Notes under the pieces: model-generated | Told to the model about the DNA's origin: nothing | Databases searched by the model: none | What the model saw: only the letters and a program-made list of their open reading frames with translations | Part shown: positions 1 to 64,000 of the stretch, piece by piece | Position numbering within the stretch: the first letter of the stretch is position 1 | How the letters are laid out: each line of letters begins with the position of its first letter | Made by a program: the position numbers and the translations under genes | DNA from: Gekko japonicus | Lineage: Eukaryota | Length of the DNA: 64,000 nt | Direction of reading: 5' to 3' | Assembly: GCF_001447785.1 (NCBI RefSeq) | Contig: NW_015164664.1 | Span: 124,001 to 188,000, forward strand

Positions 1-322
1 GACGGTAGCTTGATCACCAAGGACCACAAGAATTGATTGAAACTCTCTGTGTATGTGCACAGCTGCGTAACATGTGTTCCCAAGCATGTTGGAACATGAC
101 CTTTCCTTCCAGGTGGATGGAGACAGCAGACCTTGCTGCCCTCCCCCCCACCCCATGCAAGACAAGGTTCTGGGTGACAAGTTTGGGGGCCCCTGATGTG
201 GCCTTTGTCTGTGCCCTGGCATCGTCCCCCCTTCCCCACCCTTTTTGGGGGCTCAGTCAGTGATGCAGCCTGAATTTCCTCCACCGTCCCAGATGACACT
301 GCCTTTTTCTCTGCCATACAAG

Positions 323-3300
323 GCCACAGGCCCCTTCCTACACATTGGAGCTGTGGTCGGTGTGACACTGCTTGCCTGGCCAGTGGTGGACTGCTTCTAT
401 CGTACATCCCGCTCAGGTACTGGAGAGACCAAAGCTTGCAGGCTGGGGCTCTTAGCCGAGGTCATGGGAAAAGTTACCGTACTTTGTGCCCTCTTGTCTC
501 TCACCCACCCCACCCCCAGTACTAGTCATTAAAGACCCTTCAGCAATACATTTACATCTTTTTAGAATCTGTGTTTGGGTTTACTCATGAGGTTGTTAAA
601 CCATATGGGGCTGCAGTGGAGTATACCGAAGTGAACTTTGTGGGCGAGCTTTCAGCAACTGGTGCTGTCATTCTGTTTAGCTCTGTTTTGGAGATTTAGT
701 ACCTCACTAGAAGGGAAGGAAGACACAGCCTAAGAAATGGGGGGGGGGCAGGGCAGGTGTTCAGAGTGGATGCTCTTTAACTAGGAGGCCTTTGGAGGGA
801 TGGGGCTGCAAGTCTTATGATCCAATGCATTTTTCATGGCTGCAGGAAGAACACCTGTCATGGTATCTCATGTGCATTTCCCATTTATGTGTCTTGACAG
901 CCCTCGGAGTACTTCTCCTGCTACTGTACCTAGGAATAGTGATTGCTTTGTATCTGGCACCACTGGGTATTGACTCTCCCTGTGTTATGGAGCACAGCCA
1001 GCTGCCCCCCAAGCCAGCTCTGTTTGGGCATCGTGGGGCTCCCATGGTAAGTAGCTAGCGCCTCCAGTTGCTCCTGCAGCACAAGGAGGAGCACAGGATG
1101 AAGTGGCATTTGCCACTTGTAAGCTGCCTTGAGCTCCACAAGGTAAAAGAAGGCTGATATGTGTTTTAAATAAATTAAACGAACTGAGGATGGGTGGAAG
1201 AAAATACAACCAGAGAGGCTGAAGGAAGGTGTTGAGGCTACTTGCTTGCTTCCCTCCAAGGAGCAGCCCTTGGAGGCTGAACTTGTCTCCATATCCCTGG
1301 ATTCTTCCCAGACATGAGTAACAAGAACTGGTGTAACAGCTTCTGCAGTCCATCCTCTCTGGGACTTTTGTAGCCTCCCCTGGAAACCAGGGACTTATCT
1401 GGCCATGGATGCTACCTACGGCTCCTGTTAGTGGCTCTCAGCCTCACACACTCAATGCTGTCAGTGACTCTGGGAGTGTGCACTGCAGACCGCAGCCTCC
1501 AAGTTAGGAGTGGGTTGATGAGGCATCAAGATCTACAATCACAAATCTGTCACTCTTGATCTTCCTCCAGCTTGCACCTGAGAACACACTGATGTCCTTC
1601 CAGAAGGCACTCAACTGTGGTGTGCGTGTACTAGAGACTGATGTCCTACTGAGGTAAGGGCAAAGGAAGACAAGAGATGTTTGTCAGGAAGGGGAAGCTT
1701 CCTTGGGCTCTCGAAGCATCCTTCAGAATCTTTCACTCATTCCTAATAATTTCTTTTGCTTTTGTCTGGCTTAAAAAAAATAATCTTTCACTTGTTCTTC
1801 AGGAAGTAGAGATGAGTCCAATATCTGGCCAAACTCTTTCTCTTTCCAGTGCTGATGGAGTCCCTTTTATCATGCATGATGAGAAGCTCACTCGGACAAC
1901 AAATGTGCAAGAACTCTTTCCTACTCGGGCCCATTCCAATGCCAGCTCCTTCAGCTGGTCAGAACTGCAGCAACTGGATGCTGGCAGCTGGTTCCTGCAG
2001 GTGAGGGTCAGAAGAGGGTGCCAAGATCGCCCTGACCTGGATAGCCCAGGCAAGCCCGATCTCATCAGATCTTGGAAGCTAAGTAGGGCCGACTCTAGTA
2101 AGTACGTGGAAGGGAGACCTCCAAGGAACACCAGGGCCGGGATGCAGACAATCAAGCCACCTCTCTGAAAATGTCCTAGTCCCACTAGGAGTCACCAGAA
2201 GTCACCGTGGCTTGCAAGCAGACATACAAATTTTAAAGAGTTTGAAAAAGAAGTGGGTACTAAGATGAAGCCTGCACAAATTTGATTTAGAAGAGGATGC
2301 AGCTCACATGCTTTACAAACAACAGGTTGCTCCGCAGTATCTCATTAAAATGAGTTCTCTGGTAGCAAATATTGGGGAAGACCTTTTTTGTGTCAGAGGA
2401 CCGGGAGAGCCACTGACAGCCAGAGGAGACAGTGCCAAGTTCGATGGACCTGCAGTCTGATGCAGTATGAAGTAGCTTCATATACTTATGTATGGTTTGG
2501 CTTTCTTGCCCAAGTCACCTCAAGTTAGTTGTTTTCTGCAGTGTACCTGCCCTCTGTCAGTGGCACAGTCTAATGGGGAGTCTGCTGGGTAAAAGGACCT
2601 GCCATGGGAAAGGGATTGGGGGGGGGGGATTTCTATCAAATATTTTTAATTTAAGGTTTACACTGTAGACTCTTGGAACTAAAGTGACCCTTGGTAAAAT
2701 AAAACTTCTATACTGTTAACTAAAAAGCAGCATAAATATGGCAACTCATCAGACAGTGAGCAGGAGCAAACCTCTTGAATCCAGTGAGTCCATGGTGGCC
2801 ACACCCATGGGGCAAAAACTCCAGACTAGGAATGGGAACATCTCAGCAGGCCCAAGCCAAGAGACAGTACAGAATTCCATGGACTGCAGGCTGACATGGC
2901 AAAGCCTCTAGAGGTCCCCTTGATACATGGGGGTAATTGTGTCTTACCATTATGAGGGGTGACACGATCGAGGTTTATAAGATTATGCATGGGAAAGAGC
3001 GGGTAGAGAAAGAGGTACTTTTCTCTCTTTCTCACAATACAAAAAATCGTGGGCACTCCATGAAACTGCTGAGCAGTCGGGTTAGAACGGATAAAAGGAA
3101 GTCCTTCTGCACCCAAAGAGTGATGGACACATGGAATTCACTGCCACAGGAGGTGGTGGCGGCTACAAGCATGGATGGCTTCAAAAGGAAATTAGATAAG
3201 CATATGGAGCAGAGGTCCATCAGTGGCTATTAGCCACAAGGTATAGATAGGGGCTCTGGGGCAAGTGATGCTCTTGTCTTCTTGGTGCTTGCTGGGGGGG

Positions 3301-6300
3301 TCAGCAGTGGGAGGGCTTCTAATGTCCTGGCCCCACTGGTGGACCTCCTGATGGCACTGGTATTTCTGGCCACTGTGTGACACAGAGTATTAGACTGGAT
3401 GGGCCTTTGGCCTGATCCAACATTGGCGTCTCTTATGTTCTTATCTCTAATTGTAGCCCCTTACTCTTGTTTCCTACTAGCAAATGTATAGCACATGCAT
3501 GTCCCTCTCCTGTTCCATTCACATATATGGAAAAGAGAAAGATTTGTTTTCCCTGGTGTGTACAGCAAGAAGTAAGGTGGGGAGAGCTCAGCAAATAGTT
3601 TGAGTTGCTCCTGGGGATCATGAAGCCCTTTGTGGGGCTGGCTCGAGAAAGACCTTGGTAGGAACAGGCTAAAGCAGCGGGTTCTGACATGCTCTCAATG
3701 GCTTCCTTTGCCTTCCCAGAAATACCCCTTCCCCACAGCACAAAGCTTCTCAAGCTCAGAACAGGCCACAGTGCATGCACAGAAGATCCTGTCACTGAAT
3801 CAGCTGCTGGAAGAGGCTGCGAGACACAACGTATCTGTCATGTTTGACTTGCGGCCTGAGGAGGATCCCCAGTATGAGTACCTTGTCAACGTTACTGTAG
3901 AGACCATCCTCCAGTCAGGCATCGCTCCCGAGCTGGTGAGTGTGGCTGGGGCCAAGCGTGAAGACTGGTCTTCTAAGCTAGTATCCTGGGAGGGGGGTGG
4001 GTTCAAAGGGTGGTAGACTTCCTGACAAAGGGAGCACACAGGCTTGTCTTGTGAAACTTAATCTAGGTTAAGCCCGTCTCTCCCCCAACCCAAAGGCTAT
4101 GCAAAAATAAGAAAGCACTTGGACTAATCATATGATGCACAATTATGCAGTTAAAATCCACGCTATATAACCTGCTTATATATTGGTGTTCCTTGGCAAT
4201 AGATTTTATGGTCTTCATTATGCATACTCTAAGTCCTGTAATTTTGGATTCGGTGCTGAATGATCCATGTAAGAGTTGTGCCTAGTCTGTCACCACTATT
4301 CCCATTGTATAGGCTGTAGAACTGAGGCTGAGTTTCAGGCTTGAGGCACGGCTTATCATCTTGGGCTCTAACATGGCCAGTTGATGGCCTAGGGCTGCTC
4401 ACAAGTGGATGTGATGAAAGTACACATCTAATAAACTGGCAGAGACCACTTTTGAACACAAGGGGGGAAGGACTTGCCCAACATTACTCAAGCCTTTGAA
4501 CCCAGGTCCAAGCCCAATTGTCTGTCTATTGGGTCAGGCCAACTCTTGATTTTTTAGCTGGAAGCCACAATATGGTAAATTTCCTGCCCTTCCTTTCAGG
4601 ATATGAGTAGCAAATGTCTCCCATTTCATGCTCTGGAGTATGCCTTGTGCCTCCCCGTTTCATCTTCTATTGACTCTGTTAGCTAGATATGACTGAAAAG
4701 GATGAGGAATAAGGAACCGTACCTCACACATTTTATTTCCTCTCCAGATTCTGTGGCTGCCAAAAGAGTTTCGAGAGCAGGTAAAGAAGCGGGCACCCAG
4801 GTTCCAGCAGGTCTATGGCCGGAAGAGGACGAATAATGAGACGAACAAGTTGCTATATGTTAACCTGCCCTACCAAAACCTGAGCAGCACAGAAATCAGG
4901 TTGGCCGGGGAGAGGGGATACTAGTGACTATCAGTGTTCCCTCTAAGCTCAGTTAGTGTGAGCTAGCTCACAGCTTTTTAGCCTCCAGCTCACAGATTTT
5001 TGTCTTAGCTCAGGAAGGATGGTGGCTCCAGAGCAAACTAATTTATGCAGCAGCCAAATCGCTTGCTCACAACTTTAATGCCAGTACCTCACAAAGTACA
5101 ATTTTTGCTCACAAGACTCCACAGCTTAGAGGGAGTATTGGTGACAATAGGTCTATGTACAGACTGTGCAGCTGTGTTCAAGTACAGTATTGTGGGCCCA
5201 AAAGTTAACATCTTGCGCATCGCTACATGTGTATTTTGCTTCTAGAATTTATAGTTGCAGAGACAAGTTTAAAGATATGGGTACTCAGTAAAATCTTCAA
5301 AACTAGAGAGGAGCTAAGCAAGACTGATAAAGAAATAAGGCACATGAGTGGTCTGCATAGCTATCATCCTTTCGCATTGCCAGCAAAAGCAAAGCGAATT
5401 AGAAAATACCTGGAAGTCTTGCATAGTTTAAGCAGACATCTTTATTTTATACCCCACCCTCCCTGCTGAAGCAGGCTCAGGGCAACTCTGGACTGTTAGT
5501 TAAGATGATACCTGTCCCAAGATACTCAACTGTCCTGGAACACGGTAGCAGAAGGTGGTGCTCCAGCACTTGATGTCTTCAGTTTCCTGGTCTCTATCTT
5601 CTCCTTCTCTGGGGACCAGCTTTCTCTCCCTGCACCTTAGAGACATAGAGTTTGGCCACTGCGCTTCTTCTCTGGGGAAACTTCCATGTGACTACCTACT
5701 GTTGTGTTAGTACTAGTGTGTGTGTGTCTCTCTCTCCCCTTCTTTCCTAGAGAATACCGCCATGACAACATCTCTGTCAACCTGTATGTGGTGAATGCTC
5801 CATGGCTCTTCTCAGTCCTATGGTGTGCAGGAACCAGCTCAGTCACTACTAATGCCTGTCATGTGCTGCAGAAGATGGAGCGTCCCCTCTGGCTCCTGGT
5901 GAGGGCCATCTCAGTACCCAGCGATCCCCCCCCCCCCGTAGCGAGGGTGGATATTTAAGGAGATTGACAGCTGCCAGTTTACCACTTCAGCCCTCCCAAC
6001 CACTCCACTGATTACCATTCCCTTTGTTTCCCTCAACCCAGCCTCCTGCCACATACCAAATGATCTGGATTGTTACCGACTGTGTCTCCTTACTGCTGAT
6101 TGGCTGGGCCTTCCTGCTACTGAAGTGAGTACCCTTTGACTGGTGCCTTGGCTCCTGATGCAATGCCAACTCCCTTCTGTATTTGGAAAGACATAGTTCA
6201 GTGGTCAAGGGATTGCCAGCTGGCTTGCAAATGTGCAGAGGTAAAGACTGAACTGAGCCTCGAGGGCTCCGTGGGATCTGTTCCTAATGGAAGCTGGAAC

Positions 6301-7008
6301 AGGCCTTGGCCTTGTACAAAGAACACAAGTGAAGCATTCCTCTTTAATACAAGGGCAGAAGCCCTTTTCTCTGTTGCTAGCTACAGCTCACGGGGGTATC
6401 TTCATGCTCACAAACCAGGCACGGGGTAGGACATGAATCTCTTTGAACTAATTCTCCTCCCTTGTCTCCTTACAGAAAGTGGTCCCGGAGAAAAGAGTCA
6501 TCAGGTAAAGGAGGGCTTGTGGGTTTCTTGGAATTCTTGACACTCCTGGTGTCTTGCATGTGTTGTAGACTTGTTAGTCATTGGAGTAGGACTTTATGCA
6601 TGCATCATCGCTGATGGGTGCAGAACTGGAAAGGTGGGATATCCATAAGAACTCCCCCAGCACACGCTTTCTTAGAGGTTGTTATAGTTGCAATATTGGC
6701 CATTTATCAAACTTGTGCATTGAGTCTCCTACCACACTTTCTTTTTAAGACAAACCTGCTTCACTTCAAGGCAGGGCTCCTTCAGCTGGTCCAAACACAT
6801 CTCAGATGCATAAGCAACTTTAAATACAACTGCATACTGAATTGCTCTGCCCTCAAATAGCGGCTGAACAGCAATATTCAGGACCACTGCAGCAAGACTG
6901 CCAAGTTCCAGCTCAGAGGCTCCTGTACTGACATCCATCTCCTTGGTTCTTCCAGGTTCTGACTCGGATGTGCTATTGACAAAGATCCACAGCCTCCTGT
7001 CTGAGTGA
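323..7008 (+). CDS. GDPD2: Glycerophosphodiester phosphodiesterase domain-containing protein 2 (GDE3), 3' part; 5' exons lie upstream of the window
   Basis: Phase-consistent GT-AG exons: 323-416, 901-1046, 1571-1653, 1850-2000, 3720-3935, 4748-4899, 5751-5898, 6042-6124, 6476-6504, 6956-7008 (TGA). Translation gives the GDPD motifs [60 protein letters not shown], a final TM helix and C-terminus [12 protein letters not shown] (GDPD2-like rather than the long GDPD5 tail). Confidence 0.93.
2027..2220 (+). mobile_element. 5S rRNA-derived SINE (SINE3 / 5S-Sauria-like)
   Basis: gcccgatctcatcagatcttggaagctaagtagggcc...gggagacc is a diverged copy of the 5S rRNA internal control region, followed by a non-5S tail. 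Confidence 0.75.
2365..2485 (+). mobile_element. SINE fragment with a CR1-like 3' tail
   Basis: gagagccactgacagcc...gatggacctgcagtctgatgcagtatgaagtagcttcatat resembles the CR1-type 3' end shared by squamate SINEs. Confidence 0.5.
2950..3442 (+). mobile_element. CR1 LINE, 5'-truncated (ORF2 C-terminus and 3' UTR)
   Basis: ORF 2937-3233 [13 protein letters not shown]...RGHSMKL...[16 protein letters not shown] is a typical CR1 ORF2 end; terminal ctggatgggcc...tcttatgttcttat repeat. Confidence 0.9.
4932..5140 (+). mobile_element. hAT-type MITE, family copy 1
   Basis: TIRs cagtgttccctctaagct / agcttagagggagtattg; 8-bp TSD gtgactat/gtgacaat; near-identical copies at 26039 and 44882. Confidence 0.85.
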
Positions 7009-7351
7009 CAGGGAAGTAGTCTGAAGAGAACCCCAGGACCTGCCTCTCCTGTGACTGGCTTTGAGATCTCTCTTCATGGGGCTCATTCGCTGCTACGATC
7101 CACTGGTACTGCAGCAGTCTCTCCTCCCCCAAGTCCAAGAGCAGCACCATTTGTGTTGCCTTGAACCAGGATAAACTGGACTCCTGTATTTCAATCTGTA
7201 CCCTCCTCTACATGGCACAGTGAGGGGACTTTACAGGTACTCTTTCACCTGCCCAGTGGAGTTATACCATCTGGACCAGTGGCTGGGCTCCTCCTGTCTC
7301 CTCAGCGTGATAAGTGACAGGATTCTTTTCACTGTGGCTGAAACATTTGTA

Positions 7352-7357
7352 AATAAA
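7352..7357 (+). terminator. Candidate GDPD2 polyadenylation signal (AATAAA)
   Basis: First AATAAA, about 345 nt after the GDPD2 stop; a second lies near 7549. Confidence 0.5.
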
Positions 7358-7860
7358 GCATCCTCTGAGGGTCAGAGGTGAAATAGGTTCTGATTCTTTG
7401 GGAAGGGAGAGGGCATCCTTTCTCTTTACAGCCGCCTAAGAACTTTACACTTCAAAGATTTACTGCAACTTTCACCCCGGGCCATCTGCTGGAACTCTGC
7501 AGAATGCTAGGTGGAGCGGTGGTCTGCTCCAGCTCCCTGGGGGTGGGTAAATAAATGCTTGCAGCCAGACACCACCCTATTGTTTCAAGTCCAGTGTTGC
7601 TAATTGATTTTTTTTCTCAGTTAGATATCAGCCCCAGAATTTCTCACACAAAGGTTCACTTGTATAGCATGTGAGGCCATTTCTTTTGTTCATGGTTGTC
7701 TCTCAGTGCTCCTTTAAAAAAAAATAATCTTGATTTGTGCCTGTCACTGATATAGACTTTGGGGACAGAAGAGTACAGTTGAGGATCCAAATTAATTTCT
7801 GTCCTACAAATTTAGCAATAACCTCTTTCACAGGAAAATTGGGCTCATTTCCCTGTATAA

Positions 7861-8025
7861 CACCATTTGTGTTGCCTTGAACCAGGATAAACTGGACTCC
7901 TGTATTTCAATCTGTACCCTCCTCTACATGGCACAGTGTTCTGATTCTTTGGGAAGGGAGAGGGCATCCTTTCTCTTTACAGCCGCCTAAGAACTTTACA
8001 CTTCAAAGATTTACTGCAACTTTCA
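7861..8025 (+). repeat. Local templated duplication: 7145-7222 joined to 7388-7474, flanked by direct repeats
   Basis: Exact copies of two nearby segments; tcatttccctgtataa at 7845-7860 and 8023-8038. Confidence 0.9.
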
Positions 8026-8580
8026 TTTCCCTGTATAATGTTAGGCAGCCATTGATTACATTAGGTAGATTCCCTGATTGAATTTGTTTGAATTTGTTTC
8101 CCGTGTAGCTGTCTTCAAACTCTACAGAGCATGAGTAGAGTGGACTACCGCTGAAGCTTTGGGGCAGCTTCAATAATGCATGGTACAGTGATCACATCAC
8201 TAAATGAGCTCTTACAGATCCTGTTAGATTTGGGACGAAAGCACTGCAGCTCTTGACCAGCAGGTGACACTCTCTCCTTGTGACTGGCTGCCTGTAAAGG
8301 AAGCCTAGAGGGAGCTACTGGTGTCTTTCATTTCTTCTACTGAACGCAAGCTCTGTCTATATAAATCAATCTGCATGATCATTGGAGTGGTGGGATGGAA
8401 ACACGTTTACCAACATTTTGAAAATAAGCCACCTTCTGCTCAATGTTATGGTTTCAGTATCAACTACAGCTCTTTTGCCTTGATGCAAATATAGCCAAGG
8501 TTGTGTACATTGTATCTTACACAAGCTACATGTAGCTTTTTTGATACAGAGCTCTGGTATTTTGTTTTAAACAAAAGCCA

Positions 8581-9720
8581 TAACATAAAAAGAGCCCTAC
8601 TGGATTGGACCAATGGCCTATCTAGTCCAGCATCCTGTCTCAGACAGTGGCCAGCCAGTTCCTCTGGAAGGCTAACCACAGGGCACAAAGGCCAAAACCT
8701 TTCCCTCCTGTTTCCTCCTGGCACTCTCCTTTAGTCTCCATGGCTAGTAGCCACTGACAGACCCATCGTCCACAATCTATCAAATCCCATTTTAAAGCTG
8801 TCTGTGGCTGTGGCCAGCACTACATCCTCCGGCAGCAAATCCCAGTTTAATTACTTGCTGTGTACGGAAGGATTTCCTTTTGTCTGTCCTGAATCTACCG
8901 CCCATCAGCTTCATTTGACGCCCTTGAGTTCTAGCATTTTGGGAGGGAGAAAAAGTTATTTGTCAACTCTCTCCACCCCACACGTCTCCCCTTAATCATC
9001 TCTTTTCTAAACGGAAAAGTCCCAGACTCTTTAACCTTTCGTCATAGGGAAGGCTGACACTTCCACTGAGCTATCTACTATGACCCTCTCAGTCTCTGCA
9101 GATCCCATTAGCCTATACTTGAAGCTGCGATTTCTTTGTACCAAAGTGCGTCAACTAATACTTACCAACACTGAACTTCATCTGACACACTGTCCCCTGC
9201 TCACCCAATTTGTGGAGATCCTCCTTGAGTTCTTCACAGTCATTCTTGGTTTTCACCATCCTGAAGTATTTTCTGTCGTCTGCAGACTTGGCCACTACAC
9301 TACTCACCCCTAGTTCCAGATAATTTATGAACACATAGTACCGGCCCCAATACTGATTCTTGTGGGACCCCACTGCTTACTTCTCTCCATTGTGGGAACT
9401 GTCCACTTATTCCTACTCTTTGCTTCCTGTCACTGAACCAGTTTTATTTTATAAGACAACCTGTCCTCTTATGATGGGCTCTTTTTGTAGCAGGAACTCC
9501 TTTGCATATTAGGCCACACACCCCTAATGTAGCCAATCCTCCAAGAGCTTACAGAGCTCTTCTTACAGGGGCTACTGTAAGCTCTTGGAGGATTGGCTAC
9601 ATTAGGGGTGTGTCACTTAATATGCAAATTAGTTCCTGCTACAAAAAGAGCCCTGCCCGGGTTTTCTCAGGAGTCTTTGGTGAAGCATCTTGTTGAAAGC
9701 CTTTTGAAAGTCCAACAAAC
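8581..9720 (-). mobile_element. Degraded CR1 LINE, interrupted by a MITE at 9476-9655
   Basis: Minus ORF 9155-9373 INYLELGVSSVVAKSADD...EELKEDLHKL..QMKFSVGK (RT motif FADD degenerate); CR1 3' end at about 8581. Confidence 0.85.
9476..9655. mobile_element. Palindromic (fold-back) MITE
   Basis: gggctctttttgtagcaggaact...agttcctgctacaaaaagagccc; inverted arms of about 80 bp. Confidence 0.8.
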
Positions 9721-10696
9721 TTCTGTGGTTGAAAAAGTGGAAGGATTTGTGCCAGAATCTAGCTCTGGGTGCACCTAGTTCTAACAAGTAACTGCTGTTA
9801 ATAATACCACAACTGCAGATAGCATGTCTCAGCTAGGCAAGGAAGATGAGAGCAAGCTGCTTCCTAAGAGTGCGCAGAGCAGCCACGGGAGCTTGGACAT
9901 AGTTGGGAGCAGCCAGTTCTGTTGGCAGAAACACACTCGAGGGCTGCTCCCAAGGCTGCTGGTGGGAGGAATGGAATGGAATGTGCTGGCTGCCTGAGAG
10001 CAACTCTCTGTGCCGGAATGCAGCCTGCCCAAGAAGTCATCCAGAGCAGGCAGGGCTGCTCTCTCCACAGAGCAGGACACAAAGGCTGGCCAGAAGTGGA
10101 GGCGCCTCCTTGCAGTTGCTGCCTGGCTTTTCCTTCCCTAATTTTATTTGCAAATACAAAACAAAAAAGAAAGAAAAGGAAAAAAAACCAGGCAACTGAA
10201 CAGACCATCTTGTCACAAGAAGAGTGAGGTTTCTGCTTGTAAAAAATGTATTTGGGAATCGAGGGGGGAGGTTACTTCCAAAACTTCTCTAAGGAATTAA
10301 GGGCTGTATAAAAAGTCAGAGGGATAATCTCCCTGTAAGTTTGGCCTTTCTTAGAGTTATCTATATTCATGAACAGCTCTCCTTCCCATCCTTCTCTGGG
10401 AACGCCTCACAACAAAAATGTATGTCTCTACAGCTAACACCTTTTTTGTTTTAGTGCCATAACCTACAACTGCTGTGCCTCAGAACCACTTTGGCTAGAT
10501 TCGTACAGCTGCCAGAGACTCAGCACCTCTTCTCCAGCTGGGAGTGAGTGGAACAAATGCGGCTGGGGACAAGCTGCTCCATGCCTCTGTCAAGGTGGAG
10601 CAGCTTTCCCCCCTACAATGATAGCAACAGCCTATTGGGGAGGGCTCTCTCCCCTTCCAGGCAGAGGCAGCAACTCGATCAGAGAAACAGATGGGT

Positions 10697-10791
10697 AGGA
10701 CTAGCAAAAGGACCAGCAGGAGCTCAGAATCCCCCCCCCCCCCCAAGGACTAGCAAAAGGACCAGCGGGGCCTCAAAACCCCCCCCCCCCC
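10697..10791 (+). repeat. Two-unit tandem repeat with poly-C tracts
   Basis: aggactagcaaaaggaccagc...(C)n occurs twice. Confidence 0.75.
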
Positions 10792-10821
10792 GAAAAATTA
10801 GAGCCTATCTCCTCAAAGGAT

Positions 10822-11162
10822 CGGGGCCGCGGGTGGCTGAGAGGTTAAGATGCTGAGCTGCAGACTGGAAGGTCTGTAGTTCAGCGGTTCAAGACTGAGT
10901 GCCACGGGACGGAGTGAGCTCCCATCTCTGGCCCCCGTTCCTGCCAACCTAGCAGTTTGAAAGCAAGAAACTGCAAGTAGATAAATAAGTACCACTTCAG
11001 TGGGAAGGTAATACCGTTCTGTGCGCCTTGGTGTTTAGTCATGCAGGCCACATGACCACAGAAACGTCTTCGGACAGCGCTGGCTCTACGGCTTTGAAAC
11101 GGAGATGAGCACCGCAACCCTAGAGTCGGATTTGACTAGCTTTCAAGCAAGGGAAACCTTTA
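10822..11162 (+). mobile_element. Sauria SINE, full length
   Basis: tRNA-like head (tggctgagaggttaa...ggttcaag), core cctgccaacctagcagtttgaaagc...gtagataaata.gtacc, tail acctttacct; 11-bp TSD cctcaaaggat (10811-10821 / 11163-11173). Confidence 0.88.
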
Positions 11163-11251
11163 CCTCAAAGGATAAGATACTCATTTAAGTATTCAACTTT
11201 TAGACCAACTCACAGCCTCCAAATCTCTCTCTCTCCCCCTTGCTCAAAAGC

Positions 11252-11530
11252 CAGTCGAATCCGACTCTAGGGTTGCAGTGCTCATCTCCATTTCAAAGCT
11301 GAAGAGCTAGTGCTGTCCGAAGACGTTTCTGTGGTCATGTGGCCGGCATGACTAAACACCAAGGCGCACGGAACACTGTTACCTTCCCACTGAAGTGGTA
11401 CCTATTTATCTACTTGCAATTTCTTGCTTTCGAACTGCTAGGTTGGCAGGAGCTGGAACTAGAGACGGGAGCTCACTCCGTCATGCAGCAACTCAGGTCT
11501 CGAACTGCTGAACTACCGACCTTCCACAGC
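11252..11530 (-). mobile_element. Sauria SINE, inverted relative to the neighbouring copy
   Basis: Reverse complement aligns to most of 10822-11162. Confidence 0.85.
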
Positions 11531-11669
11531 AAACCAACCATGCCTCTCATCACCAGACACCAGGGACAAACAGAAGATTGCTTTCCCTTTCATGCCTGGC
11601 TTCTGAGCTTCCCAGCAGCATCCAGAGAGCCATGGGCACAGTGGGCTTGAAGAAACAGATCGTTTTGAT

Positions 11670-14600
11670 GTGGCTCGGCAAGGCCATTTTTATTCACTTG
11701 CTAAGGCATCGCAATGGTGAGATGAAGGGGGGAAACTCCTAATAAACCGTTAGCCTGGAATCCACCCCCTCCAAGATAATCCTTGATGTGTGAGGACTGG
11801 CGGGACTTACTCTCTATGAGGGGAATGTACTCTACACACACTATTCACATTTTGACTACGTTGCTAGTTCCAGACAGCGACCTGCCCCAAAGCTGGCTAC
11901 AGTCCTTAGAATAACAGCAGACTATTCCTTCTGGGGCCAAACCCACACCAGCTCTAATGTTTTTCTAAAGTCCTGAAGAAAAGCTGGGTGTAGGAAAGGA
12001 GACTTTTCTCAATTTGCACATCCCAATTTAACACATCCTACCACTTAGCAGTGAACTGTGCAAAACCTAAACCCAACACACCAAGCTAGATGCTTCCCAA
12101 AGAACTACAGGGAAGCTTCCGCCTCTTTGACAGCAGATGTCCCCAGTTCCCAGCATCAGCACTCTTCTTGCAGACTTAAGAAAGTCCCAGCTAGCAGCAG
12201 GACATGAAGCATGAACTGCACTGACACAGGCAGAGGATTACAGAGATTTATTTGTCACATTTTGCCCTCTAGCACATTCCACACAGCCTCTCTAGCAAAG
12301 GGGGATACTGGAAAACCCTGGAAGAGGACAGAGATTCTATGGCTACAGGGGACAAAACTGAAGTCAGGGAGGGCAAAAAAATGTCCTCAGTAGAAACAAG
12401 GTAAGACCTATCCCAGGTCAACTCCCCTCCTACAATCTACCAGTCCCAGTGGGGAAGTATGGAAGGGTATATACACTGCATGAGCTCTACCACCTCCACA
12501 ACACAATCCTAGAAGGTGGATAGCCCCAGGTCACCTGGTTCTAGAAAGAACACCCCTATCCTTGAAACCTGGCTTTAAAAAGAACACCCTCATCCTTGAG
12601 ACATGCATGGAAATCTAACAGGTAACTCCCAGATGCTCCTGAGTCCCAAATACATCCCACAGACCACACTACAAGCAACCTTAGCAAGAGTCCGATGGAG
12701 AGATACGCCATGAAGACCTGCTCTGATCCCCCGTAGCCAGCATCTTATTATTCGTCAAAGGCAAAAATACCACCATCATGCACCAAGATCAGCTCTTGCA
12801 TGCCAGCTCTATTTTCATTCATACCCCAAAGCAGCAGGGGAAGAAGAGTGGCGGGGTGTCTATTCAGTCTAACAATGCAAATAAGCCAATCCTTAAGATG
12901 CTTTAATATTCCTTTGATTCAGAGTGACAAATAAGGTTGATATTGTTCACTCTTTTGGTGTATGGTTGTGTGTGAGGTGCAGATTTCAAGCCCACATTAG
13001 AAGTTGAGAATATGAAAACAGATGGGGGCCGTTATACAATTAATCAGTCCTAATTCAATTTTGTATCTGCAAGCATCCCACTCCTCCCTAGCACAGCTCA
13101 AAGCACTCAAATGCCAGTCTCCTAGCTATGGGGGGCTGACCAGAGATTCCCAAGCTTTGGCTTACCATTTTGAAGGGTAGTGAACTTCCCTCAGCAGCCC
13201 TGACTCTGCATCAGATGCAGTTACTGTATTTACCCGAAAGGAAGACCTAATGTTTTTCCAGTCATGCTGGCAAGAAAAAGAACATATTGTCTTAAATTCA
13301 TGCATAAGTTACTGGTATGTACAGTAATAAAAAGACTGTGTGTAATCTTTTCTTTTTAAGGGTAGGGGAGTCATCTTCCTTTCTGGAAAATACAGCTTTC
13401 CAAGCAATTGCCTTGAGAAAGCAAAACTGATGTCCCATACTCATGCACCTGAAGACCACTAACCTCTGCCAGTCTCCCCATTTTCATGTTAATCACACTG
13501 CTGACTCAGCTCCACAATCTGGCAAGGGACAACTCCACGGGGAGTGGGGGAGTGTTTCTGCTGGCAAAGTGTGAAAAAGCTTTTTCTGAGTCAGACAACT
13601 GCAGTCTCCCATGGAAGTACAACAGGTAATAGTTACAAAATGCACACATAATGCAGCAAGGCCAGACTACAGCCAAAAGTCTGGTACCAGAAACCTGTCC
13701 TGTCACTGCTAGGAGGCGTTGTCTTGTCTGTCTTTTCTTTCCTGCAAGACCTGCCTATGAATTCCTATGAGACGTCCTTTCCTACAAAGGGACTTACACA
13801 AAGCAAGAAATTACTTAGCTGCAGAAAAAGAAGGCAAGCTGTGGAGTCCTCCATGGAAAGTTTTTAGCAATTAACTGTGAGTGGGAATGGAGGCCTGTGC
13901 CACTTGCTTCTCTGGACAGTGCTTCGCCTTGATTTGGGGAGCTGAAACTTCACTGTTCCCCATCTCCGGTAATACTAGTGGATTTCCAAGCACATCAAGG
14001 CAAGAAAGGATAACCTTGAAGCATCATCCCTCATCAGGTGACAAAGCCAGTTCTAGAAGGGAGCCCATCCACAGTCCCTATTTCTGCCACAGTAAATATT
14101 CCAGTGCTAGTAAGGAACAACCAAATCTGTCCCAGGGTTTCCCCTGGCTCCCAAGAGTCCTTCGCCAGAGTGATGAAGTGAACGCCAGCCTCCAAATCCA
14201 AGCTGTTCTCTCTGGGTCCTGCCTATCAGGGTCTTCAGCAAAAGCCAACTCAAGTTAGTAAGTTACAGATCCAGCGACTGTCAGGCCACTGCATCGCTAA
14301 GTGGAGTTGTGCTGTACCCCAAAGTGACAAGCCTGTTCCCCTTCCCCCAATTCAATAAAGCAGTCAGGGCTCAAGAAGCTTCAGAAGTGACAGCTGTGAG
14401 CCAACTATTATAAGGCTTAATGGATACACACACACACACACACACAGCCAATCCCTGCAATGCAACCTGTTGGCAATTCATGATTAGTTGCTGAAAGCAT
14501 AAGATTGCTGGAGGGTCCTACTATGCAGGAAAGGCCTCCAAGCCTTGTCCACCCCACACTCACCCCCCTGAGGAGCTTCCCCTAATCCCAACTTCAGACC

Positions 14601-16430
14601 CCCAGACTCGTGTACTGTAGTGTTTTGTCTGATAAATGTATAATGCTGCAAGAAAACAGTCTGTGCTTTTAGCCAATAATCTCACAGGGTTCTCTGTTAA
14701 AATATAGAGTGCCCCCCACACCCAAGGTTTACAAAAGCTTCTAGTTAATCTGCAGCTAACTTTACAGGCTACCTATAATGTACAATTCCTGCACCTGCCC
14801 AAATTCCAATGAACATGACTTGCTTGGTGCCCCTCTCCCCACCCCACTCCCCCAGCTATATACCCAAGGTGGTGCAAAACTGTTCTTAATGCTGCTCAGA
14901 GAAGCACACCTCCTACTGGTACTGTCTTTGAGGGAAGGAAAGGCACCCAATATGGAGACACTTATACTGGTTTGAGGGCTACCACAGAAAGCCCTGTCCA
15001 GATTACTTTTTTAAAAGCCTCCAAAATAGTTCATCTGTAGAAAATGCCCTTCTGGATTTATTTATTTATTTTAAAAAAAAGAAGGAAAAACATGAACATC
15101 AGGGCTCTGCTTAAGGCCAGATCCAGGTTTTCCATTTCTTGGCTGCAGCAGGACAGCCAGAAACAAACCCCAGGAGAAGTTTTGGTTTCTTAGCAACAGC
15201 TTTTAGCACCTGCTTGTCTGCTTTCAGGCAGTCAGTGTTTTAGGAAAGTGCTACCGATGGCTCAGGCAACGCCTTCAACAAGGCCGTACCTCAGCTTCCA
15301 AATAGGCCTGGTGGCTAGCACAGTCAAGAATGAACTTGATAGCCTTGTAGATCCGGCCGCTCTGCACCTCCGCACCCTTCAGCGATGGAGAGAGCCTCGC
15401 CGGATGAGGCTGAGAGTTGGAGGGAGAAGGGGTAGTTCCCCTTTATCTGCTGGGACCCTCACCTAAGGGGGAGTGAGCAGGCACGGAGCCACGTGCCTTA
15501 AAAAGACACAGACTCCTACAAAAGCCCCTCACAGAGTGCAGTGTGAAGATCTAAATACTCGGCCACCCTCACAAGCCCCAAGAGCCCAACAAAAACAAGT
15601 AAGAAGGTCCACAATTCCAGTACCCGTTACTCAGAGATCTCAACCTCTAATCACCTCCACTCTGCCTCAGGCACCCGGGATCCAGAATGCAAGGTCCCAA
15701 AGTGCCAGACATACCATCAGGGTTCAAAACAAAAGTGTGAGGAGAGTTGTGACCATGAAGGCATCGTCCAAAGTCCTGCAACAGTAGACAGGCGTGAACC
15801 AAGTTCGGTATGCCTCAACAGCTTTGCATGGTTGCTTGCCTCATTATTTATCAATTTCCTGATTCAGTGGGAATGAAATTATTCTTGCTGTAACCATCTC
15901 TCTTGTGACAGCCTTGTTCCTCCCGAGAGCACAACTTTCTCTCCCCCACCCCTTCTTCCCACCAGAAAAATGCAGACAGGGAGGGACCTTGCAACTCAAG
16001 CAGCCATGGGATGTGCATATCGCCTTCCCACCCATTTTTTTCATCAAGGCTTAGGGTACTAAGTCAAACGATGGTTGAGGCAGAGATCAGGCGAAGGGCT
16101 GATGTCAACACAAAGTGGCTCCCTTCTGACCATCACTGACCCATCTCAGCTGATGCTGCCCCATGAATTCAGAGAATGCTCCTTCAGGGCACGAAGAGTC
16201 TTTTGGCCATGTTTGGAATGCTTCCCCAGCTCCTTGCAGGGAGGTCTGGCTGTGGCTTGGAGGGCTTATGGTAGACTCGGGAAGAGACGTGGCACTTAAC
16301 AGGATCTCCTTCTTCCTGTTGCAGTTAGCTCTTCTTCCCAGCTGGCTTGAAGAGCAGTAAGACCAACCCCCGGTACTCTCCATGTTCCAGACTCTTCTGG
16401 GGGGTGCAAAGCTCCAAAACCAGAAGGGCA
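11670..16430 (-). other. FOXO4: Predicted non-coding terminal exon (long 3' UTR) of FOXO4
   Basis: Acceptor ttctttctctctccag at 16431-16446 (minus strand) pairs with the donor AG|gtaggt after 18635; candidate AATAAA (minus) at 11689-11694; almost free of repeats. The 3' end is uncertain. Confidence 0.55.
14426..14445. repeat. (CA)n microsatellite
   Basis: About 10 CA units. Confidence 0.9.
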
Positions 16431-17735
16431 CTGGAGAGAGAAAGAAGCAAGTACTTATTTGTCTACAGGGTACAGATGGCAACAGAAGCACACACAAACT
16501 CAGAACACATCAAGTCCTAAGAAAAATTAGTTTCTATATATCAGCATCCCCCTTTAGGCAGAACCTTAATTTCTTGAGCTAGAATCTGCAGACCAGATCA
16601 GACACAGGGTCCCTTTGACCTAGGAGCCTGTGTTTACTAACAGATGTTTGCAAGACTCTCCCACACCAGACAAATGTAGGTTAATCTGCCCCCAACAGAG
16701 GCTCCATCGTAATCCTCCAATGTCAGATTGCTTTCAGTCTCAAAACTCAAGAGCTTGTGTTCTTTGTAATAAATTACAAGTTGGGAAGCCCAGGCTGTTT
16801 TCCCATCCTAGTTTCTGGCATCAAGTACACTCTGTCATAAAATGTTCCACATTTTATGTGCCCTTGCTCTATCGTCTTGCTCTACTTTCCTCTACCTCAA
16901 GAGACCAGAATGAACTCCCAACCTTATACAGTAATTCCCCAATTACCATTTTGCTTTCTTCAGTAACTGGAGCAGGAACAAGCGTTTGAGTTTGGCGAGA
17001 ACCTGACATGTTTTCCTGGGCAATACTCTCTCGAGCATTCAGAAAGTAGAATTAAAATTGGGACAGAAACAGTGAAGAGGATTGCTTATCCCTAGTACCA
17101 AAACAGCCAGTCACCTAATCTCCCATGGCACGTGCAAATAATATCCAGGCAAACTTTACAGAAGCTGGCTCCTCTTTTGATATGGGAAAAAAATGACAAG
17201 CATACATGTATGTGTAGGCAGGCAGCCTACTAAACTTTTTGTGGCCTATAAAATTCTTAAGACTTACTCCTAATATTAATGAGACACTTTCCAGAACAGT
17301 GCCTTCCTTCTCTGTAATTCCAAATGCCTGTCTGCATTAGGGAGTATGACTCTGGCCTTTCTAGAAACTCCTTGTATGATAAAAATTTACATTAGACAGC
17401 TAGGGCTTGCAAAGGAGGAAACAAGAAGGAATAGTCAACTTCACCAGACTAGGGGTTTCTAATCCTGTACAGTGTATGTACATGAAGATCCTACTCTTGA
17501 CACATTGCCACAGATATATCTCTGCCTTGGTGCCATGACTAACAGGACATCCTTGGGGCAAAGACTCGCCTGCTGTCCACAAAGGAAACAGGAAGAAGAA
17601 TTTATAGCATGTTTTCAGTAGCTAATTAAAAGGGCCTCAGTGATTTGATGTCACATCCACCTCACAAGAAGACAAGGCTCTGAAGACAAGCCCTGTGTGA
17701 GGCCAAATGGAACTAGAAGTACTTTGTTAGGTTGA

Positions 17736-17875
17736 CAGATCAAGATGGGTAGTTGTATTAGTCTGTCTGTAGCAGCAGAAAAGAGCAAGAGTCCAGTGGC
17801 ACCTTAAAGACTAATGAAATATGTGGCAGGGTATGAGCTTTTGTGAGTCACTGCTCACTTCTTTAGATACAGCTA
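17736..17875. mobile_element. Penelope-like element pseudo-LTR remnant
   Basis: agatcaagatgggtag...gagtccagtggcaccttaaagacta...gagcttttgtgagtcactgctcacttctttagatac; same family as 35058 and 37059, with a degenerate hammerhead motif on the minus strand. Confidence 0.6.
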
Positions 17876-18651
17876 GCTTTGTTAGGGTGAGTCCAGTGAA
17901 GGCATGCAGATTACCCACTGCACTGCTATCTGTGTGTCACCAAGCTGTTGTTTAATTTGTTACCCTAGAAACATTAAAGCAGATTTAAAGCAATGGAAGT
18001 TAAACCTCAATCTAACAAGACACAATCATGTCTAAGAAGATTCACCCAAGGAGATCTTGAAGGCTGTATCTGCTCTTTCTGTTTATCATTCCCATGATAA
18101 GAACCACCTATTAACGAATAGTTAATAGGCTGCTGTGAAACTGAACAGACTTTCACTTGGAGTCAAAACTAAGTACTGGGAGGGGAAGCTGGAAGAAGTT
18201 TCCAAAAGGCAGCAGTTATGGAAGCAGAATCAGGCCCACCAGCCATGCAATTTTATTCTGCTCTTTCCACTCACCTTCACATCCCTGAGAAGAGAAGCAT
18301 ATATTCCATGGTAACAGATTCCCAAAGTTCCCCTGACATAACAATTGCTTGGGCTAGAACAGCAAATTGGATTAAATTCAAGACTACATAATTCTCACTG
18401 AGCACTAGGAACAATTTTCAGCCCTATTTAAGGCTGGCACAAAAATGTGATACTGACTCCTAGACATGCAAAATGTTTTTCAAAGCCCTGGACAAAGCAA
18501 CCTGTACTCTGGGTCTTTTCCAAACCGACGACTGTCTGAAACAGGAGGAAACATTGCTTAAGTATAAGGCTGGGAGAACTGATAAACTGACTGCAAGCTG
18601 TAACTTCAGCTCCAGCTGTGATACATTCACCTACCTTTGTCAATCCTGAAG

Positions 18652-21600
18652 TTAACTGGGTACCCAAGTGTGGTTGGAGGCCTGCGAGGTGCTGGGGTAG
18701 GTAGGAGCAGAAGGAATGGGTTCAAAATTGAAGTCCAGCCCTTCTCCATCCATGAGGTCGGTATTGATAATGTAATCCACATCACATTCAAGGTTCTCCA
18801 TGTACATATCAACATCCAAGTCATTAGGCAGCCTATCCTGATTACCTCCAAAAGGAGTAAGAGTGGCGGCAGACAGAGGTGGCAGGGCACCCAGCTGGAC
18901 CACCTGGGTAGACTGTGCTGGGCTGGATGCCTTCAAAGTGGACAGGCCTGCCGCATTCTGCGGAGCCGTCACCATGGTAAGGGCAGAGGCCAAAGCAGTG
19001 GTACCGACTGAATCCAACTGCTGTTCCGAAGGCTTTCTGAGCAGGTTAACGGGGCTCATCTTGCTTTTAGAGGATTGGTCCCCCAGGAGCAGAAAAGTCT
19101 GGCTGTTCAACCTGCCTCCACTCTGTGGGAGGATAGGATCTACCTGTGTCATCATCACATCACTAGGAGGTGGTGAGTTGGAGGTCAGGAGGGCTTCCAG
19201 TGTCTGTGGGCCAGAGAAATGGCCACCAGAGCTGTGCAGCGAGATATCAACAGGGTTGAAGAGGGAGCTGCCAAATGATGGTGCCTGAGTAGCTGTGCTC
19301 TGGTTCTGCAAGGAAAAACTGGGAGTTCTGTGGGACAGACCACTCGAAGTATGCTGCTGAGCTGACAGCAAGGATGAACTCGGCGACATCAGGTTTAGGC
19401 CATCAATGAGCTCCAGCTCCTCTGTCACAGTCGGTGGAACGTTGCTAGATGCACTGGAGTAGACGAGGGAAGGGAGGAGCTCCTCATCGGGAAGGTCATC
19501 CTGCTCAGTCAGGATTGGAGAAAGTCCTAAACTGATGGTGCTGGCATTGGAACTGGTTCGAGGCCGGATACTGGTCCACACATCAGAGTCCTCATTGCTT
19601 CTTGCTGAGGGGCTGCCAGGCCACTTGGGGTACTGAGAGGTTGGACTGTCAGCAGGAGGTTCTGAGGCCACCTGCATAGCCGCCTTTTTCTTTGAGGCTT
19701 TCCCCCGGACCTTTGCCAGTTTGCTGCTGTTGTCCATGGAGGCAGCTCTCCTCCGTGGAGCCTTCCCACTTTTACCACCTTCTGGATTGAGCATCCACCA
19801 AGAGCTCTTCCCTGTAGCTTCATTGTGCACTTTAATGAACTTGCTATGCAGAGACAGGTTATGCCGGATGGAGTTCTAAGGAGAAACAATGGGAAGAATA
19901 GCACATTAGCAACATTTCCAGCTTCCTTTCATACAATCTAACCCAAAAAAACAACACCCCTGAGGAGAAGAATGACCCACAGAGGTGCCAGCAAGCCTAG
20001 AGATGTTTCTTGGCTATCAGTATGATGAAAAGCTTGTCTGGCTTTCCAGTAAACCACTCATTCAGAAAAGTATCTCCGTGAGATCTATTTAAAACATTTG
20101 TTCAAGCAGCCTGTACTATTCCTGACATGAGATTACATTCAGCTGGGGGCAGGGTTGGCTATTCAAAATACAATAGGCCCAAGATGGTGAGCAAGTAAAA
20201 CCTCTGGAGCAGTCACACCTACCTGGGATTCTTCTGCCTGCAGAGAACCTCTTTACAGTGTTCACGAGGAGGGGGGGGGAATTCAGCACACCACAGACCA
20301 CTCATGGCTGCTCTTGATTTAGAACGGGAGTCTCATCCCAGTGGTTTGCAAACTGTGAGAGGCTATACAACCCCGCCCCAGAGGGAATGAGCCAACTCTG
20401 CTGGCTAAGAACAACCTCCTCCCCACCCCCAAGGAATGGCTGCTGTCTAATTGCCTAACCACAAGACTTTGGCTCTGCTTACTTCAGTGTGACTTGAAAC
20501 CAAGAGGTTCAGAACAGCATGTAACTTCCTAGGAATAGTAGTAAGGTTTTGTTTCTGGGTAACAGGCCTGCTCAGCCAGAACCACAATGTGCTAAGCCTT
20601 GCGTCAAGAAGCGTCCTTGGCCCAACAGCAGAACTGTTCTGGTACACTGGAGCTGCCGGATGGAGTCATCAAACCCTTGATTTCTCTTTGGAAAAGTAAG
20701 GCATTTTTCAAGATTTTTGGTTTACAAATAAAAAGGCAGAAACAATGGCATGACAGCACACAGAGAGTACATGCACCATACCATATTAAGCCCTGATAGT
20801 TTAGGGATTGAGCCAAAACTGTACTGGTTAAAGTACCCAGGACCTATGCGAAGGCAAAAATCTAATATGTAAAAAACCAGAGTTCAAGGTTTACTCAGCC
20901 TCAAATCAGATGCTGCTACTACAAAGAAAGCAAATGAGTATCACAGAGCAAGCAATCATAGGAAAATCCAGAGGAAACCTGAAGGGGGGAAAAAGATGAA
21001 CTAGCAAAAAGCATGGAGCCACATAGTTAAGAACAGAGCTGACTTTGGCCAAGTGATATTTAATCCAAATTAAGCATTTACAATTATTGACAGCTTAACC
21101 TGCAATCTAACAGCACTCATTACTATCTGCCCACCCCAATTTTCTGTGTGATTTCAACAGCACTTTCTGCTACACCCAGACCAAGACTGTCTGAACAGCA
21201 TTTTTAAAAAAATAAAAAGCACACTACAGGGAATTATAAGATTGGTCTGTTGTTACTTAGAAAGCCGAACCCCACCTCCCAATTCCCTCTCACACAAATA
21301 GAGGCTTAGGGTAAGTGTTCTGATACTCCACTCATTCTTGAAGACAAAAATACAAACAAATCACATTGCCATTCAAAATATCTTCCTACTGGTTTAACCC
21401 CTGATTCATTACCCAACCCCTTTCATAGCAAAATAGGTCACACACCATCTCTTGAAAATACATGGGCTCATATTTCAGTGATCCTTCCAGGGAAACAGGG
21501 CAACGGAGTCACAACAGCCACCTTGGATGTTCTACCACATACCTTTGCCATTTCAACATGGTACATATATGTATCATGGTGCTGCTACTAGGGAAACCTA

Positions 21601-24600
21601 AATGAATTCTAACCATTGGCTGAAGAGGGGCACAGGGAAGGAAAGTCTCAAAATGTAAAGAACTCAAGTCACTTAGAATTTTATCTATCTCCTGTTCTCC
21701 CTCCTCCCAAAAAATCCCAGCTTTCCAAACCAGCACATTTATGCAAGAGAGAACTCAAAGTCTTGAATTCTTCAATAGCTGAATTTAGTTAATACAAATC
21801 AGGCCTGTACTTGCATCAACCCACAGAAGGGGGGGGGGGAACCACTGGCATGATTTGTATGTATTGCCTAAGATCTATTAAACCCCATGAACAAATGTTC
21901 TAAAATATAAGTTAATAAAGGAATGAATAGAAGAAATTACCAAGCCAGCCGCAAAGCCTCCTCGATAACTTGGTAGGGTGGGGAGGAGAGGTGACAGCAC
22001 TCTGTTCTTTATGTAGCCATGCACCTATTTTAAAAATAGCCCCATGTTACTTGTTTCCCCTTTGCCCTTTATCTGAGGGATGCTAATGGAAACACAAGAG
22101 TGAAAGTGACTAGCGGTGAATTAATTTGTTTTGCCCCATTTTCATTACAGGGGCATTTTGACCAGCTTTTAAGAAAACTCAGTCTCAGAAAATGCTTATC
22201 AGGTAAATGCTACTGCCTGACATTGACATTCTCTCTCTCTCTCAACCCCCTTTCAACATTATACTTTTTTCTCTTTCCTTCAGATTTCCTGGAAATTCTT
22301 CCTCCTGGAAACTTACAGCTGTCATGGGCATGGATGAGGATGAGCTGACAGAGCCTGCAGAAACCACAGCTGGCCTCTCTGAAGCGGCAGAGGAGGATAG
22401 CTGGCAAGTGTCTGTAACAGCAGTCTTCACACCTGGCCCAGATAAGAAGGAATAACTGCAAGCTGAAAGTCCTCCTAATTCACCCCCAGTGTGACATTTG
22501 AGAGAGCATGTGATGTGTTTAAGGGAGCAACTGCGGCAAAACTTAGCAACCAGGCAAAGAGAGGCCAGGCTATAAGGGAGCCGCTCAGCCAGCCCAGAGT
22601 TCTAACAGGAGCCTGGCAGATCGTGCAGCTGGCTAATTGGTAGCAGCATTTAACTCCACACTCTGGGCAGTACTCTTCATGGAAGCAACAAGTCAGCTTT
22701 GTGCTGCTAGCATCCACTTTGGCTCGGCTCTTGCACCTAGACCTTCGGACCCCCTGGCTTTGGACTTGGCTCTATGTTCCTGACCCCGGCTTGGCTTTCG
22801 ACTACGTTTCTGGTTAGTGATTTGAACTTGGCTCTGTGTTTCTGGCTCCTGACCCTGGCTTGGCTTTATGGACTTTGCACTATCTTTATGGCTCCTGACC
22901 TTAGCCTGTTCTGAACTCCTTTTAACTGGCACCCCAGCCCATAACAACAACTTTCTGAATTATCTGCTTGCTTTGGAACATCAAGTTCGGTCAGGAGAGA
23001 ATCATTAGAGACAAGTTAAGACTCATGGTTCTCTGGGTTCTGCCCCATACACAGTCCATCCCAATTAAATGTGTCATCTCCCACCTGGAGTGGTTCTGAA
23101 AATGCCTGGTTAGTGCCCACCCAGAGTTCCTTAAACACTCCAAGAATTTGGCAGCAAACTGGCCTGATCAGGAGAAGAAATTATGGTTTTTTAAAAACAA
23201 AATTTGATGCATCTAATGCTCAGAATTGCCTCAAGACAAAACACACATTGTCTATCAAATTGCAAGATGCCAAGGAAGAAGTTACCATTCTCCAACACAG
23301 TTGGTAGATTTTCAGAGCCAAAGAGCATCAATCTACTCACTCCTTCTTTGTACCATATTAATGCCCCTGCTCCAGAAAACTTACAGTCTGAAGTCTGATA
23401 CAGGAATAGGGCACAGCAAAGATAAAAGAGAACAGCAATAGAAAAGAGTAAGGATCAAGTAGCACCTTAAAGACTAATAAACTAGTAAGCTACTGCATTC
23501 TATGTACGTTGGCTTCACTGAGATCAGAAATAAAGAAGAGTTTGGTAACGGCTTCATAAAAAGTTGGGGGTTGAGGCAGTATGTGAACAGAAAGTGGCTG
23601 CCTCACACAGGCATTCCAAGAGACAGAGAAGCCGGTTTTCTACAGAGAAGCAAATTATTCACCACCTCACAAGTCATACAAGTCATACAAGCCCTTTGTT
23701 GTTCAGACGCAGTCGAGTCCGACTCTTCGCGACCCCATGGACCAGATCACGCTAGGCTTTTCTGTCTTCCGCCGTCCTCTGAAGTTTGCTCAATTTCATG
23801 TTCATTGCATCTATGACACTGTCTAACCATCTCATCCTTTGCCATCCCCGTCTTCTTTGACCTTCAATCTTTCCCAGCATCAGGGTCTTCTCCAGTGAGT
23901 GCTCCCTTCTCATTCGGTGGCCAAAGTATTTGAGCTTCAGTTTCATTATCTGGCCTTCCAGGGAACAGTCAGGGTTGATTTCTTTTAGGATTGACTGATC
24001 TGATCTTCTTGCAAGCATGCAATACTCTAGAAAACCCTGTCCCTGGGATTTTTCTAGTTCACAGAACCAGACAGTTCAAGTGCCACTGTCCAAGCTTTCC
24101 TTCTCCATATCCTGCCTCCCAGTGGGAGCAATGATCTTCCACACCATTCAGTCATGTAAGAAGGAAATATCACCAAGTTAAATCGACTGAACAGCGAGTG
24201 GCTCTATTTCCTACTGCTAATGCCCCCTCCACCCCAAGCCTTATAAACATTGCTTCCAAGTATTTCACTCAAAAACTGTAGCTCATCAAGTTCAACTTTA
24301 CCAAAATCCATTTCCTTCTCCCACAGAATTAAATTGGGAAGGAAGAGAGAAGAGGTGGAAACAGACAAGTACCATATGCTAAAATACAGACCCAACTGAA
24401 GCCATACAAAAAACATTAAAAGACAGACTGAAATGGGGGGGGGGGGGGAGAGAAGCATCAACAGGGGTAACAAGTGGAGCTGCATTAGTACCATTAAAGC
24501 AGTTCTCTTGGGGCCCGACACAGCTGCAGGGCAATCTTGGCACATGCTCAGCAGGAGAAACAGCTTTCATAAACTGGCAAGAACAGCAGTAAGGTTTTCC

Positions 24601-27600
24601 AAGATAATTCAACCTGGGTTACAAAGAGCAGTCAGTACACTGTGTCAGGAAGAAACAGGAAAGTGCCCTCTGGGACTCTGAACCCAAATGGCTCTGGGGT
24701 GGGGCATGTTTGTCCTGCTCTGTTCTTGTTCACTTAAGCACACCCTGTTTTTAATCTGCGACAAGGTTGACAACACCTCAAGAAGGTGCTCTCTATGTGT
24801 TCTTAAGCAAGGATGCTTACTGATTCTCGAGCAATGGACTTACTCCTCTCCTTTTTCTTTTTACCTGACATTCCCATTGGCTGCCCACAGTCAAGCCTTC
24901 TTCCTATTCCCTATCAACATCAGCCCAGAATCCCTTCTTGGCTTCCTTTGCAGAACCATACCAATATTTCCTGAAGCACAAATATTTGCAAGAAATAAAA
25001 GTTACATGTTTTTCCTAATTTTCCTACTCCTTCCACTGCCAGTTTCCTGCTCATGCCTTGGTTTCATCCACCTAGCCAAGCAGAAATGTTAGTAGGTCAG
25101 GAACATCAAGCAATCATGCAAACACCATAAAAGAGCTTTGGAAGTCAGAAACAAGGATTATTACAGCCACAGTCTTTTTCTGGACACTACACCTCCTTCT
25201 AGACATGTGCATAGTAGGAAGAAGTACAAAGCACAAATTATCACTGTGATATTCATTCCCTTTGTTCTCCACCTATGACAAATCTTACCAAATCATCTTG
25301 CTGCACCACTACTTTTTTGGGATAATACATTCATACAACATACCCCCAAAGAACCAGCTGAATATTTTTTTATTACTGTGTACCAAAGCTAAAGCAAACA
25401 CAAGGTTAGCCTTTGGCAATTCTTAAAAGCACTTCACTTTGTACTTCCAAGATAAACGCAAACAAAAGGGAACTCAAACTTACAAAAAGATGTCTAACAA
25501 AAGCCTAGTCTTTCATAGGGGAAATAAGCACACCTTCTTCTTGAACCAGTATGGTGTAGTGGTTAAGTGTGCGGACTCTAATCTGGGAGAATCGGGTTTG
25601 ATTCCCCACTCCTCCACTTGCAATGCTGGATGACCTTGGGCAAGCCACAGTTCTGGCACAGCTGTTCTTGAAAAAAAGAGCAGTTTTTGTCAGAGCTCTC
25701 TCAGCCCCACCTACCTCATAGGGTGTCTGGTGTGAGGAGGGGAAGGGAAAGGGGTTTGTGAGCCGCTCTGAGACTCCTTTGGGTAGTGAAGGGTGGGGTA
25801 TAAATCCAATCTCCTCCTCCTCCTCTTCTTCTTCTTCTTGTGTACTACACCATACCCTCCCATTTCAGAGTGCTGCCTGGAAGGCCTTCCTCTGCCACAA
25901 TATCCACTTGGGTGACCAATAAATCAGAGAGCTCCAAACATGGAAGTAAAGTAATTCCCTCCTGACCCCTAATAAAATAGGATTCACCCTAATTTTGATC
26001 TGAGTTAATTCTATCTTCCATGAACTTCCAGTTCCAAGCAATGTTCCCTCTAAGCTGTGGAGTCTTGTGAGCAAAAATTCTACTTTGTGAGCTACTGGCA
26101 TTAAAGTTGTGAGCGAGCGATTTGGCTACTGCATAAATTAGTTTGCTCTAGAGCCATCCTTCCTGAGCTAAGGCAAAAATGTGTGACCTGGAAGCTAAAA
26201 AACTGTGAGCTAGCTCACACTAACTCAGCTTAGAGGGAACAATGGTTCCAAGGGGCCAGCTCCAGAATAGCATGCTACAAGAAACTACAGCAGCACAGCA
26301 AGGCAGCATAGCTGTGCTCATTCTGCAGATCTCTGTATGCAGACTGGATACTTGGAGAACAATTTCACATTCCAAGCACTTTTCTTTTACAATGTTTCTG
26401 TCCTTTAAAAAACTCCATGTTCATGGTATGGGTATTCCAATGGATATCTTCTCTGCTTCCACTTAATAGATACAAAGCATCTTAACCCACACCCAGTTAG
26501 CAAGGCCAGAAGGATTTAAACTTTGCTTCATAAAGCATCAACAGGATCATTACACACGAGCTTACAGACATCCACCACTGAATCTACCCTTGAATGTGTC
26601 TTCTTATATCCCAGTTAATTCTTAACTTCTACACTGCAAAGAAAAGAGACAAGTCACAAGGCAATATCTAGTAATCCTCTAGTGTTCAGATTAACTTGTA
26701 TCTACAGAATGCTTCTCTGAAAGATTGCAAAAGAATAGTAAAATGTAATTTTTAAATGGATGCCTACATTGCTATGCTTCCTGTGCTAAATGTCACAGCA
26801 CACATATGAGCCTTTCAACTGCATGCCTGAAACCTGTACAGGAAAGGCCGGCAGCAGGCACTGCTTGCTCTAGATCAAAACTGTCTTCACTGCCAAGTGA
26901 TGCATTTCAGCTTCACCTCATACAGAACCTCTCCTTTAATGACCTGTCCATACAAAAACATAACACTTTTGGTTACTCCAAAGCAAAATACTGACAAAAG
27001 CATGTTTGAAAGAAATGCCTGCAGACTTCAACACTATGAACCTCGATGCAAATATAAGCAAATGAAGAAGAGGATAAAGGAACAATAGCGAGCTAGTGTG
27101 GAGAGATAGAGACCACGGGGCCTGTATGCAGCAATCAGGGTTAAAACTCCTGCTAAGCTGGGAAGCTCACGTGGTTTCTGGCAAACCTCAGCCTCACAGA
27201 TTAACCTACATGTTAAGGATAAATAGATCTATTGTACTCTTGGGGTCATTAACCATACTTTGCAAGCTCCCATTTATGACAACAAAAATATTACCCTAGG
27301 CGCATGAGAGGGGGCAGGAAAGGGGACCAATAGCCACACTTAGCTGAGAAGCAGCCCACTCACCTCTGTAGCCTTCTGTAGATGCTGTCTGTCCTGCAAG
27401 TTCTACAAGTATATTGTCTTAGCCATAGGCCATAACACTGTCTGTCCTGCAGAAGATGGCAAAGGTAACAAGGAAAGCAAAGCAGGTTTTTTCCTCTAAA
27501 CTACTTGAAATGCCTGGAAGGCCAGATAATGAAACTGAAGCTCAAATACTTTGGCCACCAAATGAGAAGGGAGCACACACTGGAGAAGACCCTGATGCTG

Positions 27601-30600
27601 GGAAAGATTGAAGGTCAAAGAAGACGGGGACGGCAAAGGATGAGATGGTTAGAGTCATTGATGCAACGAACATGAAATTGAGCCAACTTCAGAGGACGGC
27701 AGAAGACAGGAGGGCCTGGCGTGATCTGGTCCATGGGGTCGCGAAGAGTCTGACTCGACTGTGCGACTGAACAACAACAACAACAACAACTTGAAATGCA
27801 AGTTTGCAAAGTGTGGATAATCACACAGGTGGTGCTATTCTGAGTCAGACTAGGCATGGGGGGGCGGGTAGAAGAACGCTCTCATCTGAAATCACTATAG
27901 GAGACAACTCCCATTTTTGGAACAAACAAGGCTCATATTTTAAAATAAAGAGAGTCTTCTTTCCAAGTGCCTTTTCAGTCTGAACTTCCTCAAGGGAGGG
28001 CAGACATATTCGCTCTCTACCCAGAGCTCCCTTTCTGAAGGAAGGACTATGTGAGCCAGGAATGCATGCTATGAAGGAGTTATTTATACCGAGCATCAGC
28101 ACAGCTGGGTGACAAAGAACTGAAGCCCAGTATTGAAATCCATTCAAATGACACTTGGCCTTGCACAGCAGTCTGGCCTAGAGTCTCTGATTGGGCTCCT
28201 GCCTTTCCAGGAAATCTCCAAGAACATTCACAAAGGGGGCAGGGAGTGGCCTTTCTTGGAAGTGCTGAAACAAAGTGAACTGAAGGGCCAAGCACAAGGG
28301 AAAACACGCATACACCCCCTCCATGAGCTGTAATCTCTCTCCTTTCTTTAAAGCACTGGTTTTTATCCTGAGTGTTGGGACCTTCAGGTGAGCCATCAGT
28401 CCCTACAAAGTATCCTCCCCCAGAGTTTTTGAGAAGGAGCTGCAGCTACTGCACATGCCGCTAATGCGCATGCAAACAGATCATGGGTGCCATGCCACTT
28501 GTCTCTCGTTGTATATGCTTGCACCTCAGCATCAGGACAGCATAGTGAGGTCACTCAGGAGTGGAGAGAATTCCTATTCTAGCGCAGGCAGGTTCAGATG
28601 CCACCCAACCCACAATCCCTCCCTTGCCTTCTGTCTACTCCTGCTGCCTAGCACAGCCAGGTCCACACTGCCACAACCCACAATTCATTTCTCCACCACA
28701 CGTATCTTCTTCCTGCGCAAAGCCCCTCTTCCCCGCTAAAGCAGTTCTTTGTCTTCTCTCTTTCCCCTCCACTTCACTCTACCACTGTTGCTCTTCTGCC
28801 AGTGAGACATTCATTGTTCAGTACCTGTGCTTCCTGCATGTAAGCCCCTTCCCCAAAAATTATCTCTTGCTTTCTTTTCCACTTCCTCAGCCCAGATCCA
28901 CAGCCAACAGTCAAGACCACAACATTCTGCATGTCTGCTTGCAGAATGAAATGCCCCTCACTGACAAAATGAATCTTTGGGAGAGGTGCTCCAGAGTCAA
29001 CAAGCAATGGACAGCTAGAGACGATGGCAAGGAAAATAGGGGGAAAGGGAAAGGAGAAACGTAAGGCAGGGGAGCAGTTCCGCAGCAGGGAAAGACATCT
29101 GAACCTGCCTGTGCTGGCTTGTTCTTCACTACAGTATACTTTCTGCTATGCATGGGTCTGTCTTCAACTGCCCACTGTTCTGGCCCTAATACTGATGAGG
29201 TCATAACTCTGGCTCCTCCTGTTCTCATCACATGTCCAAGGTCACAGTTTCCTTTTTAGTAATCTGCTTGCAAATAAGTCCAATTCTAATTCCTGGGGGC
29301 TGTCAGACTATTATAAGGAAGTATGAGAGATTATTATAGAACATACCACTGGAAAATTCCTAGTATAAAAGTGTAATGTTCAGGAGCTGCCAACTTTTAA
29401 GGCATCAATGAGGAAGGGGTTTATTGTTATCAAACTTATAGACATGTGAGATTTTCTGAGTCATGGAGAAGACCATTCCTTGCCACTCTTTCCAAGCAAT
29501 GACAGCAAAAGTATTTCCTAAACTTGCACTGCTCACAGATGTAGATGGGGTTGCGGTCTCCAAACGTTTGTCCTTGGCATCAAACTGTACTACACAGAGA
29601 AATCAGGACAAGGAGATGACATGCAGGGAAAGGAGGCTGAACCAATACGAGCCTCCTGTACAGAGAAACTCCTTGCAAAAATCAACAATCACAGGAACTT
29701 CAGAGAAAACAGTACAGGGAATTCTACTCAATTACACTTTCATTATGCATTAAGTTCTAGCAACTGTAGCATCCCTACCAAGCACAGGGGGCAGTGAGAA
29801 ACACTCATTGGAGCCCAGAAACCCAAGGATAGCTGATAGGGCAACCAGGACAGAGGTTGCTCAGTATTCCCTTCTATGCTAGTCTCCCTTAAGGCTCTGC
29901 ATTTAGTATCAGGGATCTGGAAGAAAGAAAAGGCCATCTAATCCACCCTCCTGCTACATCACCACCCTTCAAAATCTGTTTAAGCTACCAGTACTTTGCT
30001 CTCTGACTAAAAAGCCCTTATTTTTAATTAGAGTGTTTTATACTTATACTAACCGCAACAGTTCTTTAGCAGCATAAAAGAGTTCTAGTTCAATGGTGGT
30101 TTGAATTAAGTCCCATCAGATGGCAGTACAGTAACTACAGTAGTTAACTCTACCTGCTAATAATTTATACGCCACACCCCATGACCCATAAACCTTGCAG
30201 CCTAGTTCCAGAAATATGGAATTGGGTTGTGATTACTCAGAGCTGAAGCCCAGATGCTTTCTTTCTTTCTTTTTTCAAAGCCATGTTTCAGAATTACACC
30301 CTGACACTGAATGCTGATTCCTTTGGTGGATCTAAGCAATCCCAAAAGCCAAAACTGGCCTCCAAACTTCAGAGTGCCTAAGTGATGCAATTTTCTTATC
30401 CTTTGTGGACACAACTCCTATGTCTTTTCAGTGACTCCTATGTCTTTTATGTGACATCAACAGGTACTCTCCTCTCCCATTCCTGCAACTCTGACTGAAC
30501 ACACATCACCTGTTGAACTGTATGGCATGCAATTTCTAAAAGCAAAAGGACAATACTTTTATTGTGAGCTTTAAAAAGTCACAAGGTAGCAAAGGATTTC

Positions 30601-31305
30601 AAGAGGCAGGGAAAGGAGGGGGAAGAAACACTGCTGGCAAAAGGCCTGGAAGTAGCCACATCTGCAAGTAGTTCACAGCGCAATACCTAGAGTAACTCTC
30701 AGTAACACTGCCGGGAAAGGAAAGAGGAAGGGGGAAAGACGTAGAAAGTCTTCGCTCTGCTGTGGTCCAGTGACGACGGATCAGGAAGTCCTCCGTTCGA
30801 ATCTCGCCTTTTAACTGAGCGGCCTTGGGCAACTTTCACAAGCCTGATGTAAGGAGTGCAATTAATTCGTGCCATTAATTCTCTCCTCTCCCCGCCCCCG
30901 CCTTTCGGGTCTCACCTTCCACCCGGCTGAGCTGTTGCTGTCTCCCTTGTCGCGGAAATAAGGCACGGAACGGACCATCCACTCGTAGATCTGTGCCAGG
31001 GTGAGCCGCTTATCCGGGGCGCTCTCGATGGCCTGGCTGATTAAGTCGGCGTACGACTGGCTACCCCAAGCATTGCGACGCGCCCCGCCGCTGCTCCCGC
31101 CGCCGCCGCTCTTCTCGGGGCTCCCTAGCCCGCTCCCGGATCCTACCCCCCCGCCTGGTTCTGGGTCGGGTTCCGCCGACGCCCCTGCCAGCTCCGGCCG
31201 GGGTAGAGGCCATGTGCAAGAACGTGGCCGGCTCTGTGGAGGGAACTCGGGGTCCAAGGCCGCCTCCGCACCCGCCGCCGAGGGGCTCCCAGACGCCTCT
31301 GCCAT
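18652..31305 (-). CDS. FOXO4: Forkhead box protein O4 (537 aa)
   Basis: Exon 1 31305-30916 (MAEAS...RPRSCTWP...[14 protein letters not shown]...[10 protein letters not shown]). Exon 2 19875-18652 ([10 protein letters not shown]...[25 protein letters not shown]...[33 protein letters not shown]...WVPS*). Three AKT motifs. Adjacency to SNX12 supports the O4 paralogue. Confidence 0.93.
22320..22946 (+). mobile_element. Solo LTR (Gypsy-like)
   Basis: TG...CA ends with imperfect inverted termini tgtcatgggc/gcccataaca; 5-bp TSD acagc/acaac; TATA-like ggctataagg; internal gaccc.ggcttggct repeats. Confidence 0.7.
23695..24015 (-). mobile_element. BovB (RTE) LINE 3' fragment
   Basis: ORF 23752-24018 [19 protein letters not shown]...[36 protein letters not shown]; (caa)n tail. 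Confidence 0.9.
25543..25839 (+). mobile_element. tRNA-derived SINE (Squam3-like)
   Basis: A box tggtgtagtggttaa, B box ggtttgattcc, body ctctcagccccacctacctca, (tct)n tail. Confidence 0.8.
26039..26244 (-). mobile_element. hAT-type MITE, family copy 2
   Basis: TIRs caatgttccctctaagct / agcttagagggaacaatg; perfect 8-bp TSD gttccaag. Confidence 0.9.
27514..27788 (+). mobile_element. BovB (RTE) LINE 3' fragment
   Basis: Same sequence family as 23695-24015; (aac)n tail; 11-bp TSD acttgaaatgc. Confidence 0.9.
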
Positions 31306-31980
31306 GGCGCCCCTTCCGCTCTCGCGCTCCCTCAGCGCCGCCACATCACCTCCGTCTCCTCAGGGCCACAAAGCACTCGCTGACTGACTAGCGCGCAGGC
31401 GCTCCGCAGTCCCCCTTCCCCCCCCCCAGGAAGGTATAGCCCAATCCCCCTCAGGCCGTACCGAATGTTCTCCCCTTTCGATTAATGGCACCGTCCGCCT
31501 CGCCTTTCTCCTCCGAGGCTCGACGCCCGGCCTTGGCGCGCGCGCGCGCACTCGCTTTCACCTTCCCCCCCACACCTCGCTCCCGCCTCTTTGCCCGAAC
31601 AAGCTTCGCCAACCAGAGCACCCAGCCGCACGGCAACACTGTTTACCGGACTTCGGGAGATATCTACGCTTGCGCGCTGCGGTGTATCTTGGGAGGCGTA
31701 GTCCCGCGAACGGACTACGTGGAGAAACAGACGCTTGAGAGGACTCGATCTCCCATAGAACAGAGCGCAGCCCAGCTCTAGAAAGAATACCGTGGCAAGC
31801 CGTGCTAGCTGGAAAAACTGCAAGTCCCAGAGAGCAGTAGCTTCCCCTTATTCTTCCTCCGGCCTTAGACATTACATAACCAATCGGCTTGCTTGAAAAC
31901 AAACCTTCCGTGCCGAACTGGGCGACTCGGCTCTTCCACTCTTCGGCTATTGTGGCCCCGAGACGCTACGCCCTCCCCTC
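30750..31980 (-). promoter_or_regulatory. FOXO4 CpG-island promoter and exon 1
   Basis: High CpG density; ZNF143/SBS-like motifs (31690-31702 minus; actgcaagtcccag 31817-31830); forkhead core TGTTTAC 31640-31646; CCAAT near 31879. Confidence 0.75.
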
Positions 31981-33063
31981 CAGCTCTGTGTCCTGAGTGT
32001 TTCCTAAATATCAAATGTGGCATCTAAATTTTGAACGGCATTCCTCCCACGCGTTACGTTTTAGTGCATCAAAGACCATTCACTGTTCTGAGTGGCTCTT
32101 ATGAAAAAGAAAGGCGGCCAATAAATTAATTGAAATAAAATAAACTTTCCAAGCATGATTGCTTTCTTGTTGTCCACTACTTGTTATTTTTTCCCCATGC
32201 AACTACAAGGCTTCTCAACCAAAATCCGGTGGCTTCACTTGTCGTCTATAGCAGTGAGAAGAGCCAGGCACACCACAGGAAAGTCCTCCAAAAATGTTTT
32301 GTATACCCCTTCTCATCTCTGAATAGTTACACACAAAACACACGATGAGACAAAATGTGCTGGGTTTATTTACTTCACTGTCATGAACATGTATAATTTT
32401 ACTTAATATCATTTAGGACTTCAAGCTTCATTCTCTGTAATCAGGAAAGCTACAACTGCATCTTGAGCATTCACACAACTCTCCCTCTCCATCAACAAAC
32501 GCATGCACAGTTTTATCACAAGTTTAACAAACTCAAACTAAAGGTTTCAATAAACCTTTCAGACAATAAGACATGTAGCTGTGCCATAACGGCCAGCTGG
32601 CAACTCTGGATGAGAATGGCTGCTAAAATGTTTCCAGCATATTCCAATTTAAGTCTGTGTTCTCACCCCACATTATAATGTGTGCCTTGTGAACACTAAT
32701 ACAGCACAGAAACTCAAAAACTGAGTGGGTACACTAGTCAATGCAGTGTTTTTAATTCTAATTACAAATATAGGAAACACGAACAACTGGTCTTTAAACA
32801 TCGCTTATGAAAATAGCCAGAACAGTTGCTCCCAGAACTTTCCTTTTTGTTGTTTTTCTCTAGTTTTCACATATGCTGCCACCTTCTGAGATGCAACCAA
32901 CAGTGCAGCTTCTTAGCCACACATTTTATGACAAAGGTCTTTTCCATCTCAGATCCAAACCTTCCAGCTGTAGCTGCATCAATACATAGCTATATTATCT
33001 ATGTACTGAGAGTCAACAGGCAAGCCTAGTCTGGAAACAAAGATACAGTGTGGAAGCCACACG

Positions 33064-34792
33064 TGACAATGTTGCTAGTGCTGCCAATGCGCTAAAGGTG
33101 CTAAGGTTCTTTTACTTGTGTGGCTAGCCAATAAACCACACAGTGATCACAATCATCCAGGCAGTAAAGGGTAATAAAAAGTATTTATTTGAATAAAGGA
33201 GCACCTCACAGGGTGGGTGTTCAGTGAGCAAATACAGAAAGCAGACTTATATACTCTTCTTGCTCCTCCTCACTTTACATCATCACTGACATCATGTAGA
33301 CATGCTCAGTTCAGTTTTCTTTGTCTGGCCAGTCATCAATCACATATTTGGCACACAGGATGTTGCTTGGCTGCATTTTCACTCCTACAATGCAGGTGCA
33401 GATCATTACTTTTGATTTGTGACTTTGTTTACTCCTTTGGCCAAACTCCCAGACTTCTGTTACCTTTGACTGAACTTTCAGACTCAGTTCATTCTCAGTA
33501 TTAAACTCTGTCAGTTCTTGTCATCAAACATGAATACATGTATATAGAAATATAACAGCACTTTTAAAACAGTCCTATAAGCTTATTTTCACTAACAAGT
33601 ATACAAAATATGAAAACAATATCATTATAATGACATTCTAAAGCATTAAACTCCTTACATGAATTCTTTTAGTATTATAAAATAGCTTGTTGCATTAAAC
33701 TCTTGTAGGTGCATTGAATCCATGTTCTAATTTTCATTTTGGCTTATCAGAATGTTTTTGGTCATTTTATGAAGCCTTTTTCTGTTAAAATTAAAGTTTA
33801 TAATTTGTAAAACACATAGTTCAGTTTAGCCCGTAGGAGACACTGTTCCACAATACAAATTCTGTACCTCCCAATTGACCCTTTTTAATTGATGCTAAAA
33901 AATGACTTTTGTTCTTGGCTGAACTTACATACAACTGGTAGTACCGGGGTACTCCTTAAAACTTCAAAGCATGATTGATTACTCTGTTTTTCCCAAAGCT
34001 CTTGGAACATCTCTCTCCCCCCCCCCCGTTAGTTCTTTCAACTTAGTTTCTTTATTATGTCAGCTGGGTCATTTGTACACCTGCTTGTGTATAATGATCT
34101 CTCTTCCAGCAGACAGTCTTTGTTCAAAACTTAAAACCTTTCTATAGCAAAGCTTACAGTTAATAAAGAACATTTGCTTTTCATACATACCTTACACATT
34201 AACTTGTCTTAAACATAACATTCTAAAAACAGACACACCAATTAGATCAATAGAAGAGATTTCTCTCTGTTACAATATATAATATCATTGTTTTACTCCA
34301 ATTAAACTCTTCCCTTTGAAGTAAAAGAGGGAACAGTTGGCAGTGATGCAAGCTTTCCCAGTTAGCATTACTAGCAAGCAATGCTTTTTGTTATTCCAGT
34401 TAAAAATGCAAACAGCGTCTTTTTCTTCTTTATGATGCAACATCCCCAGCTTAAAGAGTAACATAGCCTGGGTTTCCCTTATTTACTAAAACTCAGAAAC
34501 CACTCCATCTGAACTATAGGCTTTAATTGTCAGCTATAGACATTCAGAGTTGTTATATGGTACTCAGAAAAACTTAATATAAATGTTGCATAGAGAATAC
34601 GATTGCACTTTATTTAACCCTACTCCTTGGCTTCGCTGGTGCCCTGCCAGGTCAACTTGACCCACTAAATTGAAATTGGCAGAGAAAACAGAACCCCTGC
34701 AATAATTTCCCAATTAAAAGGTTACATCACAAATACTCCCTTTTTCTTTGAAACAAGGGCTAGAAAAACATGTATTCTAAAACAGGTTGTCA
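33064..34792 (-). mobile_element. Possible LTR-derived insertion
   Basis: tgacaa...ttgtca ends; TATA-like then AATAAA on the minus strand near 33250 and 33185; AT-rich. No clear TSD. Confidence 0.25.
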
Positions 34793-35057
34793 ACTCTCCA
34801 GGAGATTCCCAGAGAATTTCTTCCCAAAGGCGTCTGTAAAACAGCAATAATCAATTTAAAAAATCATTTGAACCCAGGCACCCTCTACACTAGCATGAAT
34901 GAAATTTTGAGAACTCACATTTTAGATCTGGGAGTAAGATGTGATAACCAAAATTTTGAACTTGTGGCTCTATACAGTGTTAGGATCAGGCTGCACTACT
35001 GAAAACAGGATTGCAGGGGGTTTTCCCTTCAAGTCACAGCTGACTTGTGGTGACCCT

Positions 35058-35802
35058 AGTTTGAGTCCAGTGGTACTCAACAAAGTTTTATTCAAGGTAT
35101 AAGCTTTTGTGTGCACGCACACTTCTTCAGATACAATGAAATGGAAGTTACCAGTCCGTACATATAGGTAGAGAGTGAGCAGTAAATTAGCATACAACAT
35201 GACGAAGATGTTTAACAGATTGGTTACTATTTGTTTGGGTTTATTCCGGGGGACAGTGAAGGAAATAAATATGCCAAAATTGGAGATTAATGGGCAGATC
35301 TATCCTTAATTGTGGAATGCTGAGAGGAAATAACCGAGACCCTGCCATTACGCTCCATCTGTCTCCTCTCAAGCATGGAGGCAACCTTACAGCATCTTCT
35401 TCTTCAAAGTGGGGCGACTGGCTGCATAGAGTATCAGGGGAGATTATGCTCGGCGTTCCACAATTAAGGATACATCTGCCCATCAATCTCCAATTTTGAT
35501 ATATTTATTTCCTTTACTATGTTTCCCCCTGGAATTAAATGGTAACCATATAAACTAAGCTTGTTATTCCTGTTTGGTCCTTGAATCTGTTAAATATCTT
35601 CGTAATGTTGTATGCTAATTTACTGTTCACCCTCTACCTATATGTATGGACTGGTAAGTTCCCTTTCTTTGTACCTGAAGAAGTGTGCATGCACACAAAA
35701 GCTTATATCTTGAATAAAACTTTGTTGGTCTTAAAGGTGCCACTGGACTCAAACTTAGTTCTGCTGCTTCGGACCAACATGGCTACCCACCTGAATCTAT
35801 CT
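35058..35802. mobile_element. Fold-back Penelope-like element remnant with hammerhead motifs
   Basis: Inverted arms about 35058-35324 and 35449-35760; ends ggctacccacctgaatctat; 13-bp TSD ttRtggtgaccct; inserted into the tail of a 5S-derived SINE. Confidence 0.75.
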
Positions 35803-35965
35803 TTATGGTGACCCTGTAGAGTTTTCAAAGCAAGAGGTGTTCAGTGGGGGACTGCCATTGCCTGCCTCTACATTACTACCCAGTGCTTCCTTGGTGGTCT
35901 ATCCAAATACTAACCAGGGCCAACCTTGCTTAGCTTCCATGATTTGACAAGACTGGGCAAGTCTC
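35803..35965 (-). mobile_element. 5S rRNA-derived SINE; its tail continues at about 35030-35057
   Basis: Reverse complement ggaagctaagcaaggttggccctggttagtatttggatagaccaccaaggaa matches the 5S internal control region. Confidence 0.75.
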
Positions 35966-36624
35966 TACTGTAGAAAATACCAACTCTCCAACACCCAACT
36001 AAGGCCAACTGTGAATCCTACAGCTTATTTCTTTATATATATATAATAACCATAATGAGGAAGGAGAGAGAACAGAGAAAACATGAGTCAATAACTTCAG
36101 TTTTCTCTTTGAGCCAAAATACACATAATGAGATGCTGTCTACGATGTAAAAAAAAAGAGCCAATTTTCCTTTAATGAGTTTTAAGTTGTTCCTATTGGA
36201 TGTGAGATGTATAATGGTTAGTCTGTGAGCTGTGTAAGTTAGGTTAGACATTTTGGAAATAATTTCCATAGTTAACAAAACAATTTCCATAGTTAACTGA
36301 ACATTAAGGGTTGCTGGCAAGCAGAATTCCGAAGACCTTTTGAGACTCAGATGAGTTTTTAAAGTTACATTTTAGAGGTTACAAAACAAATTATCACTCC
36401 AAAAAGTATAGAACATTTTAATAGTGCTAAATGACTTAATGATAAGAATCGGATCAGAAAAAATGTTCCAATGGGCGCAAACTCTTCCTCCTACCCCAAC
36501 AACACACATAATACTGATGTTATTTTTTAAAAAAAATGTATCCCACAAACGGTCAGTTAAATGTATCTCTCAAGGTGGCTTACAAGTGTAAACTATTAGC
36601 AGTAGAAAAATATTAACAAACTAA

Positions 36625-36967
36625 GGCCCCGGTCACACGGCAAAGTTGCCACGGGAGAGGCACGGAAGGTGGGCGGATTATCCAGGCGCGATCACACCCC
36701 AACATCTGGGAAGTGGAGTGCACCCGTGGCTTACTGCCAACAATGCGCATTTAAAAACTAGTACCTCCAAGGTACTAGTAAACATTTGCCATGTGGTGTG
36801 ATCGCGCCGGCGCGTGGCATTCCCCTCCGGTCCGTTTACCCGCCGGCACCGAGGGAAGGACCTGTGGTGTGCCGCCGGTGCGTCTGATCACGTAATCGTG
36901 GATCAAACTGCGCCGGGGCAATTAGCCACGCCTCCACCCACAATATCCGGCCTTTGTGACCGGGGCC
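36625..36967 (+). mobile_element. PIF/Harbinger-type MITE
   Basis: TIRs ggccccggtcaca / tgtgaccggggcc; TAA TSD on both sides; central palindrome actagtacct-cca-aggtactagt. Confidence 0.85.
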
Positions 36968-37058
36968 TAACATTAACAACTGGGAAAGGCCGGTTCAAAA
37001 ACAGGTTAAACCACACCAAATACATAATAAAACCAGCACATATACCATAAAACGAGCA

Positions 37059-37346
37059 GAACAGCGTTTGAGTCCAATGGCACCTTTAAGACCAACAAAG
37101 TTTTATTTTAGGTGTAAGCTTTAGTGTGCAAGCAAATTTCCTCAGACATATTGAAACAAAATTTCTTCAAGGCTTACATACAGGAAGATGGGGCTTGAAG
37201 AAATTTTGTTTCACTTTGTCTAAGGAAGTGTGCTTGCACACGAAAAGTTTACACCTTAAATAAAACTCTGTTGGTCTTAAAGGTGCCATTGGACCCAACC
37301 TTTGTTCTGCTACTTCAGACGAACACAGCTACCCACCTGAATCTAT
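37059..37346. mobile_element. Short fold-back Penelope-like element remnant
   Basis: Inverted arms of about 110 bp; same 3' end as the 35058 element; perfect 13-bp TSD cataaaacgagca. Confidence 0.75.
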
Positions 37347-37899
37347 CATAAAACGAGCAATAAGAACAAGTATTTTAAATAGGAATCTTGTGGCTTTTAT
37401 TGTAGCATAAGCTTTCATGGACTAGAAGTGTGCATGCACATCGTCAGATGCATTACGATTCCATAAATTATGTTTATCATACAATAAAATACTTGCTATT
37501 CTTTTAAAGACTCCTGTTTATTTTGGCTACAACACACTAACAGCACAATCCCATTCGGAGTTACTCCAGTCTACTGACTTCAACGGATTTAGAGCAGTGT
37601 AACTGTACATACGACTACTCTATAACGCACTTTGCCAGCTGGAATATTTTTAAGACACATAAAAACAGCAGGTCCACCAACAAAAAAAATCAGGTCCATC
37701 AACAGTAAAAGGAGACCTTTAAAAAAAAACAAAAAAAACTCAGGTACATGCAGAACAATGAAAACCGGTTTTCTAAAGACCAGGGAAGTATTCTCTCTCA
37801 CACACGCAAAATTCAGTTCAGTATCGCCTTGAACCAGTCCTCTCTTCCAAAGAAATCTCTTTTACACTTTCTTCCAGCACTGCAAGGTACAAAAGCCCA

Positions 37900-38720
37900 T
37901 ATTCCTTCGCCCAATCATTCAGACGCCGAGCAGAAGAAACACCCCCCACTCTCCTACGGGTCACCGAAAAACAAGGCTGCGCACGCGCAGCAAATGTAAC
38001 GCCTTGAGGCGTCTCCGTGGATACGTCCGCCAATTATGCAAGTCGTTTCGAGAATAGCCCTTACCGTACAGAGTTCAGAAGGAAAGTGGCACATGCCCGG
38101 AAACATGGATACCATCCTTTCTTTCCGCAATAGAACGGGCGATAGCGTCGAACGATACACGTTCCGAGCATGAACTGCTTAAACCCCGTGCAGTGGATAA
38201 AACAATCTCGTTTGCTTCATACAGGCAACACTTTTGCTTTATACAGATTGTGGGGCGAAGTGGCCAACTACCCAGGGCCCTGAATTCCGCCTATCGTTAT
38301 GCAGGGCGGAGGCGGCGACGCGCCTTTCCACGCACGTTCCGGGGCGGCGCTATGTATTGCGGCGCTAGGGGAGAAGAGAGTGGCGGTTCCGCTGAGGCGG
38401 TTCTGAGTGTGAGAAAGACCGTCATCGTCCCTCGCAGCGCCCGCTATGTCTGAGGCGGCGGTGGCCGATACGCGGCGCCTCAACTCGAAGCCGCAGGATT
38501 TGACGGACGCCTACGGGCCACCCAGCAACTTCCTAGAGATCGATATCTTCAACCCGCAGACCGTGGGCGTCGGTCGGGCCCGCTACACCAGCTATGAGCT
38601 CCGCATGAGAGTGCGTGAGGGGGGCTGGGGGCGCAGAGGGCGGAGCTACAGGGCGTAAGGGGCGTGGCCTCACTTGCCTTGGCAGGAGGAAGTGGGTTGG
38701 GGTGGAGGGCGTTTCTGCAT
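37900..38720 (+). promoter_or_regulatory. SNX12 CpG-island promoter
   Basis: CpG-rich; GC boxes (gggcgg), ETS-like ccggaa and NRF1-like gcgcacgcgca upstream of ATG 38446. Confidence 0.7.
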
Positions 38721-41700
38721 GTTCTTCCTGGTTGGAAACAACACCTTGCAGTTAGAAAGTTAGCACAACAGGGAGAGTGCTTACCGAACTAGCGTTCTAC
38801 GTTTGGTGACCTTTTTTTTAAGCCTAGTTCCAAAATGTTGCCGTTTGCCTGACCCTCTGAAGTAGTGCAGGCCATTTTACTTTCTCAGTATTTTGCCACT
38901 TCATTCTCACCTTTCCTGCATGTGTGAATGATTTTTAGATTCTCCCTTCATGCCACACACAGATGCCCTAGTATTTAAAAAAGGGGTATGGGGGTAGTTG
39001 CTCTAATGGAGAGGCTTTATAAAGTGTTGCGGCTTGGAGCCTTCCCATATTTCTTACCTTTCCCTATATTTGTGAATGTGTAAGGAGCTCTGCTGGGATC
39101 ATTTATTATCATCTGCCATACTGCTTGTCTCCCATCATTGTACTTGGTGCAGTGTAGATAGGGTTTCCCATATGGCTTTCCATCCCACCATTGACCAGAC
39201 TCACACCTGCTTGGTTTGGCAAAGTGGTTTATCATATACCTTTCATTGGTACACATGACAATTTTAGAGTAGCAAAAGCAAATGGTGCCTTGGCTGAGGT
39301 GTTTCTTGTATATACTGCGGGGGGAGTACATGTATACATGATGGACAGACATTATTCTAGGGCTTAATTATAGCTGAGGATGAAAACTAAGGAGTGTTAA
39401 ACTAAGTTTCTCAGAGAAGAGTTTTGACTTAAAAAAAAACAAAAACAGAGTCTTATCTTCTAAATTCAGGGCCAACAGCTTATCTTGGATAGTCACAAAG
39501 TAGCTTTAAGTCCCCTTAATGTTCTCTCTTGCTATGAGAAGACTGGAATTAGAAATTCTCTTGAGCTTGGCAGAAGAATTCTTTGTTTCCCTCTTCTATA
39601 AAGGAGGAGAATGGACAACTGTACAGTGGGATAGATGCATAGTAGTTCCACAACAATGCTGGCTCAGGGCCTGGTACTGGTCTTGCTCATACTGCTGGTT
39701 GGATAACTGCAGAATGTCTTATGGCGAAGGTTCTTTCCACAAAAAGCCACTCAATCTTTGACCCACAGATTCTGGTTGAGTTTCCAACAGATGTGATAGC
39801 TGTTTGTTTGCTAGAAGTATAAATCTCTCCCTTGTGTGTTCAGGGCTAGGGTACCAAGAATTTAGGGGACAACTGATAAACTTTAAACTTGTGCAGAATA
39901 CGTAATTTGTGTGGAACTCAAGAGGTCCACACACTCTGGCCAGGCATAGTAGTCAGTTGTTTCTAGTAGCCAATGAGACACTGCATTCTGCTTTGTAGAG
40001 GCAAAGTATGTCCCTTCGGTACCTACTGCCCAGCAAATGGACTTTGTAGAGAAAACAGCAGTTGGCCCATGGAGAGCATTTGTGGCAATCACCCTACTCC
40101 CGTCCGAGGTGATCATGATGCAGCCTGGTGCAGTTTTGAAAGAGGCACTTCTGCCTTTCTGTTCCTACAGTATTTTTAAACACTTGTTACTCATGGTGAT
40201 GTATACTGTTTGTTTGTATTTCTATCCTGCCTTTCTACAATGTAACTAGTACTGAAGGCAGGTAACACAATGTGAAAACAGTGTAATAAACCTAATGCCT
40301 ATAAAATAGGTCACAACAAAGCTCACAGTAACCCCAAATAACAAAACAGAGCATCAGAAACTCCAAAAACTTATCCACACCCAGATTATCCTCTGCAGTG
40401 GGGAAAGGGATCTTGACAAGATGCTTAGAGGCAAGGACTTGGGTGAGCAAGCTAGGCTTCTATGAGCAGAGTTCAAGAGTCTGTTTCTTTAGTGATTACA
40501 GTAACTGCCCTGTGCATTAAGGCATGACCTGAACAGAAGATATAAGATAATGGGGGAAGATATAAGATAATGGAGGAAGCCCCTCTGTTACTCTGGCCCA
40601 CGGCTTTTAGAGATTTAAATCGTCCCCCATCACTCTAAATCAGGTCCAGAAAAAGACTGCAAGCCAGTGAAGATGATTAACTTTGGAATTATGTTCCCCA
40701 TAGTGGGCTCTTGTTAATAATTCTGCTGCTATATTCTGTACCAACTGCAATTTCAGAATCCCTTCAAAAAGCAACCCTTTGGAGACTGTGCAAAATAAAT
40801 CTAATCTGGATTTCACAAGGCGTGTATTGTCATATCTGACACACACAAGCTTTTTCTGCTGGTTGCCAAAACTACATTTAAGGCGATAACAGTATCTGTG
40901 GATCCCAGATACTGATAACTTAGCCCTGCTCTTATCCTTTGTAAAACACATAGCCAGAAAGACTTGGAAATTAAATTTTTAATATGTCTGTGTGTTTTGC
41001 TCTTGGTGCCTGCTCTGTGATCCTTTGTGCCAAGGAACACAGTAAATGTGCCACTTGAGTATAGAGCTAAAGGAATCATTTGTAAAGCAGCTGCTGAGTG
41101 ATATGTGTCTTCTTCCAGACAAATCTGCCCATTTTCAAACTGAAAGAGTCCTGTGTGAGACGACGATATAGTGACTTTGAGTGGCTGAAGAATGAGTTGG
41201 AGCGTGACAGTAAGGTGAGTGCGAAGGAGAGAGCATCCACTCTGTGTAGCCCCTGACCTTAACTAGAGTAGATGCCAATGAGTCTCCTCCCATCTGCCAC
41301 AGGAATACTCTTTTCCATCAGTCAAGCTGTACTCTTGAGGAGTTAAGATTCTGCTCTCCTGTTAAGTATTCTTTCTGCTTCCAGATTGTAGTGCCTCCAC
41401 TGCCTGGCAAAGCCTTGAAACGCCAGCTTCCATTCCGAGGAGATGAGGGCATCTTTGAGGAGTCTTTCATAGAAGAAAGAAGACAGGGCTTAGAACAGTT
41501 CATAAACAAGTAAGATTGATTTTGGTATTCATTTTTGAAGGAATAGGTTGGGTGCTAAGTCTCACAGCGCAGCCAACGTGTGCATCATCACTTCTTTGCT
41601 AGTGGGAGTGGCCATGGCAGAGCTGACTATAAATATTTATCTTGTAACCAAAGGGTGTATGTTAATGAGGACTGATGCTGTTTTGTAGAGATTGGCAGAA

Positions 41701-42129
41701 GCTTGACTTTAAAAAAAAAAGTTCCCTTCCATTCCCACTGGTGCCAGAATTTAGGGCATATCAAGGGTTGCCATGGCAATGCCCCTTCCCTAATCTCTGA
41801 ATTCATGCTATACTGAGCAGCCTGTAGAGTCTGAGGCATTTCTTCTTTTTTCATGGAAGTTGGGGGAGATGCAGGATTCTGACCATGCTGTGTGAAGTCC
41901 AAGATGAGACTTTGTCCCTCCCCAAGTCTCTGTGCTTGTCAAAAAGTCTTGGGATTGACAAGGTCAGGGACAACCACAAGTGATGACCTGCTGAAATCTA
42001 ACCACTTTCTTGATTGTTCCTGGCAGAATCGCTGGACACCCGTTGGCACAAAATGAGCGCTGCTTACATATGTTCCTGCAAGAAGAGACCATCGATAGAA
42101 ATTATGTCCCAGGGAAAGTTCGCCAGTAG
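38446..42129 (+). CDS. SNX12: Sorting nexin 12 (PX domain, 162 aa)
   Basis: Exons 38446-38610, 41119-41214, 41385-41509, 42027-42129: [37 protein letters not shown]...[107 protein letters not shown]. Confidence 0.97.
40430..40830 (-). mobile_element. Old L2-like LINE fragment
   Basis: SRLDLFC...[15 protein letters not shown]...HLHWL resembles the L2 ORF2 motif SRLDYCN...LQLVQNAAARLL. Confidence 0.6.
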
Positions 42130-42617
42130 GAGAGTCTGGCATTCTCCATTTCTTTCTCTCTCCCCCCTGCAAAAATGACATTTATTTTTACAATGTCCCT
42201 TCTGAACCAGCTTTTTCTCTCTGAATCTCCCCACTTGTCCAGTGTTGCCTGCCATGCTGTCCCATTCCACCCCCTTATCAGGCAGCAGTGTTTGGTTCCA
42301 TTGGTCTTTGGTCTCTACATTAAAGGTGAGAATCTGCACCTATTGCTTGTTGAACGTGAGCCAAGAACTAGTGTAAGGTATTGCAGCATGCATCAGATCT
42401 TCCTGTCTCCCTTGTGCAAAGATGTGGGGAGCTAGACATCTGTCCCCCTCTCCATGCAGCCACAGACCTCTGTTGGTGAGTAACTGATCCTGGAACTCCT
42501 CCCCCAGCTGTTGTGGGTGTTCTTTGCCCTTTTGGGTAATGTTCATCCCAGAATCAAGCTTGGCACCAGAAAGTAACAAGTGTCTTCCCTGCCTGCAGAT
42601 CAGACGGACCTTGAAAG

Positions 42618-42642
42618 NNNNNNNNNNNNNNNNNNNNNNNNN
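42618..42642. other. Assembly gap (25 N)
   Basis: Run of n in the SNX12 3' region. Confidence 1.
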
Positions 42643-44481
42643 GAATGTCTTTAGCTTTGAATCTCTGAAGTCAAGGGGAAAATTTTTATCCAAGGCATCG
42701 GGCATATTGTTAAAAGCCACTGCTTCCCGTAGTAGGGAGACACCCTCCTCCCGTCTCCAGTTGTGATTGGCCTTGATGCCAGAATCCTGCTGGGTAAATA
42801 AGGCAGCTGATTTCTTAGGCAACTTGACTTTAAAGCCTGCAGAGCAGTGTTTCTGCAAGGACTGCCAAGCTAGAGGCATAGTAAGCAGCCAAAGCTGAAG
42901 TATGTTCAACATACAGACTCTGTCATCGTTAGGTGTCTTCAGTTACATTTGTTTGCCTCCATCTGTGGCTACAATGTTAACTTCACTATTTATTATTCAT
43001 TAGGAATGTATATTAGAAGGCCCTGCAGTTGCTCTTCAAGTCATATAAGGAGCCTCTTCAAAGGGCCCCTTTAACTCTAGATGTTGTCTAGATGGGGGGG
43101 GGGGGAGTTACAGACTTCAAAAGTTGTGTATCTTCTGCCTCTTCCACTACTTGGCATGGGGAAAACATCAGAGGACAGATACCTTTGTACAAAACTGTGT
43201 ATATGCTTGGGTGGGAGGAGGGGAGAGAGACAGGAGTAGCTCACTATCTAATGTATGAGGGTAAGCAGAAAAGAATCTCCTCTGGGCTGCCACAGAAAAC
43301 ACTAGGAAAAAACTGCCCAAGCACAGGGCAAACCTGTTTGTTGCTGGAGAGGTGCTATCTGTTGTGGAACCTTGCTAACTTTTCTGTTTGAAGCAGCCTG
43401 CTGCTTCCTCCTGGATCAGCATTAGCTAAGGGTTTTTTGAACCCTTCATTGGTGCACAAAGCTGAAGATCCAAGGCTGTTACTGCTGTGCATATATTCTG
43501 ATGTGGGGCTTATAATTCAGCAAACTGTCTTTGGTTTACTGTCTAATGTAATGTCCAAGATTTGTTCATATTAAACCACTGTGAAGCCAATATGTGTCCG
43601 TGTAAAGTCGCCTGCTTTAAATGTCTATGGATAGACCTTAGTGAAGTCAAAGCATCCTAGGGGTTGTATCATCTCCTTTCCATTCCACTCCCACAATAAC
43701 TGTGGAATGCCAGGGAGCATTGTAAAGGGTATCTAAGGCTGAAATCTTAACCTAATTTAGGTGGGAAGAAGCTCCATTGTATTCAGTAGGCTTTATGCTT
43801 GAATAAGTATGCACAGGATTGGACTTTGTGCTCTCATGATAGAGTGCTTGATTATGGGAGAACCATAAGGAAAGTCACTGCTGCTCTGACATTTACAAAT
43901 ATAAATGCCTGCTTAACCTAGAATACCTACTTTGGGATTTAATTGTAAAAGCAATTTAAATCTTAATACTTTAAAAACACATTAATGGCAACAATGTTTT
44001 GTGTCAGGCTGTTCTAGAACAGCCTATCGTTCCTTAAGGTAGACTGGCAGTGTAGACTTTATCCTTGTCTTGAAAGGGCATGTGTTCAATACAGCTATAG
44101 TGTTCCAAGTGACTCCTAAATTAATAGGCTCTGAGTCGCTGGTATTTGGTTTAACAAACATTGTAATTAGCAAGGGAGATGAACCCCATAAATAATATGC
44201 CCTGTTGTCTCATGTTTCTCTTGCTTTGCCTCCTACTTTCATGTTGCTGAGGAAAAACTTAATGGTAATGGAGTGAAATGCTAATTGCTGATAGAACTAA
44301 ATCTGGGACTTGATGCCAGAGCTCAGCTGTGGGCCATGTAATTAGGAGATGTCTGTGAAGAAGGGAGAGAAGGCAAGCGGTATAGCTTCTAGGTAGATGT
44401 GGGCCCTGGCATCCTTTTAGAAACCAACTACTGATCTTTATCAGTTCATTTGACTTTTTTCATCCTCCATGAGTGAGCTCA

Positions 44482-44696
44482 GGGCAATGTAATGGCTCAA
44501 GTGGTTAAGACGCTGAACTGCAGGCTGTGGAAGGTTGGTAGTTCAGCAGTTCGAGACCCGGGTGCCACATGACGGAGTGAGCTCCCGTCTCTAGTTCCAG
44601 CTCCTGCCAACCAGCAGTTCAAAAGCAAGAAATTGCAAGTAGATAAATAGGTGTTTAGTCATGCTGGCCACATGACCATGGAAACGTCTTCGGACA
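44482..44696 (+). mobile_element. Sauria SINE, internally deleted and 3'-truncated
   Basis: Aligns to the 10822 copy; internal deletion at a ggt microhomology. Confidence 0.8.
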
Positions 44697-44699
44697 TGT

Positions 44700-47300
44700 C
44701 AGGACTTTAAATTTCATTTAGCTGCTTTCATGAAAACCACCTTTGATCTGACTTTCCTAGCTGCTAATGCAAAAAGTGCCACCTTGTTAGAAACAAAGGA
44801 GTCTACATCTGACAGCAAAAATATTAATTTATGTCAGAAAAATTGCATAGTTGATCTGTAAAGAATTTACTTCTGATTTCACAATGCTCCCTCTAAGCTG
44901 TGGAGTCTTGTGAGCAAAAATTCTACTTTGTGAGCTGCTGGCATTAAAGTTGTGAGCAAGCAATTTGGCTACTGCATAAATTGGTTTGCTCTGGAGCCAT
45001 CCTTCTCGAGCTAAGACAAAAATGTGTGAGCCAGAGGCAAAAAACTGTGAGTCAGCTCACACTAACTCAGCTTAGAGGGAACACAGGTTTCTAGTACAAT
45101 GGGCAGACCATAACATAATGAAAAAGATCTTCCACAGAATTTCTGCAAACACAGATTTCCTGTGGAATTTTTAGGTATCGTCTAGTGAGTAGTTCTGTTG
45201 GCATAGCCTGAAAGTGTAACGTTGTAAACACTATTCTAAGATTACATGCAGTAATGTCTGCTGAATATGAATCTCTTAAATGGTCTTTATGGCTTTTACC
45301 ATGGAACAGATTTTGCCTGGACAATTGTGGTCAGTTAAGGCATCCCCATTGTACACCTAGTCCCTGATGGTCAAAGTAAATCGTCTGGGACTGTATAGCA
45401 AAAAATAATATTGTTTAAAAAGTCAGAGTGACTTTTTTCCTTACTTAGTAACAAACAAAAGCTTGTTTTACTAAGTGATTCAGTTTTTGACAGGTGATAT
45501 TTCTTCAATGATTTTAAAACTGCCACATGGGCACGAGCTCTAATTGATGGGATACTAAGTTCTGCCCACAGTAGAGCTGCTGGCGACCGCTTTGGCAGTG
45601 CCAAAATGTGTCTCAGAAAAAGGTTTGGAATTACCTCCAGACTAGTGAGTGAGTGTTCCTTCCAGCCCTTGAGTTCAGTGCCATATAATAGATGGGAGAT
45701 AACTTTGCTGAGGAAGAGTTTAGAGGCCGGATCTATTAGGAAACCTCCCTTGGTGTAGTAGAACCTGATTATCACTCCAATGATCTTAGTTGCTGCGGGT
45801 TTTATGGAGGCCAAATGGGCGTTCCAGTTTAGGGTTTCACTAAAAATTAGGCTTAAATATGTATAGATTTTACACTGTTCTAATGGGGTACCATGTATAC
45901 TCCAAGAGAACTTTTTGGGCCTCTTCCAGAAAACTACTACTTTAGTTTTAGTATAATTGATGGAAAGTTTCTCTTCTGTACAGTAATCCCCCAGGGCATC
46001 AAAATTCCTCTTTAAACCGATTCTGGTTAGGGAGAATAGGACTATATTGTCCGCGTACAATAACATTGAAATTTTCTGTTGGCCTATCATGGGAGAACAA
46101 ATTCAGATAATCTTGGCACAATATCGTTTATATATAAGTTAAAGATTAAAGTGGCCAATATGCAATTCTGTTTAACTCCCTTACCCATCGCAATTTCACT
46201 ACTCAAAGAACCTGAGGTACCCACTCTGATCTTTGTGTATGTATCAGAATGCAACTCTTGTATAAGGGACAATAGTCTTTTATCAATATTGATCTTTTCC
46301 AATTTATCCCAAAGTTGATCTCTGTCAAACGAATCAAAAGCAGTGGCCAAATTGACAGTTTGTATATAGAGCTTTAGTTGGTCCGCTCATAGTTGAATGG
46401 GCCACATAGTACAAAGTTTGACAGTAATCAATTGTCCCACTCCTCCAGTTTTTGCAGAAGATATTTCCCATAGAATTTTGAAGCCGTGTCAAGAAGACTT
46501 ATCGGGCGGTAATTTTTTGGGTTCGTTTTGTCCCTTTTTTATGGATGGGAACTACAATACCAGTTTTCCATCGTACTGGAAATATACCTGAATTATTTAT
46601 CTAAGCAGTTTAGCTAATATAGGGGTCCACCACCTGGGAAATGTTTGTATCAAATATGAAGGAATCAAGTCCTCTCCAGGGGATTTGCCAGAAGCCAAAG
46701 TTGTAATAAAGGTTTCCATTTCGGACTCTTGTCACTGGGGCTCACTTTGATAACAATTACATTTCAGGAGCAGAAGCCCAATCCCGTTTATGCCAGCTTT
46801 AACATAGAAGGGTTGGATTCATAAGCTTTAGAAAAATGCTCAAACCAGATGTTTCCATTTATCTGAGCATCCAAAATTTGAGGTGGTCTTCCTAAACTAG
46901 ATGAAACTAGCTCCCAAAAAACAGGATTCTTTTCTTTCAGAAGCAGCCAAAGCCAATTCGTATTTGGGGTAGGCTTTTAAAAAAATTATTTAAACAGGCT
47001 CTTTTACGGGGATCTGAGAATATTTAGTTGCTGGAGTTTACAGGCCTCCTTACTTTGCCAAGTTAACCTCATTTGTTTAGTTACTCTTTTTTAAATTTCT
47101 GCATTCTTGAGTTGAATCATCCATTCAAAGAAAAAGATGGAAGTTTTAAGGGTCTGTTATTAATAAGCAGTGGTTTAATAACTTGCACAATCTTATCACA
47201 TTGTTGGATAGTATTCTCATCCAATTGGAGTAAAGCTTGTCACCTGTTCTTTAAATCAGGACTGTCCAAAGCTGACACTACTGTTGCCATGCAGTCCTAG
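44700..47300 (-). mobile_element. Degraded non-LTR retrotransposon ORF2 (RT plus C-terminal CCHC; RTE-X-like, clade uncertain)
   Basis: Frameshifted pieces: AFDSFDRDQLW...GVKQNCILATLIFNLYIND (46087-46350), LLYADNIVLFS...INYTKTKVVVF (45371-46090), CVC...EDLFHYVMVCPLY (45091-45324). Confidence 0.85.
44882..45086 (-). mobile_element. hAT-type MITE, family copy 3, nested in the LINE
   Basis: Near-identical to 26039-26244; TSD not clear. Confidence 0.85.
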
Positions 47301-48325
47301 GGAAAGCACCTTAAGGCTGTCTAAACTGCATAAATGGCATATATTTCAGGTAGTGCCACAGGGACACCAAATTGTTGCAAAGCCATGAGAAAATTTTCAA
47401 ATACCCCCCACTGCTGACTGGGGGTGGGGAGAGTCTTCAGACCTTGATAGCAAATCCCCAAATCTGCTGTTTGTTACAGTCTTAAATTTGAGGGGGGGTT
47501 GCATGCTCAATTAGATGGTGCTGTGCACAAAATGGACTGCAAGCTGCACTAAGCATTCATGGAATAAAGTAGCACAACACATCCACTCTCAGTTCAGCAC
47601 AAACTGGAGTATGTGGCCCCCTTGTAAAGCAGAAAAAGGGAATAAAAAACCATGGTATCCCTTCTGTTAACAAAGCTGGAGTTTAATATTGAGGGGATGA
47701 ATTAATCTCTGGGTGTGTGAACAGAAGGGCTGGCATTTTTCTTCTATTATCTCTCCCTTACAAGGGACTTGTGTGTTCCTGTTTGGGTAAAGCGAAATCT
47801 GAACAGCTATTCGCTTTTATATTTTGGGAGTAACTTTTAAAAAATTATTCTAACAGTCTTTGCTTCATCTGGATTTTTTAAAAATATCCTCTTAAATGTG
47901 TAACATCCTATATTTCCATATATAATCTTGATCAGAACCACATGTTCCCCTCCCCGTCCTTTGTAGTCATTGAACTAACTTGATGAGTTGTGTAGAAGTT
48001 AAGTACTTATTAATGTGACATTTTGGGTGATCCAAGTGGGTATTATCCAAGTGCTTTCCTGGTGTCTCTTGCTGATCTTTCAGCAGGCAGTTATAATATT
48101 GGGGATGCCAGTATCCTCTTAAACTGTTCAGCATTACAGCTGATATTTAGCCCACTGCTTTTGAAATAATGGCCTTTCTGCCTTCCCAATTACAGTATAC
48201 AAACTCTAAAAGTCTTGTAAATATTAACATTTATCGTGGTGTAAGCTTTAGAAAACTAGAGCCTGATTAATGTGGTGCATTAAGGGGGGGGGGGGTTTGC
48301 CATTCCTGAACAACTGATCTTCAAA

Positions 48326-48841
48326 GGCCACAGGCACACGGGCAGGAAAATGTGGGGGAGGAGCGTGGCTGTTTGCCCCCGGGGAAAATAATGTGTGGTT
48401 GCGCCAGCAGACCTACCGTGGAGGTCCCGTGGTGGTAGTGGGGGTGCCGCGGCACAAACACCACAATCCTGCGGCGCGGCAAAGAAGCAGCACGGCAAAT
48501 GGGTGTTTTTTTTCTTCCGGACACCAAAGTGTGCACATGCCCCGTTGGGTGCTCATGCGCATCCCATGGACAGTTGGGGGAGGGGGAAACCTTTATACGA
48601 GGGGGCATGGGTGGGCGCCGGAACTACCACCGGAAACGCGATCAGACGCCCACCCTTGCCCCGCGGTTACTGGAAACTAGTACTTCCGAGGTACTAGTTT
48701 TTAACAGCGCATCTTTGGCGGGAAGCCTCGGGTTCGCCACGGGAGCTCTACGCTTTCCAGATGTGGCGGTGAGATCACGCCCGGAAAATCCGCCTATCTT
48801 CCTTCTCTCTAGCGTGCCTAATGCTCCGTGTGACTGCAGCC
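48326..48841. mobile_element. PIF/Harbinger-type MITE, longer relative
   Basis: Imperfect TIRs ggccacaggcacacgg / ccgtgtgactgcagcc; AAA on both flanks; shared palindrome 48676-48698. Confidence 0.65.
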
Positions 48842-49230
48842 AAAGGACAGCTCATCCGGAGCTGGCTGAAATAGTATTCTGAAGAAGCTTGTTACTATCC
48901 TATTAGGGTCTACAATGCCGATTGAATTAATTAAGGGTTAGATTATAAATACTGAATCAGTCAAGATTGTTGGCAGCTACTGCTGTTATAAATAGTCAGA
49001 GTGCTTGCATACGTTGAGTTTTTCCAATTCTACAGCACCATCACAGGGTATTTCTCCTTCATTTCAGGGATGTCTCGTCTTGTAGTTTACATTTTCTCCC
49101 CCCTCCACCACCACCTTTGTATATAATCTGCCAGTTGAGGAACTGATTGTGGGGTCTATTCCAGAGGCATCCACCATAAACACGTGTGTTAAAGTACCGA
49201 TAAGGGCGCTCACAGGTCTGCTAAGTAATC

Positions 49231-49490
49231 TGTGGCCTGGTCACACAGGCCGGATATCGCAGGGGAGGCGTGGCTAATTGCCCCGGTGCAGCCGGGGGCA
49301 CACCACCGGTCCTTCCCTCGGCGCTGGCGGGTAAACGAGGGGAATGCCCCACACCGAGCATCAGGAGGCAGCCCATGGCAAACGTTTACTAGTACCTTGG
49401 AGGTACTAGTTTTTCAAGGCGCATTGTGGTGGTAAGCCACGGGTGCGCTCCACTTCCCAGATGTTGGGGTGTGCCCGTGTGACCGGGCGC
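49231..49490 (-). mobile_element. PIF/Harbinger-type MITE, inverted and partly deleted relative of 36625-36967
   Basis: Reverse complement aligns to the 36625 element; palindrome at 49388-49410. Confidence 0.75.
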
Positions 49491-49669
49491 CTCTCTGGCG
49501 CAGTCTTGCAGCTTCCCTCAACTCCTTTATTTCCGTCAACTGTCTGCTCTGCTGAGCAAGTCCGGGCAGCCCGCCCCACCACATTGAAAGCTCCAGAGCT
49601 CCTCCCCACCATAGACAAAAAGAAACTCCAGCTCCTATTGCCTAGAGAAGAAGGAAGGGGAAATTATCA

Positions 49670-49923
49670 AAGGCCCCGGATCAACTGACCTCTCTCCCAA
49701 CCCCGGGCGGAGCGGTCGGCACGTGATCAGCCTTTCGGCCGGCTCCACGATGCCAGTTGGAGAAAAGCTGGAAGAGACGCATTCGAGCCATCTGATAGGT
49801 GGACACTCACCCAATGGAGAGCAGGCGCGGAATGCGAGCGCGAGAGAAAGGCTGTTGCGTCCCGAGCTGACCCAGGGCCTCTGAGGCGCCTGAGGGAGGA
49901 GTAGCTCTACTTTTCTGGCCGTT
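49670..49923 (+). promoter_or_regulatory. CpG-island promoter of the uncharacterised gene
   Basis: GC box 49705-49710, E-box CACGTG 49720-49725, CCAAT 49811-49815, E2F-like ggcgcggaa near 49824. Confidence 0.6.
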
Positions 49924-52900
49924 ATGAGGCGACTAAGCAGGCCGCAGAGCCCCGATTCTCCTCTGGAGCCGCCTCTCCAGTGGCGCCTCAGCCCGGTTCT
50001 TCAGGCAGACACAGGCCAGGCCGTGCGCACGTCTCCTGACTCGGCTACGCCCAGCGTCCTCTACCGCAGCTCCTTTGCCCAGGAGTGCGAGGCCGTGGCC
50101 TTCCAGCTGAGTATTGTTGCGGAGGGGGTTCGCCCCCAATGCCCCATAACCATCCAGGAGGAGACGCTGACCCCGCTGGAGCCGCCCTGCTCTTTCCTAG
50201 ACAGCTTCGACGGCCACTCCCTCCCTCGGCCTCTTCCCGAGCCTGCCTCTGCGAGCGCTGGCCCGCCTGATCCCCTCGGAGCCGTACCATGCGGTGAGCA
50301 GAGCACGGGGCTGACAGGGGTTTCTCTTGGCAGAGGAGCCCAGCTGGCCGCCGCCGCCGCCGCCGCCACCACGTCTCTTGACTCGGGCCTGGCAGGGGTA
50401 TCGTCGTGGCCTGAATTGGAGAAGGCCTCGCCGCCGCCTAGCGAGGCCAACGTCACATACGAGTACAAGGGCTCCGGTAGTTCTGCCAACGCCACTTACA
50501 TCTGCGCCGAGTCCCCCTCGTCGGGGGAGAAGGGGATGCCTGCAGACACACCCTCCGCCCAGCCTGCCCTTGAGGTCTGTAAGCGGAAGCTGCCCTTCGT
50601 CACGTCAACACCATTGATGGCGCCTTCGCTTTCAAAAGAGGCATCCCCTGCAGCTTTGTGTACAGAATGCCCCCGGAAGCGTGCAGCCATTGGGTCAGAC
50701 TCCAAGCAGAAGCCGCCGGCAGACCTGCGGCTGGAGTCTGGGTTCGGGGTCACCTTTGCCATCCTGCCGCCGCCAGCAGTGGGGCTGATCAGGTGCCTCG
50801 TGTCTCCGGCAAGGCTCCCTTTGCCAAGAAAAGTCTGTCCCTTGGTGCCCTTCGAACCCTTAGAGCTCGAGGGGCTCCGGGCATAGGAGGCCTTCCCAAA
50901 GGCACTGGTACCACAAGGAAAATGACACAGACAGCTGGCAGAAATTGCTCACAGAACATTGTTATTCCACCAGGATTAGCTGTGCAGAGCCAGCCTGTTA
51001 CCCAGGTAGGTAGTAGCCAGGAGGCATTGTGGTATCTCCTGCCAGTTTGATTTAGTGCATGGACATGCACAAGCCTTTAAAAAGCCCAAGAGAGTTATTG
51101 TTGTTTCTTCTTCCTTCTAAAAATATGTCCTTTTTCTAAGACAGGTGTCTCTTAAAGATATGCTAGAAGAGGTCCTAATGCAGTGTATCAGTTTGCTTGG
51201 GGAGGGGAGTCCTGGGTTCAAATTCCCATTCACTTGAAGCTCATTGAGTGACCTTTAGACAGTCACTCTCATCCTAACCTGTCAGACAGGGTTGTTAGGG
51301 TACAATGGAAAGGATAGAACCAAGCAGATCTCCCTCAGCATCTTGGATAAACATATTGATGGGTTGATTCCTGAAATGCAGCCTGACCTGCACACACTCT
51401 TAACCACTTCTCTGAGTTGCTGTTATTGAACACACAATGCTTTCTGCTGGATTTTTAATTCCAATATATAGCATTGATTCTGCTAGTAAACATTTTGTAC
51501 ATAGGAACTAGTCTGTGGGGCAGAACCTCTGTGACTGGATCTGTGGCTAATTACCCACAAATGAGAAGTTATAAGGCCTCATTCTGTCTAAATTTATTAT
51601 GATTATGATTAAACTTAAGGTAGGTGACTTTTGAGATGGATTTTCCCCACCAGTGGTAGGCTGATGTAGCTTATTAAAATCTGATGTGTCCACTACTTGC
51701 ACAAGGGGGCCGCCTACTCAGTGTTGCTTGAAGCTCTGCGTAGCTGTTGTGAGAGCTGCTTGATATAGTTTGTGATAAAGCTAGGGTAATTTGTGTTCTT
51801 CAGAGAGAAACTATTCCTGGAGAAACTGTTCTTTTATCTGAGCATCGAAAGAATAGTGATGGTCTCTTTTCTTTGTGAATTTATGAAACATATTTTTTTC
51901 AAAGCTGAGGAGTCCCCTGAGAATGCTGAAACCTGCTTATCTGTGAGAGCCCCTGTTTCCAACCTTATTGATAAACACAGGACCATCACCTTTGCTAATT
52001 AGCAGTGATTTGCAAATAAAGTGCATATAAAGCGGCGTGTGGCAAACCTTAGCTTTAGGATACTTGTGCAGCTCTGTACTAAATAAGGAGCCCACTTCAG
52101 CCCCATTCTCAATCAGAATCTGTCTTCAAACTTTCTGGATGTCAGGAACTGTTCATGTGATTTGATCTCATGGTTTTGAAGCTTAATGGGTTCTAGAGGT
52201 TAGGTCACTGGCTGCCAGAACTGAATTTAAGAATAGTTTGTTAGATATATTTGTCTGCATTGTCAAATCTTAAAAATTTACCCTTGATATCCAGTGATAA
52301 CTAGCTACTGTTCAAAACCATGTTGGCAATTTAAGTAATTTCTCTTTGATGGAAGCCTTTACTTTCCTCTGGATTCATTAGATGTTGTCAGCAATGTCGG
52401 ATGGGAGATACAGAAATATTCCTTTTAATCTACAGGGAAGAGGAAATTGAGATTATTCCTCACAGTATTTCACTGTCACATCTCTGAAAGTGAGCAGAAT
52501 ATATCTTTTTTCTTCCCCTTACAAAGGCCATTGGAAGCTCATGTAATGAGCTGCTACTTGGACAACTGAATTTGAGTGCTCCATTTCTGCACTTCCTTTG
52601 GCACTGAGTGGATGGTATAGTGCCAGTGTGGTGTAATGGTTAAGAGTGCCAGACTAGTATCTGGGAGACCAGGTTTGAATACCTACTCTTGCCATGGAAC
52701 CTCACTGGGTGACTTTGGACCAATCACACTTTCTTAGCCTAACCTACCTCATAAGGTTGTTATGAAGATAAAATGGAGGAGAGGAGATCATTGTAAGCCA
52801 CTTTGGGTCCCCACTGGAAGGGGAACTATTTATCGCTTTATTATGATCTGTTATCAGATACTTAAATGTTCTTAGAACTATTAAATCAATCTAGTGGAGA

Positions 52901-55900
52901 AGTGTTAATGTCTGGGAGCATAAAGAGAATAATGGATTCACATCAAATAAAATTGACTGATCTAATACTTGGGTCTTGTATCATGTAGAAACTCTTATCT
53001 GATGAGATAACCAAGACAGATCTGACAGAACAGCCCTGCAATAAGAAGCCTCCTTCCAAACTTCCTGGTAGATTTGGAGTTCAGGGGTCCTTAGTGTGTC
53101 TGGGTCTGAAGCTCCATGGTACACCTAAAGTTAATAATGCTTCAGGAACAAGGCTTCCAGTTTTTGCAGGTGAGCTGGGTTGGTTTCTGAATGAGCAGAT
53201 GTGAGTAAGAGGGAGTCTGTCTGACAAGAATGGGTTGAAGTGTGTTATTCTGACTGTGAAATGCCTGAGTATTTCCTATTTTTCTTCTGAAGGTTACAAT
53301 TAGGTGACAGTCTGCTGCTCACCAGCTGGCTTATGTTTCTGTTCTGAAGGTCCAGAAACCAAATATTAGCCAGATGACAAAGTGTATGTAGTCAAGGAAC
53401 AGGGGATGTTTAGGAAGGGATTTTGAAGGTGCAGGCTACACTAAGAAACCCATGAACCCAAGGGAGTGGAGGTGAGTGGATCTTTAGAAGACTTCTCTGC
53501 CTTCCTTGACTGGTAGTGGATTCATCACTTCATTATGACCTGCAACATGCTAGTATGGGGCTCAGTAAATCCCAGGAGCCATTTTCAGTAGTGACTCCAT
53601 TGTAGTGTATCTTGGAGATCCTTGGAGAAATACAAAGCATATTTATAATTTCAGATCGGAATTTTTTGTAGCATGACGTAAAAATACACATGCATGAAGT
53701 TCTTTTCATTGCTTGTTTATATGTTAACATTACACCATTCAGTGGCAGTAAATCAAATAATTTCTTAGCCAGTTGCTTTCAGTATTAAATTAAATTAAGC
53801 TTTTTAAAGAATTAATAAAATTGGAGAGTTTAGATTAGATTAGAGGTTAGCTTTTTGCTGTCATGTTGACCACCAGGATTAGCTCATATTTACTTATGCA
53901 CTATGATACTTCTGTCAGAGCTTTAATAAAATTAGAAGAATTTAAAAGGAGTTTAGGTTAGGTTTTGTGGTAGCAATAATTAGAAAATATGGTCATTAAA
54001 ATACAAAACTCTGTTGAAAAATTAGTTTGGTTTGTAATTTTTTGGGGCTGGCTCCTAAAACTGCAGACAATTTGTGAAGGCCAGTGCTAGTATTAAAGTG
54101 GTTGTATTCATTGGCAAAATTAGAGTGCCAGCATGGTGTAATGGTTAGAATGGACTAGTATGTGTGTTCAAATCTCCACTCTGCCATGGAAGCTTTCTGG
54201 GTGAGTTCAAGCCAATCACATACTCTCATCCTAACTTACCTCACTGGGTTATTGTGAGGATAAAATGGAGGAAAGGCTGATGATGGGAGCTTCTTTGTGT
54301 CCCCCTCCTCTAACTTAAGGAGCTCTTTCATTGGAAGAAGGCTTCTTAGGCTGGAGGAAGGCATCAAACTTTCCTCAGTGGTGTGGTAAAATATATGCCA
54401 CCATGTGTAGTGGTCAGAACACTCTGCTTTATCAAGCCATATTTGTACAGAGATCAAGTGGAACTCTAGGATTCTGTTGGCATTCTTCTTATTGTGTGGC
54501 ATTCAGGCAACATGGTAACCGCTAAGACTTCAAGTCAAAAGCGTCCCTGGGATAAACCATCTGACAAAGCTACTGCATCCCCCCTGAAGCAACCATTTCC
54601 TAAACGTTCCCGTCTGTGCAAAAGTAAGTTGTAAAGAACACTTTACCTCAGCAGTAAGTATTAATTTGGGGTGGGGTGAGAACTTTCCTCTGCCAGGCTA
54701 GGGATGCTGGGAATGCCTAGTGAAACTGTTAACTGTTACTATGTCAGGTTGCTGTGTGCACTGAAATGCAGGTTCTTCTCAAGCACAGTATTATCCAGCC
54801 ATAGCCACAACAGATGTGCTGTCCTCTTCTTTTGGGGTACAGCAGTTTTTAGAGTCTTCTACCATTGAATGGAATACATGCTCGCCTACAGAGTTCTGAG
54901 TGGCTGCTGTCAAGATACTATGTATTAGGTGTAGGGGTGGTTGATTGCCAGTAGAGGGCAGCAGCAGACCAAAGAAGCTTTTCTTCCTTCCCACAAGCAG
55001 TCTTCTGAAGTAGGAGAGATTGAGGTATCTAGACACTGCAGGAGAGAGGGGGGAAAGTGCTAAGCCTTCCCCAGAATAGTAGGTGGTGAGTAGGAGTGTG
55101 CATTCAGCTAAATCCGAGCTGAAAAAATACCCCCAAAAACCTTATTGGTATTTTTTGGGTATTGATTCAGCCAAATATAGATTTTGGATATAATTCAAAA
55201 ATCTGAAATGGCCAAGCCCCCAAAATCCCAAAAATATTTGGGACCGCCAGATAGACTAACTTAAAGGGCGTTCAAAGGGATCAGAGTCCCTTTAAATGTC
55301 TTCTCCAGGCCATGCAGCTCCATGGTTTGGAGAGCTCTGAAGGTGTGGAAAGGACAAGCCTGTTAATTCTCCAAGTCACTGAGTCACGTGGCTTGGAGAA
55401 GACATTTAAAGGGACCGTAATCCCTTTAAATGCCTTTTTTTCCTCACTGAAATCAATGGAGGATGGGGGCACCTTCTTTTGGGGCCCATAGATTTGGACT
55501 CCTGGTCCAAACTTTTTAAACTTGAGGGGGGCGGTTTGAGAAGAGGCACCAGCAGCTATGCTGCAAATTTGGTGCCTCTACCTCAAAAAACAGCCTGCCC
55601 TAGATACTTCCCCATAGGTATAATGGAGCCGAATAATTCAGGTTTCCCAAATATTCCCTGAATCTGAATACTATACCAGTACTGAGATTTGGGAATATGA
55701 GGAAATACCAATATTTTTTGGGTTCCGTATACCCAAAAACCACCACCCCCCCCAAAAAAATATTGCTTCTTGCACACCGCTAGTGGTGAATATATATTAG
55801 ATTGGAGGTCCATGGAGCAACACTCTTGAGGCTGCAGTTTGCAGGTCAACAAAGATGGAAAACAACTTGTCTCTCATATTCAGATCAGAAAGAGAAGCCC

Positions 55901-57373
55901 ACATGTAGCAATATGGCTGTTGCACAAGCTCCAAGTGCTACTCTGGAGAAAGAGCTCACTGCACCTTGCTCACAGGTAAGGCCATCAAGGTGGATAGATT
56001 TAAATTACCCAAGGGTGTCTCTGTGTGTGTGTTTATAAAGTTTCTAGCATCTAATTTTTGTTTTGGCTCTCTGTACTTACGTAAACTAAACATCAATTAG
56101 TTGAGAGTCCAGAACTTCCAGAAACAAGGGATGGTGCATAGGTGAAGGTTCTGTCAGATTCAGACCATTGGTGTACATAGCCCAGTATTGCTTTTTGTGG
56201 CTGGCCACAGCAGCTCTCCAGGCAATCTTGGAGCAGAGAAGGATCTTTCCCAACACCCAGCCTCAGATCCTTAAACTGAAGATAATATGCATTGAACCTG
56301 GGACCTTTTGCTTGCAAAATATTTAAGTGGGGAAAGTCATGTGCTGTGATATCTAACATGGCATCTGTTTTTCAATTTTAGTGTAAATGGCTGGCTGAAG
56401 AGAATCAGCAGTTGAAGAGCATGTTAGAAACATGTCAAAAGACTCTTGCTTTCCTAGAAAGAAAGGTAATTTCCTTGGGATCCCTACATTTAGAGTCCGG
56501 GTGGCTTCTATATGCAGAGTGTGTAATGCAGTGCAGTCTGTTGCAGGGAGCTGCTAGCCTCAGCAGAATTGCTTTCAGAATTCAAACCACTAGCAGAGTG
56601 GCGCTTATTAACAGGTCAGGTAAAAGGATTGCAGTTGTCTGTTCACATGACCTTGTTATCCAGATTGGTGCAATGTGCAACGTGTCCTCTACATGTGTAG
56701 AGTCCAGACCCTGCCACTGGGGAAGTTGCTTTGGGACCAAGCAGTCTATTATATACCCAAGCCCTGATCTGATACCCATTTCAATTTGGGAAGGAAAAAC
56801 AAAACACAGAAAATCACAAAAGAAATCATCTTTATTCCCCTAACCAGATAAAAGGCTAGAAAGATTAAATGCAAGGGAAAGCGAAAACATAGACCAAAAT
56901 TGAAATGCGGTGACACAGTGCTGCCCTGGGTTCGGTGGACAGTGGGATGATTTAGGTGGAGTGATAGTTACTGGGATAGTGGACCAGCTAGAGAGAATCT
57001 GAACAAGGCTGACCAGCTTGAGTGCATTTCACTGGGCTTGGGATTCAGTTGCTGGAGAAGGCTGTAGAGTGAGATGTGTTATACAGCAAACTTGAGACAA
57101 TGACTCTGTGGTATGAAGGAACTTATGGAGGCTTGAAGAGAGAGACCTTTAACCAATTTGCTACCGCGGGGGGGGGGGGGGGATATATATGTGCCTTTCT
57201 TCCAAATGTTAGTTATGAACTATTCTTGATAGAATTTTAATTGTTAGAATTTTTTTATATAACATGTACCAGTATTAATAAATTCTAAATTGTCCTGTTC
57301 TGCCTTTTCCCATCTCTCTTAGCAAACTGTGGTAGAAAATGAAAACTGTCCCCCTCAGACAGAAGCTACATGA
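49924..57373 (+). CDS. Uncharacterised S/P-rich protein with C-terminal CxxC plus coiled coil (about 535 aa if the exon-1 frameshift is repaired)
   Basis: Exon 1 49924-51005 (donor CAG|gtaggt; needs a -1 frame change between 50583 and 50886), then phase-consistent open exons 52989-53169, 54507-54623, 55884-55975, 56382-56465, 57323-57373 (TGA); AATAAA 57501-57506. Confidence 0.7.
52619..52820 (+). mobile_element. tRNA-derived SINE (Squam/MIR-like)
   Basis: gtggtgtaatggttaagagtg...ggtttgaatacc...cctaacctacctca; related copies at about 51175-51350, 54124-54300 and 62131-62330. Confidence 0.7.
55091..55782. mobile_element. Non-autonomous hAT-like DNA transposon
   Basis: TIRs taggagtgtgca / tgcacaccgcta; 8-bp TSD gtggtgag/gtggtgaa. 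Confidence 0.65.
56135..56325 (-). mobile_element. tRNA-headed SINE with a CR1-like tail
   Basis: Minus-strand B box (ttgaacctggga on plus) and tail similar to the 2365 element; a related copy lies at about 62460-62640. Confidence 0.55.
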
Positions 57374-57500
57374 AGATGCTTCAGAGAATTCAGTTCCACT
57401 GTCAAACTCTAGAAATGAGGCTCATTAAACGAAGAAAACTGATGGATATTTGCTAATGGACAGAGCCCATCTGGCTATATATTAAGAGTGCAATAAGTTT

Positions 57501-57506
57501 AATAAA
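57501..57506 (+). terminator. Polyadenylation signal of the uncharacterised gene
   Basis: AATAAA 128 nt after the stop, with a GT-rich tract downstream. Confidence 0.6.
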
Positions 57507-60500
57507 ATGAAATCTTGCTGTAAAATAAGTATAACCCCTGTAAACCAGGGACTGTGTTTTATTGCGTGTAAACTGCTTGGAGTGGTTAGAGAGGCATGGC
57601 AGAAGTTACTTTAACAGGTGGACATGGCTTTCATCTACCTGTTTCAAAGTCACTGCTTGCTGAGTTTTGTTGGCCCCCTACACCTTATCTATTGGTTCTA
57701 ATGCTTGGTTTACCTGGCCATACCAGAGTGTTCTTCTGTAAATTCAACTTTGCTCTCCTCCTCTCCCAATTTCAGTGGCTTGTTGTGGAAAAGAAAAAGA
57801 CTGTGGCGAATGCTTGTTCATCTGCCTGTCTGTTTCCTGCAGTCTCCAGGCTGGGCTCTGGAAGATGTCCAGTGGATGGAGCTTAAACCTTGTTAAAATC
57901 ATGGCAGTGCTGATTCTCAGGATGTAACACAATTACTGTTCTGAAACTGTCTCCCTCGGGGCAAATTGCTGGAGTCCAGATCTACAGACAGCAAAGCCAC
58001 ATTTCTAGAGAAAACCCAGGCCCTTTTCATCTGTTCTTTTATTAGGCTTGGTTTCTTACATTTCAGCAGCTGTACAAAGGTCAGCAAACATGCCTCTTTC
58101 CTGTGCCATTTCATAGGCTAGAGCAATCTATGGGCTTGGGCACTATTTTCTTCAAAGAAGACAACTGCTATATACCTTTCTACCCTCTTCGTAGAACTCC
58201 CTCACTGCAACTGTGCTTTGGAATGTATACCAAAGTACGTAACTTCAAATTAGTGGCGTTGACCAGACTGGTCATTCTAAACGGCAGGAAGATCTTTAGG
58301 CACGAAGAAGGGTTGGCCTCCTCATATCCTAATAAAAATCCAAAATCTCCTATCTGCAGTGGAGTAGATTACAGTATTCTGGCCTTCCAACTCACTTCCT
58401 CCATTAGAGTGATCTGCCAACTGGCCCTCTTTAGGGCTTGGGGAATAAGTTACGTTAGTGGCTCCTCTTACTGCCTGCAAAGTTAAGGCAAGAAGCCAAG
58501 GGACTGCATCCTAATGTTGTTTTACAGAAAGGAAAGTATTACATGCCATGTTCAAGTAATATGGAATTGTTTTCTTCTGCTGTGAAGCTCTTATATTTAG
58601 TGTTAAAGATCCAGGACCCCCATATAACGCCAGCTGATAGTATGGGACTTAGTAAACTGTAAACATGACAGGAAATCACATGATACAGTGCTGTGGTTCT
58701 GAGACAGGAAAAGAAGGAGCTAGACTTTACTGGTGTCCAGGCCAAGATTGTGCAAAAGACCCAGGGTCAAGAACTGCAAACCCGAGCAGTAGTGTAATGG
58801 TCAGTCATGGAGGAATCTTCTCTACTGAGTGACACCATCTTGCTGTCCACCTGTTTCTACCCCTTAACCTTGCATGCTAGGAGCATATCCTTTAAAATTA
58901 GTGGATCTGTAGGGGTTTGTCACCCGGTTGGTGGTTGTCCGCAACCCACCTCATGGTCCCAAACAATGGGTTGAAGATCATTGTTTTATAGACACTCAAA
59001 TACAATTACAAATCTAATCAGTCTAATCCCATGAGTTTTACCATATTACTTCCTCCCCTATTCCATGTATTTCTTTTATTTTGGAGCTGCCCTTTCCCCT
59101 GTAAATTTGTATTATCTGGGCACTTAAAATATATAAAGGTTTCCGATTAGACTTTTGCTTTTGAAAATTTAAGACTTAATGGTCTAGGCTGGAGTAAAAT
59201 TAACAGGCCTGGATAAGTTTCTGTACTATACAATTTGGCACTGAATCAGGTTTTCTATAGGACTGTTTGAATGCCTGATTTTGTGCATGAAAAGCAGAAG
59301 AGTCATCGCTGACCTTTCTTTGGAGAGTCCTGGATTCTTCTCTGTCAAAACATAGTGACTTATCTTATGAAGGAAAACTATCCTGTGCACTGAATACAGG
59401 AAAAACGAGGGAATGGTTTGTATGTATGCAGCATCAGTAGAATTTCACTTTACTCTCTTCTGCACAAGTGTTATATACCTAATTATTATTCTCCAGAATA
59501 AAGTATACAAACGATCCACCTTGAATGTATGTAATTTGTTCTTCCCATAATGGGTGGGGGCAGAAAGAACTATTTTTGTTAACTGCAATTATGGGAACTA
59601 TTGAAAATTAGAATCACTGCCCATAGGCACTGCAGTAAAACCTGAGTTTACTGCATCTTATTTATAACCTAGGATGTATAATCCCCTGTCTTTAAAAGCA
59701 CCCTCCCCAGACTGGAGCCAGTAGCTTTTTATTAGCTGATTTGCACACTGTCTTTGTCAGTACTGATTGACAGCAGATAAGGATCTGGGAACAATTCTGC
59801 ACACACTGTTCCTTTAAAGGGTAGGGTGGCCTGTATGTAACTAAGTGCCTGGGCGCAGAATTCCACTGCCATGGCAAAGTTTAAGTGGCTGAGGGAGATT
59901 TCCTAATTCATTTTCATCTTGTAGCCGCTTCTCTTCAGCCAAAGATGACACTGTCATGAAAGGCAGCCACTGATGGGTTGTAATTAGGAGTAAGAATGTT
60001 GAATGCACTAGACAGCCACCTTCAAGGCTCTGCAGATTAGCAACATCACGAGCCTGCATAGCTCCCACTATTAAGGTGGTCTAGATACTGTGCACCACAG
60101 AAGTATGCAGTGTTGCAACTACACAGGAACGAAAATGGTGCATGCTTTTACAGGAACATTTCTTAAGCCTTCGTTGTGTTCAGGAAGTCCTCCTGTAACA
60201 GAATACACCTGCCTAAAAAAAGGAACCATCTGACCCAGATTGCTGACACAGCACAGATACCAAGCGGTTCATGGGCATGCATCCAGCTGCCCCACAGATC
60301 TACATTAAGACAAACAGAGCCATGAACTCAGAGCTGTCTCCCCTCCTGAAATCACACCACACATGTCCAAGCACTTGGGTAGAATTCTGTATTGAGAATC
60401 TCTAAATTAAAAAAAAAATAATCAAAAACAGACAAGTTCCTAGGTTTTAAGGCTGAAAATAAGCCTGAAAGCATGAGACAGATACATGGTAAAGTCAAGA

Positions 60501-61621
60501 GGAATGGGATAGGCAGAACTTCCATGCTCTGCTGGTATTTTTCCTCCATATGACAAACAGAATTTTGGAAGTGTGTTTCAACTTGTACAGTTAACAATAC
60601 TTCAAGTAAATGGCTTTGGCAAAGAGCAGCAGGCTCTAGCATACTACATTTCAAGCAGGCACAGGGTCTGGCTATTAAACAGCACATGACAGTTGGAAAC
60701 TACAGAACCACTGAAAAAGCAAGTGTCGGGTTTGCACAATGCTCGATTTCTAGCCATGGAAGGTTTATTACCTCTATGTACATCATCACTAGTTTGCCTG
60801 TGTGAGCTCTAGCTAAAGTAAGGGGACTGCCCACAGGAACAGAGATGTGTGCTCGATAGTGAATGTCCCATGCTGCAGCCCTCTGCCAGAGCTACAGCAG
60901 GATTCTAATTAGCTCCTGCCATTCAAAGGAGACAGGATGGGTTGGAATGGGAAGAACCATTGATGCTGGATTCTTCAACAGCCTGAGTGCCATGGGAGCC
61001 TTGGCTGAAACCTGGGACCACCCCAGCAAGCAGCTGTGATTCCAGAAAAACCACCACCCAGTACAGAAGCTTAATAAGGAAGTAAATTGGCACAACAGGT
61101 TGGCAGTCAGACAGATCGACCTTCCTTTTTTTAAAAAAATGGTTCTTTGGATTTTTAATCATATAAAACACCAATATTTCTGACAAAAAAAACCCTACTC
61201 AAAAGAAGTAAAAAGGAAAGCAAAAATTTACAACCAAAGAGCACTGAGACCCATTTTTAAACCTCCAGCCACCTTACACGCATGCTTCTTACAAAAAAGA
61301 AAGGCAACTTCTAGCCAGTATGACCAGAAAATAAATACAGACATCAGGTGTATGGCAGTTTCCCTGCCTGTCAGTTTTTACCAAGGGCAAGAGCGTTGCA
61401 GTGCTTTGCAGCTGCTCCCCCCTCCCTCCAGGCTGATGCTTGCCTTGTCCCCCCTGCAGGACAACCTTGCTTGGGATACCTGCAGGTACAAGGGGAAACA
61501 ATCTGCCCAGGATCTTTCCTTCTCCTGCTTGTTATATGGAAGGGCAGGAGGCAGGCAAGAGCTCAAGGGCAACTATGATGTGGGAAAGGCAGAGCAGGTA
61601 GAGAATCATCACTTCCTTTCC

Positions 61622-63976
61622 TCAGATAGCTGTATCTGGACTCGGGTCAGAGCCAGCAGAATTCAGAGGCTTGTTTGTTGTTAACTGTCGAGTAGTCTGT
61701 GCTTCTATGCTGTGCCGGATCCCGTAACCGAAGTAGATGGCAAAGCCTGCACAGATTACAAAAACACTTATTTTATATGTTAAAAGTTGCTAGATTAAAT
61801 TATTTGTTTCAAAAGTAAAGCAAATTAATACTATAGCAGTTACATAAACAGGAGAAAAGTTACAAAAATTTCTAGAATCAAACAATAGAAAACATACATC
61901 CAAAGGCATCTATTGAATAAGTCCAAGGGCATGAGATCCCATTCCTTAAAACCTTAACCAGCTAAATTGTTGATCATCTATGGAAAGGAGAGTCAAAACT
62001 GGTGACCATAGCTCCAAGTGAGCTACCTGAGTCATGATACCAGGAACTCCAAAAAAGAACGGCTTGTCCATTATTCTACTCATTAAAAATTGATCTCATA
62101 GTTTAGCATGCTAGATTGCTTTACACCAAAGAGTTAATGTGGTATAGTGGTTAGTGTTTCAGACTAGGACTGGGTAGGACCTCAATTCAAATCCCATTTA
62201 GTCATGACACTTGCTGGGTGATCTCAGCTCAGTCGCTGGCTCTATCTCAGCTATCCCCACAGAGCTTGCTGTGATGATAAAAGGGATGGGGGAAGACTTC
62301 CTGGAGCTCCTCAGAGAAAGTGTGATAGACAGCAACTGATGAAAGTCAGTAGTTAAAATTGCAGGATCTAGCTTTCAATAATAGTAACGTTTAACATTAA
62401 TAGTAAGGTTTAACATACTTTAACATGATTAAATGCTAAAGGTAAACCCCCCCAAACCCTAATATTAACTGCCTTCTACCAAGTCAAAGCATCCACTTAG
62501 CTCAGTAGTGTCTCTCCTGACTGGTAGCAGCTTTCATTCAGCTCTTGCTGCACATGTTCCTTTAGCTAAAGGTGGACCCAAGGTTTGAACTAAGGGCCTG
62601 TTGCCATGACTTTTCCTTGACATCAGTCCCTATCTCTTGGCCTGTAACCAGCAAATCTTTTCTACCAAAACTCAGAAAATACCAGCAAGCCCTTGTCTAC
62701 GTATGGGTCACAAGGTTTCCCTGCAAGATCTAATCCAATCTTTCTGTAGGACAAAGGAGAAGGGAGCAAAAGAAAAGACTGCTTCATGTGATCTGATTTT
62801 AACCATGAAGAAATCATTACTAGGTTGGATAGAAGCAAATATAAAAAGATAAAGATTGGCTCAGTGGGAAACCCAGAGCAAAACTGACCCAATTAGTAGC
62901 CACCAGCTCTGTTGACTGGATCTAAATGCTTAGAATAATAATCAAGGTGACTTTGGGAATAATTCTCTGCCATCGGCCTTATTCATTCTTAACAAAAGGG
63001 CAAATGCTTCTCCACATGCACACACAATCACGGGTGGTCCTAGTGATTCTAGGTCCAAGATGGGACTCAAGAACCACTGCCTCTCTGCTGGGGCTAACCC
63101 CTACTGGGGTCAAGCAAGGGGTGTTCCTCACTCATACAAGGTGAGTAGGGAGGTTCTGTCATCACTAGAAGAAAGTGGCAGCAGGAGTCTGCTCTTCCTT
63201 CTTCTCCCTTTTCTGTTGGGAGGCAAGGATGTGGGCAATCAGCACCCTCCCCCAGTGCATGCCCTGGGGCACCTGTCCCAGGTACCCATTGGCTAAGACA
63301 ACCCCTGCCTGCAATAATCTCAACTGGCAACAATGAATTTTATTTCCGAAGTCTACACCTGTCTTGTCTCTAAACCCTCCTCCTATTCACATCTGGAAAT
63401 CTTTCCATGAAAGCCCCTCCTGGTTGCAACCTCCCCTCCACTTGGAGCCTCCATCTGTATCAATCAGAAAGGCTTGCTTCTGACTTCACCTGAATGTGAA
63501 CTTCCCCATCTCTCTCCCAGCTCAGGAAAATCAGAGCTGCATTTCTTGTATTCTCTGCCCCCTGTATCCACAGCTACTCTCAGCATTCCAACTCATGCCG
63601 AGCTTGGATTCTTTCCCCTTTGGATCCTCTTTGGAACATCCTCTGCATTCCTGCGTGGCCGAATGATGTCTCTGGAAACTTCAGGTCTGTTTGCAGGTTC
63701 AAGGTGCAGTTGGATCATCAGATACCTGAGCACTTAAATGCCACCCCAGATAACACTTCCACACAGAAAAGGCTCCCTCTGCTTTCCTTGCTGTCCCACT
63801 GGGAGCCCATAGCCATTACTGGAATCAGTCCTACAGGACAGTGCTTTGAACAAATCAGACTCCTTACCTATAGCCATCCAGACAGCAAAGCGGGCCCAGG
63901 TGCCTGCATCCAGTTGCATCATGAGATAGACATTCACAAAGATACTGAAGAGAGGGAGCACCGGCAGGGCAGGCAC
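61622..63976 (-). CDS. SLC7A3: Cationic amino acid transporter 3 (CAT-3), last two coding exons
   Basis: Exon 63976-63868 [36 protein letters not shown] and exon 61746-61622 [13 protein letters not shown]...DTAI*. This is the SLC7A1-3 C-terminal signature; linkage to SNX12/FOXO4 points to SLC7A3. Candidate polyA (minus) at 59728-59733. Confidence 0.88.
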
Positions 63977-64000
63977 CTGGAAAAGAAGAGAAAACCCCCA

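Follow-up and report, generated by a model that had tools for sequence, protein, structure and literature searches.

The DNA between SNX12 and SLC7A3 in Gekko japonicus raises the question of whether a genuine protein-coding gene lies there and, if so, to which family it belongs and what its product may do. We addressed this in a window of 64,000 nt, the whole stretch of G. japonicus DNA that was analysed, and all coordinates given below are positions in that window.

A six-exon gene between SNX12 and SLC7A3

The neighbours named in an earlier note on this DNA are both in place: the gene order is FOXO4(-) / SNX12(+) / gene(+) / SLC7A3(-), with a single copy of the gecko gene in the window. The elements of the locus are as follows.

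41.1-41.5 kb, + strand: SNX12 PX-domain exons
49250..50750, no strand assigned: CpG-rich 5' region, presumed promoter plus most of exon 1 (CpG observed/expected and GC)
49924..50760, + strand: exon 1 part A, frame 1, conserved ATG (MRRLSRPQS...) to ...GVTFA; open reading frame, 69-81% identity to gecko orthologues
50059-50112, + strand: N-terminal helix motif (exon 1 part A)
50161-50181, + strand: ETLTPLE (exon 1 part A)
50449-50460, + strand: NVTY (exon 1 part A)
50578-50598, + strand: CKRKLPF (exon 1 part A)
50599-50616, + strand: VTSTPL (exon 1 part A)
50761..50762, + strand: frame break, 2 nt ('at') against about 6 orthologue codons (S-N-x-x-x-L); tblastn, protein alignment
50763..51005, + strand: exon 1 part B, frame 3, PAAASSGAD to SQPVTQ, donor CAG/gtaggt; 72% identity to H. 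binoei
50884..50886, + strand: TAG closing the frame-1 ORF, 120 nt upstream of the exon 1 donor; premature if the frame break is real
50922, + strand: internal ATG used by the RefSeq 202-aa model, inside exon 1 part B
52989..53169, + strand: exon 2, 181 nt, phase 0 to 1, AG acceptor and GT donor, located by tblastn; SKLP at 53055-53066, TRLP at 53148-53159
54507..54623, + strand: exon 3, 117 nt, phase 1 to 1, symmetric; tblastn, splice sites
55884..55975, + strand: exon 4, 92 nt, phase 1 to 0, ending ...APCSQ with the first Cys of the conserved CxxC
56382..56465, + strand: exon 5, 84 nt, phase 0 to 0; second CxxC Cys and four-heptad leucine zipper
57323..57373, + strand: coding portion of exon 6, with 16 codons ahead of the TGA; 94% identical to the C-terminus of H. 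binoei
57371-57373, + strand: stop TGA
57501..57506, + strand: AATAAA polyadenylation signal
63734-63976, - strand: SLC7A3 last exon

The CpG island of the proposed promoter is borne out by the CpG-rich 5' region, which has a CpG observed/expected ratio of 0.67-0.78 and a GC content of 0.60-0.67 (500-nt windows); past 50750 the ratio is below 0.25. In-frame stops lie upstream of the exon 1 ATG. The large first exon is present, 5' of five short exons, but it is not one continuous reading frame. The short exons follow the proposed chain throughout, as all acceptors are AG, all donors are GT and the phases run 0-1-1-0-0, ending in the stop and AATAAA. An ATTAAA is additionally present at 57424. 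Exon 3 is missing from the Eublepharis isoform X2 model and is therefore likely to be a cassette exon.

The 538-aa Heteronotia binoei protein, which was predicted independently, matches these six exons only, and the edges of its matches coincide with the splice sites (tblastn, E 1e-131 to 9e-5). We conclude that a conserved coding gene with six exons is almost certainly real.

The gene is neither unrecognised nor undescribed, as had been supposed. RefSeq XP_015264489.1 (LOC107108556, 202 aa) is letter-identical to the window over the last part of exon 1 and over exons 2-6, the translation of each of these pieces being an exact substring of it, and RefSeq and GenBank models are present in 9 squamates. 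LOC107108556 is thus known to automatic annotation in G. japonicus and other lizards; its protein is still uncharacterised. Because of the exon 1 frame break, the RefSeq model, which begins at the internal ATG, covers the last 202 residues only and leaves 278 conserved N-terminal codons (49924-50757) without annotation.

A frame break in exon 1

The ORF that starts at the conserved ATG runs from 49924 to 50886 in frame 1, and the phase-0 donor at 51005/51006 lies in frame 3. When three orthologue proteins, H. binoei included, were aligned by tblastn, all of them switched frame at 50757-50766. The net loss at 50761-50762 is about 16 nt and moves the conserved frame from frame 1 to frame 3.

The break would reflect either a wrong assembly or a recently disrupted or N-terminally truncated G. 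japonicus allele. If the 16-nt loss is real, the G. japonicus copy would be a recent pseudogene, or would give only the N-terminally truncated 202-aa product; its mRNA, with the premature stop placed 120 nt ahead of the first splice junction, would be subject to nonsense-mediated decay. This reading concerns the state of the G. japonicus copy and fits either family identity considered below. It gains from the nature of the break, which is a multi-base loss and not a homopolymer slip, and from the fact that RefSeq could model the gene only from the internal ATG. However, no stop interrupts either half of exon 1 or any later exon, the splice sites are all kept, and similarity to orthologues is equal on the two sides, at 69% before the break and 72% after it. 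Moreover, the site is a GC-rich GCC repeat in a scaffold-level assembly (longest contig 3.2 Mb), so that local misassembly is plausible. We regard a true lesion and an assembly error as about evenly balanced, and place a pseudogene or a solely truncated product slightly short of even. The G. japonicus copy may be non-functional through the frame break.

A family of largely disordered proteins in squamates

Relatives were found only in squamates, namely six geckos, Sceloporus, Phrynosoma and Rhineura. A gecko profile searched against 1.84 billion representatives detected Paroedura, Sceloporus, Rhineura and Phrynosoma at E 4e-74 to 6e-10, and no mammal, bird or turtle protein at E<=1e-3. The orthologues include LOC132579327 (Heteronotia), LOC143822381 (Paroedura), LOC125442905 (Sphaerodactylus) and LOC133371486 (Rhineura), some of the family carrying misleading automatic names such as 'NACA muscle-specific form-like', 'collagen alpha-2(I)-like' and 'IF-2-like'. 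Motif order is kept across the split between geckos and other squamates. Comparison of these models indicates a fast-evolving family that is present across squamates. Since two Gekko species share only 81% amino-acid identity, much of the protein may be evolving almost neutrally.

The full-length product in relatives is about 400-540 aa, with a pI of 8.7-9.9 and about 90% disorder. In an AlphaFold2 model of the 538-aa H. binoei protein, mean pLDDT was 43 and helices appeared only at 50-66 and 493-529, the latter with a pLDDT of 89-95. Pfam and PDB contained no characterised family that matches the protein, consistent with the earlier description of a real, conserved and largely disordered coding gene outside characterised families.

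Conservation is concentrated in a short N-terminal amphipathic helix (LYRSxFAxECEA), in the linear motifs E(T/R)LTPLE, [DN]xT[YF], S-T-P and [ST][RK]LP, and in a C-terminal four-heptad leucine zipper behind CxxC (a = C,N,L,L; d = L,L,C,L; one a position is Asn). Several motifs singled out previously from the G. japonicus sequence can now be placed in this pattern. TSTP held up, with S-T-P at the homologous place in 9/9 squamate models and within VTSTPL in the window. In two pairs, one member survived: NVTY is kept as [DN]xT[YF] in 9/9 squamate models but NATY is gecko-only, and TRLP is kept as [ST][RK]LP in 7/9 models and the window but SKLP occurs in the window only, other geckos having SKLA. 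The CSQC followed by a heptad helix was also recovered, as CxxC in 7/9 models ahead of the confident AlphaFold2 helix. The RxLxF reading of CKRKLPF was lost: R/K-x-L-P-F is found only in G. japonicus, G. kuhli and Heteronotia, other geckos have KQELPF or GQLLPI, and the site is absent in Paroedura, Rhineura and iguanians. A conserved cyclin-docking RxL motif is thus not supported, as [RK]xLx[FL] is not kept across squamates.

The predicted zipper probably dimerises. A bZIP transcription factor was rejected, because bZIP_1 and HALZ gave only E about 0.07, below threshold, in 1-2/9 members, and because the segment N-terminal to the zipper is not basic, unlike a bZIP basic region.

A probable link to mammalian CXorf49

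A wider kinship was suggested by language-model searches of the ESM Atlas with the H. binoei and Rhineura proteins, which are only 36% identical to each other. DUF4641/CXorf49 clusters came first in both, three of them at 0.90, 0.90 and 0.89 (183, 183 and 175 shared features) for H. binoei and at 0.93, 0.92 and 0.91 (200, 187 and 193) for Rhineura, where scores of 0.9 arise with 4-10% of shuffled queries and where, by the tool's own statement, at least 170 shared features are typical of true family members. The next named family ranked at 0.77-0.80. We therefore favour, as a language-model lead and not a sequence-level test, the view that the squamate gene is the counterpart of mammalian CXorf49/DUF4641. 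The suggestion that the gene was lost in mammals becomes doubtful, as both searches point to a mammalian family. Because the gecko profile search had no mammalian match, the CXorf49 link has no alignment behind it, and PF15483 (DUF4641) matched neither the window exon 1 ORF nor any of the 9 squamate members at E<=1 or E<=10.

Human CXorf49 maps to Xq13.1, beyond FOXO4 and at a distance from FOXO4/SNX12 of well under 1 Mb; it is not known to sit between SNX12 and SLC7A3. Both genes would then occupy an Xq13-syntenic neighbourhood, which is observed on the gecko side. They have a language-model feature profile in common, are similar in length (409-578 aa versus about 400-540 aa in squamates) and are both uncharacterised, but no sequence or HMM match joins CXorf49 to the squamate proteins. 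CXorf49 is testis-expressed and duplicated in human X palindrome P8 (PMC8327919), whereas the gecko gene is single-copy in the window.

The gene could instead be a squamate-restricted orphan that resembles CXorf49 through common composition (disordered, basic, S/P/A-rich), which we consider rather unlikely. The exhaustive profile search gave 10 matches, every one of them squamate or a gecko-like Logan contig, Pfam DUF4641 matches none of the members, and NCBI has named no squamate model 'CXorf49 homolog', as an orphan would have it. Yet two such divergent queries both have the three DUF4641 clusters as their best matches, share 175-200 features with them and leave the next family clearly behind, and the gene appears to lie inside a block syntenic with human Xq13. 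Furthermore, gecko-iguanian similarity is already down to E about 1e-10, and at such a rate of change a search would be expected to fall short of mammals. A chance chain of ORFs and splice sites, or a non-coding RNA without a real protein, is effectively refuted, for although the protein is of low complexity and several frames of the GC-rich exon 1 contain long ORFs, the independent H. binoei model fits exactly these exons, motif order persists as far as Rhineura and the iguanians, which match at E 1e-10 to 1e-14 among 1.84 billion proteins, and Gnomon predicts multiple isoforms in several species.

Overall, the identity that we favour is a real squamate-wide gene, with a CXorf49-like nature the likelier reading. 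It is improbable that the gene is, further, the single-copy ancestral CXorf49 orthologue, of a family older than the amniote split and encoding a dimeric, CDK/PLK-regulated germline scaffold.

Possible functions of the protein

In our working model the protein would act as a scaffold or adaptor that is dimeric and regulated by phosphorylation, with expression probably in the germline. None of the listed sequence records that contain this DNA is registered as RNA. Dimerisation would come from the zipper, and partners would be recruited by the conserved proline-directed sites, as S-pT-P might do with a Polo-box. A putative Polo-box ligand core, S-[ST]-P, is present at the sequence level in 9/9 models and the window. 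CENP-U/PBIP1 and MEIKIN are scaffolds that dock to the Polo-box, carry an S-T-P motif and end in a coiled coil. The gecko family is like them in that its N-terminal part is disordered, its S-T-P is invariant and a helix or coiled coil lies at its C-terminus, but no sequence similarity was detected between them and the squamate family, so the likeness is architectural only. Similarly, the family recalls SxIP +TIPs in its [ST][RK]LP tetrapeptide within a basic, S/P-rich stretch; so short a motif does not allow EB binding to be deduced, the other candidate, SKLP, lacks conservation, Paroedura has SRLA, and the family has no other +TIP feature. The candidate functional motifs are 3-4 residues long and arise by chance in S/T/P-rich sequence. 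Polo or EB docking appears unlikely, and a mitotic or +TIP role, read from short motifs, is speculation.

Implications for the gene family

The practical value of these results lies mainly in annotation: the 202-aa model is shortened by the frame break, 278 N-terminal codons are missing and orthologues bear wrong names. If the CXorf49 link is false, the locus would add one more fast-evolving, disordered, lineage-restricted gene. If it is true, the squamate sequences would give a depth of conservation that mammalian sequences alone do not, and would point to a few short motifs together with the C-terminal zipper as the functional core of an uncharacterised human gene family expressed in testis. 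Should the ancestral-orthologue reading also hold, the conserved elements (the N-terminal helix, S-T-P, [DN]xT[YF], [ST][RK]LP and the CxxC-leucine zipper) would provide the first testable mechanism for the 'dark' CXorf49 family.

A six-exon gene that is partly annotated

The gene between SNX12 and SLC7A3 (RefSeq LOC107108556) has the six-exon chain proposed in an earlier note made from the sequence alone. We checked each junction by reading the sequence and by script: all acceptors are AG, all donors are GT, and the phases run 0-1-1-0-0, as that note had written.

Features of the gene (window positions)
49924-51005, +, exon 1 from its ATG onwards; donor CAG/gtaggt, phase 0 in frame 3
52989-53169, +, exon 2; AG acceptor, GT donor
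54507-54623, +, exon 3; 117 nt, phase 1 to 1; AG/GT
55884-55975, +, exon 4; AG/GT
56382-56465, +, exon 5; AG/GT
57323-57373, +, coding part of exon 6; AG acceptor, TGA stop
57501-57506, +, AATAAA, downstream of the exon 6 stop

A tblastn search of the window with the 538-aa Heteronotia binoei protein matched the six predicted exons only (E 1e-131 to 9e-5), with alignment edges that coincide with the splice sites. In a word-indexed protein search, the exon-1 ORF was 81% identical to a Gekko kuhli protein, 69% to H. binoei LOC132579327, 67% to a Logan contig, 54% to Eublepharis and 53% to Sphaerodactylus. A profile search of 1.84 billion representatives recovered a 202-aa protein (P0006), which is RefSeq XP_015264489.1, 'uncharacterized protein LOC107108556 [Gekko japonicus]'. 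By script, the exon translations of the window are all exact substrings of this protein, at consecutive positions. Thus the C-terminus chained in the earlier note is the existing RefSeq model, and the gene is annotated and uncharacterised; the suggestion that it was undescribed is wrong, as RefSeq and GenBank have models of it in nine squamates. Queries throughout were the window exons taken separately rather than joined as one protein, the 202-aa protein and the orthologues.

Exon 3, which is symmetric and skipped in the X2 model of Eublepharis, is a probable cassette exon. The GenBank model of G. kuhli (P0001) ends in 23 residues that match an ORF at 57828-57890 (+), beyond the AATAAA, instead of exon 6, probably a misprediction in an ab initio model. 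Exon 2 of the same model is also unlike that of other geckos.

The 5' end of the gene is CpG-rich from 49250 to 50750 (CpG observed/expected 0.67-0.78, GC 0.60-0.67), and CpG observed/expected falls below 0.25 beyond 50750. Interspersed-repeat copies at 48676-48834 and 49236-49473, 450-1250 nt upstream of the ATG, match 36632-36964 in inverted orientation at 72-76% identity. Upstream, at 48.3-48.9 kb, a GC/CpG-rich patch overlaps one such copy and is perhaps not a promoter.

A break in the conserved reading frame of exon 1

The ATG ORF of exon 1 (49924-50886) lies in frame 1 and the exon-1 donor is in phase 0 in frame 3; alignment and tblastn show that the orthologues all pass from frame 1 into frame 3 within this exon. 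In the window, ...GVTFA ends at 50760, two bases follow (50761-50762), and PAAASSGAD... begins in frame 3 at 50763. Relatives carry about six codons (S-N-x-x-x-L) at this place, a net loss of ~16 nt in the window, and frame 1 then stops at a TAG (50884-50886) 120 nt upstream of the first exon junction. Because this loss breaks the conserved frame, the RefSeq model starts at the ATG at 50922 and annotates the 202-aa C-terminal product only, which leaves 278 conserved N-terminal codons without annotation in G. japonicus. The first description of the gene was largely right, but it missed this break.

An internal mini-intron that would restore the frame is ruled out by a gap of 2 nt. Both halves of exon 1 are open and resemble the orthologues to the same degree (69% identity upstream of the break, 72% downstream); the break is thus either recent or a misassembly at a GCC repeat. 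Elsewhere in the gene, a run of ~16 G (57167-57182) in intron 5, shortly upstream of exon 6, is a likely place for errors of sequencing or assembly.

A basic, low-complexity protein with a C-terminal zipper

Proteins of this family are basic (pI 8.7-9.9), with 50-58% S/T/P/G/A/Q. AlphaFold2, run on a nine-sequence alignment, gave a mean pLDDT of 43, with a weak helix at residues 50-66 of the Heteronotia protein, which is the N-terminal motif, and a confident helix at residues 493-529 (pLDDT 89-95). Over four heptads of the C-terminal helix, the a positions are C, N, L, L and the d positions L, L, C, L. Parallel dimeric zippers typically carry an Asn at an a position, as here. A bZIP reading was rejected, as the zipper comes without a basic region.

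Comparison of nine squamate models establishes the protein's architecture and its conservation. Conserved segments include LYRSxFAxECEA near the N-terminus, E(T/R)LTPLE, a basic patch KK/RR-x-L-S, and QKRP. Several short motifs singled out in the earlier note are kept as well: TSTP (S-T-P in all nine models), NVTY ([DN]xT[YF], also 9/9), TRLP ([ST][RK]LP in seven of the nine and in the window), and CSQC with its helix (CxxC with a heptad helix directly after, 7/9). Others did not hold up. SKLP, read as an SxIP motif, is SKLA in other geckos; CKRKLPF is rejected as a conserved cyclin dock, R/K-x-L-P-F being limited to Gekko and Heteronotia; and NATY is found in geckos only, not across squamates. 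Polo-box or EB docking is possible at low probability, as the motifs concerned span 3-4 residues in S/T/P-rich sequence, where such strings arise by chance, and the proposed mitotic or +TIP role of the protein is unproven.

Range of the family and its probable link to CXorf49

Gecko members include Paroedura LOC143822381. Outside geckos, the gecko profile reached Sceloporus undulatus, whose models are misnamed collagen-like and IF-2-like, Phrynosoma platyrhinos, and the amphisbaenian Rhineura floridana (LOC133371486, four isoforms), at E 2.5e-14 to 5.8e-10. An exhaustive five-gecko profile search of the 1.84 billion representatives found nothing outside squamates at 1e-3; identity to Heteronotia drops to 33-36%, and therefore the lack of a match in other amniotes is not evidence of absence. 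In word-indexed searches with the exon-1 ORF, the nine-sequence alignment and the Rhineura protein, the matches listed came from geckos or from the cluster of the query itself, as low-complexity words take up the 8000 candidates considered.

The ESM Atlas placed three clusters of CXorf49/DUF4641 (Pfam PF15483) first for both queries. With Heteronotia they scored 0.90, 0.90 and 0.89 (183, 183 and 175 shared features), and with Rhineura 0.93, 0.92 and 0.91 (200, 187 and 193), the next named family scoring 0.80. In calibration, 0.9 was reached by 4-10% of shuffled queries, and at least 170 shared features are typical of true members. The gene failed a sequence-level test of membership: neither DUF4641 nor any other Pfam family was returned for the exon-1 ORF or for any of nine members of the family, with E limits of 1 and 10. 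A sequence profile search of the PDB gave no match. On balance we lean towards placing the gene in the CXorf49 family, and the ESM Atlas ranking makes the earlier suggestion of a loss in mammals doubtful.

Human CXorf49, which lies in X palindrome P8, is expressed in testis and uncharacterised (PMC8327919). The literature searched gives it no role beyond that of a testis or cancer-testis gene; papers other than this one name it only in expression lists, and the term DUF4641 was not found.

Gene order around the locus

Genes flanking the six-exon gene (window positions)
1677-4016, +, GDPD-domain gene (GDPD-like)
18652-31344, -, FOXO4
38413-41510, +, SNX12
63734-63976, -, SLC7A3, convergent on the six-exon gene

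The gecko order is thus GDPD-like(+), FOXO4(-), SNX12(+), the six-exon gene(+), SLC7A3(-). We take the human order to be GDPD2-DLG3-TEX11-SLC7A3-SNX12-FOXO4, with CXorf49 in Xq13.1, on the FOXO4 side and much less than 1 Mb from FOXO4/SNX12. Against this assumed map the gecko block has been rearranged, with an inversion of SLC7A3 relative to SNX12, which would place a rearrangement breakpoint within the SNX12-SLC7A3 interval.

Between the SNX12 PX-domain exons and the six-exon gene lies a 239-aa ORF (45371-46090, -) that weakly matches a reverse transcriptase (RVT_1, E 6e-5, under the Pfam cut-off) and is likely a LINE fragment. The sole N run of the window (42618-42642, 25 N) is downstream of the same PX-domain exons. 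Upstream of SNX12, 37068-37298 holds a nested pair of inverted repeats, of 55 nt (93% complementarity) and 52 nt (88%); a hairpin-forming repeat is one possible reading of them and a MITE-like element another.

Implications

The protein may act as a basic, disordered scaffold that dimerises via its C-terminal zipper, with a possible redox or metal contribution from the adjacent CxxC. Conserved proline-directed motifs, if phosphorylated, would recruit putative partners. The gene adds a squamate member to a family that is uncharacterised and probably already has a name, and if the CXorf49 link holds, a germline role is likely.
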